From: Nannocystis sp. RBIL2
GTDB taxonomy: Bacteria; Myxococcota_A; Polyangia; Nannocystales; Nannocystaceae
Reading direction: 5' to 3'
DNA length: 64,000 bases
Assembly (NCBI RefSeq): GCF_026626745.1
Contig: NZ_JAPNJW010000002.1
Coordinates: 1,190,151 to 1,254,150 of the forward strand
Shown here: positions 1 through 64,000 of the stretch, piece by piece
Position numbering within the stretch: position 1 is the stretch's first letter
How the letters are laid out: the number at the start of each line of letters is the position of its first letter
Notes under the pieces: model-generated
What the model saw: only the letters and a program-made list of their open reading frames with translations
The model's database searches: none
Told to the model about the DNA's origin: nothing
Made by a program: the position numbers and the translations under genes

Positions 1-134
1 GTGTGACCGCAATGGTTGCAGCGCAGCTGGTCCGAGCCGGGCGAGTACTCGAGGGCCGAGCCGCACTGCTCGCAGGGGAACGTCAGCTTGCCCTCACCGA
101 GGGCCACGTTGGTTTCGGGGTCGCGCTCGGCCAT
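1..134 (-). CDS. zinc-ribbon domain protein, N-terminal fragment (continues beyond window start)
   Basis: Reverse-strand ATG near 132-134 reads MAERDPETNVALGEGKLTFPCEQCGSALEYSPGSDQLRCNHCGH with two CxxC pairs; truncated by the window edge and too short for the ORF track. Confidence 0.3.
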   Translation of the reverse strand, partial: MAERDPETNVALGEGKLTFPCEQCGSALEYSPGSDQLRCNHCGH

Positions 135-214
135 CCGGCGCGAGTGTACCCGAGCGCCCGGGTCGCTTGCGACGGACCGCACCGCACCGCTCGGCGGTGC
201 GCTATCGTGCCTCC

Positions 215-1858
215 ATGACCCGCCTCCGGCAGGCCCTTGCCTCGCTCGCGCTGCTCGTGCCTGCGGCCTCCGCCCGCGCCGCCGAGACCGTCCAGGAGCT
301 CAAGGGACAGGTCCCGATGGACAGCCTCGACCACTTCTTCGTCGCCTTCGACGTCCCGGCCGGCACGCGCGAGATCGAGATCGCCCACGACGACCTCTCG
401 GACGACAACATCCTCGACTGGGGCCTCGTCGACCCGCAGGGTGTGTTCCGCGGCTGGGGCGGCGGCAACGACGAGAACGCAGTCGTCGGCGAGGCCGCCG
501 CCTCGCGCTCCTACGTCCCCGGCCCGATCGCCGCCGGCACGTGGAGCGTCGTCGTCGGCAAGGCCAAGCTCGCCGCGCCGCCCGGCGAGTACCTGATCAC
601 CATCACCCTGCGCGACGCCCCGACCTTGCCGGCCCAGCCCGAGCGCGCGCCCTATCAGCCGGTCACGCTCGGCGGCGGCCCGCGCTGGTACGCCGGCGAC
701 TTCCACGTCCACTCGCGCGAGAGCGGCGACGCCTCGCCGACCCTCGACGCCATCGCCGAGTTCGCGCGCGGCCGCGGCCTCGACTTCGTGGTCGTCACCG
801 ACCACAACACCACCTCGCACCTCGACTTCTTCGCCGACGCCCAGGCCCGTCACCCTGACCTCCTGTTCGTCCCCGGCTGCGAGTTCACCACCTACGCCGG
901 CCACATGAACGCCATCGGCGCGACCGCCTGGGTCGACCACAAGCTCGGCCAGCCCGGCGTCAGCATCACCGCCGCGGCCGACGCCTACGACCTGCAGGGC
1001 GCCGTGCTCAGCGCCAATCACCCCGCCCTCGCGCTCGGCGATCTGTGCATCGGCTGCGCCTGGCAGCTCGACCTCGACCCTGCCCGCCTCGGCGCCGTCG
1101 AGATCGCGACCGGCGGCCTCGACAAGGCCGGCATGTTCTTCACCGACGACGCCATGCGCTTCTGGGACGACCTGTGCGACCAGGGCCATCGCCCGGCCCC
1201 GATCGGCGGCAGCGACGATCACAAGGCCGGCCTCGACCTCGGCGGCTTCGACAGCCCGATCGGCGACCCCACCACCCTCGTGTACGCCGACTCCCTCGGC
1301 GTCGACGCGATCCTCGCCGGACTCCGCGCCGGCCGCACCGTCGTCAAGCTGCAGGGCCCGGCCGATCCGATGCTCGAGCTGTCCTCCGGGACACACGTCC
1401 CCGGGGACAGCCTCGAAGCGAGCCAGGCCGTCGTCAGCGTGCGGGTCGCCGGCGCCCCTGCGGGCGCGAGCGTCCGTCTGGTCCGCGACCGCAAGCCCCT
1501 GGAGGCGGTGCCCGTCGCCGGCGACCCTTTCACCCACGAATTCCTCGTCGAGCCGCCCGCCGCCGGCTACACGCGCGTCCGCGCCGAGGTCCTCGTCGAC
1601 GGCAAGCCGCGCACCGTCACCAACCACCTGTGGATCGCCGCGCCGCCGGCCGAAGCCCCAACCACCGGCCCCGAGACCACCGGCGACCCGACCACCGGCC
1701 CCGAGCCCACCACGAACACCGGCAGCTCCGAGCCCGGCACCGCCAGCGACTCGGCCGGCGCGAGCCCGCCCGAGACCGGCTGCGGCTGCCGCAACGACGG
1801 CCCGCTCTCACCTGTCCTCGCGGCCAGCCTGCTCGCGCTCCGCCGCCGCCGCCGCTGA
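215..1858 (+). CDS. secreted PHP-domain metal-dependent phosphoesterase with MYXO-CTERM tail
   Basis: ORF 167..1858, Met at 215 begins signal peptide MTRLRQALASLALLVPAASARA; PHP motifs GDFHVHS and VVVTDHN; C-terminus GCGC followed by a hydrophobic helix and RRRRR matches the Myxococcales MYXO-CTERM pattern. Confidence 0.75.
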   Translation: MTRLRQALASLALLVPAASARAAETVQELKGQVPMDSLDHFFVAFDVPAGTREIEIAHDDLSDDNILDWGLVDPQGVFRGWGGGNDENAVVGEAAASRSYVPGPIAAGTWSVVVGKAKLAAPPGEYLITITLRDAPTLPAQPERAPYQPVTLGGGPRWYAGDFHVHSRESGDASPTLDAIAEFARGRGLDFVVVTDHNTTSHLDFFADAQARHPDLLFVPGCEFTTYAGHMNAIGATAWVDHKLGQPGVSITAAADAYDLQGAVLSANHPALALGDLCIGCAWQLDLDPARLGAVEIATGGLDKAGMFFTDDAMRFWDDLCDQGHRPAPIGGSDDHKAGLDLGGFDSPIGDPTTLVYADSLGVDAILAGLRAGRTVVKLQGPADPMLELSSGTHVPGDSLEASQAVVSVRVAGAPAGASVRLVRDRKPLEAVPVAGDPFTHEFLVEPPAAGYTRVRAEVLVDGKPRTVTNHLWIAAPPAEAPTTGPETTGDPTTGPEPTTNTGSSEPGTASDSAGASPPETGCGCRNDGPLSPVLAASLLALRRRRR

Positions 1859-1886
1859 CGCTCCACAGACCAAACGAGCATCTCAA

Positions 1887-1909
1887 GACATGTCCTTCAG
1901 GGCATGTCC
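1887..1909. repeat. GGACATGYCC-family palindromic element
   Basis: AGACATGTCC ... GGGCATGTCC between the PHP gene and the methyltransferase. Confidence 0.7.
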
Positions 1910-1935
1910 TTTCAATCACACTTAGCACCCGCCCG

Positions 1936-2697
1936 TCACACCGCCCGCAGCACGTAGAACGAGTACCCGTAGTCCTCGGCGTGCGCGCGGAACATCGCCA
2001 CCTCCGCCTCCGTCTCGCGGATGGCCGCTCGCATCGCAGCGTCCGCCGTCTCACGGACCTCGTCCACCCGGCGCAGGCGCGGCCCGTAGTAGTTGTCCCA
2101 CCACGCTCGCGCCGGCAGCCGATGCACGCTCAGCACCGCGAACCCTGCCTCACGCGCCCGCGCGGCGTTCGTCGCCTCGGTCCCCATCGTCGGATAACCG
2201 GCCGCCCAGTACTCGCGCGCCGCCGCGGCCGGCGTCTCGGTCCACCAGCTCGCCTCCGAGATCACCGCGACCCCGCCCTGCGCCACCAGCGGTCGCCAGC
2301 GCTGCACCGCGCCCGCGAACGTCAGGTGGTACGCAGCCCCCTCCGACCACAGCAAGTCGATCGATCCCGCCGGCCAGTCGAGCGCTGCGAAGTCGGCCTC
2401 CACCGCGCGCACGAGCGACGCGAGCCCGCGCTCGTGCGCCCGCGCCTCGAGCTGGTCGAGGAACGCCCGCAGGCCATCGACCGCGATCACCGGCACCCCG
2501 AACGTCTCCGCCAGGAGCAGCGCCCCGGCCCCCGCGCCGCAGCCGAGGTCGGCGATCCGCGGCGCCTCCGGCAGCGCCGGCAAGCCCGCCAGGATCTCCC
2601 GGCTGAACTGCGGGTCTCCCGGCCCCATGCGCTCGAGCCCGCGGTGCAGCTCGATGAGCGCGGCCATCATCTCGTCTGGTGTCGGCTCGTCGGCCAT
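1936..2697 (-). CDS. class I SAM-dependent methyltransferase
   Basis: ORF 1936..2955, internal Met MADEPTPDE at 2697; glycine-rich SAM motif LGCGAGAGALLLA; the upstream part of the ORF is Arg-rich frame noise. Confidence 0.8.
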   Translation of the reverse strand: MADEPTPDEMMAALIELHRGLERMGPGDPQFSREILAGLPALPEAPRIADLGCGAGAGALLLAETFGVPVIAVDGLRAFLDQLEARAHERGLASLVRAVEADFAALDWPAGSIDLLWSEGAAYHLTFAGAVQRWRPLVAQGGVAVISEASWWTETPAAAAREYWAAGYPTMGTEATNAARAREAGFAVLSVHRLPARAWWDNYYGPRLRRVDEVRETADAAMRAAIRETEAEVAMFRAHAEDYGYSFYVLRAV

Positions 2698-2830
2698 GCC
2701 GCCACGATACCACCCTTCACCGCCGTCGTCCCGCCAGCGACCGGCCGTCTCATCGCCTGTCTCTTCCATCATGTCCCTTCGGACATGCCCATCCTCCCGC
2801 CGCTCCGCCCCGCGGTGTATGCTCGCGCGC

Positions 2831-3616
2831 ATGTCCACGGACCGCCGGATCTCGACCCAGACACACGGCCACGTGCGGATGATCGGCCTCGACCGCGCCG
2901 CCAAGCGCAACGCCTTCGACCTCGCCATGCTGCGGCAGCTGGCGGAGGCCTTCACCGAATTCGAGGACGATCCGCAGCTGCGCTGCGCCGTCGTGTTCGC
3001 CCACGGCGATCACTTCACCGCCGGCCTCGACCTCGCCGAGGTCGGCCCCGCCGTCGCGCGCGGCGAGCCGCTGTTCCCCGAGGGCGCAGTCGATCCGCTC
3101 GGCCTCCACGGCCGCGTCCGCAGCAAGCCGGTCGTGCTGGCCGTCCAGGGCTTCTGCCTGACCCTCGGCATCGAGTTGATGCTGGCCGCCGACATCCGGA
3201 TCGCCGCCAGCGACGCGCGCTTCGGCCAGATCGAGATCCGGCGCGGGATCTTCCCGTTCGGCGGGGCGACCTTGCGGCTGCCGCAGGTCGCCGGGTGGGG
3301 CAACGCGATGCGCTGGCTCCTCACCGGCGACATGTTCGACGCCGCCGAGGCGCTGCGGATCGGCCTCGCGCAGGAAGTGGTCGAGCCCGGCAAGCAGGTC
3401 GAGCGGGCCGCCGAGATCGCGGCCACGATCGCCGCCCAGGCCCCGCTCGGCGTGCGGGCCACCCTCGCCACCGCCCGCACCACCGTGGAGCGCGGCCCCG
3501 AGGCCGCCCTCGCCGGCATGATGGCCGAGGTCCGCGCGATCATGGGCTCGGACGACGCGCGTGAGGGCATGCAGTCGTTCGTCGAGCGCCGGGCGGCGAA
3601 GTTCACCGGCGCCTGA
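2831..3616 (+). CDS. enoyl-CoA hydratase/isomerase (crotonase) family protein
   Basis: ORF 2627..3616, start MSTDRR at 2831; crotonase fold signatures (FTAGLDL, oxyanion-hole region GFCLTLGIELMLAADIRIAA). Confidence 0.85.
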   Translation: MSTDRRISTQTHGHVRMIGLDRAAKRNAFDLAMLRQLAEAFTEFEDDPQLRCAVVFAHGDHFTAGLDLAEVGPAVARGEPLFPEGAVDPLGLHGRVRSKPVVLAVQGFCLTLGIELMLAADIRIAASDARFGQIEIRRGIFPFGGATLRLPQVAGWGNAMRWLLTGDMFDAAEALRIGLAQEVVEPGKQVERAAEIAATIAAQAPLGVRATLATARTTVERGPEAALAGMMAEVRAIMGSDDAREGMQSFVERRAAKFTGA

Positions 3617-3748
3617 CCTTTGGGCCAGGCCCCGCGGTGAGTCCGCGCAGGACGCCCGTCCGCCGCCGCGCCGGTTCGTGGCGACCCGCGAGGACGGGGT
3701 TATACTCGCGCGGCACGGCGCGGCGACCGCGCCACGAAGGAGACAGCG

Positions 3749-4036
3749 ATGAAGATCGACCTGGAGAAGTTCCTCGCGGCCACCATGCTGCTCGCCACTG
3801 CCACCACCCCGGCCTGCGGCAGCAAGGACGCCAAGAAAGTCGAGACCAAGGCCGACACCAAGACCGCGGCCCCGCCGCCCGCTCAACCCCAGCCGACGCC
3901 GGCGCCGGTCGCCGCTCCGCCCGCCGCGCCCGAGGCTGCCCCGCCGGCGACCCCGCCCGCGCCCGACGCCGCCGACAAGCCCTCCGGCGCCGCCAAGCCC
4001 GACCCGGGCCCCGAGGAAGAGAAGCCGTCCTGGTGA
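3749..4036 (+). CDS. small secreted Pro/Ala-rich protein
   Basis: AAGGAG-like RBS aaggagacagcgATG; N-terminal hydrophobic signal MKIDLEKFLAATMLLATATTPACGS; (A/P)-rich low-complexity body. Confidence 0.55.
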   Translation: MKIDLEKFLAATMLLATATTPACGSKDAKKVETKADTKTAAPPPAQPQPTPAPVAAPPAAPEAAPPATPPAPDAADKPSGAAKPDPGPEEEKPSW

Positions 4037-4042
4037 CCTTTC

Positions 4043-4160
4043 GGGCATGTCCTCTGCGACATGCCCCATCGAACCTGACCTTTTTGCCATGCCCCGAGAG
4101 CCATCCGCGCTCTCGGGGTATTGCTATCTGTCCCGCAGGCCATGTCCCGCGGGACAGCGG
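4043..4160. repeat. cluster of GGACATGYCC-family elements plus palindrome CCGAGAGC-N7-GCTCTCGG
   Basis: GGGCATGTCC, GCGACATGCCCC, CCATGCCCC and TGTCCCGCGGGACA fill the whole 3'-3' intergenic space. Confidence 0.75.
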
Positions 4161-4161
4161 C

Positions 4162-5187
4162 TTAGATCCGCGTCTCGCTGCTCGCCAGGCGCTTCTTGCC
4201 GAGCATCCCCGCGGCGTCGAACCACTCGTAGATGTCGCGCACGCTGTCCGCGAACGGCCGGACCGTGTAGCCGAGCGCGCGCTCGGCCTTGCCGTGGTCG
4301 AAGCGCGCGCGCGTGGCCAGCACCGACAGCGACTCGTGGGTGTAGAGCGGCTCCTGCCGCATCACCGCGCCGGCGACCCCGAACAGCGGCACCCCGACGC
4401 GCGCGAACCAGATCGGCGCCACCAGCCGCGGCGGCTTCACGCCGGTGATCGCCTCGGCGATAGCTCCGATGTCGCGCACGTGCACCGTGTGCCCCGTCAG
4501 CAGGTAGTTCTCGCCGTTCTCGCCGCGGGCCTGCGCGGCCAGCATCCCGGCCACCACGTCGCGCACGTCGACGAAGTCGAACGCCCCGTCGATCAGGCTC
4601 GGCAGCGACCGCCGGTACAGCTGCAGGAACATCCGGCCCATGCGCGACGGTCCGAAGTCGTACGGCCCGATCACGCCCGAGGGATGCACGATCACAGCGT
4701 CGAGGCCGCGACCCATCACCTCGCGGAGCGCCCGCTCGCCGGCCGCCTTCGAGCGGTCGTAGGCGAAGTGGCTCGGCTCGTCGGGCACCCGCGGCCAGCG
4801 CTCGTCGACCTCCACGCCGCTCGTGCCCTCGCGGTAGAGGTCGAACGCGTGGACCGAGCTGCAGTGGACCAGCCGGCGCACGCCCGCGGCCAGCGCCGCC
4901 TCGGCGATCGAGCGCACGCCGTCGACGTTGACCGCGCGCACCAGCCCCCGCGGGTCGCCCGAGATCGAGATCTGGGCCGCGAGGTGATACACGACGTCGA
5001 CTCCCGCGGTCGCGCGGCGCGCCGCGTCCGGATCGCGCACGTCGCCGGTGACGCGTTCGACGTCGAGCCCCGCGAGCGCGCGCTGGGAATTGCGGACGAG
5101 CACGCGGACGCGCTCGCCGCGAGACAGCAACGTACGGACTAGATTCGCGCCGATGTGACCCGCGGCGCCGGTGACGAGGACGGTCAT
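4162..5187 (-). CDS. NAD-dependent epimerase/dehydratase (extended SDR) family protein
   Basis: ORF 4162..5373, Met at 5187 MTVLVTGAAGHIGANLV (Rossmann GxxGxxG); YxxxK region HFAYDRSK. Confidence 0.85.
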   Translation of the reverse strand: MTVLVTGAAGHIGANLVRTLLSRGERVRVLVRNSQRALAGLDVERVTGDVRDPDAARRATAGVDVVYHLAAQISISGDPRGLVRAVNVDGVRSIAEAALAAGVRRLVHCSSVHAFDLYREGTSGVEVDERWPRVPDEPSHFAYDRSKAAGERALREVMGRGLDAVIVHPSGVIGPYDFGPSRMGRMFLQLYRRSLPSLIDGAFDFVDVRDVVAGMLAAQARGENGENYLLTGHTVHVRDIGAIAEAITGVKPPRLVAPIWFARVGVPLFGVAGAVMRQEPLYTHESLSVLATRARFDHGKAERALGYTVRPFADSVRDIYEWFDAAGMLGKKRLASSETRI

Positions 5188-5275
5188 GCGATCGGCGGGA
5201 TGATACAGGCGCGCGGCATTGCGCCTCAAGCCCGACACGACAGCGCAGCACCGTCGGGATAACCTGGACCCGCAG

Positions 5276-8200
5276 ATGTCGCGCGCCGGCGGTGATCCCA
5301 CCCCGCGGTCCTCCGGGCCGGACCCCGATCTCACGCTTGTCGGCGACCCTCCTCCGCGGCCGGATTTCGCCACCGACGAGACTCTGGCCGGAGATCTGTC
5401 GCCCCGCCCGCGGCCCCCCGCGAGCCCGCCGATCCCGCCGCTGGCCCTCGACCGCTCCTCGCTGTCGCAGCGCGAGCGCGCGCTTCAGCTCACCCGCTAC
5501 GTCCTCATGCGTCGCCTCGGCGCCGGCGGCATGGGTGTCGTCTACCTCGCCTACGACCCCAGCCTCGATCGCAAGGTAGCGATCAAGCTGCTGCGCGTGG
5601 CCCCCGGCGACGGCCCGGCCCAGGCCGCGCACGCCCGCCTGCTGCGCGAGGCCCAGGCGCTGGCCCGGCTGTCGCACGGCAACGTCGTCGCGGTCCACGA
5701 CGTCGGCAGCTACGACGCCGACGCCCTCACCACCATGCGGATCGGCCCACACCGCACGGAACCTGTCCCGAAGGACAGGATACCGCAGGCCGCCGGCGTG
5801 TTCCTGGTGATGGAGTACGTCCCCGGCATCACCCTCGCCCAGTGGCTCGACGACCGCGTCCGCGGCGTGCGCGAGGTCCTCGACGTGTTCCTCGCCGCCG
5901 GCCGCGGCCTGGTCGCCGCCCACGCCGTCGGCATCATCCACCGCGACTTCAAGCCCGGCAACGTCCTGGTCGGAGAGACAGGTCGGATCTGCGTGTTCGA
6001 CTTCGGCCTGGCGCGGCCCGCCGGCGAGGTCGAGCCGACGAGCCCCGCTGCTGCGCCCGACCCCGGCGCCCCGATCGATCCGCTGTCCTCGTCGCTGGTG
6101 TCCGGCCCGCTCACCCGCGTCGGCACCCTCGTCGGCACGCCGGCCTACATGGCCCCGGAGCAGCGGGGCGGCGCCGCGATCGACGAGCGCGCCGATCAGT
6201 TCAGCTTCTGCGTCGCGCTCTACGAGGGCCTGTACGGCAACCGCCCGTTCAGCGGCGACAACCTGTTCGCGCTCGAGGCGGCCAAGGCCCGCGGCCGCGT
6301 CGATCCGCCGCGGCGCCCCGCCAAGGTCCCGCCGGCGATCCACCGCGCCATCCTCCGCGGCCTCTCGGCTGAACCCGGGGACAGGTGGCCGTCGATGCAG
6401 GCGCTGCTCGACGCGCTCGAGCGGACGCTGCGGCGCGATCGCAGGCGCTGGGCCCTCGCCGGCGGCGGCGCGCTGCTCGTCGGCGGCGCCGTCGCCTTCG
6501 CTCTCGCCGGTGAAGCGCCCGCGCTGTGCACCGGGGCCGCCGAGGCGCTCGCGCCGACGTGGAACCCCGAGCGCCGCGCCGCCCTCGACGCCGCCTTCGC
6601 GGCCACCGGCCTGCCCTACGCCCCCGACGCGGCCGCGCGCGCCGGCGCGCGCGTCGACGCCTGGGCCGAGGCGTGGATCGCCGGCCACACCGACGCGTGC
6701 GCGGCGGCCAACATCCGCGGCGAACAATCACATGACCTTTTGGACAGGCGCATGCACTGCCTCGAGGATCGCCGCCACGAGCTCGACGCCCTGCTCGGCG
6801 TGCTCGCCGGGGCCGACGCCGACGCAGTCGCGCACGCCCACGACGCCGTCGAGGCCTTGCCGCCCCCGGCCCGCTGCGCCGACCTCGACGCCCTGCGCGC
6901 CGACGTCGCCCCGCCCGCGCCCGCGCTCGTCGAAGCGGTGCAGGGCCTGCGCGACCAGCTCTCGCTCGCCAGCGCCGAGGCTGCGACGGGCCACCCGGGC
7001 GCCGGTCTCAACCTGCTCGAGGCCGCCGAGCAGCGCTCGCGCGACCTCGGCTATCGACCGCTGCGCGCCGAGGTGCTGGCGCAGCTCGCCGACCAGCTGT
7101 TCGTCGCCAGCAAGTACGACGACTGCGTCCGCGTCTACGGCGAGGCCTACTGGGAGGCGCTCGCCGCCGGTCACGATCGCCTGGCCTTCGAGACAGCCAG
7201 CGGCTTCGCCGGCCGCCTGGCGCAGACCCTCGGCCACCCCGACGACGCCCAGCCGTGGCTGCGCCACGCCGAGGCCCTGCACGAGCGCCTCGGTCGCCCG
7301 CCCCGCCTCGGCGGTGACCTCGAGTTCCGCCGCGGCCAGATCGCCGAGGCCCGCCGCGAGTACGGCACCGCCATCGACCACTACCGCCGCTCGCTCGCCG
7401 ACCTGCCCGAGCGCTCGGTCCCCTCCGTCACCACCCGCCAGAACCTCGCCAACGTCCACCTCAGCCTCGGTCAGCTCGAGCCGGCGCAGATCATCTTCGA
7501 GGACCTGCTGGCCCTGCGCCGCGACATCTACGGCGAGGGTCACCCGAACAACGCCTTCTCGCTGGCCGACCTCGGCAACGTCGCCACCCTGCGCGGCGAC
7601 TTCGACACCGCCGAGAAGCACCAGCGCGCCGCCCTGACGATCCTCCGCGCCGCCCTGCCGCCGCGCCACGAGCGGCTCGCGTACCCGCTGTCGGCGCTGG
7701 CCGACATCGCCGCCCAGCGCGGCGACTTCGGCGAGGCCCTCGACGCCTACGAGGAGGCGCGGGCGATCTGGGAGCACAACTTCGGCCCGCTGAGCACCCG
7801 CGTGGCCGCCATGCTCGAGCGCCTCGCTTCGGTCCAGCAGGTGCGCGGCGAGCTCGGTCTGGCCGAGCAGCACGCCACCCGCGCGCTCGCCATCTGGAGC
7901 GCCGCGCAGAGCCCCGACCCCCAGGGCATCGTGCTGGCCCACCTCGCCCTGGCGCAGATCGAGCTCGCCCGCGACAACTACGCCGCCGCCCGCGACCACA
8001 CCGACAAGGCCTTGCCCCTGTCCGTCTCGGTGCTCGGCGAAGACAACCTCTATACCGCCGTCAGCCGGGCGATCCGGGGGGTCGCGCTCGCGGGCCTCGG
8101 CGATCTGTCGGCGGCCGAGCGCGAGGCCGACGCCGCAGTCGCGGCGATCGAGCGCAACTACGGCGGCGACTCGCTGTGGATGTCCGAGGTCCTGACCCCT

Positions 8201-8464
8201 CGCGCCAAGGTGCGGCAGTCGCAAGGTCGCCTCGACGACGCGCGCCGCGACCTCGAGCGCAGCATTTCCTTGCTCGATCCGCGCAACGCCCCCATCCAGC
8301 GCGCCCAGGCCGAATTCCAGCTCGCACAGGTCCTCTGGGACTCTCGCGGAGATCGCGCACAGGCACGTGCCCTCGCTGTTTCGGCGCAGACCCTATTCCG
8401 GAAGGCAGGGGCGAAGCACTACCGGGCCGAGGTCGACGCCTGGCTCGAGCGTCACCCGGCCTGA
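5276..8464 (+). CDS. serine/threonine protein kinase with C-terminal TPR repeats
   Basis: ORF 5219..8464 (TTG); first ATG at 5276; kinase subdomains LGAGGMGVVYLA, VAIK, HRDFKPGNVLV, DFGLAR, GTPAYMAPE; long TPR-like C-terminal half. Confidence 0.9.
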   Translation: MSRAGGDPTPRSSGPDPDLTLVGDPPPRPDFATDETLAGDLSPRPRPPASPPIPPLALDRSSLSQRERALQLTRYVLMRRLGAGGMGVVYLAYDPSLDRKVAIKLLRVAPGDGPAQAAHARLLREAQALARLSHGNVVAVHDVGSYDADALTTMRIGPHRTEPVPKDRIPQAAGVFLVMEYVPGITLAQWLDDRVRGVREVLDVFLAAGRGLVAAHAVGIIHRDFKPGNVLVGETGRICVFDFGLARPAGEVEPTSPAAAPDPGAPIDPLSSSLVSGPLTRVGTLVGTPAYMAPEQRGGAAIDERADQFSFCVALYEGLYGNRPFSGDNLFALEAAKARGRVDPPRRPAKVPPAIHRAILRGLSAEPGDRWPSMQALLDALERTLRRDRRRWALAGGGALLVGGAVAFALAGEAPALCTGAAEALAPTWNPERRAALDAAFAATGLPYAPDAAARAGARVDAWAEAWIAGHTDACAAANIRGEQSHDLLDRRMHCLEDRRHELDALLGVLAGADADAVAHAHDAVEALPPPARCADLDALRADVAPPAPALVEAVQGLRDQLSLASAEAATGHPGAGLNLLEAAEQRSRDLGYRPLRAEVLAQLADQLFVASKYDDCVRVYGEAYWEALAAGHDRLAFETASGFAGRLAQTLGHPDDAQPWLRHAEALHERLGRPPRLGGDLEFRRGQIAEARREYGTAIDHYRRSLADLPERSVPSVTTRQNLANVHLSLGQLEPAQIIFEDLLALRRDIYGEGHPNNAFSLADLGNVATLRGDFDTAEKHQRAALTILRAALPPRHERLAYPLSALADIAAQRGDFGEALDAYEEARAIWEHNFGPLSTRVAAMLERLASVQQVRGELGLAEQHATRALAIWSAAQSPDPQGIVLAHLALAQIELARDNYAAARDHTDKALPLSVSVLGEDNLYTAVSRAIRGVALAGLGDLSAAEREADAAVAAIERNYGGDSLWMSEVLTPRAKVRQSQGRLDDARRDLERSISLLDPRNAPIQRAQAEFQLAQVLWDSRGDRAQARALAVSAQTLFRKAGAKHYRAEVDAWLERHPA
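5762..5779. repeat. perfect 7-bp inverted repeat CCTGTCC-cgaa-GGACAGG inside the kinase catalytic domain (in-frame)
   Basis: Encodes part of an about 20-aa insert (TTMRIGPHRTEPVPKDRIPQAAG) between kinase subdomains IV and V. Confidence 0.7.
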
Positions 8465-8698
8465 TCTTCGCATGTCCTTTCCGCCATGTCGCAATCGACA
8501 TCCGGCGGAAGCCCTAGGGGTTCGAGCGGGGCACCGGAGGCGTGACCGCGGCGACGCCTCGCCCCAGGAAGGTCGCGCCGCGGACCTACCTTGTGCGCCG
8601 GATCGCGGGCCGTCCGCTCGTCGGTCTTGCGACCACGTCACAGAAATTTCGTCGGTCGGCGCTGGCGCATCGGCGAACGTCGTGGGAAAGATCAGCGT

Positions 8699-10783
8699 AT
8701 GTTGTCCTGCTCTGGCCTGGTCTCGCGCGCGTGCCTCACGGTCACGTGGCTCGCCCTCGCCGGCTGTTACAGCGGCCCCTCGGGCGCCATCCCTGACGAC
8801 CAGACGCCCCCGACGCGCCCGCCCGTCAGCCAGGGCCCGCTGGGCGGCCCTCAGCTCTCGCCTCTCGAGCTCGACGCGCTCTCGCCCGACCCTGCGCCGG
8901 GCGGCGTCGCCTTCGACCTCCACGTCACCGGCGCCGGCTTCACGCGCTCCAGCGTCGTCGTCGTCGCCGGCCAGGAGCTGCCGACCACCTTCGTCTCGGG
9001 CGGCGAGTTGCACGCTCACAGCGGCCCGCGCAAGCGCGGCGATTACGAGGTGCTGGTCCGCCGCGACGACGAGGAGTCGCGCCCGCTGACCCTCGCCGTC
9101 GAACGCTCGGCCCCGCGGATCCTCGTCCCCGCCGAGGTCGGGGTCGACGAGGACACCGAGGTCGGCCTCGTCGTCGACGTCGTCGACGTCGCCGATCCCG
9201 CGGCCCTGCGCGTCCACGTGCTCGGCCTGCCGCCGGGCGCCACCTGGGACGAGCCGACCCGCACCTTCCGCTTCACCCCCGACTTCACCCAGGGCGGCGA
9301 TCGCTGGACCGTCACGGTGCTCGCCCACGACCACGAGTCGCGCGTCGAGGCCACCTTCGACGTCGTCGTCCGCGACACCATCCAGCCGCCGTGGCCCGAG
9401 GTCGTCGACACCGAGTTCCTCGACGCCAGCGGATATGTCCGTTACATCCTGTCCCAAAAGACAGATGAGTACCTCGACAGCCCGGGCTACGCCGGCCGCG
9501 AGTTCGTCGCCAAGGTCATGGTCCCGCTCGAGGTCCCGCTCGAGGGCGTGCCGGTGCGGATCGGCCTGCACGGCTTCGCCACCGCCAACCCCGGCGGCAC
9601 CGGCTCGGCCAACGAGATCCGGATCTCCCCGCACGACCCCGACAACACCTACTGGTGGGGCTACGCCGATTCGCTGCCCGACGTCGATCCCGCGGCCGGC
9701 GGCGCCGCGCCCGACTACACCATGCGCCGCGTGCTCCACCTCGTCGAGTACGTCCTGCGCCACCACCCCGAGGCCGACCCGCAGCGCGTCTACGTCTACG
9801 GCAGCTCGATGGGCGGCGCCGGGGCGATGCTGCTCGGCCTCCTGCGCGGGCGTCACTTCGCCTACATCGACGCGCGCCTCGGCCAGGCGATCGCGCGCAA
9901 TCACCGGCCGTCGCGGATCACCCAGCTGTCCGGCTGGTGGGGCGCGCCGGAGCTCGACCTCGACGGCGGCGGCGGCCTGTCGGCCTGGGATCACATGGAT
10001 CTGACGCGCGCCCTCGCCGAGTCAGTCGAGGCCCGCGACCAGTTCCTGTTCCTCAAGCACGGCAAGGACGACCCGACCATCCACTTCGGCGCCACCGTCC
10101 TGCCGAGCCCGCGCACCGGCGAGAGCTTCTATCAGGCGCTGCAGAGCCGCGGCGTCGGTCACTTCGCCATCTGGGACGAGGGCGGCCACGGCGTCGCCGA
10201 TCCTGTCCTCGGGGACAGCTGGTGGGCCGGCTCGTGGGCGCCGATCAGCGGCGACGAAGCCACGCTGCGCCGCGACCGGGCGTTCCCCGCCTTCTCGTAC
10301 TCCTCGCTCGACGACGACCCCGGCGTCGGCGTCGGCAACGGCAAGCAGGACTGGAGCGCCAACGCGGGCTTCGCCGGCGAGGTCGCCATCGCCGGCGACA
10401 CCGGCTGGGACGGCGCCATCGCCGGCGCGCTCGGCCGGTTCCTCCGCTGGGACGGCGCCTCGGTGGTCGACACCGTCGATCGCCTGCAATTCGCCCTGCG
10501 CGTCCACGCAGGCGACGGCGCCGACCCGCCGGCCCCCGGCTACCCGAGCGAGGGCGACCGCGTGATGGCAGAGCTGCCCGCGTTCGTCGACGTGACCCCG
10601 CGCCGCGCCCAGGCCTTCCGCTGTCACCCCGGCGAGCGCGTCGCCTGGTCCTTCGGCCAGGTCCACGGCGAGGTGGTCGCCGGCCCCGACGGCAGCGTCA
10701 CGATCCCCGCCCTGCCGCTGACCGACACCTGGACAAATCTGGTCCTGCGCCGCACGCTCACGGTGATCGCCGCCTCGCACTGA
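8699..10783 (+). CDS. lipoprotein, alpha/beta-hydrolase fold (esterase/peptidase-like)
   Basis: ORF 8591..10783; Met at 8699 MLSCSGLVSRACLTVTWLALAGC (lipobox LAGC); nucleophile elbow GSSMGGAGA. Confidence 0.7.
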   Translation: MLSCSGLVSRACLTVTWLALAGCYSGPSGAIPDDQTPPTRPPVSQGPLGGPQLSPLELDALSPDPAPGGVAFDLHVTGAGFTRSSVVVVAGQELPTTFVSGGELHAHSGPRKRGDYEVLVRRDDEESRPLTLAVERSAPRILVPAEVGVDEDTEVGLVVDVVDVADPAALRVHVLGLPPGATWDEPTRTFRFTPDFTQGGDRWTVTVLAHDHESRVEATFDVVVRDTIQPPWPEVVDTEFLDASGYVRYILSQKTDEYLDSPGYAGREFVAKVMVPLEVPLEGVPVRIGLHGFATANPGGTGSANEIRISPHDPDNTYWWGYADSLPDVDPAAGGAAPDYTMRRVLHLVEYVLRHHPEADPQRVYVYGSSMGGAGAMLLGLLRGRHFAYIDARLGQAIARNHRPSRITQLSGWWGAPELDLDGGGGLSAWDHMDLTRALAESVEARDQFLFLKHGKDDPTIHFGATVLPSPRTGESFYQALQSRGVGHFAIWDEGGHGVADPVLGDSWWAGSWAPISGDEATLRRDRAFPAFSYSSLDDDPGVGVGNGKQDWSANAGFAGEVAIAGDTGWDGAIAGALGRFLRWDGASVVDTVDRLQFALRVHAGDGADPPAPGYPSEGDRVMAELPAFVDVTPRRAQAFRCHPGERVAWSFGQVHGEVVAGPDGSVTIPALPLTDTWTNLVLRRTLTVIAASH

Positions 10784-10797
10784 CCTGGCCATCCGGC

Positions 10798-10860
10798 CAT
10801 GTCCTCTCCGACATTTTTAAGAGGACATGCTCCACCGAGCATGTCCTTTTAAACCTGTCC
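10798..10860. repeat. cluster of GGACATGYCC-family elements
   Basis: CCATGTCCTC, GAGGACATGCTC-cacc-GAGCATGTCC and CCTGTCC between genes; local GC drop (tttttaa, ttttaaa). Confidence 0.75.
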
Positions 10861-11100
10861 TCGTGGGCACCGGGCCGCGAGGGCGACAGCTCGTGGACCC
10901 GCCCAGCGAGCGCGCTCGTCGGACTTCCGCGATGCGACTTCAGGTCGCCATCGCCGGCAGCTCCACCGAGACCCTCGCCTCGGACCGCGCGATCGCCTGC
11001 GTCGCTTCGGGGCTCACTGGCTCGCGCGGCTCCGAGCAACCCGGCGCTCCCGGCCACCCGTCCCGCCGGCACCTCGACGAAGGCCGCCGGCCGCGGTTAG

Positions 11101-12120
11101 ATGCCTCCCGTGCGCGACCCGCGGGTGCTCACGGCTGGCCTGGCGGCCGCTCTCGCCTGCGGGGAGCCGGCGCCCGCTGCTGCGCCCGAGGAGGACGCGC
11201 CCGCACCGACCTCGCGCCCCGCCCCGCGCCCACTCGTCCACCTCGATCCGCTCGGCCCCCGCGACCTCGACCCCGCGCGCGGGTCCTCGCCTCGCCTCAC
11301 CGTCCACCTCGAGCCGGTCGACGCCCGCGACCTCGACCTCCTGGCGCGCTGGCCCTCGCTCGCGCACTACCCCCGTGTCCCGCAGGTGCTCGCCGCCGGC
11401 CTGCGCGCGCGCGACCCCGCCGCGATCTTCCGCGGCATGGAGCTCGCCTTCGAGCCCGATCGCTGGGCCGAGATCGACGCCTGGGAGCGCCTCGGCCACA
11501 TCCGCCTCGGCGATCCCGCCGGCTTCTGCCGCACCGACGCCGGCAGCCCCGTGCGGCTGTCCCCTGGGACATACGACCTCGGCTGCCTCGGCGGCTTCCT
11601 CGAGGGCGTCCGCCTGCTGTGGTTGCCGCGACTCGAGCTCGCGGACCTCGTGCCCTGCGATCCGCCCGCCGGCTTCGAGTCGTGCCAGGACGGCGCCCAC
11701 GCCGGCCGCGCCGCCCTCCTGCAGATAGCGGCGCGCCTGCCCGCCGATGACCTCCCCCACGGCCTCGAGCTGCTCGAGCTGCGCCTCGCCGAGCTCGGCC
11801 CCGACGCCTTGATCGCCGCCCTCGTCCCCGACGCGCTCAACCTCTGCAGCGTCTCGCACCGGGCCCGCGCCCGCGGCGGCGAGCGCATGTACCATCACAT
11901 GATGATCGTCGACCCCGCCCGCGATCGCCTCGGCCGCGTGCGCGTGTTCGACACCACCGGCGCCGCCGGCGTCGCCTGGCGGTCGATGCGACCCGAGCGC
12001 CTGCACGGCTACGCGCGCCGCCTCCTGGCCCTCCACGACACCTTCCGCTACGACCCCGAGTCCGCCCGGCTCACCTGCCTCCCCGTGCGCCCGCCGGACG
12101 GCGAAATCACAGGTCCTTGA
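11101..12120 (+). CDS. hypothetical protein, probable lipoprotein
   Basis: Strong GC3 codon bias in the + frame; N-terminus MPPVRDPRVLTAGLAAALACG; the overlapping minus-strand ORF 11014..12036 is a low-complexity shadow. Confidence 0.55.
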   Translation: MPPVRDPRVLTAGLAAALACGEPAPAAAPEEDAPAPTSRPAPRPLVHLDPLGPRDLDPARGSSPRLTVHLEPVDARDLDLLARWPSLAHYPRVPQVLAAGLRARDPAAIFRGMELAFEPDRWAEIDAWERLGHIRLGDPAGFCRTDAGSPVRLSPGTYDLGCLGGFLEGVRLLWLPRLELADLVPCDPPAGFESCQDGAHAGRAALLQIAARLPADDLPHGLELLELRLAELGPDALIAALVPDALNLCSVSHRARARGGERMYHHMMIVDPARDRLGRVRVFDTTGAAGVAWRSMRPERLHGYARRLLALHDTFRYDPESARLTCLPVRPPDGEITGP

Positions 12121-12131
12121 GGACAGGTCCC

Positions 12132-12716
12132 ATGCGCCAGGTGCGAAAGTACATCCTCCGCCTCCTCGCCGTCCTGTGCGTCTGGGGCCTCGTCCATCTG
12201 CTCGTCATCGCCGTCGACGGCTGCACTGACGAGGGCCGCCCCGCCGACGTCGCGGTCGTCCTCGGCAACCACGTCAGCCCCGCCGGCGAGCCCGCGCGCC
12301 GCCTCCAGCTGCGGCTCGATCGCGCCGCCGCCCTGTACGCCGCAGGCCTCGTCCCGCGCCTCATCGTCAGCGGCGGCCAGGATCCCGGCAGCCCGCACGA
12401 GGCCGACGTCATGCGCGACTACCTGGTCGCCCGCGGCGTCCCGGCCGAGCGGATCGCCGTCGACCGCGGCGGCATCAACACCCACGCCACCGCCCGCTTC
12501 GTCGCCGCCGACCTGCGCGCCCGCGGCGAGCGCTCCGCCATCGCCGTCAGCCAGTACTACCACGTCACCCGCACCAAGCTGGCGCTGCGCCGCTTCGGCG
12601 TCGAGGCCACCGGCGCGCACGCCGACCTCGAGCTCGAGCTGCGCGAGCCGTGGTCGTTGCTGCGCGAGGTCATCGGCTTCTACGCCTACCTGTTCAAGGA
12701 CTACCGCCTCGAATAA
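12132..12716 (+). CDS. YdcF/ElyC-like DUF218 family protein
   Basis: ORF 12117..12716; Met MRQVRKY at 12132; DUF218-like AVVLGNHVSPAG...RLIVSGGQ. Confidence 0.7.
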   Translation: MRQVRKYILRLLAVLCVWGLVHLLVIAVDGCTDEGRPADVAVVLGNHVSPAGEPARRLQLRLDRAAALYAAGLVPRLIVSGGQDPGSPHEADVMRDYLVARGVPAERIAVDRGGINTHATARFVAADLRARGERSAIAVSQYYHVTRTKLALRRFGVEATGAHADLELELREPWSLLREVIGFYAYLFKDYRLE

Positions 12717-12719
12717 ACG

Positions 12720-12752
12720 GAGAGGACATGTCCGTATGAACATGCCCTCTCG
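12720..12752. repeat. GGACATGYCC-family element
   Basis: AGAGGACATGtccgtatgaaCATGCCCTCT inverted repeat between convergent genes. Confidence 0.7.
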
Positions 12753-12769
12753 AACAGCCCGAGGGTGAC

Positions 12770-13858
12770 TCAGAACTCGTCGAGGCCCTGGCCGAGCTCG
12801 ACCCCGAGCGCCTCCTGGGCGGCGGTCGGGCACGGCGACGCGAAGCGCGACTCGTAGCGGGCCGTGAACTCGGCGTTGGCGACCATCGCCTGGTCGTCGG
12901 CCTGCAGCTCGGGCAGCAGGCCGCGGACCGCGAACACCTCGATCTCGCCGACGCTGCGGGTCACCGTCGTCTGCAGGAACTCGAGCGAGAAGAACGGCTC
13001 GATGAGCTGACGGACCGCCCCGGACACGCACACCGAGTCGGGCTGTCCGACGCGCTCGACGTGGCTGGCGACGCTGACGGTGTCGCCCCACAGGTCGTAG
13101 ACCGGCTTCTTCGAGCCGAGCACGCCGGAGATGCAGGGCCCCGAGTGGAGGCCGATGCGGAAGCTCCAGTCCCACTCGTCGACGATCGGCGTCAGCCCCG
13201 ACGCCACCACCTGGGCGCAGCGCAGCGCGGCGAACGTCGCGTCGACGGCGTGCGACAGGCGGCGGTGGGGGATGCCCGAGACCGCCACGTACGTGTCGCC
13301 GGCGGTGCGCAGCTTCTCGACGCCGAACGCCGTCGTGATCTGGTCGAAGGCCGAGAAGAAGAAGTCGAGCTGCTTGAGGCAGGTGACCGGGTCGACGCGG
13401 GCGGCCAGGCGCGAGAACTGGACCGCGTCGATGAACATCACCGTCGACTCGCGGTACGCCTTGGGCTGGAGCCGCTCGCCGAGCGGCGCCGCCGACTCAC
13501 GCGGCAACACCGCCAGCGCCAGGCTCTTGTCGAGCAGGGTCGCGGTCGCCAGCTGCGACGCCAGCGCCCGCGGCGAGCGGATCGCGACGCCCACCGCCAG
13601 CACCCCGTCGGATGGCTCCAAGGACAGGTCCCATGCGACAGGTCCTTCGGGCCAGGGGTTCTCGGGCACCGCCTTGCCGCTGCTCTCGGCCAGGCTGCGC
13701 AGGAACGCCGGCGACGCGGCGCCGAACAGCGCGCCGAGGCTGGGCGCGCCGGGGCGGGCGGCCAGCCAGCGGGCCGCCGCCGGCGACACCGGGGTCACCT
13801 TGCCGTCGGCATCGACGCGCAGCGCGATCGACTCCACCAGCTCGAGGATGGCCACCAT
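12770..13858 (-). CDS. class III adenylate/guanylate cyclase with N-terminal domain of unknown function
   Basis: C-terminal CYCc domain VMFIDAVQFSRLAARVD...LRTAGDTYVAVSGIP...RIGLHSGPCISGVLG; start ATG lies 1 nt after the stop of the upstream gene. Confidence 0.85.
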   Translation of the reverse strand: MVAILELVESIALRVDADGKVTPVSPAAARWLAARPGAPSLGALFGAASPAFLRSLAESSGKAVPENPWPEGPVAWDLSLEPSDGVLAVGVAIRSPRALASQLATATLLDKSLALAVLPRESAAPLGERLQPKAYRESTVMFIDAVQFSRLAARVDPVTCLKQLDFFFSAFDQITTAFGVEKLRTAGDTYVAVSGIPHRRLSHAVDATFAALRCAQVVASGLTPIVDEWDWSFRIGLHSGPCISGVLGSKKPVYDLWGDTVSVASHVERVGQPDSVCVSGAVRQLIEPFFSLEFLQTTVTRSVGEIEVFAVRGLLPELQADDQAMVANAEFTARYESRFASPCPTAAQEALGVELGQGLDEF

Positions 13859-13859
13859 G

Positions 13860-14267
13860 TCAGAACTCTCGCACGTCCTCGAAGGTCGTCCGGGCGGCGA
13901 TGGTTTCCTCGTCGAGGTTGAGCAGGATCGGCAGCGTCTCCTGCTGCCAGTCGTCCTCCTGCAGGCGGCGGACCAGCACCGGCCCGGGCAGCAGCAGGTA
14001 CACCAGCTCGACGATGTCCATGATCACGTAGAAGCCGTTGGAGTTGCAGAACTCGAGCTCGGTGAAGTCGAGCACGCTGCGCTGGATCTCGCGCTTCGGC
14101 AAGATCTCGCGCAGGTCCTGCAGCAGGGCCGACAGATAGCGATAGGGGTTGTCGATGCGGACCACGCCCGAGAACGTGAGGGAGAAGTTCCCCTCGTCCT
14201 CGCGGGCGACGCAGTGGAACACACTGACGCCGCCGTCCATGATCTCGCCGTAGGTGAGGACGTTCAT
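13860..14267 (-). CDS. SiaC-like DUF1987 partner-switch protein
   Basis: ORF 13860..14627 trimmed to Met MNVLTYGEIMDGG (the upstream part is R-rich noise); about 135 aa; RIDNPYRYLSALLQDL and LEFCNSNGFYVIMDIVELV resemble the SiaC/DUF1987 SYPEN...LNTSS pattern. Confidence 0.55.
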   Translation of the reverse strand: MNVLTYGEIMDGGVSVFHCVAREDEGNFSLTFSGVVRIDNPYRYLSALLQDLREILPKREIQRSVLDFTELEFCNSNGFYVIMDIVELVYLLLPGPVLVRRLQEDDWQQETLPILLNLDEETIAARTTFEDVREF

Positions 14268-14779
14268 TGCGCACCTCGCAAAGGAAACACCGCCTGCATC
14301 GTCAAGTTCTCGCCCGAGTACGTCGCGGACAAGCGGAAGCGGTTCTCGGACACCAGGCGGATGAGGCCGAGCCCGCCGCGCAGCCGCTGCATGCGGCGGG
14401 CGCGGAGCGTGTCGGCGAACAGGCGCTTGGGATCCGTCGCGGTCGTCAGCCGCTCGACGCGGTCCTTGACGTCCTGGTACTGCTCGAAGGTCGCCTTGTT
14501 GGTGACCTGGACCTGCAGCGCGTCGCCGTCGATGCGCAGGTCGACGCGCATCTGGCTGCCCGGATCGCTGACGTTGTCGATCACGTTCTGGACCAGCTCG
14601 GTGATGACCACGTTGGCCTTCTTGCACAGCGCCTGCGGGTAGAACACCGTCAGCATCGCCAGCAGCGACTCGCCGACGGTCGTCGCCAGGTTGCCACGCG
14701 CGTCGCCCATCGGCGCGACCGTCAGCGTCAGGCCGACGCTGGTCGTGATCGGTTCATCGTCGAACTCGTGCTCGCTCAC
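14264..14779 (-). CDS. RsbW/SiaB-like serine kinase (HATPase_c anti-sigma-factor-type)
   Basis: GTG start (VSEHEFDD) overlaps the upstream stop as GTGA; N-box-like ELVQNVIDN and G-box RGGLGLIRL. Confidence 0.55.
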   Translation of the reverse strand: MSEHEFDDEPITTSVGLTLTVAPMGDARGNLATTVGESLLAMLTVFYPQALCKKANVVITELVQNVIDNVSDPGSQMRVDLRIDGDALQVQVTNKATFEQYQDVKDRVERLTTATDPKRLFADTLRARRMQRLRGGLGLIRLVSENRFRLSATYSGENLTMQAVFPLRGAQ

Positions 14780-15702
14780 GCCGCCCGCCTCCGCAGCACG
14801 ATGAGGGTGATGTCGTCGGCGTCGACGCGACGGAACTGCCCGTAGTCGTCGAGGCACCGCTGAAGGATCTGATTGGCCGGCAGCTCCGAGTTGGTGCGCA
14901 CGAGCTCGTGCAGCCGGCGGGTGCTGTAGTCGGCGCCCGCGCTGTCCTGCGCCTCGACCATGCCGTCCGTGTACAGCGCCAGCACGTCACCTGTCTCGAA
15001 GGGCAGCTCGTACTCGCTGTACGCGCGGCGGCGCAGGCCGATGAACGGGTCGCCCTTGTTGAACGTGTGGACCTCTCCGCCGCGGACCAGCACCCCGTAG
15101 CCGCCGCCGCACACGTAGCGGAACGTGCGCTCGCCGAACGCGACGAAGTTGACGGTGGCGTAGCGGCGGACCTCGCGGAGGAACCCGACGGTCGCGTTGT
15201 TGAGGTACTCGACGATGTCGCGCGGGCGCGACACCTGCTCCATCGTCTGGACCAGCTGGGCCTTGAGGTAGGCCATGATCAGCGCCGCCGACACCCCGTG
15301 GCCGGAGATGTCGAACACGCCGATCGCGTGGCTGCCGTCGCGCAGGCGGTAGAAGTCGTAGTAGTCGCCGCCGACCTCGGTCATCTGCTTGTGGTAGACC
15401 GAGAACTCGAAGCGCGCGAGCATCTCCGGGTGGTCCTTCGGCAGCAGCGCGTGCTGGACCTGCTGGGCGATCTCGAGGTCCTGGCGGATGGTCTGGTAGG
15501 CGCGGGCCAGCTCGCGCTCCTGCTCGTCGAGCCGCTCGTACGCGGTGCGCAGGTTGTCGTTGGTCGCCTGCCAGTAGGCGGTGTCGCGCTCGACCCGCTT
15601 GAGCAGGCCCTTGTACATCCAGAACAGCCTGCGCATGTCCTCGCGCGACAGCTCGGACAGGCGGTCGGGGTCTCGCCCCTCGAGGATCTCGTCGAGCGTC
15701 AT
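14776..15702 (-). CDS. PP2C-family protein serine/threonine phosphatase (SpoIIE/RsbU/SiaA-like) with N-terminal coiled coil
   Basis: PP2C/SpoIIE signatures GGDYYDFY, DISGHGVSAALIMA, LYTDGMVEA; stop overlaps the next start. Confidence 0.85.
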   Translation of the reverse strand: MTLDEILEGRDPDRLSELSREDMRRLFWMYKGLLKRVERDTAYWQATNDNLRTAYERLDEQERELARAYQTIRQDLEIAQQVQHALLPKDHPEMLARFEFSVYHKQMTEVGGDYYDFYRLRDGSHAIGVFDISGHGVSAALIMAYLKAQLVQTMEQVSRPRDIVEYLNNATVGFLREVRRYATVNFVAFGERTFRYVCGGGYGVLVRGGEVHTFNKGDPFIGLRRRAYSEYELPFETGDVLALYTDGMVEAQDSAGADYSTRRLHELVRTNSELPANQILQRCLDDYGQFRRVDADDITLIVLRRRAA

Positions 15703-15703
15703 C

Positions 15704-16246
15704 TCAGTGGAACTCCACCACGAGCCGGTTGGGGTCGCCGTCGTTCGTCACGTCGACGTAGTAGAGGTCGCCGGGCGCCATCACCCCGCCGATCAGCACG
15801 CCGCGCTCGATCGTCTTGTCGAACGGCGTGGACGAGCGGATCACGGCGTGGCCGCGGTCCGAGTCGAACTCGGCGAGGTCGAACGAGCCGACCACCTCGC
15901 GCGGGCCACGGATGACGCTGGCGATGCCGTGGCTGCCGGTCTGAAAGTGCAGGAAGTCGGCGCCGCGGTGGATGAGCGCCTTGCCGGGCCCGCCGTGGTA
16001 CCACAGCCGCATCATCTCGATGCCGAGCTTGAGCCGGATCGGCTCCACGTTGGCGTACGACTCGCCGACCATCCGCTCGATCTCCATCCACTTCGACAGC
16101 GGGAACCACCGCCCCATGTCGATGTCGGCCAGCAGCGCGGTGGCTCGTCGACCGGCGACGATGTTGAGGTTGACGCACGCCTGGGCGAAGCCGCCCATGA
16201 GCGCCCCGTGGACCACCGGCTCGCTCGGCTCGCTCTCGCCGCTCAT
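15704..16246 (-). CDS. hypothetical 180-aa sensor-like protein (tentatively H-NOX/V4R-like fold)
   Basis: ORF 15704..17299 trimmed to MSGESEPSEP (upstream part is frame noise overlapping the real GRAS gene); ATG overlaps the upstream stop (ATGA); spacing of hydrophobic residues and an IRSST segment are reminiscent of H-NOX YxSxR proteins, but this is not proven. Confidence 0.45.
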   Translation of the reverse strand: MSGESEPSEPVVHGALMGGFAQACVNLNIVAGRRATALLADIDMGRWFPLSKWMEIERMVGESYANVEPIRLKLGIEMMRLWYHGGPGKALIHRGADFLHFQTGSHGIASVIRGPREVVGSFDLAEFDSDRGHAVIRSSTPFDKTIERGVLIGGVMAPGDLYYVDVTNDGDPNRLVVEFH

Positions 16247-17337
16247 CCCGCCTCCCCCGAGAACGCGAACACCGCGATGATCGGCACCCCGCGGTAGGAC
16301 AGCCGCACGAGCCCGGAGCTGACCGAGGAGCGGCAGTACTCGGGCAGATCGACGTCGAGGTCGATCGCCGGGTACGGCACGAAGCCCGACTTCTTCAGCC
16401 GGAGCAGCCACGACTCGAGCGTCTCGTGACGCTCGGTGCGGAAGGCGTCGCTGGTGCCGAGGATGTCGCGGACCTCGCGGCCGAAGAAGCCCTCCTTGAT
16501 GGCGAACTTCTCGTCCGGGGACGCGTCGCTGCGGTCGACCAGATCGAACACCGTCGCGAAGTGCTGCCAACAGTGATGCATGCGCCGGGTCAGGTGCTCG
16601 GTGTCGTGGTCCGAGCTCGGCTCCACCAGCGTGAACACCCGCGGCCTCAGGGCCCGCAGCCGCCGCAGCAGGCGGGTGCGCGCGTCGCTGTCGGGGCCCG
16701 TGGTGTGGTGCAGCGTGTAGGCCGCGTTGATCGACAAGCTCCCCTCGGCGAGCGCCTCGAAGTGCGCGTAGTCGGCATCCTCGCAGACCTCGATCAGCTT
16801 GACCAGCGGATAGATCTCGATGTCGAACGGCAGCTCGGCGCGGACCTCGTCGATCGCGGCCACGCCCTCGTTCAGGGCGGTGCGGTTCGGCTCCAGCGCG
16901 ATCACGCGGAGGCGCTCGATCTTGCCGGGATCGCGCGCGAGCGCCCGCAGCAGCGCGACGATCTGCAGGCCCTTGCCGATCCCGATCTCGAGCAGCGCCG
17001 GCGTGCTCGACTGCCGCATCGCGTGAACGAGGTACTGGTTGGCCAGCGCGTAGCCCTGCGGCACCGCCGGGATCGCCCGCTGCAGCAGCGTGAACAGGTC
17101 GATCTGCGGCCGCTTCTCGGCTTGCAGGTACAAGTTCCGCCCCGACAGCAGGTTGCGGTCGATCCGTCGCAACAGCGACTCGGCGACGATGTGGGACAAC
17201 AGCGCGTCGCTCGGGACATCGACGTCGAGGGCGTCGAGGAGCTGGCTCGCTATCACCGTCTTGGCGACCTGCTCGCGATGCCGGCGAATGTCCTGGCACG
17301 CGGCCAAAATCAGCTTGTAGCGGTCCTCGTAGAGCAT
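16243..17337 (-). CDS. bacterial GRAS-family protein (Rossmann methyltransferase-like fold)
   Basis: ORF 16243..17484 trimmed to ATG MLYEDRYKLIL at 17337; LEIGIGKGLQ nucleotide-binding-like motif; C-terminal RTERHETLESWLLRLKKSGF resembles the GRAS RVER/SAW region. Confidence 0.55.
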   Translation of the reverse strand: MLYEDRYKLILAACQDIRRHREQVAKTVIASQLLDALDVDVPSDALLSHIVAESLLRRIDRNLLSGRNLYLQAEKRPQIDLFTLLQRAIPAVPQGYALANQYLVHAMRQSSTPALLEIGIGKGLQIVALLRALARDPGKIERLRVIALEPNRTALNEGVAAIDEVRAELPFDIEIYPLVKLIEVCEDADYAHFEALAEGSLSINAAYTLHHTTGPDSDARTRLLRRLRALRPRVFTLVEPSSDHDTEHLTRRMHHCWQHFATVFDLVDRSDASPDEKFAIKEGFFGREVRDILGTSDAFRTERHETLESWLLRLKKSGFVPYPAIDLDVDLPEYCRSSVSSGLVRLSYRGVPIIAVFAFSGEAG

Positions 17338-17631
17338 GCGCCGCAGACTGAAGGTCACACAGGGGATCCGCCTTGGCAAGCTGATGCGCACCCGATCGTG
17401 GCCGAGAAGATTATCTCGGCCCTCGCGCGGAAACGCGCCGCGTAGCCTGGCGCAGGCCCCGTCGGCCTCTGTCTCAAAGACCACCCAGCGGCGCTACCGG
17501 ACCGCGGGCCACTGCGCAGGTCGCGTGCGGCAGAGGACCGCGACGGCGTGCGACGGACTGCATCTTGAGACATGGTCCGAAAACCATGACGCGGCGCGGC
17601 GAACCGGGCCAAAGTGGCACGAAAGCAGGCC

Positions 17632-18159
17632 TCACGCGGCGGCGGCGCCGCCAGCCATCTGCACCTCTGCAGCGGCGCTCGCCAGCGATCGCAGCTCGAG
17701 CCCGACCTCGAAGCTCAGCGCGGTCGCGCCGACGCGGCCGCGTTGGCTCTCGCGGTGAACTTCTACGGCGAGCGTCACGTGCGTCGCATTCGGTACTCTG
17801 CCGCTGCGGAAGCGCACCGTCGCGATCGCAGTCAGCGGCTCCCCCACCAGCACCTCACCGAAGCGCCGCACGCGGCTGATGCTGCGCAGCGTGAGCGCGA
17901 CGTCGCGGAACGGCTCGCTGTGGGCCAGGGCCGACAGCGCCCGACCGAATGCGACCGGCAGCGGACAAACTCGACCCCACGGCTCCGGCGCGCCGCCGCC
18001 GGACACGCTCCCGGTCGACAGCATCTCCTCTCCGCAACCCACTACCTGTCCCAAGAAGCTGGACTCCACATGCGCAGTCAGATCGGCCGGCTTCACCGTG
18101 AAGGTAGAAGTCGTCAAGACCGTTCCGACGCTGAGAGATCCGAGATCGTGTGCGAGCAT
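17632..18159 (-). CDS. hypothetical protein, possibly hotdog-fold (thioesterase/MaoC-like); atypical codon usage
   Basis: AGGAGG 8 nt upstream of ATG; many rare codons for this genome (gca, gga, tct, ttg, act, gta, aga); lies in a lower-GC island 17340-18440. Confidence 0.4.
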   Translation of the reverse strand: MLAHDLGSLSVGTVLTTSTFTVKPADLTAHVESSFLGQVVGCGEEMLSTGSVSGGGAPEPWGRVCPLPVAFGRALSALAHSEPFRDVALTLRSISRVRRFGEVLVGEPLTAIATVRFRSGRVPNATHVTLAVEVHRESQRGRVGATALSFEVGLELRSLASAAAEVQMAGGAAAA

Positions 18160-18438
18160 GACGCGGCCTCCTTGGAATTAGCGTGCCGCCCACTGCCGCG
18201 ATTTGCACGCCAGATCACGCCCAGCGACGATGTGTGCGTCTTCCTCCGCCGTGGATCGCGAGCATCGCCGCAGATCCGGCGAATTTCTCGGCGTCGGCGC
18301 CGATCGTGCGCATGACCGCCTGCTTGCATCGCACGGCGAAATGATCTTCACACGCCTCTTGCGCTGCGAATTCGACGCGATCTCCAGCGCGATCTCTTGC
18401 GCGTGCAACAACGACGGCGGTTCGCACGACCTCTCCGT

Positions 18439-19077
18439 GTGCTCCTCGACTTCCTCGCACCGCCGGTGTGCATCGCCTGTCGTCACCTCCTCCGGGCCCC
18501 GCCCACCGGGGGCATGCCGCCCCTGTGCAGTCGCTGCGCTCCCGAGCTCGCGCTGCTCGACCCGGCCGCGCGGCGCGTCGGCGACGTGGAGGCCTGCTTC
18601 CTTTATGACGGCCCGCTCGCCGCGGCCGTCCGGCGGCTCAAATTCGTCGGCGAGCTCGAGCTCGCCGGGCCGCTGGGCCGGCTCCTCGCCCACGCGTCGG
18701 TGTGGCGCGAGGGCTGGGATCTCGTCGCGCCGGTGCCCCTGCACTGGCGCCGCGCCCTCGCCCGCGGCTTCAACCAGGCCGCCTTGCTGGCTCGCTGGGC
18801 CGCCCGCGAGCACCCGACCGGCGCCCGCCTCGACCCGCGGCTCCTGCAGCGCACGCGCGCCACGCCGCCGCAGAGCGAGCTCGACGGTCCGGCGCGCCGC
18901 GACAACCTGGCGGGCGCGATCGTCGTGCGGGCCGGGCGGTCGCTCGTCGGCCGGCGCGTCCTCGTGGTCGACGACGTGACCACCACCGGCGCCACCCTGA
19001 CCGCCTGCCTCGCCGCCATACGGGCCGCAGGGGCCGCCCGCGCCGCCGGGCTTGCCCTCCTGCGGTCCGCTTTGTAG
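18439..19077 (+). CDS. comF: ComF-family phosphoribosyltransferase-domain protein
   Basis: ORF 18397..19077; likely GTG start at about 18439 (VLLDFLAPPVCIAC); two CxxC pairs then PRTase motif VLVVDDVTTTGATL. Confidence 0.75.
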   Translation: MLLDFLAPPVCIACRHLLRAPPTGGMPPLCSRCAPELALLDPAARRVGDVEACFLYDGPLAAAVRRLKFVGELELAGPLGRLLAHASVWREGWDLVAPVPLHWRRALARGFNQAALLARWAAREHPTGARLDPRLLQRTRATPPQSELDGPARRDNLAGAIVVRAGRSLVGRRVLVVDDVTTTGATLTACLAAIRAAGAARAAGLALLRSAL

Positions 19078-19092
19078 CTTTCCACCCCCGCC

Positions 19093-19569
19093 GTGAAGAA
19101 GACCGACAAGACCGCGACGAAGGACGGCCACATCTTCGTCCAGAACCGCCGAGCCACCTTCGAGTACGAGGTCCTCGAGCGCTACGAGGCCGGCCTCGCG
19201 CTCATGGGCAGCGAGGTCAAGTCGATCCGCGACGGCCGCGCCAGCCTGGGCGAGTCGTACTGCCAGTTCCAGGGCGACCAGCTCTTCCTCTATCAATCGC
19301 ACATCGGCGAGTACACGCAGGCGCACGACCGCAACCACCTGCCGCTGCGCCCGCGCAAGCTGCTGCTGCACCGCAAGGAGCTCGACCACCTGACCGAGGC
19401 GGTCGACCAGGCCGGGCTCACGCTGATCCCGCTCGCGCTGCTGGCCCGCAACGGCCGGATCAAGCTCGAGATGGCGCTGTGCCGCGGCAAGAAGACCTAC
19501 GACAAGCGGGCCTCGATCAAGGAGCGCGAGCAGAAGCGCGAGATCGACAGGGCCATGCGGGAGCGGTGA
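19093..19569 (+). CDS. smpB: SsrA-binding protein SmpB
   Basis: GTG start; HIFVQNRRATFEYEVLERYEAGLALMGSEVKSIR...LLLHRKELDHL is the canonical SmpB sequence. Confidence 0.95.
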   Translation: MKKTDKTATKDGHIFVQNRRATFEYEVLERYEAGLALMGSEVKSIRDGRASLGESYCQFQGDQLFLYQSHIGEYTQAHDRNHLPLRPRKLLLHRKELDHLTEAVDQAGLTLIPLALLARNGRIKLEMALCRGKKTYDKRASIKEREQKREIDRAMRER

Positions 19570-19570
19570 C

Positions 19571-20314
19571 GTGAGCGGCCGGCGCTCGGACGGACCTGTC
19601 CCATCGGACACCCTCGCGGCCCTCGACCGCGCCCGCGACCAGGCCGGCCCGCACCTCTGGTTGGTCCCCACTCCGCCCGCCACCGGCGACGCCGACGACG
19701 CCCTGCGCGAGCTCGACGACCTGCTCGCCCGCGGCGAGTTCGACGAGCCCGCCGTCGCCCGCCTGGTGGCCCTGGCGCCGCGCGCCCCGGGCCGCCTGCG
19801 GGCCGTCGTGGCCGCCCTCGCGGCCGCAGGCAGCCCCGCCGCGGTGGCCGGCCTGCTCACCCTGCCGCAGGTCCCCGGCGCGCTCGAGGCGGCCGCCCGG
19901 GCCCTCGCCCGCGGCCTCACCCGCGCCCTGCCCGGCTCCGCCGCGGCGCCGGTGTTCTTCGCCCTCGACTTCCGCGGCTCGCGAGCGCGGCCGTTCCCGG
20001 ACCTGCTGCGGCGCGCCCAGCTGGTCGCCGCCGATCCGAGCGGCGCCCTCCGGCTCGACGTCCTCCGCGTCGACGGCAAGCCCGCCTACCGCCTGTCCTT
20101 TTGGCCAGACACGATCCCGCCGCGCCCGCGCGCCGAGCTCGCCCGCGCCTGCGCCGCCGACCTCGCGCTGCTCCACGGCCGCCTCGCGCGCCTCCGCGGC
20201 GCCCGCCTGTGGCTGAACGGCTTCTGCTTCCCTGACGACGGCCCGGTGTCGGTCGCCGCTCAGGGCCACCTGCTGGTCGCGTGGCTGACATGGTCTGAGG
20301 GACATGCCCCGTGA
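19571..20314 (+). CDS. hypothetical protein
   Basis: GTG start 1 nt after the smpB stop; high GC3; no recognisable motif. Confidence 0.5.
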   Translation: MSGRRSDGPVPSDTLAALDRARDQAGPHLWLVPTPPATGDADDALRELDDLLARGEFDEPAVARLVALAPRAPGRLRAVVAALAAAGSPAAVAGLLTLPQVPGALEAAARALARGLTRALPGSAAAPVFFALDFRGSRARPFPDLLRRAQLVAADPSGALRLDVLRVDGKPAYRLSFWPDTIPPRPRAELARACAADLALLHGRLARLRGARLWLNGFCFPDDGPVSVAAQGHLLVAWLTWSEGHAP

Positions 20315-21807
20315 GACATGACCCGAAAGACACTCCGTTCGCGCGCGCGCGCACCCGCCTGCGCGAGGCGCTGCAGGCCGGCGCCCGCGGCCTCGGCCTG
20401 CGCGCGGTCGACGAGGCGCGGGCGCTGCGGCTGTGCGAGGACACAGGCGAGCGGCTCGACTGGCCCGTCCACACCTGGAGCGCCGCCGGCGGGCGCGACG
20501 GCCTCGGCGCGCCCGAGCCGCTGCTCGACCTCCTGCGCGGCCTCCTGCGCGACCCCGATCCCGGTCTGTGGGTGCTGCTCGATCCGCCCCCGCTCGAGCC
20601 CGTCGCCCTGCGGGCCCTCCGCGAGCTCGCGCAGCGCAGCGTCGGTCCCGCGGTCGTCGTCGTCGGCGACCTCGCGCCTGCGCTCGTCGCCATCCCCGAG
20701 CTCGAGCTGCTGGAGCTCGAGCTGCCCGACACCGACGAGCTCACCGGCCTCGCGGCCGACCTCGTCGACGAGCTGCGGATCGCCGGCCGCCCCGGCCCCG
20801 CCGCCGCGCTCGACCGTCGCGCGCCGCAGCTCGCCCACGCCGCTCTCGGCCTGTCCGAGCACCAGGCCCGTCGACTGCTGCGCCGCGCCGCCCACGTCCC
20901 CGCCGACGACGCCGCGCTCGCCGAGCTGGGCGCCGGCAAGGCCGAGCTGCTGCGCCGCGGCGGCCTGCTCGAGCGCGTCGAACCTGTCTCTTCAGACATG
21001 CTCGGCGGCCTCGCGCAGCTCAAGCAGTGGCTGGCCCGCCGCGCGCTCGCCCTCCGCCCCGAGGCCCGCGCCGCGGCGATCCCCGACCCCCGCGGCGTCC
21101 TGCTCGTCGGCGTGCAGGGCTGCGGCAAGAGCCTGGCCGCCCGCGTCTGCGCCCACGCGCTCGGCCTCGGCCTCCTGCGGCTGGAGCCGGGCCGGCTCTA
21201 CGGCGGCACGCTCGGCGAGAGCGAGGCCAACCTGCGCCGCGTCACCGCGACGGTCGAGCGCATCGCTCCGGTCGCGCTGTGGATCGACGAGCTCGACAAG
21301 GGCCTGGCCGGCAGCGAGGGCCCGGCGAGCGACGGCGGCACCGCGGCGCGAGTGCTGGGCGGGCTGCTGACGTGGCTGCAGGAGCGCCGACGTCCGGTGT
21401 TCGTGGTCGCCACCGCCAATCAGGTCACGCGCCTGCCGCCCGAGCTGACACGTCGGGGCCGTCTCGACGAGATCTTCTTCGTCGACCTGCCCGACGCGGA
21501 CGAACGCGCTGCCATCGCGGAGATCCATCTCGAGCATGCGCCCCGCTCGCACATGGGCGCCGCCCCGGTCCTCGCTGATCCGTTGCCCGACCTCGTCGAC
21601 CTCGTACGCGCGGCCGACGGACTCTCGGGCGCCGAGATCGAGGGCGCGATCGTGGAAGCTCGCCTCGACGCGTTCGCCGAGTCGCGACCGCTCGCGCGCC
21701 GCGACCTCGCTCGCGCGCTCACCGCGACCATCCCGTTGAGTCGCAGTCGTGCCGGCGAAATCACGGCCCTGCGTGCGTGGGCGAGCGCTGCGGCCCGCAG
21801 GGCTTGA
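20311..21807 (+). CDS. classic-clade AAA+ ATPase with N-terminal domain of unknown function
   Basis: GTG start overlaps the upstream stop (GTGA); Walker A GVQGCGKS, Walker B ALWIDELD, second region of homology TRRGRLDEIFFVDLP; no GAFTGA motif, so not a sigma54 activator. Confidence 0.85.
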   Translation: MRHDPKDTPFARARTRLREALQAGARGLGLRAVDEARALRLCEDTGERLDWPVHTWSAAGGRDGLGAPEPLLDLLRGLLRDPDPGLWVLLDPPPLEPVALRALRELAQRSVGPAVVVVGDLAPALVAIPELELLELELPDTDELTGLAADLVDELRIAGRPGPAAALDRRAPQLAHAALGLSEHQARRLLRRAAHVPADDAALAELGAGKAELLRRGGLLERVEPVSSDMLGGLAQLKQWLARRALALRPEARAAAIPDPRGVLLVGVQGCGKSLAARVCAHALGLGLLRLEPGRLYGGTLGESEANLRRVTATVERIAPVALWIDELDKGLAGSEGPASDGGTAARVLGGLLTWLQERRRPVFVVATANQVTRLPPELTRRGRLDEIFFVDLPDADERAAIAEIHLEHAPRSHMGAAPVLADPLPDLVDLVRAADGLSGAEIEGAIVEARLDAFAESRPLARRDLARALTATIPLSRSRAGEITALRAWASAAARRA

Positions 21808-22086
21808 AGAACCTGTCTTAAAGTTTCAATACGGTGCGTGGCCCGCGGTCGCGCAATGTCTGCACAACCGCGCCAATCGCCCGAGGATGGCCGGCGAACA
21901 GCGGTTCGCACGGTGTGCTGTTGAACACAATTCAAGTGAGCACGATGTCGCGAGCGAACGTGACTCGCACCGCCAAACCTGCTGCGAGCCTTGTGGGAAT
22001 TTGCGTGCTCACGTCCCACCCATCCTGCGAACTCCAGGTGCGTGACACTGCGATCACGGCTATGGGATATTGTACGAGCGCTCATT

Positions 22087-22818
22087 ATGACCGTGCAGCC
22101 GCCGATCACTCCCCTGTCTCAAGGAACAGGACCCGCGGACCAGCCCTCGTCGCCGGCGCGGGTCCTCCTCGTCGACGATCACCCGATCTTCCGCCTCGGC
22201 CTGTCGCAGCTCCTCGGAGCCGAGGCCGACCTGGAGATCGTCGGTGAGGCCGAGGACGCCGAGGCCGCCCTGGCGATCCTGCGCGAGAAGCCCGTCGACC
22301 TCGCGGTCGTCGACCTCTCGCTCAAGACCGGCAGCGGCATCGATCTGATCAAGCAGATCCGCGCCGCCTGGCCCGAGCTCAAGCTGCTGGTGCTGTCGAT
22401 GCACGACGAGCAGCTGTTCGGCGAGCGGGTGCTGCGGGCCGGCGCGCACGGCTACCTGATGAAGCACGTGCCGGCCGAGCGGATCGTCGGCGCCATCCGC
22501 AAGTCGCTGAAGGGCGAGCTGGCGGTGAGCGAGCAGCTGGCCGAGACGATGCTCAACGCCATGGTCTCGCGCCCGCGGGCCGGCACCGGCATCGAGAACC
22601 TCAGCGACCGCGAGCTCGAGGTGTTCGAGCTGCTCGGCCGCGGGCACGACACCCGCAACATCGCCGAGTCGCTCAAGATCTCGATCAAGACCGTCGAGAC
22701 CCATCAGTCCAACCTCAAGCTCAAGCTCGGGGCCCACAGCGCGCACCAGCTGCGCCGCCTCGCCGTCCTGTGGGCGACCGAGGGCCTGGCCGGCCAGCCC
22801 GCGGCCGGCCGCACCTGA
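22087..22818 (+). CDS. NarL/FixJ-family response regulator (REC + LuxR HTH)
   Basis: ORF 21991..22818, Met MTVQPPI at 22087; VLLVDDHPIFRLGL receiver; C-terminal LSDRELEVFELLGRGHDTRNIAESLKISIKTVETHQSNLKLKLG. Confidence 0.9.
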   Translation: MTVQPPITPLSQGTGPADQPSSPARVLLVDDHPIFRLGLSQLLGAEADLEIVGEAEDAEAALAILREKPVDLAVVDLSLKTGSGIDLIKQIRAAWPELKLLVLSMHDEQLFGERVLRAGAHGYLMKHVPAERIVGAIRKSLKGELAVSEQLAETMLNAMVSRPRAGTGIENLSDRELEVFELLGRGHDTRNIAESLKISIKTVETHQSNLKLKLGAHSAHQLRRLAVLWATEGLAGQPAAGRT

Positions 22819-22915
22819 GCCGTCCTGCTCGCCCTGAGCGCGCTCCTGCACGGCCCCCGGCGCGCTCATCCGGCGAGAATTTGCCAGGCCGGCCCGCTCG
22901 GGTCAGCCTCTGGCC

Positions 22916-23098
22916 GTGTCCCGCGCGCGCAACCTCGCCCAGCAGCAGCTCGAGCTGCCCGCGCTGGACGAGCCTGTCGCCGTCGCCGACCTGCCCGAGC
23001 CGACCCCCGCGGCCGCCTGCGCGCGCTGCGGCTGGCTGGTGCGCCAGGCCGAAGAGACATGTCCTTTGTGCCATGCCCCGAAGGACAGCAAGCCATGA
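22916..23098 (+). CDS. small zinc-ribbon-like protein (60 aa)
   Basis: GTG start; good GC3; CARCGW...ETCPLCHA; its last 14 codons are supplied by a GGACATGTCC-type palindromic element; stop overlaps the next ATG (ATGA). Confidence 0.35.
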   Translation: MSRARNLAQQQLELPALDEPVAVADLPEPTPAAACARCGWLVRQAEETCPLCHAPKDSKP

Positions 23099-23499
23099 GC
23101 CGCTACGTCCGCCTCGACCTCGGCGCCCGCGAGCTCGCGCGGGCTGATTTGGAGGCCGCGCTGAGCGAGCTGGGGCTTCGCGCCGAGGTCGCGGAGATCC
23201 CCGGCGGCCTCATGCTCGAGGGCAACTTCGAGTGCGCCGGCGAGCCGGTCGACCTGCGCCTGCCCGCCGGCACGCTGACGGCCGTCGCCGATTTCGGCCT
23301 GCGCGCGGCCGGCAGCACCTTCGTCCTGGTGTGCGGCGAGCACGATCGCGCAGTCCTGGCCGAGCGCCTGGTGGCCCCGCTCACCCGGGCGCTGGCGACC
23401 GCCCGCGTGCGCGCCGCGGCGAGCGCCGCCGGCCTGGCCGTCGACACCACCCAGGCGGCCGACGGTACTCTGCGGCTGCGGGTCCGCCCCCCGACGTAA
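23095..23499 (+). CDS. hypothetical protein
   Basis: ORF 23059..23499, Met MSRYVRLDLGA at 23095; high GC3. Confidence 0.5.
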   Translation: MSRYVRLDLGARELARADLEAALSELGLRAEVAEIPGGLMLEGNFECAGEPVDLRLPAGTLTAVADFGLRAAGSTFVLVCGEHDRAVLAERLVAPLTRALATARVRAAASAAGLAVDTTQAADGTLRLRVRPPT

Positions 23500-23542
23500 C
23501 ACTCGCCGGGGCCCCGCGTTGTCCGAGCCGGAAGGTCGAACG

Positions 23543-24265
23543 ATGTCCGCCTCTCGCCCGCTGCCTCCCGCCGTCTCCGCCGCCATGAGCCGGCGCGACT
23601 TCCTCGCCCGCGCCGCCAGCGGCACCGTCGTCGCCGCCATGGGCGGCGGCATGTTGTGGGTCCTGAACGACCGCCTCACGCGCGAGGCCAAGGCCATGAC
23701 CCTCGCCGACGGCCGCCCGCGCCTCCCGCCCGGCCAGCGCGTGCTCGAGGCGCTGCGGCCGATGGGCGGCGTGCCAGGCTCGCCGAGCCCCGCCGACGTC
23801 AAGATCAAGATCTACGGCGAGGTCGAGAAGCCGTTCGAGCTCGACTGGAACGGCCTGCTCGCCGAGCCGCAGACCGAGGTCGAAGCCGACGTCCACTGCG
23901 TCACCGGCTGGTCGCTGCTCGGCGCGGCGTGGAAGGGCGTGCGCGTCAGTCACCTGGCTGAAAAGGCAGGCCTCAAGAAGACCGCGCGCCACGTCGTGTT
24001 CGAGGGCGCCCACGGCTACACCGCCAACGTCCTGCTCGCCGAGGCGCTCGCGCCCGATGTCCTGGTCGCCCACCGCCACGCCGGCAAGCCGCTCGCGCGC
24101 CCGCACGGCAGCCCGGTGCGCGCCATGGTGCCGGGCCTCTACTTCTGGAAGAGCACCAAGTGGCTGACCGGCATCAAGTTCGTCGCCCGCGACGAGCCCG
24201 GCTACTGGGAGACCCGCGGCTATCACAACCACGCCGACCCGTGGAAGGAAGAGCGCTATGCCTGA
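23543..24265 (+). CDS. msrP: sulfite-oxidase-like molybdopterin oxidoreductase (MsrP/YedY family), Tat-secreted
   Basis: ORF 23519..24265, Met at 23543; twin-arginine signal SRRDFLARAASG; Mo-binding-region similarity HCVTGWS...WKGVRV. Confidence 0.75.
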   Translation: MSASRPLPPAVSAAMSRRDFLARAASGTVVAAMGGGMLWVLNDRLTREAKAMTLADGRPRLPPGQRVLEALRPMGGVPGSPSPADVKIKIYGEVEKPFELDWNGLLAEPQTEVEADVHCVTGWSLLGAAWKGVRVSHLAEKAGLKKTARHVVFEGAHGYTANVLLAEALAPDVLVAHRHAGKPLARPHGSPVRAMVPGLYFWKSTKWLTGIKFVARDEPGYWETRGYHNHADPWKEERYA

Positions 24266-24839
24266 GCCCGAGCGCCGGCGCCCGGTCCGCTGGCGGCCCT
24301 GGCTGCGCGCCCTCCACCGCGACATAGGCTACGTCGCCGTCGGCCTCACCTTCGTCTACGCGCTGTCGGGCCTCGCGGTCAATCACATCGCCGACTGGGA
24401 CCCGAACTTCGACAACTACGAGGCGCGCCACCAGGTCGCCGTGCCGCTGCCCGAGGACGACCGCGCCGCCGCCGACAAGGTCCTCGCCGAGCTCTCCATC
24501 CAAGACCCGCCGACCGAGGTCTACCGCAGCGACGCGCGCGAGCTGTCGATCCTCCTCGACGGCAGCACCCTCCACGTCGACCTCGACAGCGGCGTCGTCC
24601 TCGAGGACGGCCAGCGCCCGCGCCTCTTGCTGCGCGTCGCCAACTGGCTGCACCTGAACCGCGGCAAGAAGGCCTGGACCTACATCGCCGACGGCTACGC
24701 CGTGTTCCTGCTGTTCCTCGCCGCCTCGGGCCTGTTCATGTTGCCCGGCCGCAAGGGCCTGGTCGGCCGCGGCGGCGTGCTCGTGCTGCTCGGGATCGCC
24801 GTCCCCGTGCTGTACGTGACCCTGTCCGGCGGGCCATGA
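24258..24839 (+). CDS. PepSY-associated TM-helix membrane protein (partner of the MsrP-like gene)
   Basis: ATG overlaps the upstream stop; WLRALHRDIGYVAVGLTFVYALSGL is a typical PepSY_TM helix; second TM near the C-terminus. Confidence 0.65.
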   Translation: MPEPERRRPVRWRPWLRALHRDIGYVAVGLTFVYALSGLAVNHIADWDPNFDNYEARHQVAVPLPEDDRAAADKVLAELSIQDPPTEVYRSDARELSILLDGSTLHVDLDSGVVLEDGQRPRLLLRVANWLHLNRGKKAWTYIADGYAVFLLFLAASGLFMLPGRKGLVGRGGVLVLLGIAVPVLYVTLSGGP

Positions 24840-24845
24840 CCCCAA

Positions 24846-24898
24846 GGACATGCCCCTTCGGGCATGTTCAAGAGGGCATGCCCTTACGGACATGCCCT
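24846..24898. repeat. cluster of four GGACATGCCC / GGGCATG half-sites
   Basis: AAGGACATGCCCcttcGGGCATGTTCaAGAGGGCATGCCCttacGGACATGCCCTCT. Confidence 0.75.
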
Positions 24899-24920
24899 CT
24901 TGTTCATTCCCCTCCGCGGT

Positions 24921-25703
24921 CTACTGCAGCCGCTCGCGCAGGAACGACAGCGTGCGCTGCAGCGCCTGCTCGGTCGGGTGGCCGGTCTCGCGCACGAGGT
25001 CGACGGTCAGCACGCTGTGGGCCGACGGCTTGATCCCGTGGGCGTTGCCCGGGCCGGAGTCGATCTCGATCGCCTCGAAGCCCTCCTTGAGCTCGCGCTT
25101 CAGCGTCTCGAACCGCTCGCGCGGGACCTTGCCGTCGTGGGTGAAGCACAGGCCGAGCACCTTGAGGCCCTCGTCCTTGACCCGCCGCTTCACCGTGGCG
25201 AGCTCGTCCGGCGCGATCGCCAGCTGACCGCGGCGCGCCTTGCCGACCGGCAGCGGCAGCGCCGGCTGCGACATCACCGGCGCCATCAGCGACGGCTCGA
25301 CCGCCATCGACAGCGCGAAGTTCCCCGTCAGGCACATGCCGATCGCGCCGACGCCCTTGCCGCCGAGCTCCTTGTGCAGCGCGCGGGCCAGGCCCCGCAG
25401 CCAGTTCGTGATCGGGCTCGACTCTTGGCCGGCGAGCAGCTTGAACTCTTTGCTCACGCACAGCTTGAGCATCGTGCTGGCGAGGTAGCCGCCGGACACC
25501 GGCTTCATCGGCTCGCCGAACAGGTCGGGCAAGACCACGGTGAAGCCCGCGTCCGCCACCAGGTTGGCGAACGTGACCACCGCCTCGTGGATGCCGGGGA
25601 CCTCGGTGATGATGACGACCCCCGGGCCACGCCCGCGCCGATAGACCGTCTTGGTGACGCCCTCGTGGGTGAACTCCGATGCGCTGTAGCCCTGGATCGA
25701 CAT
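24921..25703 (-). CDS. dienelactone hydrolase family protein
   Basis: DLH-like alpha/beta hydrolase: GAIGMCLTGNFAL nucleophile region and overall length and fold pattern. Confidence 0.8.
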   Translation of the reverse strand: MSIQGYSASEFTHEGVTKTVYRRGRGPGVVIITEVPGIHEAVVTFANLVADAGFTVVLPDLFGEPMKPVSGGYLASTMLKLCVSKEFKLLAGQESSPITNWLRGLARALHKELGGKGVGAIGMCLTGNFALSMAVEPSLMAPVMSQPALPLPVGKARRGQLAIAPDELATVKRRVKDEGLKVLGLCFTHDGKVPRERFETLKRELKEGFEAIEIDSGPGNAHGIKPSAHSVLTVDLVRETGHPTEQALQRTLSFLRERLQ

Positions 25704-25779
25704 CGCCGCGAGTGTATCAGCCTTCGGGCCGGCGCGAGCTTGTCAAATCGCGCAGAGGCGTGCGAGGCTCGGCGCCGCC

Positions 25780-26142
25780 GTGTCCTACGAGCTCTTCCTG
25801 GTCCTCCACATCTTCGGCATCGTCCTCCTCTTTATGGGCCTCGGCGGCCTCGCGTTCCACGGCATCGCCGGTGGCACTCGTGAGACCAACCCCGCGCGTG
25901 GGCTGGTCGCTGCCACGCACGGCGTGGGAACGTTGCTCATCGTCGCGGCCGGCTTCGGCATGCTCGGGGTGAAGTACGGCGGCGCCATGCCTGGCTGGGT
26001 TCACCCCAAGTTGCTCGCGTGGATCTGCCTTGCGGCCGCCCCCGCGTTGGTGGCTCGCAAGCCCGGCGCCGGTCGCGTGCTGTGGTTCGTCGCGCCGCTG
26101 CTCGGCCTCCTCGCCGCGTACTTCGGCCTCAACCACAAGTAG
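25780..26142 (+). CDS. small integral membrane protein (4 predicted TM)
   Basis: GTG start; alternating hydrophobic helices LFLVLHIFGIVLLFMGLGGLAF... Confidence 0.55.
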   Translation: MSYELFLVLHIFGIVLLFMGLGGLAFHGIAGGTRETNPARGLVAATHGVGTLLIVAAGFGMLGVKYGGAMPGWVHPKLLAWICLAAAPALVARKPGAGRVLWFVAPLLGLLAAYFGLNHK

Positions 26143-26144
26143 CG

Positions 26145-27707
26145 CTAGAACCAGCGCGCTGCGTAGGCCCGCAGCACCTCGATGCGAGCCAGCGGCGCTC
26201 GCACTGCGATGTGGCCGTCGGGCCTGAGCAGCACGAGCTCAGGCGCGCGCACTCTCCACCCGCGGACCACTGCGCCCGAAGGATCGCCGAGAGTCTCCGC
26301 GTCGCCTGTACCCAGGACCAGGTCGCGAACTACCAGCGATCGGCCCCACTTCTCCGCCAGCTCCCGACCCGCGATCGCCAGCGCCTGCGAGCGCGACGAT
26401 CCGTGCATGAGCAAGAGCGTCATCTTCGCCTCGCTCGCCACCAGCGCGTGAAGTGACACCGTCGCATCGCCCGCGCGCAGCATCGCCGCCGGCGCTCGAT
26501 CACCGGCCTTCGGCGAGCGCCGCGGCCAGCTGCGAGCGTCGATCACCGCCGGCGACTCGCGATACGACACGCCCGTCTGCGACATGCGCCGCGCCATCCG
26601 TTGCTGCAGCGCGCGTGATCGCAGCCCCGCCCTGACGATCAGCTTGCGCAGCATCATCGTCCGTCGGCTCGTCGCGCCGCGGAACAGGCGGTCCGTCATC
26701 TCGAGCGTCCTTCTCGCCACCGGCAATCGCTCCGCGTCGTACGTCGCCAGCAGCTCGGGGCGAGCCGCGCCACGGGCCACCATCGCCAGCTTCCACGCCA
26801 GGTTGAAGGCGTCCTGGATCCCCGTGTTCATCCCCTGGCCGCCGGCGGGGCTGTGGATGTGCGCCGCGTCGCCGGCGAGGAACACCGAGCCCACGCCCAT
26901 CTTCGGCACCATGCGGTGGTGCAGGCGGAACCGCAGGATCCACTCCGGGTCGTACAGCACCGCTCCGGGTACCAGCTCGTCGGCCAGCTTCTGGAACATC
27001 TCGAGCGTCGGCTCGGGCCCGTGACCGTCGCCGCCCATGGCGATGATGCGATAGCGACCGCGCGGCAACGGAGCGAACACCACCAGCCCCGCGGGCCGCA
27101 GAAACCCGCAGCCGAGCCCTGGCGGGCGGTCCCAGCGGATCTTCAGATCTGCCTGATCGAACATGTCCTCATAGGCAGAACCTTCGAACGGCAGACCCAG
27201 GCCGTGACGCACCGCGCTGTGGGAACCATCGCAGCCGACCAGCCAGCGCGCAGTCACCGACTCGGTGCGACCCTCGTCGCCACCGATCGTCGCCACCACC
27301 TGCGAGCCCTCGTCGCGGAACGACAGCAGCCGCAGCCCGCGATCGACCGCGCCGCCGAGGTGCCCCAGGTGCTCGGCCAGGATCCGCTCCGTCGCGCTCT
27401 GATCGAGGAACACCGGCCGCGGCACGTCGGGCCCGAACCGCGCGACGTCCAGCGTCCCCAGCAGCTGCGTCTCGAAGTACAGCTGCACCGCCATCAGCGC
27501 CTCGGCCTCGGCCTCGACCGCCGCGCGCAGCCCCATCGCCTCGAACACCTCGCGCGTGCGCGCGTGGACGACCAGCGCCTTGGAGTGCTCGGTCGTGCGC
27601 GGCGCGGGATCGACCACCCGCACCGTCAGCCCGAACCGCCGCAGCTCGCACGCCATCGTCAAGCCCGTGGGCCCCGCTCCTGCCACCAGCACATCTATCG
27701 ACGCCAT
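26145..27707 (-). CDS. FAD-dependent aromatic-ring monooxygenase (PheA/TfdB family)
   Basis: N-terminal DVLVAGAGPTGLTMACEL (GxGxxG); GDAAHIHSPAGGQGMNTGIQDAFNLAWKL FAD-binding fingerprint. Confidence 0.9.
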   Translation of the reverse strand: MASIDVLVAGAGPTGLTMACELRRFGLTVRVVDPAPRTTEHSKALVVHARTREVFEAMGLRAAVEAEAEALMAVQLYFETQLLGTLDVARFGPDVPRPVFLDQSATERILAEHLGHLGGAVDRGLRLLSFRDEGSQVVATIGGDEGRTESVTARWLVGCDGSHSAVRHGLGLPFEGSAYEDMFDQADLKIRWDRPPGLGCGFLRPAGLVVFAPLPRGRYRIIAMGGDGHGPEPTLEMFQKLADELVPGAVLYDPEWILRFRLHHRMVPKMGVGSVFLAGDAAHIHSPAGGQGMNTGIQDAFNLAWKLAMVARGAARPELLATYDAERLPVARRTLEMTDRLFRGATSRRTMMLRKLIVRAGLRSRALQQRMARRMSQTGVSYRESPAVIDARSWPRRSPKAGDRAPAAMLRAGDATVSLHALVASEAKMTLLLMHGSSRSQALAIAGRELAEKWGRSLVVRDLVLGTGDAETLGDPSGAVVRGWRVRAPELVLLRPDGHIAVRAPLARIEVLRAYAARWF

Positions 27708-27717
27708 CGCTCCGCTC

Positions 27718-27783
27718 CTGCAAGTGAGTGCTCACTCACCGTGCCACGGCTCCAGGACGGTTGCAAGTGAGTGCTCACTCAGG
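27718..27783. promoter_or_regulatory. putative TetR operator pair in the divergent promoter region
   Basis: Two identical copies of CTGCAAGTGAGTGCTCACTCA (27718-27740 and 27761-27783), each with dyad AGTGAG-TG-CTCACT, located between the monooxygenase start (27707) and the tetR start (27800). Confidence 0.5.
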
Positions 27784-27799
27784 CCAAGCTCTCGGGGTC

Positions 27800-28423
27800 A
27801 TGGCCACGCGCGAAGACGATCCAGGGCCGGTGCGCGGCGTCGAGCGCATCGTCCGCGCCGCGATCGAAGTGATCGCGGAGCGCGGCTTTCGAGGCGCCGC
27901 GACCAGCGAGATCGCTAGGCGGGCGGGCGTCGCCGAGGGCACGATCTTCCGCCACTTCAAGACCAAGCAGCTGCTGCTCGACCACATCCTCGAGCCGTTC
28001 GTCGAGCGGGTGCTCGCGCCCATCGCCTTCCGCGACCTGCACCGGCTGATCGACACCGACTACCCGGACTTCGCCGAATTCCTGCGGGAGTTCGCGCGCA
28101 ACCGCCTCGCGGTCGCGCGCGAGCACGTGCCGGCGCTGCGGATCTTCTTACAAGAAGTCCCGCTCAGCCCGGAGCTGCGGACGATGGTGTTCCGCCACAT
28201 CGGCCGCCACGTCATCCCCGAGCTGCTGGCAGTCATCCGCAAGTACCAGGCGCGCGGACAGATCCGGAACGACCCCCCGGAGACCGTCCTGCGGCTCCTC
28301 ATGAGCGCCCTGGGCGGCTACATCATCACGCGCCTGGCCATCCTGCCCGACTACCCGTGGGACGACGACCGCGAGATCGAGCTCACCATCGGCGCGATGT
28401 CCCGCGGCCTGCGCCCCGACTGA
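27800..28423 (+). CDS. TetR/AcrR-family transcriptional regulator
   Basis: ORF 27728..28423, Met MATRED at 27800; HTH GFRGAATSEIARRAGVAEGTIFRHFKTKQ. Confidence 0.85.
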   Translation: MATREDDPGPVRGVERIVRAAIEVIAERGFRGAATSEIARRAGVAEGTIFRHFKTKQLLLDHILEPFVERVLAPIAFRDLHRLIDTDYPDFAEFLREFARNRLAVAREHVPALRIFLQEVPLSPELRTMVFRHIGRHVIPELLAVIRKYQARGQIRNDPPETVLRLLMSALGGYIITRLAILPDYPWDDDREIELTIGAMSRGLRPD

Positions 28424-29000
28424 CCTGTCCTCTCGGGCCAGCCTCAGACGCGCGCCCTCAGGACGTCGCCTCACCTGTTCCTGAGGTCCTGTCCTTTCGA
28501 ACAGCCTCTCGCGCGTTCTAGCGACGTCATCTCGCGGAACCCGGAGTCTGCCGACACAGCGCCTGTCCTTTCGACCAGCCTCACGAGCTCTCGAGACCGC
28601 CGAGGTACCGGTCGCATCGCTATCTCACTCGGAGCTCGGACTCTGCCCGGCACCCTTCTGTCCTCTCGACCAGCCTCACGCGCGATCCTCGGACGTCACC
28701 TCACTCGGAACTCGGACTCTGCCCGGCACCCTCCTGTCCTCTCGACCAGCCTCACGCGCGCTCCTCGGACGTCACCTCACTGGGCACTCGGACTCTGCCC
28801 GAAGCACACCTGTCCTTTCGACCATCACGCGCGTGCTGCAGGCGTCATCTCACGCGGAACTCGGAGCCTGCACGTCGAGCTCCTGTCCTTTCGACCAGCC
28901 TCCCGCGCGCGCCCCCGAGATGTCCGCCGCACGCCTGAGCCTGCCTGACGACGTCCTGCCCTTCTCACAGTCTCACGTACGCACCCGCCGGACGTCGCCT
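28424..29000. repeat. degenerate intergenic tandem array, about 8 units of 65-95 nt, each beginning CCTGTCCTYTCGAMCAGCCTC
   Basis: Read directly: units start at about 28424, 28488, 28562, 28657, 28733, 28809, 28883, 28956; units 4 and 5 are about 90% identical; no ORF with coding-like codon usage. Confidence 0.8.
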
Positions 29001-29073
29001 TGTTCCTGCTCCTGCCCCTCAGCAGCTGGTTCGGCCTCCTGCGCCCGCGCGCCGCGGTGCTACTCTGGCGCAC

Positions 29074-30780
29074 GTGTTCGGCTCGCTCCCGCCGCCGCCG
29101 CGGCGCTACTTGCCCGCGCGCGTGCGCCTCGATCGGCTCGCCGATCTCGAGGCCTGCTACGGCGAGCTCGGCGCGCGACCGTTGCCGGCCGACGATCCAT
29201 GGATCCTCGAGCAATGGCTACGCGACTGGTCCGAGCTCGAGAGCCACCTCGCCGAGGCCCAGGCGCGGCGACAGATCGCCACCAGCTGCAGCGCCGACGA
29301 GCCCGAGGCTGCGCGCGCCTGGCTCGTCCACGTCGACGTCCTCGGCCCCGCCTGCAAACCGCTGCGCCACGGCCTCACGCGGCGGCTCGTCGAGCACCCG
29401 GCGGCAGCTCGCCTCCCGCCCGGCCACGCCTGCGCCCTCGCGGTGCTGCGCAACCAGGCCGACCTCCACCGCCCCGCCCTCGTCCCGCTCGAGGCCGCCG
29501 AGCAGCACCTGTGCGCTGCCTACGGCCAGCTGCGGGCCGGCATGCGGTTCCCCTGGGACGGCGCCGACACTCCGCTGGCCCACGTCGAGCGCAGCGAGGA
29601 CGACCCTGACCGTTCGCGGCGCGAGGCCGCCTGGCGCACCGTCGCGGCCGAGTTCCGCGCAGTGAAGCCCGAGCTCGACCACCTGTTCGACCGCCTCCTC
29701 GACAACCGCAGGGCCCAGGCCGCCGCCGCCGAGCTGCCCGAGTACCGCGCCTATCGCTTCCGCCGCCTCGACCGCCTCGCCTACGGCCCCGCAGACTGCC
29801 TCGCGCTGCACGAGGCCATCGCCGCCGAGTTCGTCCCCCTCGCCGGCCTCGTCCTCCGTCGCCGCGCCGCCGCCCTCGGCCTCGACGTCCTGCGCCCGTG
29901 GGACCTCGGGGCCCTGCCCGGCGGCCCGCTCGTCCCGTTCACCCGCGAGGAGGCGCTGATCGCCGGCTGCGCCCGCGCCTTCGAGGCCGTCGACCCCGAG
30001 TTCGCCCGCCAGTTCTCGCGCCTCGCCGAACATGGCCTTTTGGACCTGATGTCGAGGCCAGGCAAGGCCGCCGGCGCCTTCCAGGTCCACCTCCACGCCA
30101 GCGGCCTCCCCTTCGTGTTCGCCGGCGCCGTCGGCCGCCACGAGGACGTGCTCACCGTCTTGCACGAGTCCGGCCACGCCTTCCACGCCCTCGCCTGCGC
30201 CGGCGATGCGCTGATCTGGAACCGCCAACCCCCGATCGAATTCTGCGAGGTCGCCGGCATGGGCATGGAGCTGCTCGCCGCCGCTCACCTGGGCGCCTTC
30301 TACGACGCCGACACCTGCACCCGCGCGGCGCGCCACCAGCTCGAGCAGCTCGTCCTGTTCCTCCCGCACGCCGCCGCCATCGACGCCTTCCAGCACTGGG
30401 TCTACACCCGCCCCGACGAGGCCAGCGACCGTGTGGCTCGCGACGCCGCCTGGCTCGCGCAGCACGGGCGGCTGTGCCCCGGCGTCGACTGGAGCGGCCT
30501 CGAGGCCGACCGCGCCGCCCTGTGGGGGCGTCGCCTGCACGTGTTCGAGCTGCCCTTCTACTACATCGAGTACGCGATCGCCGGCCTCGGCGCAGTGCAA
30601 CTCCACCGCCGCGCCCTCGCCGAGCCCGCCGCCGCCGTCGCCGACCTCCGCCGCGCCCTCGCCCTCGGCGCCCGCGCCCGCCTGCCCGACCTGTTCGCCG
30701 CCGCCGGTCTGAACTTCGGGACAGATCGCAGCACCGTGCGCCGGGCCGCCGCCGCCTGCCGCGAGCTCCTCGACCTGTGA
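29074..30780 (+). CDS. pepF: M3-family oligoendopeptidase F
   Basis: GTG start; zinc-binding HESGHAFH (HExxH) and overall PepF-like length and pattern. Confidence 0.8.
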   Translation: MFGSLPPPPRRYLPARVRLDRLADLEACYGELGARPLPADDPWILEQWLRDWSELESHLAEAQARRQIATSCSADEPEAARAWLVHVDVLGPACKPLRHGLTRRLVEHPAAARLPPGHACALAVLRNQADLHRPALVPLEAAEQHLCAAYGQLRAGMRFPWDGADTPLAHVERSEDDPDRSRREAAWRTVAAEFRAVKPELDHLFDRLLDNRRAQAAAAELPEYRAYRFRRLDRLAYGPADCLALHEAIAAEFVPLAGLVLRRRAAALGLDVLRPWDLGALPGGPLVPFTREEALIAGCARAFEAVDPEFARQFSRLAEHGLLDLMSRPGKAAGAFQVHLHASGLPFVFAGAVGRHEDVLTVLHESGHAFHALACAGDALIWNRQPPIEFCEVAGMGMELLAAAHLGAFYDADTCTRAARHQLEQLVLFLPHAAAIDAFQHWVYTRPDEASDRVARDAAWLAQHGRLCPGVDWSGLEADRAALWGRRLHVFELPFYYIEYAIAGLGAVQLHRRALAEPAAAVADLRRALALGARARLPDLFAAAGLNFGTDRSTVRRAAAACRELLDL

Positions 30781-30995
30781 CGATATCTGTCCCTCAGGAC
30801 ATCTCGCTGCGGCGTCGGCCCTGCGATGTCAGATGTCCCGAAGGGCATTTCGCTGCGGCGTCAGCCCTGCGATGTCAGATGTCCCGAAGGGCATTTCGCT
30901 GCGGCGTCAGCCATGCCGCTGACGGCCCCACGCGACCTGTCCTTCGAGCCAGCTCGCGGCAGCCGGCCGGCCTGCCGCGAGCTCCTCGACCTGTG
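30755..30995. repeat. 25-bp direct repeat (CCTGCCGCGAGCTCCTCGACCTGTG) flanking a 191-bp insert with an internal 48-bp tandem duplication
   Basis: Copy 1 at 30755-30779 is the last codons of pepF; copy 2 at 30971-30995; the insert carries GGACA/TGTCC palindromes and two copies of CGCTGCGGCGTCAGCCCTGCGATGTCAGATGTCCCGAAGGGCATTT. Confidence 0.8.
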
Positions 30996-30997
30996 GC

Positions 30998-32233
30998 TCA
31001 CTCGTACGCCGTCACGTACATGTGATAGGTCTCGAAGTCGACCGCGCCGGACGCGAAGATCGTCCCCGCGTCGTCGATCGCCACGTCGACCTCCCATGAC
31101 CCGCTGTCGCAGCGGTGCGCCGCCAGCGTCGCGCCGGACGGGTCGAGCCGCGCCACCATCCCGCGGAACGGCGTGTCGTTGTTGTGGTGGCCGCCGACCG
31201 CGATCTCGCCGCTCGCGTTGACCGCGAGGTCGCCGAAGCTCCACATGTCCTCGACATGCGTGTCCCACAGCGGCGTCCCGTCGGCCGCGAACTTCTCGAT
31301 CCTCACTCCCGACGACCCGATCTGAGCCCCGACCACCACCGCGCCCGCGCCGTCGATCGCCGCCGTGCTGAGCACCGAGAGCTCCCACGGGCGCGTCCAC
31401 AGCTCCTCGCCGGACGGGTCGAGCAGCCGGACGCCCTCGTTCCACACCAACGCCACCATCGTGCCCGCCGACCCGATCGCCGCCACCTCGAGTTGGTCCG
31501 CGACCTCGAGGTCCCACAGCAGCGTCCCGTCGGCCGCGTGCTTGACCATCCGCGTCCCGTCGCCGACGGCAGCGCGGTCGCTGTACACCGTCGTCCCGTC
31601 GGCCGCGATCGCTACGCCGTAGCCCGACCAGAAGCCCTGATCGCTCGGTCCCAGGTCGCTCTCCCACAGCATCGTCCCCGCCGGGTCGAACTTGCGCAGC
31701 CACTTCCGCGGCGACACGCCGCCCTCGTCGCGGAACATCGCGTAGCCGTTGCCCGCCGCGTCGATGTCCCAGTAGATCGCACCCGACGGGATCGGCAATG
31801 TCGCCACCAGCGTCCCTGCCGCGTCGAACTCGCGCGTCAGACCGTCGCTGAACACCCGCGCCCGCCCGTCGGCCGCGAGCGACACCTTGCCCGCGCCGCT
31901 GGTCTCCGGATTGACGAACAGCCACGCGCCGCCCTCGCACGCGAAGTCCTCCGGCGTCGACCCCGAGTCGGTGTCGTGCCCTCCCGATGTCGTCTCGGTC
32001 GTCGCGTCGCCCGGATCGTCGGTCGTCTCGTCCGGTCCGCCGGTCGTCTCCGGCACGCCGGTCGTCCCCTCGCTGTCAGTCCCGCCGCCCCCCGACGTCC
32101 CGTCGCTGTCGCTCCCGCCCGTGGTCGTCCCCGCGCTGAGCGTCCCGCCCGTGACCCCCGGGTCCTTCGGATCGCAACCTGTCACAACAGCCATGAATCC
32201 AAGGACATGTCCAATATACCATGTTCTAAGCAT
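30998..32233 (-). CDS. lipoprotein with beta-propeller-like repeats
   Basis: ORF 30998..32272, Met MLRTWYIGHVLGFMAVVTGC at 32233 (lipobox VTGC) preceded by GAGGAG RBS; Thr/Gly-rich linker, then repeated WD/PQQ-like blades. Confidence 0.7.
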   Translation of the reverse strand: MLRTWYIGHVLGFMAVVTGCDPKDPGVTGGTLSAGTTTGGSDSDGTSGGGGTDSEGTTGVPETTGGPDETTDDPGDATTETTSGGHDTDSGSTPEDFACEGGAWLFVNPETSGAGKVSLAADGRARVFSDGLTREFDAAGTLVATLPIPSGAIYWDIDAAGNGYAMFRDEGGVSPRKWLRKFDPAGTMLWESDLGPSDQGFWSGYGVAIAADGTTVYSDRAAVGDGTRMVKHAADGTLLWDLEVADQLEVAAIGSAGTMVALVWNEGVRLLDPSGEELWTRPWELSVLSTAAIDGAGAVVVGAQIGSSGVRIEKFAADGTPLWDTHVEDMWSFGDLAVNASGEIAVGGHHNNDTPFRGMVARLDPSGATLAAHRCDSGSWEVDVAIDDAGTIFASGAVDFETYHMYVTAYE

Positions 32234-32758
32234 ACTTTTCTCCTCGCTCGCGGCCGCCGAGGCCGTCCGCAATTCCTGGTTCGTCGCCCCATGACGGTGC
32301 AGCGCCGGCCGGCCCCAGACCGGTCCTGTCGGCTGCCCACGAGCGGGCCCGCGCGTCGCCCCGGAGCATCTTCGGGCCGATCCGACCTGAACCTGCCTCT
32401 TCGGTCAGCCTCGGCCTCGCGGAGCCCGCCGTCGTGCGCGCCTGCCTCCTCGGCAGCGAACTCCCGGCGACCCTCTCCGCGCGGAGACTCGTCACCGTGA
32501 ATCGCAGCCCGGAGCGACGCCGCATCTGCCGCTTCCGCAAGCAATTCCCGCACCTCCCGATCCTCACGAAAATCCCTAATCCTCTCGAAGATCGTTCGTG
32601 CGCGCGTAAGTCCCATCACGACCGCCGCGTCCGACCCAGCCGGCGCCGCGCCCGTCGCGAGTCCGGAGGGTCATGTCTCCGAGGACAGCTCGTGGGCGCC
32701 GCCGGCCCCGGTCCCCACCTCTTGCGCCGCTCGCCCGCGCTCGCGCATCCTTCGCCCC

Positions 32759-34573
32759 ATGTCGTCGTCCCGCGCCTCCTGGCTCCTCCTCGCCTCCTTG
32801 CTCGCCTGCCGGCCCGAGCAGTCCACGCAGGCCCCGACGAGCCAGCCCACCGCGAACGACGCCCCGCGCTCCGCCTCGCAGGACCCGCCGCCGGTCGAGC
32901 CGGGGCGCCTGCGCGGGCACCTCGCCTTCCTCGCCGACGACGCCCAGGAGGGCCGCCCGCCCGGCACCGCCGCCGACCAGCGGGTCGAGGAGCACATCGA
33001 GCAGGCCTTCCGCCAGCTCGGACTCCAACCTGGCTTTGGGGACAGCTTCCGTCAGAGCTTCGAGTTCACCGACGGCGTCGCCCTCCGCTCCGGCGAGCAG
33101 AGCGTCCTCCAGCTGGGCGGCAAGCCGGTCGTGCACACCCTCGTCCCCTTCGCCGCCGCCTCGTCCGCCCCCGTCAGCGCCAAGATCGTCTACGTCGGCC
33201 ACGGCATCCCCGGCGACACCCCCGACAGCGGCGACTACGCCAAGCTGCTCGACAAGGTGAAGGGCGCCATCGTCGTCGCGCGCAGCGGCGCCCCGGCCGA
33301 TCCTCACCTCGACCCGGCCAAGACCCGCGTGCAGTCGAAGGTCATCGCCGCCCGCGATCGCGGCGCCGTCGGCTTCATCCTGTGGGAGCCCGACGCCACC
33401 GTCCCGTACCCCAACCACGGCGAGGCCAACGACCTCCAGCTGCCCGCGCTCGCCGTGTCCGCCGCCGGCACCCCCGACCTCCTCAAGGCCTTCGGCAAGA
33501 AGGGCCCCGTCACCGCCGACAACCCGCACGGCGGCCTCAAGCCCGGCGCCGTCGCCAAGGGCTCGCTGCACAGCCCCGTCCAGCGCGTCACCGCCACCAC
33601 CGCCAACGTCGCCGGCCTGCTCAAAGGGACAGGTACGAAGCGAATCGTCCTCGGCGCGCACATGGACCACCTCGGCCGCGGCAGCAGCTCCTCGCTCGCG
33701 CCCGGCGTCGACGCCATCCACAACGGCGCCGACGACAACGCCTCCGGCGTCGCGGCTCTGCTCGGCGTCGCCGCGGCGCTCGCCGAGTTGCCGCCCGAGG
33801 CGCGGCCCTTCGACCTCCAGTTCGTCGCCTTCGCCGCCGAGGAGATGGGCCTCCTGGGCAGCAAGCGCGTCGTCGAATCGCTCTCGCCCGAGGCGCGCAA
33901 GGACATCGTCGCCATGCTCAACTTCGACATGGTCGGGCGCGTGCGCGACAACACCGTCGTCGTCGTCGGCACCGGCACCAGCAGCGCCTGGCCGGGCCTG
34001 CTCGACCGCGCCAAGGTCGACCCGCGGGACGCCGCGCGGACCCTCGTCATCAAGCCGAGCGAGGACGGCTTCGGCGCCTCCGACCAGGCCAGCTACTACG
34101 CCGTCGACATCCCGGTCCTCCACTTCTTCAGCGGCGCCCACGACGACTACCACCGGCCGACCGACGACTTCGACAAGATCAACCTCGACGGCGCCGTCGC
34201 GATCGCCGACCTCAGCGTCCGCCTGGTCGCCTTGATGCAGCGCGAGCAGCCTGTCCTCGACTTCAAGAAGATCGCGACCGCGGCCCCGCGCGGCGGCGGC
34301 TTCCGCGTCTCGCTCGGCACCGTCCCCGACTACGCCGCCAACGTCGACGGCATGAAGCTGACGGGCGTCCGCCCGCAGAGCCCCGCCGAGGCCGCCGGGC
34401 TCAAGGCCGGCGACATCATCGTCAAGATCGGCAAGCGCGAGATCCACAACATCGACGACTACATGGCCTGCTTCGGCGAGCTGCAGCCGGGCGTCGCCGT
34501 CCCGGTGGTCGTCGATCGCGAGGGGGCGAAGGTCGAGCTGACCATCACGCCGGCGGCTCCCACGCGTCGGTAG
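32759..34573 (+). CDS. M28-family aminopeptidase lipoprotein with PA and C-terminal PDZ domains
   Basis: Lipobox LLAC; M28 zinc ligands HMDHLGRG...DDNASG...EEMGLLGS...DMVG; C-terminal PDZ-like [16 protein letters not shown]. Confidence 0.85.
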
Positions 34574-34751
34574 TCGGCGGGTCCGATTCGGCGTCGGTCG
34601 TCCGTCCGGAACCGGCGCGATCCCGCACTTTTGGCGGAGATTCGCGGAGGAGCGCGAGATCAGCGTTCATCGGCCGCTCCGCCGCCGTTGCTCCGATGCC
34701 TCCGCGGCTGGTATATGCAGCGCGGACCTCCTAGGGGGAAAGATCTCGCAC

Positions 34752-35716
34752 ATGTCACGTCGCAACAAGATCACGATCGTGGGAGCCGGCAACGTCGGGG
34801 CGACGGCCGCGCACTGGGCCGCCCAGAAGCACCTCGGCGACATCGTCCTCGTCGACATCGCCCAGGGCGTACCGCAGGGCAAGGCCCTCGACCTCGCCGA
34901 GGCCGCGCCCGTCATGGGCTTCGACCTCAAGATCGTCGGCACCAACGGCTACGACGAGACGGCCGACAGCGATGTCGTCGTGATCACCGCCGGCGTGCCG
35001 CGCAAGAAGGACCCGGTCACCGGCAAGTTCACCAGCCGCGACGAGCTCGTCGAGATCAACCGCAAGATCGTCGGCGGCGTGACCCGCGAGATCGCCAGCC
35101 GCTCGCCGAACGCGGTGCTGATCTGCGTCTCGAACCCGCTCGACGCCATGTGCCACGTCATGTACGCCGAGTCGGGCTTCCCCAAGGAGCGCGTGATCGG
35201 CATGGCCGGCGTGCTCGACACGGCGCGCTACAAGTACTTCATCTCCGAGGCGCTGAACGTCAGCGTCGACGACATCCACGGCATGGTCCTCGGCGGCCAC
35301 GGCGACACCATGGTCCCGCTGCCGAGCCACACCTCGGTGGCCGGCATCCCGCTGACCGAGCTGCTGCCGCAGGACAAGATCGACGCCATCATCCAGCGCA
35401 CCCGCGGCGGCGGCGGCGAGATCGTCGGCCTGCTCGGCTACTCCGGCTACTACGCGCCGGCGGCGGCCTCGGTGGCGATGGTCGAGTCGATCGTCCGCGA
35501 CCGCAAGCGCGTGCTCCCGTGCGCCGCGCTGCTGGGTGGCGAGTACGGCTACAGCGACCTCTTCATCGGCGTCCCGTGCGTGCTCGGCAAGGGCGGCGTC
35601 GAGAAGGTCATCGAGATGAAGCTCGGCGACAAGGAGAAGGGCATGCTCGAGGTCTCGGCCAACGCCGTGCGCGAGCTGGTGGCCCTCCTGCCCTACGGGA
35701 AAGGCCAGGCGACCTG

Positions 35717-35717
<1 letters not shown>
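34752..35717 (+). CDS. mdh: malate dehydrogenase (LDH-like type)
   Basis: [13 protein letters not shown] Rossmann motif; [25 protein letters not shown]; catalytic region GGHGDTMVP. Confidence 0.95.
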
Positions 35718-36912
<1,195 letters not shown>

Positions 36913-36916
<4 letters not shown>

Positions 36917-37806
36917 GCGTCCTCGTCGACAAGAACACCCGCCTCATCGTCCAGGGCATCACCGGCAAGGTCGGCCTCTTCCACGCCGAGCAGTCGCTCG
37001 CCTACGGCACTCAAGTCGTCGGCGGCGTCACGCCCGGCAAGGGCGGCGAGACCGTGCTGAACGGCCGCGTCCCGGTGTTCCACACCGTGCGCGACGCCGT
37101 CGAGAAGACCGGCGCCAACGCCAGCGTCATCTTCGTGCCGCCGCCGTTCGCCGCCGACGCGATCATGGAGGCCGCGGACGCCGGCGTGCCGCTGATCGTC
37201 TGCATCACCGAGGGCATCCCGGTGGCCGACATGGTCAAGGCCAAGCGGTTCCTGCAGGACAAGCCCGGCTCGCGCCTGCTCGGCCCCAACTGCCCCGGCA
37301 TCATCACGCCGAAGCAGTGCCGGATCGGCATCATGCCCGGCTACATCCACACCCCCGGCCGCGTCGGCGTCGTCTCGCGCTCCGGCACCCTCACCTACGA
37401 GGCCGTGCATCAGCTGACCACGCTCGGCCTCGGCCAGAGCACCGCCATCGGCATCGGCGGTGATCCGGTCAACGGCACCAACTTCGTCGACTGCCTCAAG
37501 TTGTTCCAGGACGACCCGGAGACCGAGGGCATCATCATGATCGGCGAGATCGGCGGCTCGGCCGAAGAGGACGGCGCGGCCTTCATTCGCGAGCACGTCA
37601 CCAAGCCGGTGGTCGGCTTCATCGCCGGCGTCACCGCCCCGCCGGGCAAGCGCATGGGCCACGCGGGCGCCATCATCTCGGGCGGCAAGGGCACCGCCGA
37701 CGCCAAGCTGGCCGCGCTGCGCGAGGCTGGCGTGACGATCGCCGACACGCCCTCCGACCTCGGCTCGACCATGGCTCGCGTGCTCGGGGCCAAGACCAGC
37801 GCGTAA
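36913..37806 (+). CDS. sucD: succinyl-CoA synthetase alpha subunit
   Basis: [19 protein letters not shown]...; phosphohistidine loop GHAGAII; ATGA overlap with sucC. Confidence 0.95.
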
Positions 37807-37960
37807 GCATCGACACCGTGCGCGCGCGGGCCCGCGATGTCCTGGCGACATCCGGGCCTTTCGTGTTTGTTCGGCGCGGAGTTGCGCTCGATCGACGTTC
37901 GCATCGACGCGCGCGGCAAACACGCTTGCAAACGCGCAGTGGCCGGCCTAACGTTCGGAT

Positions 37961-39058
37961 ATGCGCAGATTGGGATGGATGCTGGCGCTCGCGGCCTGCA
38001 CACCGACGCAGAACATGATGACCACCGGGTCACCGACGTCGACCACCGGCTCGACCACCGAGGACGAGGACACCGGCATCCAGACCGTCACCGGCCATCC
38101 GACCACCGTCGACACCGACGGCACCGCGACCACCGATCCCACCGACACCGGCGTCACCTCGCAAGGTCCCACCAGCGAGCCCACCACCTCCACCACCGAG
38201 CCCGTCGGCGAGTGCGGCAATGGCGTCCAGGAGGGCGACGAGCTGTGCGACGACGGCAACGCCGACGACCTCGACAGCTGCACCTCGAAGTGTCGGCCGC
38301 CCGAGTGCGGCGACGGCATCATGCACGAGGGTGAGGACTGCGACGACGGCAACCAGGACAGCACCGACGACTGCACCGCCGAGTGTCTGTTCCCGGTGTG
38401 CGGCGACGGCTGGGCCCAGCCCGGCGAAGAGTGCGACGACGGCAACACCAAGGACAACGACGCCTGCCTCGATGGTTGTGTCGCCGCCGCCTGCGGCGAC
38501 GGACTGATCTGGGACGGCGTCGAGGCCTGCGACGACGGCTTCAACGACAACAGCTACAACGGCTGCGCGCCCGGCTGCGGCAAGCTCGGCCCGCACTGCG
38601 GCGACGGCATCGTCGACAAGGTCGACATCAATCAGCCCAAGGGCTTCGAGTACTGCGACGACAAAGATCCGTTCGCCGGCGTCGGCTGCACCGAGGACTG
38701 CATCTACGACTTCTCGTCGGTCCCGCAGCTGTACTGCGCCGGCACCTGCTCGTGGGGCGGCGCGTCGGGCTGCGACCAGGCCGACGCCGACGTGTTCTGC
38801 AAGCTGCGCACCGGCGACCCCGCCGCGAAGGCCACCGCCTTCACGCTCGGGATGCCGCTCGAGGCCGGCGGCTTCCCGTGTTCGAACATCGGCGTCCCCA
38901 TCGAACTCGACGGCAAGGACCCCCGCATCTCGCTCGGTCCGCTCCCCGACTTCAACATCGCCAAGACCGTTTATTATCAGGTCGCCCAGATCAAGACCTC
39001 GCACGGCGGCAACGCCAGCTCGACCATCATCGGCGCCACGCTGAAGTGCTCGCCCTAG
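37961..39058 (+). CDS. lipoprotein with Myxococcus cysteine-rich repeats
   Basis: Lipobox LAAC; Thr-rich linker; at least 5 repeats of [16 protein letters not shown] (TIGR02232-type pattern). Confidence 0.8.
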
Positions 39059-39274
39059 CCTCGCCCCGGGGTTGCTTCGCGTCGCCCTCGCGCCGGAGCC
39101 CGGGCGCGCGAGGGCATGGGAGCGCCGCTCGAAATGCCGCAGCCGCGGCAGTGGTACCGCCCCGGCGCGCGGTCCGGACCGCAGCGTCCTGAGCCATGCA
39201 GAACCTCGCTCGCCGCGGCTTCTCGCGTGCGACTTGCTTCAGGACCCGCGCCGCCTGAGACTTCTTCGAGCCGG

Positions 39275-40195
39275 ATGGGACCGTTCCGCCTCGAGACTCT
39301 CACCAGCCGCGACGTCCGGGACCGCCTCGAACGTCTCGAGCTACCGTTCAATCAATACGGCATGGATCCGTTCGGGATCTCCAAGAAGCACCTCGGCGTC
39401 TTCTATTCGATGCTCGAGGTCTTCTACAAAAATTACTTCCGGGTGAAGTGTTTCGGCATCGACAACGTGCCGGAGCGCGGCGGCGCGATGCTCGTCGGCA
39501 ACCACTCGGGCGGCCTGCCGGTCGACGGCGGCATGGTGCTCGCCTCGCTGTTCTTCGGCCGCGACCTCCCGCGCCACGCCACCGGCATGGTCGAGAAGTT
39601 CGCCGGCAACTGGCCCTTCGTCTCGGAGTGGTTCTCGCGCGTCGGTCAGCTCCCCGGCCTGCCCGAGCACGCCTTGCGGCTGCTGCAGGACGGCCGCCTG
39701 CTGATGATCTTCCCCGAGGGCGCGCGCGGCACCGGCAAGCTCTTCAAGGATCGCTACCGCCTGGTCCAGTTCGGCACCGGCTTCATGCGGATCGCCCTGC
39801 AGACCGGCGCGCCGATCGTCCCCTTCGCCTTCATCGGCGGCGAGGAAGCGCTCCCCACCATCTACCACGCCAAGACTCTGGCCAAGATCGTCGGCGCGCC
39901 CTACTGGCCGGTCCCTCCGTACCTCGTCCCGTTCCCGCTGCCGCTCGGCTGCGAGATCCACTACGGCAAGCCGATGCACTTCCCCGGCACCGGCCGCGAG
40001 CCCGACGAGGTCATCGAGGGCTACGTCGAGCAGGTCAAGAGCGTCGTCGAGCTGCTGGTCCTCCGCGGCTGCGCGCTCCACCGCCAGCGCACCGACGGAA
40101 CTTTCGCACAGGAACCCGAGGACAGCTCGTCCGGCTCGTCCTCCGCCGCGCCCGCCTCGACCTCCGGCCCGACCGACCCCGACTCCGAACCATGA
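39275..40195 (+). CDS. lysophospholipid (1-acyl-sn-glycerol-3-phosphate) acyltransferase family protein
   Basis: ORF 39116..40195, Met MGPFRLE at 39275; acyltransferase motifs VGNHSGGLPVDG and IFPEGARG. Confidence 0.75.
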   Translation: MGPFRLETLTSRDVRDRLERLELPFNQYGMDPFGISKKHLGVFYSMLEVFYKNYFRVKCFGIDNVPERGGAMLVGNHSGGLPVDGGMVLASLFFGRDLPRHATGMVEKFAGNWPFVSEWFSRVGQLPGLPEHALRLLQDGRLLMIFPEGARGTGKLFKDRYRLVQFGTGFMRIALQTGAPIVPFAFIGGEEALPTIYHAKTLAKIVGAPYWPVPPYLVPFPLPLGCEIHYGKPMHFPGTGREPDEVIEGYVEQVKSVVELLVLRGCALHRQRTDGTFAQEPEDSSSGSSSAAPASTSGPTDPDSEP

Positions 40196-41103
40196 AGATC
40201 CTGATCACCGGCATCAACGGCGCCCACGCGCGCATGGTCGCCCTGCGCCTGCGCGCCCGCGGCGACGAGATCCTCGGCATCGACCGCCGCCCCTGGCCCG
40301 ACGCGCCCGAGGGCGTGCACGTGTTCCAGACCGACGTGCGCAAGCGGCCGGCCGCCGACGTGTTCCGCCAGCACCGGCCCGACGTCGTCATCCACATGGC
40401 GACGATCACTCACTTCACCGCCAGCGCCGAGGAGCGGCTGCGCATCAACCTCCACGGCACGCGCCTCGTGTTCGAGTACTGCCACGAGTTCGGCGTCAAG
40501 CAGGCCGTGTTCGTCGGCCGCCACACGATCTACGGCGCCGCCCCCGACGCGCCGCTGTACCGCACCGAGGAGGAGCCGCCGCTGGCCGTCTCGACCTTCC
40601 CCGAGCTGGCCGACCTCGTCGCCGCCGACCTGTTCGCCGCCGCCGCGCTGTGGCGCTGGCCCGGGCTCAAGACCGCCGTCCTGCGCATGGTCTACATGCT
40701 CGGCCCGACGCACCGCGGCACCCTCGCCAGCTTCCTCGCCGGCCCGCGGGTGCCGATGATCCTCGGCTTCGATCCGCTCTACCACTTCATGCACGACGAG
40801 GACGGCGTCGAGGCGATCGTGCGCGCCGTCGATCACCAGCTCAACGGGATCTACAACGTCGCCGGCCCGCCGCCCGTCCCGCTGTCGACGCTGGCCCGCG
40901 GCACCGGCCGCCAGCCGATCCCGATCCCCGAGCCGCTCTTCAAGTACAGCGCCGGCCGCTTCGGCCTGCCCTACCTGCCGCCCGGCGCCGTCGCCCACAT
41001 CAAGCACCCGATCGTCGTCGACGCCACCGCCTTCCGCCGCGCCACCAACTTCGAGCACAAGCACGACGCCCACGCCGTCATGGTCAGCTTCCGCGAGTCC
41101 TGA
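40192..41103 (+). CDS. NAD-dependent epimerase/dehydratase family protein
   Basis: ATGA overlap with the upstream gene; MKILITGINGAHARMVALRL Rossmann start; SDR-like body. Confidence 0.75.
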   Translation: MKILITGINGAHARMVALRLRARGDEILGIDRRPWPDAPEGVHVFQTDVRKRPAADVFRQHRPDVVIHMATITHFTASAEERLRINLHGTRLVFEYCHEFGVKQAVFVGRHTIYGAAPDAPLYRTEEEPPLAVSTFPELADLVAADLFAAAALWRWPGLKTAVLRMVYMLGPTHRGTLASFLAGPRVPMILGFDPLYHFMHDEDGVEAIVRAVDHQLNGIYNVAGPPPVPLSTLARGTGRQPIPIPEPLFKYSAGRFGLPYLPPGAVAHIKHPIVVDATAFRRATNFEHKHDAHAVMVSFRES

Positions 41104-41150
41104 AGGACATGTCGCGGTGGACATGTCGTGACAGACATGTCCCTCAGGAC
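41104..41150. repeat. cluster of GGACATGTC elements
   Basis: AGGACATGTCgcggtGGACATGTCgtgacAGACATGTCCCTCAGGAC. Confidence 0.75.
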
Positions 41151-41878
41151 CCGCGGTAGGTCCCCGGCCGGTAGCGCAGCAGCGCCACCTCGAACGCCTC
41201 GAAGTGCTCGGCCAGCAGCTCGACCCGGCGCACCAGCACCGCCAATTCGACCGGTGCCAGCCGCGGACCCCGTCCCGCCGCGCGCCTGGCCGGCAGCGCG
41301 GGGTTGTCCACGGGGCCGTCCGCCGGGCCGGCGTCGAGCGCCTCGCCGAGCAGCACCGCCTCGACGTCATGGGTCGAGATCCCGACGTGGGCGATCAGCT
41401 CGCGCTCCTCGGGCCCGAGCTCGCGGACGCTGCGGATCCAGCTCCACACCCAGGCGTCGATCGCCGCGTCGGCCGGGTCGGCGGCCTCGACCGCGAGCCG
41501 CAGCGCGCGTGTCTCTCGGGCCAGCTCGGCCACGCGAGGCGGCAGGTGGTCGAGGGCCAGCGCCGCGTCTGCGCCCGCCAGCGCTTGCCGCTCCATCATC
41601 GGCAGCGGGCGAGCGAGCACCCCGGAGAACGACGCGAACGCGATCGTCCCCAGCGTGCTCGCGAAAAACACCAGCTCGAGCGGGTCAAACACCCCACGGA
41701 TGAGCGCGGTGACGACGACCGCGATCGTCGACACGACCGCCCAGATCGCCAGGATCTTCGCTCGCCGGCGGCGCTCGAGCCGACGCGTCTCGATCGCCGC
41801 AGCGAGCCGCTGGTGGCGAGCGGTGCGCGTCTGCGCACGAATGCTAATCGCCGCCTCGTCGCCTCGATCACCTGGCAC
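41144..41878 (-). CDS. hypothetical membrane protein (two N-terminal TM helices)
   Basis: GTG start; TM segments ILAIWAVVSTIAVVVTALI and LVFFASTLGTIAFASF; the plus-strand ORFs here are Arg/Pro-rich shadows. Confidence 0.5.
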   Translation of the reverse strand: MPGDRGDEAAISIRAQTRTARHQRLAAAIETRRLERRRRAKILAIWAVVSTIAVVVTALIRGVFDPLELVFFASTLGTIAFASFSGVLARPLPMMERQALAGADAALALDHLPPRVAELARETRALRLAVEAADPADAAIDAWVWSWIRSVRELGPEERELIAHVGISTHDVEAVLLGEALDAGPADGPVDNPALPARRAAGRGPRLAPVELAVLVRRVELLAEHFEAFEVALLRYRPGTYRGS

Positions 41879-42049
41879 CGACCGCAGCGTAGATCACACT
41901 CGCGTCGGCGGCAGTGCCTTGGGTGCCTTCACCCCCGGGAGTTTCTCCGAGCAACCCCGAACTTCCGTGCTCGCCGCAAGACACGTTAGAATCACCGCGC
42001 GCGCCCCGGTCTACGGAGCGTGCCCCTTCCCTCGCTCGCAGGAGTCCCC

Positions 42050-42802
42050 ATGACCCAGGCCACCACCTCGGACCGTCCCCTGCCTGTCACTACTGGTCGT
42101 CGCCGACGTCGCTTCGGCCTCGCCACCGCGGCGCTCGGCGCCGCCCTCCTCGGCAGCACGGTCGCCCCCTCGAACGCTGAAGCGGCCGTTCCTCGAGTGC
42201 TGCGACCAGGCACCCGCCCGATGCAGTTCCTGTTCGGCCTCGGCCCCTCGTGGGGCATCGGCGGTTCGTCGCACTACTACGACGCCGGCTACTACGGCCC
42301 CGGCTGCGGAGCACCCGGCTTCCCGTGTCGCTACGGCGGCTTCGGCTACTGGGGCTCGTTCAAGCTGACCCAGGAGTTCAGCGGCCACTTCAGCGGCAAC
42401 GCCTCCGGCCCGGCGCTGGGCGTCCTCCTCAACGAGGAGTTCGGCTACCGCCGCTTCGGCTTCGTCATCGCGCCCAAGTTCACCTACGACATCCAGGTCA
42501 AGCGCGACCTCGGCCTCTACATCTCGCCGAACGTCTCGCTGGGCTACCAGCTGCTGTCGGACCGCTGGAACTACTACAACGGCGCCTACTACCACTACAC
42601 GAACCACGCCGCGAACCTGCAGTTCGGCGTCGGTCTCAAGCTCATGCTCGACGACCGCTGGATCGTGTGGCTGCAGTTCCCGCAGTTCGACATGAGCTTC
42701 GGCCCGCGCTACGGCTACGGCTGCGGCGCCGCCCCAGGCGCCTGCCCGGCCTTCTTCATCGCCCGCCTGAACCTCCTGCTCGGCGGCGGCGTGTCGTTCT
42801 GA
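42050..42802 (+). CDS. secreted Gly/Tyr-rich protein, possible outer-membrane beta-barrel
   Basis: ORF 42020..42802, Met at 42050 after GGAG; signal peptide ending SNAEAAVP; aromatic and Gly-rich alternating pattern; terminal ...GVSF. Confidence 0.55.
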   Translation: MTQATTSDRPLPVTTGRRRRRFGLATAALGAALLGSTVAPSNAEAAVPRVLRPGTRPMQFLFGLGPSWGIGGSSHYYDAGYYGPGCGAPGFPCRYGGFGYWGSFKLTQEFSGHFSGNASGPALGVLLNEEFGYRRFGFVIAPKFTYDIQVKRDLGLYISPNVSLGYQLLSDRWNYYNGAYYHYTNHAANLQFGVGLKLMLDDRWIVWLQFPQFDMSFGPRYGYGCGAAPGACPAFFIARLNLLLGGGVSF

Positions 42803-42813
42803 GCGAGCCGCGC

Positions 42814-43695
42814 GTGCCCAGCGGCGCGTCTCCCCTCGCTCGCCCGGTCGCCGTCGTCGGCGCCGGCTTCCTCGGCGCCCCCGTCGCTGCCGCGCTCGCG
42901 GCGACCGGGGGCGCTGGCGATCCGCCTGTCCTTGCGACCACGCGCTCCGGGACATGGCCCAACGGACATGTCCCGGAGGGCATCGAGCTCCGCCCGCTCG
43001 ACGTCGCCGCGCTCACCCCTGCCGACATCGCCGCGGTCCTCGCCGACGCGCGTGCGCTGGTCGTCTGCTACGCCCCCGGCCAGCAGCAGGACCGCCGCGA
43101 GCTCTACGTCGAGGGCACCCGTCGGCTGCTCGCGGCCGCAGTCACCCTCCCGCTCACCCGCCTCGTCTACGTCTCATCCACCTCGGCCCTGCCCGACCGC
43201 GATGGCTGGCTCGACGACGACTGCCTCGAGTGGCCCGAAGAGCCGCGGGGCCGCGTGCAGCGCGAGGCCGAGGAGCTGGTGCGCGACACCTGCACGCGCC
43301 ATGCGGTGCCGTGGACGATCCTCCGTCTCGGCGGCCTCTACGGTCCGGGTCGCGAGCTGTTCCGCCTCTACCGCGGCGCCGGCGACGACGCAGTCCTGGC
43401 GGGCGACGGCATGCAGCCGACCAACCTCATCCACTGCGAGGACGCAGTGCAGGCCGTCCTCGCCGCCTTGACCCTCGCGCCGGACGAGCGCGGCGTCATC
43501 AACGTCGTCGACGACGACCACACCCCGCGGCGTGAGATCTTCGCTCGCCTCGCCGCCCTCGCCGGACGGCCGCCCCCCCGATGGGAGCGGCCCGCGGGTC
43601 CGGCCGCGATCGGCAAGCGGGTCGGCAACGCGCGCCTGAAGACGCTGCTGCGCGTGGCCCTCCGGCATCCCTCTCACACCCCGGCGAGCCCCTGA
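42814..43695 (+). CDS. NAD(P)-binding Rossmann-fold protein (SDR/epimerase-like)
   Basis: GTG start at 42814 in the frame of ORF 42250..43695; VAVVGAGFLG motif; carries an in-frame hairpin element at 42947-42976. Confidence 0.6.
   Translation: MPSGASPLARPVAVVGAGFLGAPVAAALAATGGAGDPPVLATTRSGTWPNGHVPEGIELRPLDVAALTPADIAAVLADARALVVCYAPGQQQDRRELYVEGTRRLLAAAVTLPLTRLVYVSSTSALPDRDGWLDDDCLEWPEEPRGRVQREAEELVRDTCTRHAVPWTILRLGGLYGPGRELFRLYRGAGDDAVLAGDGMQPTNLIHCEDAVQAVLAALTLAPDERGVINVVDDDHTPRREIFARLAALAGRPPPRWERPAGPAAIGKRVGNARLKTLLRVALRHPSHTPASP
42947..42976. repeat. perfect 10-bp stem hairpin CCGGGACATG-N10-CATGTCCCGG inside a CDS (in-frame)
   Basis: Encodes SGTWPNGHVPEG within the NAD(P)-binding protein. 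Confidence 0.75.
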
Positions 43696-43737
43696 TCTTG
43701 CGTGCCTCGGGCGGGTGGTTAAACCCCTGAGCACGCC

Positions 43738-44637
43738 ATGAACGTCGCCGCCGCCGTCACCCACCTCCTTCCTCTCCCGGCCGGTGGCGGCGTCGCCGCC
43801 CCTCTTGATGTGGTGGAGCTCCAGTCCGAGCTCGACGTCCTCGCCGACGAGGCCCTGCGCGCGCGCCGCCAGGGCCTTTCTTTGTTGACCGCGGTCCGCG
43901 ACCCGCGTTTCCCGGCCCTCCAGGGCTTCCACCAGGGCCTGCGCGACGCCCTCTTCCTCGAGATACCGGAAGAGCTGGAGCCGTGGGCCCGGCTCGCCGC
44001 CAACGGAGCCGGCAATCCGCCGCTGCAGCACATGCTCTTCGACTTCGCCCGCGGCGGCGACGAGGACGACCGGCGCAGCGCCCTCCAGGCTGCCCTGGCC
44101 GAGCTGCTGGTGTTCGAGGCCATCCGCCTGCGCCTGTTCGTCACCGCCTTCCGCGGCGAGGAGTTCGAGGTCGTCGGCGGCGAGGAGTCCGACGTCGACG
44201 CGATCGCCTACACCGAGGTCGCGACGCTCCTCCACCGCCCCGAGCTCGCCGATCCCGAGGTCCGCCCGCTGACCGTCCTGCTCGCGTCCGCCTCGGTCTC
44301 GCTCGCCCGCGACGCCCAGTCGCGCGCCGAGGAGCTGCGCGACACCGGCGAGGACACCCGCGAGGAGCTGCGCATGCGCGCCCGCCTCCGCGCCGCCCTC
44401 CGCGAGCTCCGCCTGCCCGAGGCCGTCCTGCTGGAGAACGCCCTGGCCGCGCTGCTGGGCGAGGAGCGGCGCGAGCTCACCGAACTGCAGGCCGAGCGGC
44501 CCGTCGCCCTCGACGGCATGACTCGCCAGGCCATGGACCAGCGGGTCTCTCGCGGTCGGCGAGCGCTCGCCCACCCGCGCTCGACGTGGCCCCGCCGCCG
44601 CCGCCCGGCCCTGTTCGATCTGCTCCAGCGCGCCTGA
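43738..44637 (+). CDS. hypothetical protein
   Basis: High GC3 in the + frame; the 466-aa minus-strand ORF 43174..44574 is a G/R/A-rich shadow. Confidence 0.5.
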   Translation: MNVAAAVTHLLPLPAGGGVAAPLDVVELQSELDVLADEALRARRQGLSLLTAVRDPRFPALQGFHQGLRDALFLEIPEELEPWARLAANGAGNPPLQHMLFDFARGGDEDDRRSALQAALAELLVFEAIRLRLFVTAFRGEEFEVVGGEESDVDAIAYTEVATLLHRPELADPEVRPLTVLLASASVSLARDAQSRAEELRDTGEDTREELRMRARLRAALRELRLPEAVLLENALAALLGEERRELTELQAERPVALDGMTRQAMDQRVSRGRRALAHPRSTWPRRRRPALFDLLQRA

Positions 44638-45125
44638 GCCAAACGAAAGCGCGACGGCTCAGCGGCGCCAGCGCCTGTAAATCAAGATTAGAAGCTCTGC
44701 TTCGAGTCGCACCGCTGTTCGAAGCAGAGTTGACCTACTGCGCCCGAGACGATCGAGGGCGCAGCAGACCCGACAGCAGGCCAGCGGCTTCGCGTCGAGC
44801 TATCCGCTCCGTGAGGCTCACGTGCGCCTCGTTGGACGGCCCCTGGCCTGACTGCCTCCCTGCGTCGTTCGAAGCATCCTCGCTCCGGCAACACGCGTTC
44901 GCTGTGGCGCTCGCCGGTCCGCGCGCAGCGGAGCATCGCCTGTACCTCCCGGGATCGCCACCGAGCCGGCGCGAACCGACGAACCGCCGCTGACGACGAG
45001 CGCCGGCCTCGAGGCCCTGGAGCCGCGGCTTCAGGGGCGCGTCGTGCGTGCGAGGTCGACGTCACGGATCTCGCCTCGCGAACGGGTTCACGGCGGGCGC
45101 GACCCTGGTATGCTCCGCGCCCGCC

Positions 45126-45662
45126 ATGGCCGCCCCACCCGAACCCACACGCGGACCGCGGATCGCCCTCGCAGCGGTGATCGCCGGTCTCAGCCTCGGC
45201 CTCGACCTTTGGAGTAAGGCGTGGGTCTGGAACAATTTGCGGGACCAGGCCGCCTGGAAGGTCAGCGACAAGCTGCTGCACTTCGACTTCGCCTGCAATC
45301 CCGGCTCTGCCTTCGGCTTCCTCAACGACGTCGACTGGGCGCGCTACTTCTTCATCGTCATCACCCTGGCCGCGGTCGGCTACCTCGTCCACCTCGCGCG
45401 GACCTTGCCGACCACCAGCCGGGCCGCCTTCATCGCCATCGGCCTGATCGCCGGCGGCGCCCTCGGCAACCTGCACGACCGCCTGGTCCGGGTCTACGCC
45501 GGCGACTACTGCGTGGTCGACTTCATCGTCGTCTACCTGTGGGGCGGCAAGACCTGGCCGGCCTTCAACATCGCCGACGCCGTCCTGGTCGCGGGCGTGC
45601 TGTTGTTCCTGCTCGTGCTGCCGCGCACCGAGGCCGCCGCCGACAATCGGACCGCCGCCTGA
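45126..45662 (+). CDS. lspA: lipoprotein signal peptidase II, copy 1
   Basis: ORF 45048..45662, Met MAAPPEP at 45126; LspA signatures NPGSAFGF, GGALGNLHDRL, FNIADA; 4 TM segments. Confidence 0.85.
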   Translation: MAAPPEPTRGPRIALAAVIAGLSLGLDLWSKAWVWNNLRDQAAWKVSDKLLHFDFACNPGSAFGFLNDVDWARYFFIVITLAAVGYLVHLARTLPTTSRAAFIAIGLIAGGALGNLHDRLVRVYAGDYCVVDFIVVYLWGGKTWPAFNIADAVLVAGVLLFLLVLPRTEAAADNRTAA

Positions 45663-45985
45663 GCCTCGTGCGGCCCCAAGCGTCGAGGCAACCATCTGCC
45701 TGAGTCTCTTGCGGCCACCCCCGACAATCGGACCTCCGCCTGAGCCGCGAGCTCTCGCGCCGCGAGGCAGCCGTCATCGGACCTTCGCCCGGACCCTCGA
45801 GCTGCCCCTCAGGGCACCGAGGCGGCGCCCGACAATCGGGCCTCAGCCTGAGCCATGAGCTCTCGCCCCGAGGCAGCCGTCATCGGACCTTCGCCCGAAC
45901 CATCGAGCTCCCGCCCCAGGGCACCGCGGCCACCCCCGGACCTCCCCTCAGCCTCGAGCTCCCGCTCCGGACCTGCCTCGTCCTG
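45636..45985. repeat. tandem repeat (about 110 nt x2 plus partial copies) seeded from the 3' end of lspA copy 1
   Basis: CCGACAATCGGACC(G/T)CCGCCTGAGCC occurs at 45643 (last codons of lspA), 45722 and 45836; full units 45717-45828 and 45829-45934. Confidence 0.8.
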
Positions 45986-46160
45986 CTGCGCCCCGGGCCG
46001 CCGCCGGTCGAACCCGCCAGAGCACCGCGGCAACCGCGCTACCGAACCCGCAACCCTGCCCGGCAGCCCTTCGGACCGTCTCTGCGGCCCGCGGCGCAGC
46101 GGTGGCTGCGCTTGCTCGCCCTGGTGCCTCGGGTACACTGGCCAGGTTTTTCGGCCCTAC

Positions 46161-46745
46161 ATGAGCGACACGCCAGCATCGAACCGGCTCCGGCCGATCC
46201 TCGTCACCGCGTCCGCAGCCGCGGTGTTTCTGATCCTCGATCTCGTGACCAAGAGCTGGGCCTGGGACAACCTCCGGCCGCCGAACCGGCAGATTGCCGC
46301 GATCGGCAACTGGTTCCACTGGTCCTACAGCTTCAACACCGGCTCCGCCTTCGGCTTCCTGCGCGGCCAGGACTTCTCGCGTCCCCTGTTCATCGTCGTC
46401 ACCCTCGTGACGGTGGTCTACATGGCCGCCCTCGTCCGCAAGCTGCCGACCGACCGCCTCTACGGCTTCTTCGCCATCGGCTGCATCATCGGCGGCGCCC
46501 TCGGCAACATGCACGACCGCCTGCTGCGCCAGGACTCCGACCCCCACGGCAACCTCACCCACGGCGTGGTCGACTTCATCCGCGTCTGCTCCCCGTGGAA
46601 CCCTCGCGGTCTGTGCTGGCCGAACTTCAACGTCGCCGACATCGCCCTCGTCGTCGGCGTCCTGCTGCTCATCCCTTACTTGATGTTCCACGCGCAACCG
46701 CCGGAAATCAAAGAAAATACGCCCGATGCAAAGCCCGCCAGCTGA
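46161..46745 (+). CDS. lspA: lipoprotein signal peptidase II, copy 2 (paralogue)
   Basis: ORF 45855..46745 trimmed to Met MSDTPASNRL at 46161 (the upstream part runs through the tandem repeats); NTGSAFGF, GGALGNMHDRL, FNVADIA. Confidence 0.85.
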   Translation: MSDTPASNRLRPILVTASAAAVFLILDLVTKSWAWDNLRPPNRQIAAIGNWFHWSYSFNTGSAFGFLRGQDFSRPLFIVVTLVTVVYMAALVRKLPTDRLYGFFAIGCIIGGALGNMHDRLLRQDSDPHGNLTHGVVDFIRVCSPWNPRGLCWPNFNVADIALVVGVLLLIPYLMFHAQPPEIKENTPDAKPAS

Positions 46746-47008
46746 GCCGCGGTCGGGGCCCCGACTTCTCGAAGCGAAGCGCCCCCCAGTCGCTCTTGAA
46801 CCCAGGGCAAGGCCCTCCCACCGGAGCCGCAGTCGCGCCGCCGGCTCCGGGCAAGGCGACACCTGAACCTCGTCGGCCGCCCAATCCGCAGGCGGCAGCG
46901 CTGCGGGCGGCGATTTGATGAGCCCCCCGTTCCTCGCCCCGGAAGCTCCGCGGCTCACCGAGCACTCGCCACCGCCTGTGGAGTCCGCCCAGCCCTGAAG
47001 CCGGCCGC

Positions 47009-48274
47009 TCAGGCTCGCTCGAACGCGCGCACCTTGTCCCAGGACTCGCGGCGTTCGGCCTCCGGGTCGGAGTCGATCACGATCCCCCCGCCACTCTGCA
47101 GCCACAGCCCGGCCGCGTCCGCCACCCCGGTGCGGATCGGGATGCTGCAGCGCAGACCGTCGGGCAGCAGCGCCACGATCGCCCCGCAGTAGATCCCGCG
47201 AGCGCGCTGCTCGAGCCGCTCGATGTGCTCGGCCGTGCGCCGCTTGGGGGCTCCTGTCACGCTGCCGCCGGGGAACACCGCCGCCATCACCTCCGCCAGC
47301 GTCCATCCCTGGCGCAGCGTGCAGCGGACCTCCGACACCAGGTGATGCACCGTCGGCAGCGTCACCAGCTCGGGCCGGGCCGGCGCGCGGACCGAACCCG
47401 GACGCGCGAGCCGGCCGAGATCGTTGCGCACAAGATCAACGATCATCACGTGTTCAGCGAGATCTTTGATGCTCTGCTGCAACTCTTCTTGGGCCGCCCG
47501 ATCGCCCTCCGGATCGGCCCCTCGCGGGCGCGTCCCCTTGATCGGCCACGAGCGCGCCAGGTCGCCCCCGTCCTCTCCTGCCCCCAGCTCGATCGCCAGC
47601 AGCGTCTCCGGCGAATTGGAGATCGCCCAGCGTCCGCACGGCCGGCCGGGCTCGATCGCCAGCAGGCCTCCCATGCTCGCCGGCGTCGCCGCCTGCACCG
47701 CGGCATACACGGCCGCCGCCCTGGCCGCCACCGGCCGACTCGCCCATTCCGGCAGCCACCGCGCCACGAACGGCTGCGTCAGGTTGATCTGGTACGTCTC
47801 CCCGGCCGCGATGAATTCCTGCGCCCGGCGCACGCGCGCCCGGTAGTCCTCGGCAGCGACCAGCGCCTCGACCGGACCCAGCGGCCAGTCCTGTCCCCAG
47901 AGCCAGGTGGCGGTCGCCAGCCGCGCCAGCAGTTCCGCCCCGGCGCGAGCGTCCCCATGGATCTGCTCGCGCGCCCCGAGCTCGAGCGCCGCCCGGTAAC
48001 GGCGGAGCACCAGCCCCGGCAAACTCGCCGCCGTCCGCGGGCGGCCGAGCAGCGCCGCAGTGCCCACCTCGTACGTCAGCCAGCCGAACCACGGCAGCCT
48101 CGGCTCCGCCCGCCAGAGCGCCTCGATCGTCGGCAACGCCGTCAGATCGTCGGCCACCACCTCGAGGTCGGGCTCGAGCGCCACGAACCCGCGGCCCGCT
48201 CCGCCGTCGAGCCACGCCAACGCGCCGCCCGGCTCCGACGCGGCCAGCGCCGCGATCTGGCGCGCCCGGCTCAC
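47009..48274 (-). CDS. pabB: aminodeoxychorismate/anthranilate synthase component I family (chorismate-binding enzyme)
   Basis: GTG start overlaps the pgsA stop; C-terminal chorismate-binding signature PGGSVTGAPKRRTAEHIERLE...GIYCGAIV. Confidence 0.8.
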   Translation of the reverse strand: MSRARQIAALAASEPGGALAWLDGGAGRGFVALEPDLEVVADDLTALPTIEALWRAEPRLPWFGWLTYEVGTAALLGRPRTAASLPGLVLRRYRAALELGAREQIHGDARAGAELLARLATATWLWGQDWPLGPVEALVAAEDYRARVRRAQEFIAAGETYQINLTQPFVARWLPEWASRPVAARAAAVYAAVQAATPASMGGLLAIEPGRPCGRWAISNSPETLLAIELGAGEDGGDLARSWPIKGTRPRGADPEGDRAAQEELQQSIKDLAEHVMIVDLVRNDLGRLARPGSVRAPARPELVTLPTVHHLVSEVRCTLRQGWTLAEVMAAVFPGGSVTGAPKRRTAEHIERLEQRARGIYCGAIVALLPDGLRCSIPIRTGVADAAGLWLQSGGGIVIDSDPEAERRESWDKVRAFERA

Positions 48275-48822
48275 TCGGCGTTCTTCTGCGCCAGCGCCTC
48301 GCGGAAGCCGAACGTGTAGTCGACCGCGCTCTTGATCGACACGAACACCGACAGCCCGAGCAGCACCAGGCCGACTCGATGGAAGTCGAGCGCCTCCTCG
48401 ATGCCCGGCAGGCGGTAGCGGTAGTGCATCAGCAGGAACGAGATGCCCGTCAGCTGGAACGCCGTCTTCGCCTTACCGCCGGCGCTGGCGGCGATGATGA
48501 TGTTCTCCGAGCTGGCGAGCGAGCGCAGGCCGTTGATGTAGAACTCGCGGGTCAACAACAGCACCACCAGCCAGGCGGGCGCGCGGTCGTCCATCACCAA
48601 GTAGATGAGCACCGCCGACACCATGATCTTGTCGGCGAGCGGGTCGACGAACTTGCCGAACACCGTCACCAGGCCGGAGCGGCGGGCCAGCCAGCCGTCG
48701 ATCAGGTCGAGCAGCGACGCGACCGTGAACAGCAGCGACGCGAGCACGCAGCGCCACGGATCGGTCTTGTCGATCAGCATGAGCACCGGCGGGATGAGGA
48801 ACACCCGGCCGATGGTGATCAT
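48271..48822 (-). CDS. pgsA: CDP-diacylglycerol--glycerol-3-phosphate 3-phosphatidyltransferase
   Basis: ORF 48271..48918, ATG MITIGRVFLIPP at 48822 (start uncertain); CDP-alcohol phosphatidyltransferase motif DLIDGWLARR...GKFVDPLADK. Confidence 0.8.
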   Translation of the reverse strand: MITIGRVFLIPPVLMLIDKTDPWRCVLASLLFTVASLLDLIDGWLARRSGLVTVFGKFVDPLADKIMVSAVLIYLVMDDRAPAWLVVLLLTREFYINGLRSLASSENIIIAASAGGKAKTAFQLTGISFLLMHYRYRLPGIEEALDFHRVGLVLLGLSVFVSIKSAVDYTFGFREALAQKNAE

Positions 48823-48948
48823 GTTGGGGAGATTCAGGATCTCCCGGCGGAAGCCTTCGTACCTCTTCACAGAAAGCCGCGGGAGCCTACCGCGAAGCCA
48901 GGGCCACGTCCAAGACAAGACGCGAGGCCCTGCGAGATCGGCGTCGGC

Positions 48949-49692
48949 TCACGGACTGGCGATCGCCCGCGCGGGGCTCGCCCCGCCGGCCCCGTCCTGA
49001 AGCAGCCGCTCGTACGCATAAAACCGGCGCAGGACCGCCTTCACGTACGCACGCACCCCCGGGTGTGGCGGTACCCCGCCGTACTTCTGCACCGCGCCGG
49101 CGCCCGAGAAGTAACCGGCCGCCACCAGCACCATGTCGCCGCCGAACCGGTTGGCCAGGAGGCGCAGGAACTTGGCCCCGCCGTAGATGCTCTGGCGTGG
49201 GTCGAACGCCTGCTGGACCCCGAGGAAGCGCGCGGTCGACGGCATCAGCTGCATCAGCCCCATCGCCCCCGTGCTGCTGACCGCCCCGGGATAGTAGTTG
49301 CTCTCGGTGTGAATCACCGCGCGCACCAGCGACTCCGGCAGCTGATACAGCCGCGCCGCCCCGCGGATGTGCGTCTCCCAGCGGCGCGAGCGTTCGTCGG
49401 CCAGCGCCTCGGCGACCTCGACCTGCGGATCGCGGCGCGGCGCCGACGGTTCCGCCTCGGCCGCCGCAGTCTTCGGCGCCCCGCCTTCGCCGCCGCTGCC
49501 CGGCATCTCCTCGACCTCGCGCCGTCCCGCGCCGACAGCGCGCACGGGCGTCACGTGGACCACCCCCTGCGCGTCCGTGTAGCGGCGGTAGGTCGGTTCG
49601 GCTGCCCCCGCAGGGCCCGGAAGCGTGATCGAGATCGCCGCCAACACCGCTGCGCAGCCGCGCCGCGTCTGCCAGGTCCGCCGCAGCGGCAT
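48949..49692 (-). CDS. lytic transglycosylase (SLT domain), secreted
   Basis: ORF 48949..49710, Met MPLRR at 49692; signal peptide; SLT catalytic motif ESNYYPGAVSSTGAMGLMQLMPSTA. Confidence 0.8.
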   Translation of the reverse strand: MPLRRTWQTRRGCAAVLAAISITLPGPAGAAEPTYRRYTDAQGVVHVTPVRAVGAGRREVEEMPGSGGEGGAPKTAAAEAEPSAPRRDPQVEVAEALADERSRRWETHIRGAARLYQLPESLVRAVIHTESNYYPGAVSSTGAMGLMQLMPSTARFLGVQQAFDPRQSIYGGAKFLRLLANRFGGDMVLVAAGYFSGAGAVQKYGGVPPHPGVRAYVKAVLRRFYAYERLLQDGAGGASPARAIASP

Positions 49693-49781
49693 GGGCCGAT
49701 CCGCTCCCACGGGCCCAGCCTATCGCCGCCGCGGACCCTTGTCGACCGGCCCCGCCGCTCTGCTACTTTCGCCCCACCACC

Positions 49782-51395
49782 ATGACCGCCAGCACGCCGA
49801 TCCACCACGCGCGCTACCTCGTGCTCGGCAGCGGGCTCGCGGGCCTCTACTTCGCCCTCGAGGTCGCGGATCGCGGACCGGTGGTGATCCTCACCAAGCA
49901 CCGCGCCGAGTCGAGCAACACCCGCTGGGCCCAGGGCGGGATCTCGGCCGTGTTCGCGGGCGACGACTCGCTCGAGGAGCACATCGAGGACACGCTGACC
50001 GTCGGCGCCGGCCTGTGCAACCGCGACATGGTCACCTACGCCGTCCAGCGCGGACCCACCCTCGTGCGGCGCCTGGCCGAGCGCTACGGCGTCCGCTTCG
50101 ACCGCGTCGGCGGCGACGAGCACGCCCCCTTCGAGCTCGGGCGGGAAGGCGGCCACTCGCGCCGGCGCGTCGTGCATCACCGCGACACCACCGGCTACGA
50201 GATCGAGCACGCCCTGCTGGCGGCCGCGCACGCCCACCCGAACATCACGATCCACGAGCACCACACCGTCATCGACCTCCTGAGCTGGACCAAGGTCGAC
50301 GGCAGCCGCGGCTGCTTCGGCGTATACGCGCTGAACAACGCCGCCGATCGCGTCGAGGCATTCGTCGCCCCGATCACCGTCCTCGCCACCGGCGGGGCCG
50401 GCCGCGTCTACCGCTATACGACCAACCCGGCGGTCGCCACCTCCGACGGCGTCGCGGTCGCCTACCGGATCGGCGCCTCGGTCGGCAACCTCGAGTTCAT
50501 GCAGTTCCACCCGACCTGCCTGCACCACCCCGATGCCAACACCTTCCTGATCTCGGAGGCGCTGCGCGGCGAGGGCGGCATTTTGCGGCGGGCCGACAGC
50601 AGCGACCTCATGGCCGAGCGGCACCCGATGGGCTCGCTCGCCCCGCGCGACGTGGTCGCCCGCGAGATCGACGCCGAGCTCAAGCGGTCGGGCGAGCGCT
50701 GCGTGTTCCTCGACATGACGCACCTCGATCCCGACTACGTGGTCAGCCGCTTCCCGGCGATTCACGCCCGCTGCATGTCGGTCGGCATCGACATGCGCAA
50801 GGACCCGATCCCCGTGGTCCCCGCGGCCCATTACATGTGCGGCGGCGTCGTCGTCGATCGCCACGGCCGCACCGACATCCCCGGCCTGATGGCGATCGGC
50901 GAGGTCGCTATGAGCGGCCTCCACGGCGCCTGCCGCCTGGCCTCCAACAGTTTGCTCGAGGCGGTCGTCCTCGCCGACGGCGCCGCCCAGGCCTGCGACG
51001 ACTTCGGCCGCGGCCCGCCCGATCAGGTCAGCCCGTGGAACGAGGGCGCCGCCCGCGATTCGGACGAGGCGGTCATGGTCTCGGCCAACTGGGAGGAGGT
51101 GCGCGCCGCCATGTGGAACTTCGTCGGCATCGTCCGCTCGGACAAGCGCCTCGAGCGCGGGCGGCGGCGGCTCGACCTCATCCGCGAGGAGATCCTCGAG
51201 TACTACTGGAAATTCCGCGTCACCCGCGACGTGCTCGAGCTGCGCAACATCTCTCTGGTCGGCAGCCTCATCATCGAGTGCGCCCGCCAGCGCAAGGAGT
51301 CGCGCGGCCTCCACTACACGATCGACTACCCGACCACGCGCGACGAGTACGCGCACGACATCATCCTCGACAAGCGCAGCGGGCCCAGGGCCTGA
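49782..51395 (+). CDS. nadB: L-aspartate oxidase
   Basis: YLVLGSGLAGLYFALE FAD motif; RWAQGGISAV; flavoprotein fumarate-reductase family architecture; length 537 aa. Confidence 0.9.
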   Translation: MTASTPIHHARYLVLGSGLAGLYFALEVADRGPVVILTKHRAESSNTRWAQGGISAVFAGDDSLEEHIEDTLTVGAGLCNRDMVTYAVQRGPTLVRRLAERYGVRFDRVGGDEHAPFELGREGGHSRRRVVHHRDTTGYEIEHALLAAAHAHPNITIHEHHTVIDLLSWTKVDGSRGCFGVYALNNAADRVEAFVAPITVLATGGAGRVYRYTTNPAVATSDGVAVAYRIGASVGNLEFMQFHPTCLHHPDANTFLISEALRGEGGILRRADSSDLMAERHPMGSLAPRDVVAREIDAELKRSGERCVFLDMTHLDPDYVVSRFPAIHARCMSVGIDMRKDPIPVVPAAHYMCGGVVVDRHGRTDIPGLMAIGEVAMSGLHGACRLASNSLLEAVVLADGAAQACDDFGRGPPDQVSPWNEGAARDSDEAVMVSANWEEVRAAMWNFVGIVRSDKRLERGRRRLDLIREEILEYYWKFRVTRDVLELRNISLVGSLIIECARQRKESRGLHYTIDYPTTRDEYAHDIILDKRSGPRA

Positions 51396-51467
51396 GCCGA
51401 CCTGGCCTTTGTGACAGGAATTAATCGAGCTGTGCCCACGCTCCGCGAACCCGGCATTCGCCCGCCG

Positions 51468-52109
51468 ATGCGTCGCCGCCGGTCCTTGTTGCTCGCCGGT
51501 CTGTTGCTGATGGCCTGTCGCGGCGGCGGCGGCGCGCGCAGCCCCGAAGCGTTGCGCGAGGCTTATGCCCGGGCTCTGGCCGCCGACGATCCGGCCGCCG
51601 CGTACGCCTTGCTCAGCCCGGAGCTGCGCGCGGCGACCTCGAAGGAGGCGTTCACGGCGCGCTGGAAGGCGCAGGCGGCCGAGCGCTCGGCGGCCAAGGC
51701 CGCGCTCGACACGCTGCCGCCCGCGCTCAAGACGCCGGTGCGCGGCGGCGAGACCGTCCACGACGGCGCCGTGCTCGCATGGGCGCAAACCGGCGGCCAT
51801 TACCAGGTCGTGAGCGGCCTGCCGGGCTTGCCGGACCTCTCGACCCCGGCTAGCGCGATTCGGGCCTTTCTGACCGCCGTCCGGCGGGCCGATCTCGGCG
51901 CGCTTTCCACGCTGCTCGCAGACGATCTCTCTTCGCGCCTCCGCGACGACTGGAACCGCCGGGCGGACCTTCTGGAGCAACTCCTGAAGCAACCTGGGGC
52001 AATTGAGTTCACGCCGGGGATGGAACGCGCGATCCTGCGCTACGAGCCCGGGCGCGCCCTGACGCTCGAGCAGACTCCTCAGGGATGGCGGATCGTGGCC
52101 CTGCAGTGA
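51468..52109 (+). CDS. hypothetical lipoprotein
   Basis: ORF 51411..52109, Met MRRRRSLLLAGLLLMAC at 51468 (lipobox LMAC). Confidence 0.55.
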   Translation: MRRRRSLLLAGLLLMACRGGGGARSPEALREAYARALAADDPAAAYALLSPELRAATSKEAFTARWKAQAAERSAAKAALDTLPPALKTPVRGGETVHDGAVLAWAQTGGHYQVVSGLPGLPDLSTPASAIRAFLTAVRRADLGALSTLLADDLSSRLRDDWNRRADLLEQLLKQPGAIEFTPGMERAILRYEPGRALTLEQTPQGWRIVALQ

Positions 52110-52393
52110 GATATGCCAGGTTCACACCGTTCTTTTCACTGGACGCGCCTTACCCGGCTGCTATCTACTTTGCCCGACAGGCGGGCAAACCCGCTCGTCC
52201 GGGGTGGCTACAATCGTAGCCACTCGCAGTAGCCCCCTGACTGCTGGCCTCGCGATGGCCGGCAAGTGGCCGACCGGTGTCCGGGCGGCCGTCCGATACC
52301 GACCCCCTTGGCTTGTCGCTGCTTCTTCGCCCTTTCCGCCGCGCCATCCACCGGCGGCGCCGTCACCTGCAGGATTGCCCCGATCGGCCCCCT

Positions 52394-52412
52394 GGGCCTT
52401 TTTTCCGCTTAA
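52394..52412 (+). terminator. possible intrinsic terminator (GGCCC-cct-GGGCC + T6)
   Basis: GC stem followed by TTTTTT at 52407-52412, about 290 nt downstream of the lipoprotein gene and 160 nt upstream of cdnL. Confidence 0.35.
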
Positions 52413-52571
52413 GGAGCACCCTGCGCCGACGCGCCGAGCCCGACTGCACCGGGCCCAACTGTCCCGAACTACTTTGAAGGTGGGGGATTTCGTCCCCACG
52501 ACGCCCGTCGACGAGTCGGCGGCACAAGAGGTGCAGAGGGGCGCGCGCAAACGCCTGGAGACGAACTGCCG

Positions 52572-53063
52572 ATGCAACCCCGATTCAACGTTGGTGAGAA
52601 GGCCGTTTACCCGACTCACGGTGTCGCCGAGGTCATGGCCCTCGAGACGAAAATCATCGAGTCGCGCCCCTTCCAGTTCTATCACCTGCGCGTCTTCGGC
52701 TCCGGCCTGAAGATCATCGTGCCGGTGGCCAAGGCCGAAGAGAACGGCATGCGTCCCCTCGCCGACGGCGAGATGATCGACGAGCTCTACGATCTGCTGC
52801 GCGACCACGAGGTCCCGTGCGATCGCCAGACCTGGAACCGGCGTTACCGCGGCTTCATGGAGAAGATCCGCACGGGTTCGCTGTTCGAGGTCGGCGAGGT
52901 GTACCGCGATCTGAGCCTCCTCAAGCACACCAAGAATCTTTCGCACGGCGAGCGGCAGATGCTGCAGACCGCCCGGAACCTGGTCATTCGCGAGCTCTCG
53001 ACCGTCCGCAACGAGCCCGAGTCCGCGATCGCCGCTGAGCTGGACTCGATGCTGCAGGCTTGA
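52572..53063 (+). CDS. cdnL: CarD-family transcription regulator CdnL
   Basis: FNVGEKAVYPTHGVAEVMALE...TWNRRYRGFMEKIRTGSLFEVGEVYRDLSLLK... aligns closely with Myxococcus xanthus CdnL. Confidence 0.9.
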   Translation: MQPRFNVGEKAVYPTHGVAEVMALETKIIESRPFQFYHLRVFGSGLKIIVPVAKAEENGMRPLADGEMIDELYDLLRDHEVPCDRQTWNRRYRGFMEKIRTGSLFEVGEVYRDLSLLKHTKNLSHGERQMLQTARNLVIRELSTVRNEPESAIAAELDSMLQA

Positions 53064-53076
53064 GTAAGGTCCGCGC

Positions 53077-53604
53077 GTGGCCACCGACATCAATGAGTCC
53101 GTCGAGATCCAGATCTCGACCTTGCCCTGGGAGCAGATCGCGGTCGACGCCTTCGTCTGTCCGACCAACTCCGAGGGCGTGATGAGTCACTTCCCGGCCA
53201 ACAAGATCCGCGACCTGGCCGGCCGCGAGATCGAGGCGATGGTGAAGGAGCACACCCCGCTGGCGATCGGCGCCGCGTTCGTGACGCCCGCGGGCAAGAT
53301 GAAGGCGAAGTACCTCATCCACGTGCCCAACACCGATCGCCCCGGCGGTCGCGTCCAGGTCGAGGACGTCCTGCGCGCCACCGCGGCGGTGCTGGTGGCC
53401 TGCAAGGTCAAGGGCTTCACGAGCGTCGCCGTCCCGTTGATGGGTGCGTTCGAGCTCGGGATCCCTGCCGAGGAAGCCGCTCGCGCGATCCACAGCGAGC
53501 TCAAGGTCTACCGCGGCGAGCGCCCGCTCCGCGCCTTCCTCATGGCCAAGGACGCCGACGACGTCGAGGTGTTCGAGTTGGCCATGGAAGGGAACATCCC
53601 GTAG
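53077..53604 (+). CDS. macro-domain protein (ADP-ribose/O-acetyl-ADP-ribose processing family)
   Basis: GTG start; IAVDAFVCPTNSEG...YLIHVPNTDRPGG...VAVPLMGAFELGIP macro-domain pattern. Confidence 0.75.
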   Translation: MATDINESVEIQISTLPWEQIAVDAFVCPTNSEGVMSHFPANKIRDLAGREIEAMVKEHTPLAIGAAFVTPAGKMKAKYLIHVPNTDRPGGRVQVEDVLRATAAVLVACKVKGFTSVAVPLMGAFELGIPAEEAARAIHSELKVYRGERPLRAFLMAKDADDVEVFELAMEGNIP

Positions 53605-53952
53605 ATGAGCCCCCTGCTCGACTACCTGCCTCTCGTCGCAGCCGTCGGGCTCATCGGGGTCCTCGCCGGCCTGGTCCGCGCGCGTGCGAGGCAGCAGGCC
53701 GCGCCCGACGCCGGCGAGAGCCTGGTTCAGCTGCGCCCGCGTCAGCCCGTCGACACCGGCGGCCTCCTCGCGCTGGCCGGCCTCGGCTTCGCGCTCGCGC
53801 TGGCCCTGGTCCTGTTCGCGCCGACCGCCGCGGTCTGCCTGTCCAGCACGACATGTCCGGAAGGACCTGCCCTTTGGGTCAGCGCCGCCGGCCTGGGTCT
53901 GCTGGGTCTGGCGACCGCGATCGCGTGGCCCTCGCTGACCCGCGCGCCATGA
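53605..53952 (+). CDS. small membrane protein
   Basis: ATG directly after the macro-gene stop; three hydrophobic segments; contains an in-frame GGACATGTCC-type element (STTCPEGPALW). Confidence 0.45.
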   Translation: MSPLLDYLPLVAAVGLIGVLAGLVRARARQQAAPDAGESLVQLRPRQPVDTGGLLALAGLGFALALALVLFAPTAAVCLSSTTCPEGPALWVSAAGLGLLGLATAIAWPSLTRAP

Positions 53953-56105
53953 TCCGCCCGCGCGCCGCCGCCTCGCCTGCGCCCGCGTCGGCGAGCGGCG
54001 TCGTCGCGCTGGGTGTCTCGGCGAGTAACCTGGCCCAAAGCGCCTGCGACGGCCCGGCGCTGGACGTCGTGTCGCGCGAGCTGGCGTCGCCGCTTCGCGG
54101 CTTCAGGGTCCGTGCGAGCTCCTCGCTCGAGCTCGCGGGGCAGGACTTCCCGCTGCACCCGCCCGCTTCGGCCATGCCAGGCGTCGACGAGATGTCTGCG
54201 AGCTCCTCGCTCGCGGTCGTCTCGCCGCCTCTACTTCTTCGCGGCTTCGAAGCAAGCACTTGCACTGGGCTTGAGGTCGCGTCGCTGCGCTCGTCCGCTT
54301 CGGTCGACGAGACGCCGACGAGTTCGCCGCGCGAGGCCGCGTCGCCGCTTCCACTTCTCTGCCGCTTCGAAGCAAGCGCGAGCACTCGGCTCGAGGTCGC
54401 GTCGCTGCGGTCGACCGCCTCGGTCATGCAAGTTGTCGGCGAGACGCTGGCGAGCTCCTCGCGCGAGGCCGCGTCACCGCTTCCACTTCCTCGCGACTTC
54501 GAGGCAAGCGCGAGCACCCGGCCCGAGGTCGCGTCGCCGCTTCCGCCCGCTTCGGTCATGCGTGGTGTCGACGAGACGCTGGCGAGCTCCTCGCCCGAGG
54601 CCGCGTCACCGCTTCCACTTCCTCGCGACTTCGAGGCAAGCGCGAGCACCCGGCCCGAGGTCGCGTCGCCGCTTCCGCCCGCTTCGGTCATGCGTGGTGT
54701 CGACGAGACGCCGGTGAGCTCCGCGCCCGAGATCGCATCGCCGCTTCTTCGCAATTTCGACGCGAGCGCGAGCTCCTCGCCCGAGTCCCTGTCGCAGGAC
54801 GTCGCCCTGCGGCTGTCCACTTCGGTCGTCTCGCCGCTCCCACTCGCCCGCGTCGCGCACGCGAGCTCGCCGCTCCCTCGTCGCAACTTCCTCCGCGCCG
54901 CGCTCTCGCCCGCAGCGCCTTGCGTCCTCTTCTTCGCGCTCGGGCTCGGCTGCGGGGCCCCTCCGACGGGAGTGCGCGCCGAACCGGGGACGCTGGTGTT
55001 CACGCCGGCGGCGCAGCGTCTCGAGCTGCGACTCGTGAATCACGGCGCGGCGCCCGTCCCGTTGACGCGGATCCGCTTCGACACCCGCACCCCCGACTGG
55101 GGCGCCTTCTCGATCGAGAACCGCGAGTACCCGCGGGAGATCGCTGCTGGCGGAGCCGTGAGCCTGCGCCTCCGCGTCGACCGCGACCACTTCGATCGCA
55201 CCGGCGCCTCCGGCTCCGGCAGCGCGCGCCTCCTCTTCGCGGCGGGAGAGGCGCCCCAGATCGTCGAGCTCCGCTGGGAGCCACCCGATCTCGCGAGCGA
55301 TCTGCGGCGCACGGCGATCCGCACCGCCCTGGCGCTCGCGCTCGTCGCGCTGGCGTGGATCTCGACGCGCCGCACCCGGCTGAACTGGACCGCCTGGCTG
55401 CCGGTGGTGGCCGTCCTGGCGCTGTTCCCGTTCGGTCCGGGCCTGTGCTTCGACGGCCTCGGCAGCAGCCTTTCCGCCGCGGACGTCGAGCAGTGCGCCG
55501 CGGGACGGGGAGGTGCTTCGCTGTCGCTGATCGCCGTCGGCGAAGGCTGGCTCGTCTATCTCGTCGCCCTCGTGCTCGCCGGTCTCGGTCGCCTCGTCGA
55601 CCGGGCTGCGCTGGCCCGCCGCCTGGCGTCGCGCGACCTCGCCCTCGCCGCCGCATTCGCCGGCCCTTTGCTGGCCTTTGGCACCCTCGATCCACGGCAG
55701 CTCGTGGGGGAGCAAGCAGCGGGGCTCGTCGGCGGTGCTGCGATCCCCCCCGCCTGGGGAATCTTCGTGCAACCGATCGCCGCTGCCGTCGCCCTCGCGG
55801 TCGCGGCCGCGCCGCCGGCAGGACGGCTCGAGCGGCTCGTCTTCGCGGCGGCGTTCGTCGCCTGTTTCCTCGGCGGTGGTGTGCCCGCGACGGTACTCGC
55901 CGGCAGCGGCCACGGCCTCGTGCTGTTCATCGGCGCAGTCGTGGCGGCGGCGAAGATCGCTGCGGTCGTGTGGTTCGTGCAGCGGCTGCACGCGTCGGCC
56001 ACCGGCTCGCGTGCGCGCGCCGCTCTCTTCTTTCTCGAGCGGGCCGCGATGCCCCTGGCGATCGCCAATCTGCTGGCGACGTCGGTCTACGCCCTGCTGT
56101 GGTGA
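53949..56105 (+). CDS. repeat-containing protein with Tat/lipobox-like internal signal and a multi-TM C-terminal domain (start uncertain)
   Basis: ATGA overlap with the upstream gene; frame open through the 120-bp repeat array; PRRNFLRAALSPAAPCVLFFALGLGC looks like a twin-arginine lipoprotein signal; C-terminal 300 aa has at least 6 hydrophobic helices; the true start may lie downstream of the repeats. Confidence 0.45.
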   Translation: MIRPRAAASPAPASASGVVALGVSASNLAQSACDGPALDVVSRELASPLRGFRVRASSSLELAGQDFPLHPPASAMPGVDEMSASSSLAVVSPPLLLRGFEASTCTGLEVASLRSSASVDETPTSSPREAASPLPLLCRFEASASTRLEVASLRSTASVMQVVGETLASSSREAASPLPLPRDFEASASTRPEVASPLPPASVMRGVDETLASSSPEAASPLPLPRDFEASASTRPEVASPLPPASVMRGVDETPVSSAPEIASPLLRNFDASASSSPESLSQDVALRLSTSVVSPLPLARVAHASSPLPRRNFLRAALSPAAPCVLFFALGLGCGAPPTGVRAEPGTLVFTPAAQRLELRLVNHGAAPVPLTRIRFDTRTPDWGAFSIENREYPREIAAGGAVSLRLRVDRDHFDRTGASGSGSARLLFAAGEAPQIVELRWEPPDLASDLRRTAIRTALALALVALAWISTRRTRLNWTAWLPVVAVLALFPFGPGLCFDGLGSSLSAADVEQCAAGRGGASLSLIAVGEGWLVYLVALVLAGLGRLVDRAALARRLASRDLALAAAFAGPLLAFGTLDPRQLVGEQAAGLVGGAAIPPAWGIFVQPIAAAVALAVAAAPPAGRLERLVFAAAFVACFLGGGVPATVLAGSGHGLVLFIGAVVAAAKIAAVVWFVQRLHASATGSRARAALFFLERAAMPLAIANLLATSVYALLW
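54060..54900. repeat. tandem array of about 7 units of about 120 nt (two adjacent near-identical copies at about 54453-54572 and 54573-54692)
   Basis: Unit GAGACGCTGGCGAGCTCCTCGCNCGAGGCCGCGTCACCGCTTCCACTTCCTCGCGACTTCGAGGCAAGCGCGAGCACCCGGCCCGAGGTCGCGTCGCCGCTTCCGCCCGCTTCGGTCATGCGTGGTGTCGAC; all six frames stay open across it. Confidence 0.85.
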
Positions 56106-56490
56106 CGCGGGATGCGAGCAGGGCCGGGCGGCCAGGTCCCGAGAGACGGGTGCGGCGCTGCGCACTCAGCGCGCAGCGTGTCCGGTGTCTCCAACGTAGC
56201 TTTTTTCCGAAGCTGGTGTTAGCGTGGCCGGCGAAAAGCCTTGACCGCAGGCTTGCCCGGCGAGCGCGGATGCTAGTTCGGACGCCAAACCTCGTAATCC
56301 GAGTGAGACGGGACACACGCGACGCCGTTACGGCCCCACGGACCTGGGCTGAGATGGCGTCGCCGCAGGCTCGCGTGAAGAACCTGTCCCAAAGATATGA
56401 GCAGGCGCGGTATTGTACCCAGACCAACATCGGTGGGAGCTGCCCCTCCGATCGCGGTCGCGGCCCACGTGGGCCACGGGGAGGCGAATA

Positions 56491-57420
56491 ATGGCAACCA
56501 CGATCGCCCAGATCGGTGGATTTGAACTTTGGGACATCCTGCAACTTGCGCAGACATCGCGCATGTCGATCAAGCTGTCCGTCGAGTCGCCGCATGGCGT
56601 CGGCGCGATGTTTTTCCAGGGCGGCAACCTCGTCCACGCCGAGACCGGCGCGGCCCAGGGTGACGACGCCGTCAACACGATCCTCGACTGGCGCGAGGGC
56701 AGCGTCTCGTCTTCGCAGTTGCCCGAGAACTGCCCGCAGACGGTACGACACACCTCGATCGTCGCGTTGTTGATGGACCGAGCTCGTCAGCGCGACGAGG
56801 CTTCGCGCAACGAGCCGCCGCCACGCAGCGAGCCGCCGCGTAGCGAGCCACCGCCGCGAAGCGAGCCACCGCCACGCGCCGCGACGCCGCCCTCCCCTCC
56901 GCCGGTGCCGGTGATCGAGAAGCCGCAGCGAGCTGCGCCGGTCACCGTCCCGCCACTTCCGCCGCTGCCCGTCTCTACACCGACGCCGGCCTACGCGGCC
57001 GCCCCCAACGTTGCAGCGCGCGACAAGGAGCTGTCAGACATGGACCTCAAGGTCGTGAAGGCCATCCTCGAGGAGCTCGACGACCACCTCATGGGCGGCC
57101 TCATCAGCGTCGACATCATCAGCAAAGCCTCGGGCATGTCGCTCGCGGGCATCAACTCGGCGCCGAAGGCGTGCGCCATGTTCAACCGCCTCTCCGAGCA
57201 GCTGCACAACGCGCTGACCCGCTCGGAGGATGCCCTCGCCAAGGGCATCAACAAGTTCATCATCGAAGGCGACAATGGCCTCCTGATCTTCGTCATCGAG
57301 CTCGACGACCGTCACCGCTGGGCGATCCTCGTCGACGGCGTCAAGGCGCAGCTCGGGTGGGTGTTCGTCATCATCCCCGAGCTCCAGCCGCGCCTGATCG
57401 CCGCGCTGAAGGGTCGCTGA
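56491..57420 (+). CDS. DUF4388-domain protein fused to a Roadblock/LC7 (MglB-like) domain via a Pro-rich linker
   Basis: ORF 56413..57420, Met MATTIAQIGG at 56491 after GGGGAGG; N-terminal DUF4388-like IGGFELWDILQLAQTSRMSIKL; PPRSEPP repeats; C-terminal roadblock-like segment GLLIFVIELDDRHRWAILVD. Confidence 0.65.
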   Translation: MATTIAQIGGFELWDILQLAQTSRMSIKLSVESPHGVGAMFFQGGNLVHAETGAAQGDDAVNTILDWREGSVSSSQLPENCPQTVRHTSIVALLMDRARQRDEASRNEPPPRSEPPRSEPPPRSEPPPRAATPPSPPPVPVIEKPQRAAPVTVPPLPPLPVSTPTPAYAAAPNVAARDKELSDMDLKVVKAILEELDDHLMGGLISVDIISKASGMSLAGINSAPKACAMFNRLSEQLHNALTRSEDALAKGINKFIIEGDNGLLIFVIELDDRHRWAILVDGVKAQLGWVFVIIPELQPRLIAALKGR

Positions 57421-57426
57421 GTCGGC

Positions 57427-57465
57427 TGTCCTGAGGGACATGTCCTCACGGGCATGTCCCTCGGC
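57427..57465. repeat. GGACATGYCC-family element
   Basis: CTGTCCtgaGGGACATGTCCtcacGGGCATGTCCC downstream of the DUF4388 gene. Confidence 0.75.
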
Positions 57466-57515
57466 ACCTGCTCCCGAGCACCTGGCCGAACAAACCTGGC
57501 CGATCGGACAGCCCC

Positions 57516-58121
57516 GTGGTCTACATCAGCAAGGTCTACACGAAGTTCGGCGACCGCGGCGACACGATGCTCGCCAGTGGCGACACCGTCGGCAAGGACG
57601 CCCCGCGGGTCGCCGCCTACGGCGAGGTCGACGAGCTCAACGCGGTGCTCGGCGTGCTGCGCGTCGAGCTCTCCCGCATCGGCGAGCCCGGCGAGCGCCG
57701 CGAGTTCCTGGCCGCGCTCGACGCCTCGCTCGCGCGGATCCAGCAAGAGCTGTTCGACCTCGGGGCCGAGCTGGCGACGCCCGGCGCGACCGAAGGCAAG
57801 GCGCCGCTCAAGGTCGAGGAGGCCGACGTCACGCGCCTCGAGCACGAGCTCGACGCATGGAACGCCGACCTGCCGCCGCTGCGCAGCTTCATCCTGCCGG
57901 GCGGCGGGCCGCTCGGTGCGTGGGCCCACCTCGCACGCACCGTGTGCCGCCGCGCCGAGCGCAGCGTCGTCGCGCTCGCCCGCGTCGAGCCGGTCCGCGG
58001 CGAGGCCGTCCGCTACATCAACCGCCTGAGCGACTGGTTCTTCGTCGTCGCCCGCGCCGCGGCCCATGCCTTCGCCGTCCCCGAGGTGCTGTGGGATACC
58101 CACCGGAAGCCCGCCCCGTGA
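57516..58121 (+). CDS. PduO-type ATP:cob(I)alamin adenosyltransferase
   Basis: GTG start; IYTKxGDxGxT pattern (VYTKFGDRGDTML), then RVAAYGEVDELNAVLG. Confidence 0.8.
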   Translation: MVYISKVYTKFGDRGDTMLASGDTVGKDAPRVAAYGEVDELNAVLGVLRVELSRIGEPGERREFLAALDASLARIQQELFDLGAELATPGATEGKAPLKVEEADVTRLEHELDAWNADLPPLRSFILPGGGPLGAWAHLARTVCRRAERSVVALARVEPVRGEAVRYINRLSDWFFVVARAAAHAFAVPEVLWDTHRKPAP

Positions 58122-58345
58122 CCCCGCCCCTCCTGAAGTTCCGCTACGAGTACCCGCCCGGCGAGGCGCACTTCCTCGAGGCGCCGACAGCCGAGGCCGC
58201 GGTGCTGTTCCTGCGCCGCACGTACCCGCACAACCCCGTCGACGTGCTGCCGACGCTGCGCGAGATCTCGCGCTGGCCCGCGTTTTGGAAGACCGTCGAC
58301 ACGCAGGGGCTCGTCCTCCCCGACAACGCCAAGCCGCGCTCCTGA
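58118..58345 (+). CDS. small hypothetical protein (75 aa)
   Basis: GTG overlaps the upstream stop (GTGA); strong GC3 bias. Confidence 0.45.
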   Translation: MTPPLLKFRYEYPPGEAHFLEAPTAEAAVLFLRRTYPHNPVDVLPTLREISRWPAFWKTVDTQGLVLPDNAKPRS

Positions 58346-58408
58346 GCGGTTTCTGCAGCGCCGGGGCTCGCTTGACAGGGCCCGAGGCCCCGCCCACCCT
58401 CCGAGGCG

Positions 58409-59212
58409 ATGGCCGACGACGATCCGATCACCGAGGGAACTCTCGATCGCCACCTCCATCGGCCGCTCGCAGCGTGGGTCCTCGAGCGGGTGCGACCGGC
58501 GCCGAGCGTCGAGCTGCTCACCCTCGCCGGACTGGTGGTCGGCCTCACCGGCGCCGTCGCCGTGCTGCTGGCCGCGCCGAGCGGCGTCGACTGGATCTTC
58601 CCCGCCTGGCTGTTGTTCGCGTTCACCGTCGCCAGCCGTTGTCGCCGCCTCGTCGCCGGCGCCGCGGAGGCCGAGGCCGGCACGCTCGAGTTTGCGATCG
58701 GCGCCGCCTTCTGGGTCGCGCTGACGCTGCGAGCCGCGCCCGCCAACCCGTGGGCCTGCACCCTCGCGTCGGTGGCGCTCGTCAGCGCGCTGATCCACGT
58801 CGGGCTCCACGCCGAGCTGCGTCGCCGGTTCCGCGACCTGACCGGCGGTGGCAGCGACGCAGCGCCGCCCTCGCCGCGGCCCTCGGTGACCGCGCTGTCC
58901 CGCGGGCTCGGCCCCGCTGTGTTCCACGACATCGCCGCCGCGCTGCTCGGACCGGAGCACACCGGCCCCCGTCCCACCCCCGGCGCTGCCCGCTCCCTGC
59001 TGGCCCCGCCCCTGCGCATGGCCGCACCGCTGAGCCACGACACTCACCTCGCGCTGCTCTACGTCGCCACCGCCGCCGCGGCGGTCCGGCTCGACCTGTC
59101 CTTCTGGACAGCCGCACTCGCGGTCGCGCTCGGGCTCAACGTGTGGGCGCTCCTGGTCGTGTCGGCCTGGCGCCGCGCCGAGGCGTTGGTCTGCCGACTT
59201 CCGCCCGCCTGA
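58409..59212 (+). CDS. hypothetical integral membrane protein
   Basis: Several hydrophobic helices (LLTLAGLVVGLTGAVAVLLAA, WLLFAFTVA, LALLYVATAAAAV). Confidence 0.5.
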   Translation: MADDDPITEGTLDRHLHRPLAAWVLERVRPAPSVELLTLAGLVVGLTGAVAVLLAAPSGVDWIFPAWLLFAFTVASRCRRLVAGAAEAEAGTLEFAIGAAFWVALTLRAAPANPWACTLASVALVSALIHVGLHAELRRRFRDLTGGGSDAAPPSPRPSVTALSRGLGPAVFHDIAAALLGPEHTGPRPTPGAARSLLAPPLRMAAPLSHDTHLALLYVATAAAAVRLDLSFWTAALAVALGLNVWALLVVSAWRRAEALVCRLPPA

Positions 59213-59581
59213 GCTGCAAGCGTGGTGTGACTGGGTGCCGACGCGCGGGCTCAACCGAGCCGCGTACCTGGCCCAAAGGTCAGACGCATCCTCGCCGCAG
59301 CGCTGGCCCGCCCGAAGTCCGCACCTGCCCCTCGGGCAAAGTGTGACCGCGCGTTTTCCGCCCGAAGTCCGCACCTGCCCCGAAGGCCAGGCGCGTCACG
59401 TGGCTCGCCCAGCTACCAGCGCCGCGCACGACTCCGCTCGAGCCACGCGGCTGAACGACGCGCGAGGTCCAGGTACGACGAGCGCGCCCGGGCTGCGGCG
59501 AGCGCAGCGCGGGCGCGAATGTGTCTGGCCGATCGCGCATGTCCCCGGGACCCTGTCCGCGGGGACACACGCCGACGGCGC

Positions 59582-59848
59582 TCAGGACGCGGCGGCCTGC
59601 TTCTCTTGCACCGTCTTGTGCAGCAGGTCGACGAGCTCGTCGATGTTCGTCAACTTGTTGAGCTCGGCGCGGGGGACCTTCACCTTGAGCTCGCGCATGC
59701 TGCAGGAGACGACCTCGACGATGTCGAGGCTGTTGGCGCCGAGGTCCTTCATCGACTTGGCGGGGTCGACCTGGGCCGCATCGATCCCTTCGACGGTGTC
59801 CACGAGGTGGCGCTTGACGACGGCCAAGACATCATCGCGGGTGCTCAT
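59582..59848 (-). CDS. acyl carrier protein
   Basis: AAGGAG RBS 7 nt upstream; phosphopantetheine site DLGANSLDIVEVV; 88 aa. Confidence 0.85.
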   Translation of the reverse strand: MSTRDDVLAVVKRHLVDTVEGIDAAQVDPAKSMKDLGANSLDIVEVVSCSMRELKVKVPRAELNKLTNIDELVDLLHKTVQEKQAAAS

Positions 59849-59911
59849 TCTCGGTTCTCCTTGGTGGGCGCGGTGCAGGTTGCCCGCAGCGAATCTCGCA
59901 GGAAGCGAAGG

Positions 59912-60727
59912 TCAAAAACTCAGCCCGTGACGCTCGCGCGCCGAAAACAGGCGAACGACGTTGTCGGCGAAACCGAGGCCCCTGTCCAGTAGCAGAATCT
60001 GCCCCTTGACGCCGTCCATGAGGCCGCTGCAGAGGGCCAGCGCCGCGGCCGCGACCTCGTCGGGGTCGATGAACCAGCCTTCCGAGTAGTACTTCTTGCA
60101 GAACGGCACGAAGTCGGGCCCGAAGGTGGCCTCCAGCGATGCAGTCTCGACCGGGTTCGCGCGCAGGATGTTGATGCGAACATCCTCACTGAGCAGATCT
60201 GCCGTGAGGTAGCGACAGAAGGTCTCCATCACGGTCTTGCTCGCGGCCACGAAGTCGTAGCCCGGGAGGAAGTACTCGGGCCCGCGCGACGACATTCCCA
60301 CCGCGTAGCGCGGCCAGCGACCGAAGGTCTCGCGGATGGCCTGCAGGTAGCCGACGAACGGCCACGCGCTGTAGCCGAGGCTGCGCAGGAAGCTCTTCTT
60401 GTCGAGGTCCTCGTGCGACTTGCTGACGTGGGCGAACGACACGTTGCTGATCAGCGCGAACACGGCGTCGTGGTCGCGCTTGACCGCCTCCATCAGCGCC
60501 TCGGTGTCCTCGTCCTGCGACGCGTCGGCCTCGACGATCGTCGGCGCCGGCGCGCCCGCGGCTTCGAAGCGAGCCCGCAGCTCGTCCTCGTCGGCCGAGC
60601 CCCAGCGGTGCGTCAGGTACACGTGTGCGCCGTACTTGCCGAACAACAGGCCGGTCGCCAGGCCGATGCCCGCCGTCCCGCCGGTGACGATGACGGCCTT
60701 GCCCTTGAGGTCGTTGCGGAGGATCAC
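59912..60727 (-). CDS. SDR-family enoyl reductase-like protein (FabL-type TGxxxGxG with Y-x6-K)
   Basis: GTG start (VILRNDLKGKAVIVTGGTAGIG) preceded by GGAAGGAG and overlapping the upstream stop (GTGA); YDFVAASK active-site spacing as in FabI/FabL; paralogue of the upstream gene. Confidence 0.75.
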   Translation of the reverse strand: MILRNDLKGKAVIVTGGTAGIGLATGLLFGKYGAHVYLTHRWGSADEDELRARFEAAGAPAPTIVEADASQDEDTEALMEAVKRDHDAVFALISNVSFAHVSKSHEDLDKKSFLRSLGYSAWPFVGYLQAIRETFGRWPRYAVGMSSRGPEYFLPGYDFVAASKTVMETFCRYLTADLLSEDVRINILRANPVETASLEATFGPDFVPFCKKYYSEGWFIDPDEVAAAALALCSGLMDGVKGQILLLDRGLGFADNVVRLFSARERHGLSF

Positions 60728-61539
60728 GCCGGAGCTCCTTCCTTGTCGCTGCCGCCGACGAGCCGCGGCCCGAGCGTGGCGACGTTGTCGACGAACGCCG
60801 CGCCGCGGTCGAGCGTCAGCACCTGCCCGCCCATCGCGTCGAACAGCCCGCTGCACAGCGCGAGGGTCGTGTCGGCGACCTCGTCGACGGTGCACGCGAA
60901 CTCGGGGAACTTGCCCGCCAGCTCGCGCTGCTGGGCGGCGAACATCTGCTCGTAGCTCTCGGTCATCACCTGGCGGGTGCGCAGGGCGTTGACGATGCAG
61001 CCGTGCTCGTACAGGTGCGTGCTCATGTAGCGCACGAACGTCTCCAGCACCGCCTTGGCCACCGCCACGTAGTCGTAGCCGGGGTAGTGCGTGTCGGGCC
61101 CGTCGGACGACATCGCCAGCGCGTAGCGGGGGTAGCGGCCGAACGCGGCGTGCAGCGCCTGCAGGTAGCCGACGAACGGCCAGCTCGAGTACTCGAGGCT
61201 CTTGTACAGCGCGCGCCGGGTGTGCTTCTCCGGCCCTTCGCCGCGCTGGACCACGCAGACGTTGCTGATGAACGCCCACACGCCGTCGCACTCCTCCTTG
61301 AGCCGCGCGGTCAGCTTGTCGGTGTCCTCCTCGCGCGACGCGTCGGCCTCGATCACCAGCGGCGCCGGGGCTCCGGCGGCGATGAAGCGGGCCTTGAGCT
61401 CGTCCTCGTCGGCCGAGCCCCAGCGGTGCGTCAGCACCGTGCGCGCACCCTGGCGCCCGAACGCGAGCGCGCACGCGAGGCCGATGCCGCGCGTCCCGCC
61501 CGTGATCAAGACGACCCTGTCCTTGAAGTCATTGAGCAA
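60724..61539 (-). CDS. SDR-family enoyl reductase-like protein (paralogue)
   Basis: TTG start after GGGAGG RBS; VVLITGGTRGIG; YDYVAVAK (Y-x6-K). Confidence 0.75.
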   Translation of the reverse strand: MLNDFKDRVVLITGGTRGIGLACALAFGRQGARTVLTHRWGSADEDELKARFIAAGAPAPLVIEADASREEDTDKLTARLKEECDGVWAFISNVCVVQRGEGPEKHTRRALYKSLEYSSWPFVGYLQALHAAFGRYPRYALAMSSDGPDTHYPGYDYVAVAKAVLETFVRYMSTHLYEHGCIVNALRTRQVMTESYEQMFAAQQRELAGKFPEFACTVDEVADTTLALCSGLFDAMGGQVLTLDRGAAFVDNVATLGPRLVGGSDKEGAPA

Positions 61540-61542
61540 GCG

Positions 61543-62319
61543 TCATCCTCCCTGGCCTGGCCCGTAGTTCGTGCGGATCCGCGCCACCGTCTCCGGGTCG
61601 GCGAAGCATACCTCGTGCATCATCGACTCGACCGTGCGCGCCTCCTCGAAGGCCCGTCGGCGCGGCAACGCCAGCGCACGTTTGAGCAACAGCAGCGCAG
61701 CCCGCGGCTTGTCGGCGATCCGCGCCGCCATGTCGAGGGCCCGCGGCAGCACCTCGACGCGCGGCACGACCGCGTTGACCTGGCCGCGCCCCGCCAGCTG
61801 CTCGCCGCGGAAGTACTGCGAGCCGTACAGCATCTCGGCCCCGACGTACTCGCCGAACGCGAACTGCACGAGGCGCGTCGCGCCCATCCCCGGCGTGAAG
61901 CCGAGGTCCATGAAGTTGGCGCCGTAGCGGCTCTCGCGGGCCATCACGACCATGTCGCAGGCGAGGCCGAACACCAGGCCGCCGCCGACCGCGGGCCCCG
62001 CCATCGCGGCGATCGTCGGCACCGGCACCTCGAGCAGCGCCCGCGTCAGCAGCAGGTCGTACGGGGCGATCGTGCCGTCGGCGAGGCCGAGCAGGACGTC
62101 GCGGTCGCCGCCGGCGGAGAACGCCTCGGGCAAGCCAGCGACCACGCACACGCGCACGTCGGCGCGCCGGCCGAGGTCCTCGAGCGCGCGCGTCAACGCG
62201 GCCGCGAACGCCCGGCTGAACGCGTTCTTACCGGCCGCGTCGCGCATGGTCAGCACTGCCACGCCGTCGCGCTCGAGCGTCACCTCGACGAGGCTGTCTG
62301 TTGGGACATGCGCGTTCAT
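61543..62319 (-). CDS. enoyl-CoA hydratase/isomerase family protein (ECH2-like position in a beta-branching cassette)
   Basis: ORF 61543..62730 trimmed to Met MNAHVPTDSLVEVTLERDGVAVLTM at 62319; crotonase fold; ATGA overlap with the upstream ECH. Confidence 0.75.
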   Translation of the reverse strand: MNAHVPTDSLVEVTLERDGVAVLTMRDAAGKNAFSRAFAAALTRALEDLGRRADVRVCVVAGLPEAFSAGGDRDVLLGLADGTIAPYDLLLTRALLEVPVPTIAAMAGPAVGGGLVFGLACDMVVMARESRYGANFMDLGFTPGMGATRLVQFAFGEYVGAEMLYGSQYFRGEQLAGRGQVNAVVPRVEVLPRALDMAARIADKPRAALLLLKRALALPRRRAFEEARTVESMMHEVCFADPETVARIRTNYGPGQGG

Positions 62320-63071
62320 TCCTGTCCTTTCAGCCTGGCGAACCACGGCGGCGCCTGCCCCTCGGCCAGCAGGGCCGCCAGCGCCGCCCGCAGCTCGGGG
62401 TCTTCGAGGTCGGCCGCGGTCTGGGCCACCCCGCCCTGCCCCGCCGGCCCGGTGATCCGCTTGAGCGTCGCTACCGCCTGCGGCCGCGCGCGCAGCAACG
62501 AGCGCAAGAGGCCGCGCAGCGCCTTGTCCGGGTCGTCCGCGACCACGTCCACGAGACCCCACGGCTCGGCCTGGGCGGCAGTCACCAGCTCGCCGGTCAG
62601 CGCCAGCCGCCGGGTCCGCCGCGCGCCGATCCGGGCCTCGAGCGCCGGGAAGATCACCGCCGGCACCAGCCCGTAGCGCAGCTCCGGCAGCGCGAACGTG
62701 GCGGTCGGCGCCGCCACCACCAGGTCGCACGCGGCCGCCAGGCCGACCCCGCCGCCGCTGGCCGCGCCGGTGACCACCGCGAGGGTCGCCAGCTTCGCGC
62801 TCGCCAGCAGCTCGAGGCAGCCGGCGAAGCGCTGCATCGCCTCGCGCATCTGCGCCGACGGGGTCCGCAGCGCCGCCGCCAGGTCCATGCCGGCGCAGAA
62901 CTCGGGGCCCTCGCTGGCGATCACCAGCGCGCGCGCCGGGCCGGCGACCGCCTGCTCGACCGCGTCGGCCAGCGCGGCGATCCCGTCGGTGTCCAATGCG
63001 ACATGTCCTCCGGGACCTGCCCCGAGGAACAGCCGATGGATCAGCTCGCCCTCTTCGCAGCGGACGCGCAC
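62316..63071 (-). CDS. enoyl-CoA hydratase/isomerase family protein (ECH1-like position)
   Basis: GTG start; crotonase-fold pattern ...ALVIASEGPEFCAGMDL...; directly follows the HMGS homologue. Confidence 0.75.
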   Translation of the reverse strand: MRVRCEEGELIHRLFLGAGPGGHVALDTDGIAALADAVEQAVAGPARALVIASEGPEFCAGMDLAAALRTPSAQMREAMQRFAGCLELLASAKLATLAVVTGAASGGGVGLAAACDLVVAAPTATFALPELRYGLVPAVIFPALEARIGARRTRRLALTGELVTAAQAEPWGLVDVVADDPDKALRGLLRSLLRARPQAVATLKRITGPAGQGGVAQTAADLEDPELRAALAALLAEGQAPPWFARLKGQE

Positions 63072-63179
63072 GCGATCACCTCCGAAGTGCAGAAACGAGG
63101 GGACGAGCGGCCGGGCCGCACGACGCCGAGAGGCGGCGCGGCCGGCGTGGCGAGGGACATGCGCGGCATGGTCGGAGCC

Positions 63180-64000
63180 TCAGGACAGGCGGTACTCCCG
63201 CTGGAAGCCGCGCACCGCGTCGAGCACGAGGCGGCCCTTGCCGGCGTAGGCGCGCTCGTAGAGCCCGCGCAGGCCCGACTGGTCGACCTCGTAGTCGCTC
63301 TGGTCGATGAAGGCGGCGCGCTGGCGCTCGAGCGCCTCGTACTCCTCGATGGTCAGCGGCATGCGGCGATCGAGGCCGGCGCCGACGCGCTGGCTCGCGA
63401 CCTGCTCGCGCGCGCGCTCGCCGACGGTCGCGCGGTAGAACTCGGCGCAGGAGCCCGAGCCGTAGGAGAAGATCGAGACCTTGTCGCCCGCGCGCAGCTC
63501 GGGGTCGGCGTCGATGAGGCCGAGCATGGCGATGAAGGTCGCCGAGGTATAGGTGCCGCCGAAGCGCGAGTTGTAGCGCAGCGCCTGCTTCGACTTGCGC
63601 TCGAAGTGCGCCTTGGCCTCGCGCAGCGACATCTCGTGCGGACCGCGGCGCAGCAGCGCCCGGTGGGCCCTGAAGGTCATGCCGCCGAACGGCACGTGGT
63701 AGATGTGGCGCGCGAACTCGGCGTCGTAGTCGACCATGCCCGAGCGGGCGACGAAGTGGTCGTAGGCGCCCTCGAGCGCGTCGAGGTAGCCGTACAGGCT
63801 GGTGTCGGCGTGGCCGACCTCCTTCGTCGAGGTCGGGCGGTAGGTGTCGAAGATCTCCTGCGTCCAGTAGCCGCAGGTGTCGAGGTCGAGCTCGAGCACG
63901 TCGGGCTGGGCGCTGACCAGCATCGCAGTGGCCGCCGCGCCGAGCACGTACTCCCACGGCTGGCCGAGGTGCACGCGGCTCTGATCGGTGCAGACCACCA
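63180..64000 (-). CDS. HMG-CoA synthase family protein (polyketide beta-branching HCS-type), C-terminal part; continues beyond window
   Basis: FSYGSGSCAEFY signature and the overall HMGS C-terminal pattern; the N-terminus lies past 64000. Confidence 0.85.
   Translation of the reverse strand, partial: VVCTDQSRVHLGQPWEYVLGAAATAMLVSAQPDVLELDLDTCGYWTQEIFDTYRPTSTKEVGHADTSLYGYLDALEGAYDHFVARSGMVDYDAEFARHIYHVPFGGMTFRAHRALLRRGPHEMSLREAKAHFERKSKQALRYNSRFGGTYTSATFIAMLGLIDADPELRAGDKVSIFSYGSGSCAEFYRATVGERAREQVASQRVGAGLDRRMPLTIEEYEALERQRAAFIDQSDYEVDQSGLRGLYERAYAGKGRLVLDAVRGFQREYRLS

Follow-up and report, generated by a model that had tools for sequence, protein, structure and literature searches.

A 132-nt in-frame minisatellite, probably translated, ahead of a lipoprotein signal peptide in Nannocystis

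Introduction

Coding variable-number tandem repeats, or minisatellites, of bacterial envelope proteins have low-complexity units whose length is a multiple of 3, and their copy number varies between close strains. Where adjacent units are near-identical, recent slippage or recombination is indicated. The array described here, from a 64,000-nucleotide stretch of the Nannocystis sp. RBIL2 genome (the window; GCF_026626745.1, contig NZ_JAPNJW010000002.1, positions 1,190,151 to 1,254,150), behaves likewise. In the mycoplasma Vlp lipoproteins and in Gram-positive surface proteins, the repeats lie in the mature exposed part, and variation in their length alters the surface. Unlike these repeats, the window array precedes the h-region and lipobox of a signal peptide and appears to evolve nearly neutrally; being encoded 5' of both, the repeat segment would therefore be cytoplasmic and probably removed.

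The lipobox, whose PROSITE pattern (PS51257) is {DERK}(6)-[LIVMFWSTAG](2)-[LIVMFYSTAGCQ]-[AGS]-C, has its Cys about 15-35 residues from the N-terminus. The window protein and its counterparts at 14 related loci share the lipobox core and the invariant Cys with the lipoprotein signals processed by Lgt and Lsp, and in the window Arg residues likewise stand just before an 18-residue h-region. Unlike in usual lipoprotein signals, the Cys is residue 335, not 15-35, from the only conserved start.

The ESPR of autotransporters and two-partner secretion proteins is an extension of ~25 residues, found in signal sequences of more than 40-50 residues (PMC2805444). It resembles our case in that a normal signal peptide stands behind an N-terminal extension, which moves the targeting signal away from the very beginning of the protein (PMC2805444). 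Unlike the ESPR, the window extension is ~310 residues long, repetitive, not conserved between species and placed on an SPII signal; scanning the 718-aa protein against Pfam (E≤0.01) revealed no ESPR family. Our literature search on long lipoprotein signal peptides, signal-peptide repeats and Nannocystis repeats found no precedent, the autotransporter ESPR being the only related case.

Results

The tandem array

The array lies in a long open reading frame on the plus strand (53949-56105), whose 718-aa product comprises an N-terminal extension, a lipoprotein signal, a PapD-like domain and a NuoH-like membrane domain. A strong array in its 5' part had been proposed in an initial annotation made from the sequence, and TRF confirmed it at 54303-54747 (3.4 copies, 89% matches, no indels, score 664). 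The period had been given as 120 nt; it is 132 nt (44 codons), the offset at which self-identity is maximal (0.56), and the two segments originally paired at offset 120 differ at 90 of 120 positions. The spacings between units are 120, 132 and 132, only the first unit being 120 nt. Every unit is composed of two related halves of ~60 and 72 nt, and the 132-nt unit derives from this 60/72-nt half-unit. All of these lengths (132; sub-periods 60 and 72; first unit 120) are multiples of 3.

About five units, fewer than the seven or so first counted, are discernible over 54177-54824, with an older degenerate stretch on the plus strand at 54050-54141 that is more weakly related (60-65% identity to the unit references; families D2 and D3). 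All units lie on the plus strand. Unit 1 (54177-54296, 120 nt, 40 codons) is ~78% identical to unit 4, which served as reference (54561-54692, 132 nt), and unit 2 (54297-54428, 132 nt, 44 codons) is ~83% identical to it. Unit 3 (54429-54560, 132 nt) has five differences from unit 4, all in its first 36 nt, and these two form the youngest duplication. Unit 5 (54693-54824) is a degenerate final copy with ~79% identity over its first 93 nt. By blastn, the recognisable units are 54180-54305, 54303-54428, 54434-54560, 54561-54692 and 54693-54785.

The longest identical run at offset 132 is 116 nt (54464-54579 equals 54596-54711; both copies lie in the plus-strand span 54464-54711). It had been proposed that two adjacent units differ by 1 nt. 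Such a pair exists (54453-54572 and 54585-54704, one mismatch), with the second unit placed wrongly at first, and the 44-aa peptide that had been quoted is correct. The proposed recent duplication also held: units 3 and 4 are 98.4% alike, while either is at most 88.5% alike to any unit of L013, the closest sequenced relative with a full array, so this expansion postdates the split from L013.

When two units were searched against the whole window by blastn, they matched the array alone, which rules out a dispersed repeat or mobile element in the window. A known RNA in the array region was rejected because Rfam gave no match at E≤1 over 53400-55200 on either strand. The array as a protein domain family was rejected as well: the peptide of units 2-5 had no match at E≤0.01 among 5.8 billion protein clusters, and residues 1-310 had none in Pfam or NCBIfam.

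A probably coupled start and a conserved reading frame

We compared the window with 14 related loci from Nannocystis and its relatives. The gene order CarD, Macro, 115-aa membrane gene, long-ORF gene, PatA_N/DUF4388, PduO is found at 15/15 loci. The gene always directly upstream of the long ORF encodes a small membrane protein of 115 aa (53605-53952, plus strand; GC at codon positions 1/2/3 of 0.79/0.59/0.87), which has no Pfam or NCBIfam family and is 69-98% identical in amino acids across the 14 related loci. It ends in CCA-TGA, and its stop overlaps the start of the long ORF as ATGA (53949-53952, plus strand), an arrangement typical of translational coupling. CC-ATGA is kept at 15/15 loci even though CCA makes up 3.5% of the Pro codons in the window's genes, and this retention against codon bias argues that the start is in use. 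The first 17 codons, MIRPRAAASPAPASASG (53949-53999, plus strand), are near-identical in L001-L004 and L013-L015 and may represent what is left of the original n-region, 5' of the insertion site.

The distance from this ATG to the invariant lipobox Cys is 20, 28, 35, 64, 67, 87, 105, 117, 118, 184, 204, 220, 244 or 334 aa at the 14 clean loci, the window having the longest segment. In spite of this variation from 20 to 334 aa, the frame is in phase and stop-free at 14/14 clean loci. Summed over these N-regions, there is no stop in 1827 sense codons, and each of the other five frames has 7-27. Against L002, L014 and L015, the three clean close relatives to which the gap count was limited, 13/13 alignment gaps (3 to 327 nt) are multiples of 3. 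The initial annotation had held that all six frames are open across the array and that the frame thus gives no evidence about coding. This premise proved wrong, and the conclusion depended on it: over 54060-54900, four of the six frames have 1-4 stops, leaving the ORF frame and one antisense frame stop-free, and the minus-strand frames with stops have one per unit (54424/54556/54688; 54474/54606). Mononucleotide shuffling of the 999-nt region gave 4.5 stops per frame on average and P(0) = 0.0085, so the openness of the frame exceeds chance expectation. The GC content of the long-ORF frame is greatest at codon position 3 in every one of the six genomes analysed. An antisense gene was rejected, since the antisense frame that is stop-free in the window is interrupted by stops in L001 and L004; summed over the 14 loci, the antisense frames have 7-16 stops each.

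The exception to the clean loci is L013 (GCA_049060185.1), which has a 1-nt indel in the array at the position corresponding to 54233. We read this as an assembly error, because in the same assembly the conserved gene upstream is also disrupted by a 1-nt indel and neighbouring genes are split. The repeat number, which it had been suggested to compare among relatives, does differ: ~5 copies in the window, 4-5 in L013, 3 in L002, 1 in L014 and 0 in L015. In other lineages this site is occupied by in-frame arrays of unrelated sequence, with periods of 102, 27, 36, 51/57 and 132/192 nt, and all arrays at this site scoring at least 100 have periods divisible by 3. Elsewhere in the window, three arrays located between ORFs supported by GC3 have periods of 76, 46 and 106 nt.

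These comparisons point to one conserved, translationally coupled start common to all Nannocystis genomes compared, and thereby favour the long protein with a variable repeat N-region, one of the two models put forward originally. We consider, with a probability of roughly 0.8, that the array is a translated in-frame minisatellite in the signal-peptide n-region of a conserved lipoprotein of the Sec type (signal peptidase II). On the sequence comparison, the start is fixed at the ATGA overlap with the small membrane-protein gene. In distant relatives the ATG is 20-35 codons before the lipobox Cys, the usual length for a lipoprotein signal peptide. Within the Nannocystis lineage, repeated insertion and tandem duplication between the first ~17 codons and the RR/h-region have enlarged the segment before the Cys to 64-334 aa, with the window as the largest.

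Evolution of the N-terminal extension

The extension appears to evolve nearly neutrally. Its dN/dS is 0.94, 0.80 and 0.85 against 0.23-0.31 in the mature part, and the differences between units are distributed evenly over codon positions. It is rich in S (19%), A (16%) and P (12%) and contains no hydrophobic stretch, and AF2 gives residues 1-310 a pLDDT of 23-38, which rises to the mid-40s by residue 320.

This pattern bears on a second reading, in which the extension is translated and under selection in its own right. The tail may stay attached as a disordered cytoplasmic domain, the hydrophobic segment then being an uncleaved type II signal-anchor, or it may be a regulatory pro-region that tunes export or abundance through its length, so that the repeat number would be an evolvable dial. 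We regard such a function as possible and rather doubtful. An extension of at least 64 aa is present in all 11 loci whose mature part is at least 61% identical and has never been lost among them, the Ser/Ala/Pro-rich composition recurs in many lineages despite differing repeat sequences, the first 17 residues are conserved, and arrays arose repeatedly and independently at one site, all of which selection on the tail would explain. Against it stand the dN/dS values of 0.8-0.94, the non-homology of the repeat units between species, the lack of a relative of the repeat peptide in the cluster search and of any confident predicted structure, and the invariant lipobox Cys, which argues for cleavage there as the family norm.

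Internal starts

In a third reading, the array is an untranslated 5' leader or intergenic DNA, and a shorter Tat- or Sec-lipoprotein starts internally at ATG 54690, at GTG 54714 or at a non-canonical codon nearer the RR motif. The near-neutral dN/dS (~1) and the position-neutral differences between units are equally expected of non-coding DNA, and in this respect they count against a translated array; the GC3 contrast is also weaker in the array (0.70-0.80) than in the mature part (0.85-0.95). Every unit contains an in-frame ATG, and the NCBI annotation of the Nannocystis genomes examined uses five different internal starts, giving products of 393-544 aa.

Nevertheless, we think this reading very unlikely in view of the preserved phase, the absence of sense stops, the gap lengths and the ATGA start described above. 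Moreover, the nearest canonical in-frame starts in the window are 79 and 87 codons 5' of the lipobox Cys, so even the nearest would keep 79 residues ahead of the Cys, as well as a portion of the final unit. None of the window's internal starts has a Shine-Dalgarno-like core in front of it, and no sigma-70-like promoter site was found in 52300-56500. An internal promoter or terminator was rejected on the same ground, the sole terminator-like match (54911) being weak and within the h-region codons. In 7/10 extended relatives there is no in-frame ATG, GTG or TTG in the 15-45 codons before the Cys, the normal range for a signal-peptide start, and in L005, L015 and L017 a canonical internal start is absent or merely 6-7 codons before the Cys, which leaves no room for a signal peptide. 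Orthologues without repeats had been proposed as support for the short protein if they began at the RR-lipobox. Repeats are indeed missing from distant orthologues, but the start of these is the ATGA-overlap ATG, as in the long ORF, rather than an internal codon.

The signal peptide and the Tat-like motif

The signal-peptide core (54876-54953, plus strand) consists of PRRNFLR, the positively charged and Tat-like end of the n-region, followed by the h-region AALSPAAPCVLFFALGLG and Cys335 (codon 54951-54953). RRNFLR is thus followed by an uncharged stretch of 18 residues, as in a positive n-region with its h-region; the hydrophobic peak covers aa 314-337 with a Kyte-Doolittle peak of 1.8. A Tat/lipobox signal downstream of the repeats had been predicted, and its lipobox part stood, as the pattern is matched at 15/15 loci and the Cys does not vary among the 20 and 27 homologues aligned (alignments A1 and A2). 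Counted from the conserved start the Cys is residue 335, and even from the closest canonical internal start it would be residue 80, both outside the usual 15-35, while in the distant homologues L018-L020 it is at 21-36.

The twin-arginine part fared worse. RRNFL resembles S/T-R-R-x-F-L-K and fits a TATFIND-like pattern, RR.[FGAVML][LITMVF], and RRxFL, with the uncharged stretch after it, also occurs in L002 and L013. Polytopic membrane proteins are typically inserted by Sec/YidC. That RRNFLR sends the N-terminal domain through the twin-arginine pathway is therefore highly improbable despite the match to the motif and the 18 uncharged residues after it, since the motif is missing in 12/15 loci, including close relatives (RRNIV or RRYIL instead) and all distant ones, and the product is polytopic with ~8 predicted helices and no predicted cofactor-binding domain.

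The downstream protein

Behind the signal, a periplasmic beta-sandwich domain of the PapD/ASH/MSP-like type is predicted at aa 342-443 (54972-55277, plus strand), followed by a polytopic membrane domain of ND1/NuoH/HycD-like fold at aa 448-718 (55290-56102, plus strand). The membrane domain shares the NuoH/ND1 fold. PF00146 was the only Pfam match of the 718-aa protein at E≤0.01, with 22 bits against a cut-off of 27 and coverage of profile positions 226-297 of 298, and the NCBIfam NuoH model gave 18 bits against a cut-off of 305. A sequence search of the PDB with the profile gave no match. Thus, unlike NuoH, ND1 and HycD, the window protein falls below the Pfam and NCBIfam cut-offs, matches only the final ~70-90 profile positions, and occurs in fusion with a lipoprotein signal and a periplasmic PapD-like domain. 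Among the immediate neighbours of the gene, no other nuo genes were identified, and the name NuoH is probably an over-annotation.

Discussion

Our preferred reading of a translated minisatellite suggests the following course of events. The repeats would expand and contract by replication slippage or unequal recombination, and selection may act almost solely on the frame and the absence of stops. The frame would be maintained because ribosomes, beginning at the coupled start, have to pass through the array before they arrive at the signal peptide and the conserved mature protein, most lineages having no usable internal start. The extension would be a disordered cytoplasmic tail rich in Ser, Ala, Pro and Leu. 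If Lgt and Lsp process the lipobox, the tail would be lost with the signal peptide and never be part of the mature protein, and its sequence would drift freely because it is discarded. The tail would then be a neutral passenger.

A leader of 334 residues is unusual, and it is still a variant of known coding-repeat behaviour. We would suggest only hesitantly that it is by far the longest n-region described for a bacterial lipoprotein (~310 extra residues of lineage-specific tandem repeats), located at a genus-wide repeat hot spot. If the hot-spot reading is true, unrelated repeats arise, expand and contract between a coupled start and a signal core. On the preferred reading, the locus shows the birth and turnover of in-frame repeats in a segment that is necessarily translated and probably discarded. 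If the precursor is processed, Sec and Lgt/Lsp tolerate a tail of more than 300 residues ahead of the signal, and this would bear on signal-peptide predictors that assume an N-terminal position. On the other hand, if the tail is functional, the repeat number may serve as a heritable dial for the biogenesis of this uncharacterised NuoH-like membrane protein, acting possibly by delayed targeting or through a cytoplasmic peptide freed by Lsp cleavage.

For the gene model, the comparison resolves the start, replacing the five annotated internal starts with a single conserved one. The long leader, if processed, would also bear on start-codon assignment in high-GC genomes. Moreover, a small uncharacterised family, now mis-named NuoH, is defined by the combination of lipoprotein signal, PapD-like domain and NuoH-like membrane domain.

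In exact-match look-ups for contigs of the same strain, no record of the 115-aa protein was found. The CarD protein has exact matches in L029, which is the same record as L013, and in three short contigs, of which L030 alone reaches the array and ends within it. A metagenome scan with the family profile returned distant relatives alone (27-39% identity), which the comparisons leave aside. Most of the listed proteins of the wider family, for which there are 60 representatives at E<1e-10, begin 7-25 aa ahead of the point where the profile match starts.

Array structure and recent turnover

The tandem array of the window (G+C 71.6%; best protein matches to Nannocystis, with 93% identity to N. pusilla proteins) is real and non-random. 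Tandem Repeats Finder reported one dominant array at 54303-54747 (period 132, 3.4 copies, 89% matches, 0 indels, score 664) with nested periods of 60 and 72 nt, so each unit consists of two related halves. When 54040-54900 was compared with itself, self-identity peaked at offset 132 (0.56), with a second peak at 264 and nothing prominent near 120. The period of about 120 nt and the seven or so units of the initial annotation are thus replaced by 132 nt and about five units: in codon register, unit 1 (54177-54296, 120 nt) and units 2 (54297-54428), 3 (54429-54560), 4 (54561-54692) and a degenerate unit 5 (54693-54824). Taking unit 4 as reference (100%), the blastn identities of units 1, 2, 3 and 5 were 78%, 83%, 98.4% and 79%. 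An older repeat-related stretch lies at 54050-54141. The blocks once described as differing by 1 nt, 54453-54572 and 54573-54692, actually differ at 90 of 120 positions, but a near-identical pair does exist at offset 132: 54453-54572 and 54585-54704 show 1 difference, and the longest perfect run is 116 nt (54464-54579 = 54596-54711).

The youngest pair is very recent, as had been proposed. Units 3 and 4 are 98.4% alike, whereas either is at most 88.5% alike to any unit of locus L013 (N. pusilla GCA_049060185.1), so the last duplication or conversion postdates the split between the window and L013. Within the N. pusilla group, the copy number runs from about 5 (window) through 4-5 and 3 to 1 and 0.

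Conserved start and reading frame

The ORF (53949-56105, plus strand, 718 aa) was compared among loci sampled from five Nannocystis species genomes and nine further assemblies or metagenome contigs, all with the gene order CarD - Macro - 115-aa membrane protein - ORF gene - PatA_N/DUF4388 - PduO. This block (window 52572-58121; L001-L005, L013-L021), comprising a CarD/CdnL-like regulator, Macro, the 115-aa membrane protein, the PapD-/NuoH-like lipoprotein, PatA_N/DUF4388 and a PduO-type adenosyltransferase, is strictly conserved from Nannocystis to distant relatives, down to 52% identity; the PduO-type gene is absent only from L021, where the contig ends. The upstream gene ends in ...CCA TGA in 15/15 loci, and the ATG across its Pro and stop codons is codon 1 of the ORF. 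Since only 3.5% of the Pro codons in the genes of the window are CCA, the invariance of this codon indicates selection for the ATG. The 4-nt ATGA overlap is a classic layout for translational coupling.

The three most distant loci have an ordinary lipoprotein signal peptide, with 20, 28 and 35 aa from this ATG to the lipobox Cys; elsewhere the distance is 64, 67, 87, 105, 117, 118, 184, 204, 220, 244 and 334 aa (the last in the window). ATG and Cys are in phase with no stop between them in all 14 clean loci. The summed N-regions hold no stop in 1827 sense-frame codons and 27, 8, 12, 7 and 16 stops in the other five frames. When the DNA of the window was aligned with L002, L014 and L015, each of the 13 gaps had a length divisible by 3 (3-327 nt). 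Between 54060 and 54900, stops are absent from the ORF frame and from one antisense frame only; the other four frames, which had also been called open, contain 1-4 stops each, falling once per unit in both stop-containing minus-strand frames.

Both sides of the insertion can be identified in short homologues: the ancestral form in L018, M..ARP..VVASSP/RRVARP-h-region, matches MIRPRAAASPAPASAS ... AHASSPLP/RRNFLR-h-region in the window, which places the extra DNA within the signal-peptide n-region. The arrays at this site are unrelated between lineages (102 nt x 3.8 in N. punicea, 27 nt x 6.3 in N. bainbridge, 36 nt in L016, 51/57 nt in L017, 132/192 nt in the N. pusilla group), and all those scoring at least 100 have periods that are multiples of 3. 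In contrast, three other arrays of the window, which served as an internal control, lie between GC3-supported ORFs with periods of 76, 46 and 106 nt (28624-28909, 30788-30916 and 45720-45930). These comparisons show that the array is in frame, that the start is conserved and coupled, and that phase was kept through many independent length changes.

The sole exception to the intact frame is L013, with a 1-nt deletion in the array. Its conserved upstream gene likewise lacks 1 nt, its mature region is locally frameshifted and the downstream gene is split; we read all of these as assembly errors. In this record (also retrieved as L029), several 1-nt indels fall within about 4 kb, hitting the 115-aa gene, the array, the mature region and the split DUF4388 gene. 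Similarly, the L002 product (P0008, N. pusilla Na p29) has a frameshifted-looking stretch in its mature region (aligned ...GESSCNP...SCSGCTRRPP...). The lesions of both loci look like assembly errors or pseudogenisation. A metagenome contig (L030, 1874-2250; 95.8% identity to the window) breaks off within the array, where the repeats probably interrupted assembly; the N-region of this contig differs from that of the window by in-frame 12-nt indels and many replacements.

Weak constraint on the extension

Sequence constraint on the extension is minimal and amino-acid constraint is near nil. N-region dN/dS was 0.94 against L002 (220 codons), 0.80 against L014 and 0.85 against L004; for the mature part it was 0.23-0.31 in comparisons undisturbed by frameshifted segments. 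Differences between units are even over the three codon positions (e.g. 8, 9, 10). The peptide (S 19%, A 16%, P 12%, L 11%; net charge -9) contains no hydrophobic stretch, and no relatives of the repeat peptide were found among 5.8 billion protein clusters. AlphaFold gave pLDDT 23-38 for residues 1-310, reaching the mid-40s by residue 320, on an alignment that is shallow there.

We propose that units are gained and lost by slippage or unequal recombination, and that only in-frame, stop-free variants survive because ribosomes have to cross the array before they can translate the signal peptide and the conserved protein. The N-terminal tail would remain in the cytoplasm; processing by Lgt and Lsp at the conserved lipobox, if it occurs, would remove it together with the signal peptide and so account for the missing constraint. 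That the tail is itself functional, or stays attached via an uncleaved signal-anchor, is a possible but doubtful alternative, given dN/dS values of 0.80-0.94.

Gene model

Translation from an internal start, with the repeats as 5' leader DNA of a short protein, seems improbable. Public annotations do place the start internally, at five different positions in P0004, P0005, P0006, P0008 and P0009 (from L004, L001, L003, L002 and L005; 393-544 aa), and the radixulma product has 6 residues ahead of the lipobox Cys, a stretch that cannot serve as a signal peptide. L015 has no internal start; in L005 and L017 there is one just 6-7 codons before the Cys, and in L014, L016, L021 and the window none is closer than 52-79 codons. 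In several lineages, no internal start can thus yield a signal peptide. Together with the fixed ATG, the phase, the stop-free sense frame and the gaps in multiples of 3, these positions make the long protein with a variable repeat N-region well supported by sequence comparison, and the annotated starts a clear candidate for gene-model correction.

The downstream lipoprotein

A small protein family is defined by the C-terminal 411 residues of the ORF. A word-indexed search gave 28 matches to this part, and an exhaustive profile search of 1.84 billion representatives gave 60 at E<1e-10. The family alignment starts at the lipoprotein signal, with an invariant Cys (Cys335, codon 54951). Of the twin-arginine lipoprotein signal first suggested, the lipobox stands (PROSITE PS51257 pattern, 15/15 loci), but twin-arginine export, which rests on RRNFL in the window, is unlikely, as this motif is present in just 3/15 loci and sits ahead of a polytopic membrane protein. 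From residue 310 on, the AlphaFold model has two domains (mean pLDDT 75.5). Sequence similarity to NuoH falls short of the curated cut-offs (Pfam, 22 vs 27 bits; NCBIfam, 18 vs 305 bits), so the NuoH name on some orthologues is unjustified as membership; several of the five annotated products are named 'NADH-quinone oxidoreductase subunit H'.

Comparable repeats

The array appears to be a coding minisatellite, a known kind of feature, in an unusual position within a lipoprotein signal peptide, before the hydrophobic core. As a rule, 15-35 residues precede the Cys in such peptides, whereas 334 do in this ORF. The nearest precedent for a signal away from the extreme N-terminus is the autotransporter ESPR, an extension of about 25 residues in signal sequences that exceed 40-50 residues (PMC2805444); the extension of the window is ten times longer, repetitive and unconserved. 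Our literature searches for repeats in a lipoprotein n-region and for this Nannocystis locus found neither described. The locus is a neat evolutionary case, known here from sequence comparison.

Two other repeats lie within ORFs of the window. In-frame 18/33-nt repeats at 56804-56887 encode (S)EPPPR units in a Pro-rich linker of the downstream DUF4388/PatA_N protein (ORF 56413-57420). A 66-nt x 2.1 repeat at 11227-11368 lies within ORF 11101-12120, whose product has an ordinary N-terminal lipoprotein-like signal (...LAAALAC/GE); these repeats are in the usual place, after the signal, whereas the 132-nt array precedes the signal core.

Follow-up and report, generated by a model that had tools for sequence, protein, structure and literature searches.

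A predicted beta-branching cassette in a Nannocystis operon that may assemble and release methyl-branched alpha-aminoketones

The 64,000-nucleotide stretch of Nannocystis sp. RBIL2 DNA analyzed here (the window) ends within a run of six minus-strand genes. These encode an HMG-ACP synthase (HMGS), truncated at the window end, two crotonase-fold enzymes (ECH1 and ECH2), two SDRs (SDR-A and SDR-B) and an acyl carrier protein (ACP). A sequence-only reading took the set for a polyketide-type beta-branching cassette with no ketosynthase in the window. The absence of a ketosynthase is borne out: at E <= 1e-3, tblastn searches with a relative's KS, AT, DH, KR and alpha-oxoamine synthase (AOS) proteins gave no match in the rest of the 64 kb.

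Table 1. The six-gene block and its flank (positions in the window)
Feature	Position	Strand	Evidence or remark
HMG-ACP synthase (HMGS/HCS), C-terminal 272 codons	63180..64000	-	Pfam HMG_CoA_synt_C, E 2e-18
ECH1, crotonase-fold putative HMG-ACP dehydratase (divergent)	62316..63071	-	Pfam ECH_1, E 9e-31
ECH2, predicted PksI/CurF-type decarboxylase	61543..62319	-	NCBIfam NF005496
SDR-A, FabI/FabL-like putative enoyl-ACP reductase, paralogue 1	60724..61539	-	Pfam adh_short_C2, E 5e-26
SDR-B, FabI/FabL-like putative enoyl-ACP reductase, paralogue 2	59912..60727	-	Pfam adh_short_C2, E 5.5e-32
Free-standing acyl carrier protein (ACP)	59582..59848	-	Pfam PP-binding, E 8e-9
GC-rich hairpin, 8-bp stem, 12-nt loop	59540..59567	-	Read from sequence, 15 nt past ACP stop
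Convergent 267-aa membrane protein	58409..59212	+	Neighbour conserved in Nannocystis only

The six genes and their overlaps are as the sequence-only reading described them: ECH1 and ECH2 share ATGA (62316-62319), and SDR-A and SDR-B share GTGA (60724-60727). Its description of the genes as tightly coupled holds for these overlaps, but HMGS and ECH1 are separated by a 108-nt spacer. Start codons are GTG for ECH1 and SDR-B, TTG for SDR-A and ATG for the ACP. Purine-rich, RBS-like stretches precede ECH2, the ACP and, as had been claimed, both SDRs; that of SDR-B is AAGGAAGGAG, that of ECH1 is GGAGGTGA, and at the ACP the stretch AAGGAGA is followed by the ATG. Because the gene order is repeated in ~45 species-level genomes, the arrangement is far beyond chance.

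The hairpin beyond the ACP may mark the end of the operon. It has no T-tract, and a scan for consensus terminators returned nothing at 59540..59567. The membrane protein adjoins the ACP in five of five Nannocystis genomes and has no Pfam or NCBIfam match of its own. It is 33% identical (E 7e-34) to a protein at locus L004 that belongs to Pfam CDP-OH_P_transf, but it has other residues in place of the aspartates in the motif D-G-x2-A-R...D-x3-D. This similarity marks it as a degenerate relative of the CDP-alcohol phosphatidyltransferase family; its membership of the system is uncertain. Farther downstream, the window holds housekeeping genes. An intergenic palindromic motif is common across the window (motif enrichment), and the hairpin is one copy of it.

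The part of the locus beyond the window end was read from close relatives. The window DNA is 97% identical to that of N. pusilla and 92-95% identical to that of four other Nannocystis genomes in the shared part of the operon. Past the 64-kb point, these relatives continue with KR, KS, DH, AT and AOS, all small discrete genes, which are present in five of five genomes and intact in four. From this conservation, we infer an 11-gene operon, AOS-AT-DH-KS-KR-HMGS-ECH1-ECH2-SDR-A-SDR-B-ACP, of which the six genes form the 3' half.

Family models assign the AT as FabD-like, the DH as FabZ/ApeI-like and the KR as FabG, with YxxxK. The KS matches the PksF-type model NF005490 best (359 bits), and its Cys-His-His aligns with the FabF triad and is unchanged in 41 orthologues. 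AOS, a PLP-dependent enzyme with an invariant PLP lysine, is the first gene in all Nannocystis genomes and is often coupled to the AT by a small gap or overlap. It matches BioF/Kbl/Spt family models at 288-329 bits, and it lies under every NCBIfam equivalog cutoff (BioF, Kbl, all three Spt models, ALAS and CqsA). Therefore, its substrate is not readable from homology.

The branching cassette itself is well conserved. HMGS runs past the window end (~413 aa in relatives); the portion within the window contains IFSYGSGSCAEFY and, of the active-site evidence, the His (YHVPFGG) and the SYGSGS motif alone. Among PDB sequences, the full-length N. punicea orthologue scores 271 bits with CurD, 236 with PksG and 227 with M. 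xanthus MvaS, and its 256 bits on the MvaS equivalog TIGR01835 fail the cutoff of 360. The Glu/Cys/His triad is unchanged across 45 orthologues. ECH2 exceeds the cutoff of the PksI-type model NF005496 (269 versus 215 bits) and ranks PksI (154 bits) and CurF ECH2 (138) ahead of the next PDB match (84); the His that aligns with catalytic His230 of PksI is kept in 41 of 41 orthologues. ECH1 is more divergent: its top NCBIfam match is the PksH-type NF005498, at 120 bits versus a cutoff of 250, and PksH ranks mid-list among its PDB matches (66 bits). The Glu of its LPE motif (35 of 35 orthologues) and the Asp of GMD (31 of 35) are equated, by motif position, with Glu137 and Asp68 described for PksH (PMC7501309). 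The only ACP in the operon matches the AcpK-type NF005502 best (59.6 bits, cutoff 79). A Trp flag characterizes acceptor ACPs of beta-branching, and this flag was not seen in the operon ACP. Judged by models and active-site residues, HMGS-ECH1-ECH2-ACP is a genuine ACP-type beta-branching cassette, as the sequence-only reading had it.

We agree with that reading that discrete FabI/FabL-type enoyl reductases after ECH2 are atypical of such cassettes. SDR-A and SDR-B are 51% identical and fall into separate, old paralogue clades. Both have the predicted Y-x6-K spacing rather than YxxxK: this motif aligns with that of Aquifex FabI, the top PDB sequence match of SDR-A, and the classical SDR tyrosine position is occupied by Val in both (Val158 in SDR-A). 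TGGxxGIG, Tyr155 and Lys162 are unchanged in 71 of 71 aligned SDR copies, and also in 43 orthologues. Scores on the FabL model are 71 (SDR-A) and 74 bits (SDR-B), far under the cutoff of 328. We counted 84 SDR copies across 44 loci, nearly all of which have two; at three loci (L035, L040 and L041) the SDRs stand among FAS-type genes and not after ECH2. SDR-B is fused in-frame behind SDR-A in at least two relatives known from metagenomes (P0032, P0035), and in P0085 length alone suggests a similar fusion. No other candidate enoyl reductase was found among the operon genes, and the SDR pair is best read as the operon's putative enoyl reductase.

The core gene set is found in ~45 species genomes of several phyla, mostly Myxococcota. 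AOS is adjacent to it in about two-thirds of loci. Also beside the set are an extended, HpnA/OleD-like SDR (16 loci), a tandem-GNAT N-acyltransferase gene (at least 10 loci) and FAAL with a second ACP (4 loci); N. punicea has a separate FAAL-ACP-GNAT trio. GNAT and FAAL genes are adjacent in only a minority of loci.

We favor, with moderate confidence, the proposal that the operon is a self-contained type II FAS-like line with built-in beta-branching, from which AOS releases a methyl-branched chain as an alpha-aminoketone (a sphingoid-like base). We found no description of such a pathway in the literature consulted, and we infer its chemical steps as follows. The AT would place malonyl on the single ACP. 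The single KS would both decarboxylate malonyl-ACP to acetyl-ACP and catalyze condensation to beta-ketoacyl-ACP. Canonical cassettes use a condensation-incompetent KS0 (PMC11522927), whereas this KS, although of PksF lineage, keeps its Cys and the full triad; the dual role is therefore an assumption. HMGS would add acetate to the beta-keto group, followed by dehydration by ECH1 and decarboxylation by ECH2. The SDR pair, probably one hetero-oligomer, would reduce the 3-methyl-enoyl-ACP, and also the ordinary enoyl-ACPs formed by KR and DH in elongation rounds. The one ACP would need to act as both donor and acceptor.

If branching occurs at the C4 stage, the intermediate would be isovaleryl-ACP and the final chain would be iso-branched. 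Isovaleryl-ACP, the end product considered in the sequence-only reading, remains plausible as a first stage. It cannot account for the whole pathway, since KR, DH, a condensing KS and the chain-releasing AOS, all encoded beyond the stretch available to that reading, also belong to the operon. Decarboxylative condensation by AOS with an amino acid would yield the methyl-branched alpha-aminoketone; this product is likewise predicted, together with its chain length and amino-acid partner. In many genomes, the linked extended SDR would reduce the ketone, and the tandem-GNAT enzyme, served by a FAAL and an ACP of its own, would N-acylate the amine to give a ceramide-like aminolipid.

An improbable alternative, which takes the main idea of the sequence-only reading as the end point, sees the operon as making isovaleryl and iso-acyl chains on an ACP for membrane fatty acids or ether lipids, with the amine step incidental or part of a separate pathway. 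The HMGS is closest to CurD, which reportedly acts on acetoacetyl-ACP, and elongation of an isovaleryl primer would be within reach of the full set of AT, KS, KR, DH, ER and ACP. About one-third of loci lack an adjacent AOS, and a neighbor at L039 (Polyangiaceae) has reductase, AMP-ligase, ACP and acyltransferase domains of ether-lipid type. However, this neighbor was seen at one locus only, AOS leads the operon in all Nannocystis genomes and in about two-thirds of loci, and the core has no thioesterase or acyltransferase for hand-over to lipid synthesis.

We also consider it improbable that the product is small and diffusible, with a short branched alpha-aminoketone serving as, or giving rise to, a signal of the CAI-1/LAI-1 alpha-hydroxyketone type or, by dimerization, yielding alkylpyrazines. 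Alpha-aminoketones readily dimerize, and alkylpyrazines are among the volatiles of myxobacteria. No membrane enzymes are encoded in the operon, which is small and self-contained, and the CqsA/LqsA-type autoinducer synthase model is another match of AOS (200 bits). However, this score is below those of the BioF, Kbl and Spt models, and the presence of KR, DH and ER implies that the chain passes through several full rounds of elongation. The linked genes (FAAL, ACP, tandem-GNAT and a keto-reductase-like SDR) point to a two-chain lipid, and a CqsS/LqsS-type sensor kinase was not noticed beside the operon.

The two SDRs might instead be keto- or aminoketone reductases that act on the AOS product, with enoyl reduction borrowed from housekeeping FabI; we regard this as distinctly unlikely. 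The AF2 model of SDR-A (pLDDT 88) finds generic SDRs as its top Foldseek matches, including the aminoacetone/aminopropanol dehydrogenase 6CI9 (E 5e-20), but Foldseek does not discriminate among SDRs. Sequence scores are similarly balanced (FabI 62 bits, generic SDRs 61 bits). Against this role, the classical Tyr site is an invariant Val and the conserved Tyr lies seven residues before the Lys, as in FabI/FabL; ketone reduction could already be done by the FabG-type KR and, at 16 loci, by the separate extended SDR; and the operon minus its SDRs would have every FAS function but ER.

Finally, HMGS cassettes normally serve modular PKSs as accessories (PMC11522927), and at one distant locus, L037, a type I PKS gene whose product has ACP and KS domains lies within a few kb, on the opposite strand. 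The idea that the block is the tailoring end of a large modular PKS or NRPS cluster beyond 64 kb, acting in trans as the sequence-only reading suggested for a PKS, is nevertheless very improbable. In five Nannocystis genomes, the 10 kb upstream hold only the five discrete genes, a PksF-type KS and an AT among them, and then divergently transcribed sugar and SDR genes, with no PKS modules; the window downstream is housekeeping; and L037 is the only one of 41 loci scored for KS by gene calls with a modular PKS within 10 kb.

The favored FAS-like line with AOS release resembles several known systems in part. All of AcpK, PksC (AT), PksF (KS), PksG (HMGS), PksH (ECH1) and PksI (ECH2) of the pksX (bacillaene) system of Bacillus subtilis have counterparts here; KS, ECH1, ECH2 and ACP have PksF-, PksH-, PksI- and AcpK-type models as their best NCBIfam matches, and the ECH2 His and ECH1 Glu are conserved. 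Unlike pksX, the operon has no modular PKS with acceptor ACPs, its KS is not a KS0, and its cassette sits within a discrete FAS-like set (KR, DH and two putative SDR-type ERs) that ends in AOS.

Curacin and jamaicamide initiation (CurA ACPs, CurB-CurF) provides the HMGS most similar to that of the operon, CurD, and branching there reportedly takes place on an acetoacetyl-ACP starter. In both systems HMGS, ECH1 and ECH2 precede an enoyl-reductase step (the CurB-CurF set includes an ER domain). However, that ER is an MDR-type megasynthase domain that acts after halogenation to form a cyclopropane, whereas here two discrete FabI/FabL-type SDRs are present, with no halogenase or megasynthase.

The MvaS/LiuC/AibA/AibB/AibC route, to which the sequence-only reading drew an analogy, shares the formal chemistry (acetoacetyl to HMG to 3-methylglutaconyl to 3-methylcrotonyl to isovaleryl) and the taxonomic setting, Myxococcota. 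In that alternative isovaleryl-CoA route, the decarboxylase is glutaconate-CoA-transferase-like and the reductase is of the MDR type. The analogy does not extend to the enzymes: the route is CoA-bound and without an ACP, AibA/B-type and AibC-type enzymes are absent from the operon system, and in the ACP-bound system here an HMGS that scores below the MvaS equivalog cutoff, a PksI-type ECH2 and the SDRs are predicted to serve instead.

The SDRs share with the FabI/FabL ERs of type II FAS the SDR fold, a Gly-rich cofactor motif, Tyr-x6-Lys and an operon with KS, KR, DH and ACP. They differ in being very divergent and in forming a conserved, sometimes fused, paralogue pair.

The five-gene ceramide set of Caulobacter comprises Spt, AcpR, AasR, CerS and CerR (PMC11324152). 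The present system differs from this pathway of Caulobacter and other bacteria in that its AOS is below all three Spt cutoffs and its acyl chain would come de novo from a dedicated branching FAS, not from a free fatty acid that is loaded. The set is nevertheless matched in genome linkage and in kinds of enzyme, namely an AOS using acyl-ACP, a dedicated ACP, an adenylating acyl-ACP loader, an N-acyltransferase and an NAD(P)-dependent reductase, with the GNAT and the extended SDR as candidate counterparts, in kind, of bCerS and CerR.

Six co-directional genes occupy the minus strand from 59582 to 64000, all of them as described by the sequence-only reading: HMGS (an HMG-ACP synthase), ECH1 and ECH2 (crotonase-fold enzymes), SDR-A and SDR-B (paralogous FabI/FabL-like putative enoyl reductases, ER), and ACP (a discrete acyl carrier protein). 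The ATGA overlap of ECH1 with ECH2 and the GTGA overlap of SDR-A with SDR-B were both verified by reading the sequence, and purine-rich stretches resembling ribosome-binding sites lie 5' of ECH2, of ACP and, as had been claimed, of both SDR genes. The tight coupling attributed to the whole set holds at the two overlaps, whereas the 108-nt spacer between HMGS and ECH1 is the sole loose junction. A consensus scan of positions 59200-64000 found neither an intrinsic terminator nor a sigma-70 promoter. Downstream of the operon, the window carries housekeeping genes, including those for a cobalamin adenosyltransferase, a DUF4388 protein, a macro-domain protein, CarD and NadB.

Genes of the operon, with positions in the window or, for the upstream half, their place in relatives
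Gene	Position	Strand	Remarks
ACP	59582-59848	-	88 aa
SDR-B	59912-60727	-	GTG start
SDR-A	60724-61539	-	TTG start
ECH2	61543-62319	-	
ECH1	62316-63071	-	GTG start
HMGS	63180-64000	-	last 272 codons; gene cut by window end
KR	upstream of HMGS in Nannocystis relatives		FabG-type
KS	upstream of HMGS in Nannocystis relatives		PksF-type best match
DH	upstream of HMGS in Nannocystis relatives		FabZ/ApeI-like
AT	upstream of HMGS in Nannocystis relatives		FabD-like
AOS	upstream of HMGS in Nannocystis relatives		PLP-dependent, BioF/Kbl/Spt family

Several other features of the window were recorded. A 267-aa membrane protein encoded at 58409-59212 on the plus strand adjoins ACP in all Nannocystis genomes and shares 33% identity with a member of the CDP-alcohol phosphatidyltransferase family from a related metagenome-assembled genome (MAG). 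Since the catalytic Asp motif has been replaced, this relative of the family is probably inactive; a normal PgsA-like CDP-alcohol phosphatidyltransferase is encoded at 48271-48870. A palindromic unit resembling GGGACATGTCCC (RRRCATGYYY-like) occurs singly or as two to four units at 14-bp spacing, almost always at gene boundaries (4036-4100, 12120-12734, 20299-20324, 24831-24900, 32202, 41104-41145, 42949-42974, 57435-57460, 59536, 63000 and 63155). At two or fewer mismatches it has 23 matches in the window where 2.9 would be expected. Of 44 loose matches, 35 fall outside deep coding sequence, though this makes up 77% of the window. Copies are found just 3' of the ACP stop codon, between HMGS and ECH1, and within the 5' end of ECH1. 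The palindrome could be a REP-like element or a candidate binding site for a regulator. A 132-bp tandem repeat (54303-54747; 3.4 copies, 89% matches), with a strong AT skew (-0.29), lies in or upstream of a long ORF (53853-56105) in whose translation PEAASPLPLPRDFEASAS segments recur N-terminal to a membrane domain.

The upstream half of the operon lies outside the window and was deduced from close relatives. Homologues of SDR-A carry the names Nannocystis or Nannocystaceae, and a scan of one genome per species yielded 46 loci, in which genes were called from GC3 and by tblastn. Searches for exact matches to SDR-A, ECH1 and ACP returned none, so the strain is not represented, with these gene calls, in the collection searched. 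Over the shared part of the operon, the window DNA matches that of N. pusilla Na p29 at 97% identity and those of N. exedens, N. punicea, N. bainbridge and N. radixulma at 92-95%, and gene order is the same in all. The same five genes precede HMGS in all five Nannocystis genomes, and encode a ketoreductase (KR), a ketosynthase (KS), a dehydratase (DH), an acyltransferase (AT) and an alpha-oxoamine synthase (AOS). Beyond them, and divergent, are genes for an extended SDR (HpnA/OleD-like) and a UDPGP-family nucleotidyltransferase. When KS, AT, DH, KR and AOS of a relative were used as tblastn queries, no further copy was found within the 64-kb window; thus, the earlier statement that the window holds no ketosynthase is correct.

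Four of the five Nannocystis operons are intact, and the N. pusilla copy has several frameshifts. These lie in KS, ECH2, SDR-B and ACP (7530-14400 of locus L007, from strain Na p29) and are probably long-read assembly errors; the same locus has ~1.9 kb of extra DNA (14632-16546) between ACP and the membrane protein gene that is absent from the window. A type II fatty acid synthase (FAS) set, consisting of discrete AT, condensing KS, KR, DH, ER and ACP, is present by homology in the four intact Nannocystis operons and in ~40 others. The window itself contains only the ER pair and the ACP of this set.

The full-length HMGS orthologue of N. punicea scores 271 bits against CurD, 236 against PksG, 227 against Myxococcus xanthus MvaS and 225 against VirC in the PDB, a small margin of CurD and PksG over MvaS, so that this ranking alone separates ACP-dependent HMG-ACP synthases from MvaS only weakly. 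The same protein stays below the cutoff of the bacterial MvaS equivalog model (256 bits; cutoff 360), and the Glu/Cys/His triad is invariant in 45 orthologues. HMGS is therefore predicted to be closer to the ACP-dependent enzymes than to MvaS. ECH2 passes NCBIfam model NF005496 (269 bits; cutoff 215), and its top PDB matches are PksI (154 bits) and the ECH2 domain of CurF (138 bits), the next being at 84 bits. Inspection of the ECH active sites, which the sequence-only reading had proposed, found the ECH2 His that aligns with PksI His230, the one essential residue of that enzyme (PMC7501309), in 41 of 41 orthologues. By these measures ECH2 is clearly a predicted PksI/CurF-type decarboxylase. 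ECH1 has a PksH-type model as its best NCBIfam match (120 bits, below the cutoff of 250) and generic crotonases as its top PDB matches. The residues equated by motif with PksH Glu137 and Asp68 (PMC7501309) are kept in 35 of 35 and 31 of 35 orthologues, respectively, and ECH1 is best described as a divergent crotonase. The ACP is closest to an AcpK-type NCBIfam model. A primary-metabolism MvaS with beta-oxidation ECHs, the combination that would have refuted the sequence-only reading, was thus not found: the failed MvaS model and the PksI/CurF-type ECH2 place the set with the ACP-dependent cassettes, as had been supposed.

Among relatives, the best NCBIfam match of KS, the only ketosynthase of the operon, is a PksF-type model (359 bits; cutoff 445), with FabF at 327 bits. 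Canonical beta-branching cassettes have a condensation-incompetent ketosynthase, KS0 (PMC11522927), which only decarboxylates malonyl-ACP. In contrast, the operon's KS keeps a Cys-His-His set that aligns with the FabF triad and is present in 41 of 41 orthologues. The search past 64000 proposed by the sequence-only reading, for a KS0, an AT and PKS modules, therefore yielded in the Nannocystis relatives a KS and an AT, but neither a KS0 nor PKS modules.

The set [AOS]-AT-DH-KS-KR-HMGS-ECH1-ECH2-SDR-SDR-ACP is found in ~45 species-level genomes, with ACP between the two SDR genes in one branch. Most carriers named are Nannocystaceae, Polyangiaceae and other Myxococcota; single MAGs are labelled Armatimonadota, Nitrospinae, Vicinamibacteria, Gemmatimonadota, Alphaproteobacteria and Gammaproteobacteria. 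Relatives also have genes for a tandem-GNAT acyltransferase and for an extended SDR in linkage with the operon. Clustering of flanking genes places the extended SDR near the operon in 16 loci (directly beside AOS in L041 and L051) and a second ACP with a fatty acyl-AMP ligase (FAAL) in four; phosphopantetheinyl transferases occur in several. In four MAGs (L016, L019, L022 and L025), a tandem-GNAT-ACP-FAAL trio is attached directly to the operon at its 3' end. The corresponding trio of N. punicea is separate, 7.3 Mb from the operon (L057; CP114040.1, 12.19-12.21 Mb), an instance of a pathway that has been split or merged.

Other neighbors are more restricted. In one Polyangiaceae MAG only, a 1608-aa protein (L039, 15187-20013, minus strand) adjoining the operon has fatty-acyl reductase, AMP-ligase, ACP and PlsC-acyltransferase domains, which is the architecture of the myxobacterial ether-lipid enzyme ElbD. 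In two Nannocystaceae MAGs (L001 and L004), the operon lies amid sugar-nucleotide, glycosyltransferase, Wzx-like flippase, NTP-transferase/HAD and CDP-alcohol phosphatidyltransferase genes, which hints at a glycosylated or phospho-head-group product; this context is absent from the window. N-acylation of a polysaccharide amino sugar was considered and rejected, because sugar and glycosyltransferase flanks occur only in some Nannocystaceae MAGs and the downstream genes in the window are housekeeping genes.

Directly seen are the genes themselves with their catalytic residues intact, translational coupling, conservation of the set, SDR fusion and gene linkage. From these we infer a free-standing type II FAS-like line in which a beta-branching cassette has been incorporated, the SDR pair serves as reductase and release of the chain forms an amine. 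AT would load malonyl groups onto the single ACP. KS would have a dual role, decarboxylating malonyl-ACP to the acetyl-ACP used by HMGS and also carrying out condensation. HMGS, ECH1 and ECH2 would convert a beta-ketoacyl-ACP to a 3-methyl-enoyl-ACP, and a complex of SDR-A and SDR-B would reduce both this product and the ordinary enoyl-ACPs from rounds involving KR and DH. CurD, the closest relative of HMGS, acts on acetoacetyl-ACP. If branching occurs at the C4 stage, an isovaleryl-ACP intermediate and an iso-branched final chain would result. AOS could then condense the saturated, methyl-branched acyl chain with an amino acid, off-loading it as an alpha-aminoketone. The extended SDR may reduce the ketone, and the GNAT, fed by FAAL and the second ACP, may N-acylate the amine.

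We tentatively propose, as a possibility well short of established, that the operon makes methyl-branched long-chain bases by a polyketide-style route independent of branched-chain amino acids, and that these bases form a new sphingolipid-like aminolipid class in Myxococcota and scattered phyla. The branch would come from acetate via HMGS, and not from leucine or SAM. In the boldest version of this proposal, reduction rounds would alternate with branching rounds and the ER pair would serve both, giving an isoprenoid-like chain with multiple methyl groups.

AOS adjoins the operon in about two thirds of loci. Bulk supply of iso-fatty acids without an amine step seems unlikely to us. AOS falls below all curated cutoffs (BioF, 329 against 426; Kbl, 304 against 460; Spt, 298 against 640; CqsA-type, 200 against 428). 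Three Spt models score 298, 288 and 232 bits (cutoffs 640, 500 and 670), and the BioF and Kbl models match as high or higher. By these models, AOS belongs to the alpha-oxoamine synthase family and does not qualify as a serine palmitoyltransferase. A small aminoketone, alpha-hydroxyketone or pyrazine signal as the product appears no likelier than bulk fatty acid supply. Biotin (pimeloyl/KAPA) synthesis was set aside, because the cassette makes branched and not linear chains.

SDR-A and SDR-B are 51% identical and both fall in Pfam adh_short_C2, the enoyl-ACP reductase family. In alignment with Aquifex FabI, their conserved Tyr and Lys land on the Y-x6-K of FabI, and in alignment with a classical SDR the classical Tyr position is Val; thus, the Tyr-x6-Lys spacing originally read from the sequence, as opposed to Tyr-x3-Lys, is borne out. 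Because TGGxxGIG, Tyr and Lys are invariant in 71 of 71 aligned copies from related loci, both paralogues look catalytically competent. The FabL model NF005975 scores 71-74 bits (cutoff 328) and FabI models score 48-63 bits (cutoffs 299-477), so the pair is FabI/FabL-like in motif but falls outside the curated FabI/FabL families. SDR-A and SDR-B form old, separately conserved clades in a simple neighbor-joining tree. At least two independent metagenomic relatives (proteins P0032 and P0035) carry them as one in-frame fusion, with different linkers of ~35-40 residues, which suggests that the two act physically together as a complex. A third protein, P0085, has only a fusion-like length, and locus L056 has a joined SDR reading frame at 9734-11251. 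A fold search with the AF2 model of SDR-A (pLDDT 88) returned generic SDRs as top matches, including aminoacetone reductase, and does not separate enoyl from keto reductases. The putative ER role is assigned because of the Y-x6-K motif, the separate FabG-type KR with YxxxK and the lack of any other ER candidate in the operon. That the pair are instead aminoketone or keto reductases strikes us as quite improbable.

That the genes are the trans-acting tailoring end of a larger modular PKS, as had been suggested, is very improbable and directly contradicted by the five Nannocystis genomes, which have no modular PKS on either side within 10 kb. Among the 41 loci scored for KS, the sole exception within that distance is that of a Deltaproteobacteria MAG (L037), where a type I PKS fragment (ACP, KS, KS-AT linker; 17790-20735, minus strand) lies on the strand opposite the operon, ~3 kb downstream of it. 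The suggested analogy to the MvaS/LiuC/AibABC pathway extends to the formal chemistry common to both and no further: HMGS is below the MvaS cutoff, an ACP, a PksI-type ECH2 and SDRs are present instead, and the operon has no CoA-transferase-like (AibA/B) or MDR (AibC) genes.

Searches of the literature on HMGS or beta-branching together with oxoamine synthases, sphingolipids or Nannocystis found no description of this operon, although such absence is not proof. The ~45 species that carry it include soil and marine Myxococcota and members of several other phyla. If the pathway model above is right, bacteria have a new means of building branched lipid chains that requires neither branched-chain amino acids nor SAM, and an undescribed family of amino- or ceramide-like lipids should be findable by environmental lipidomics. 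The operon would also offer a compact 11-gene system for studying HMGS, ECHs and FabI-like reductases on a simple carrier protein, with N. exedens, N. pusilla and N. punicea as cultured hosts.

Ceramide synthesis in Caulobacter needs five genes, Spt, AcpR, AasR, CerS and CerR (PMC11324152; PMC11087976), which the operon and its linked genes match in kinds of enzyme. The operon would work like the pksX or curacin beta-branching cassette. However, canonical cassettes act in trans on acceptor ACPs of modular PKSs, and because both KS0 and this trans action are missing, the operon is a non-standard member of the group. The beta-branching cassettes known so far serve giant modular PKSs as accessories; here, the same chemistry appears in a small, free-standing FAS-like operon that would end in an amine-forming enzyme.
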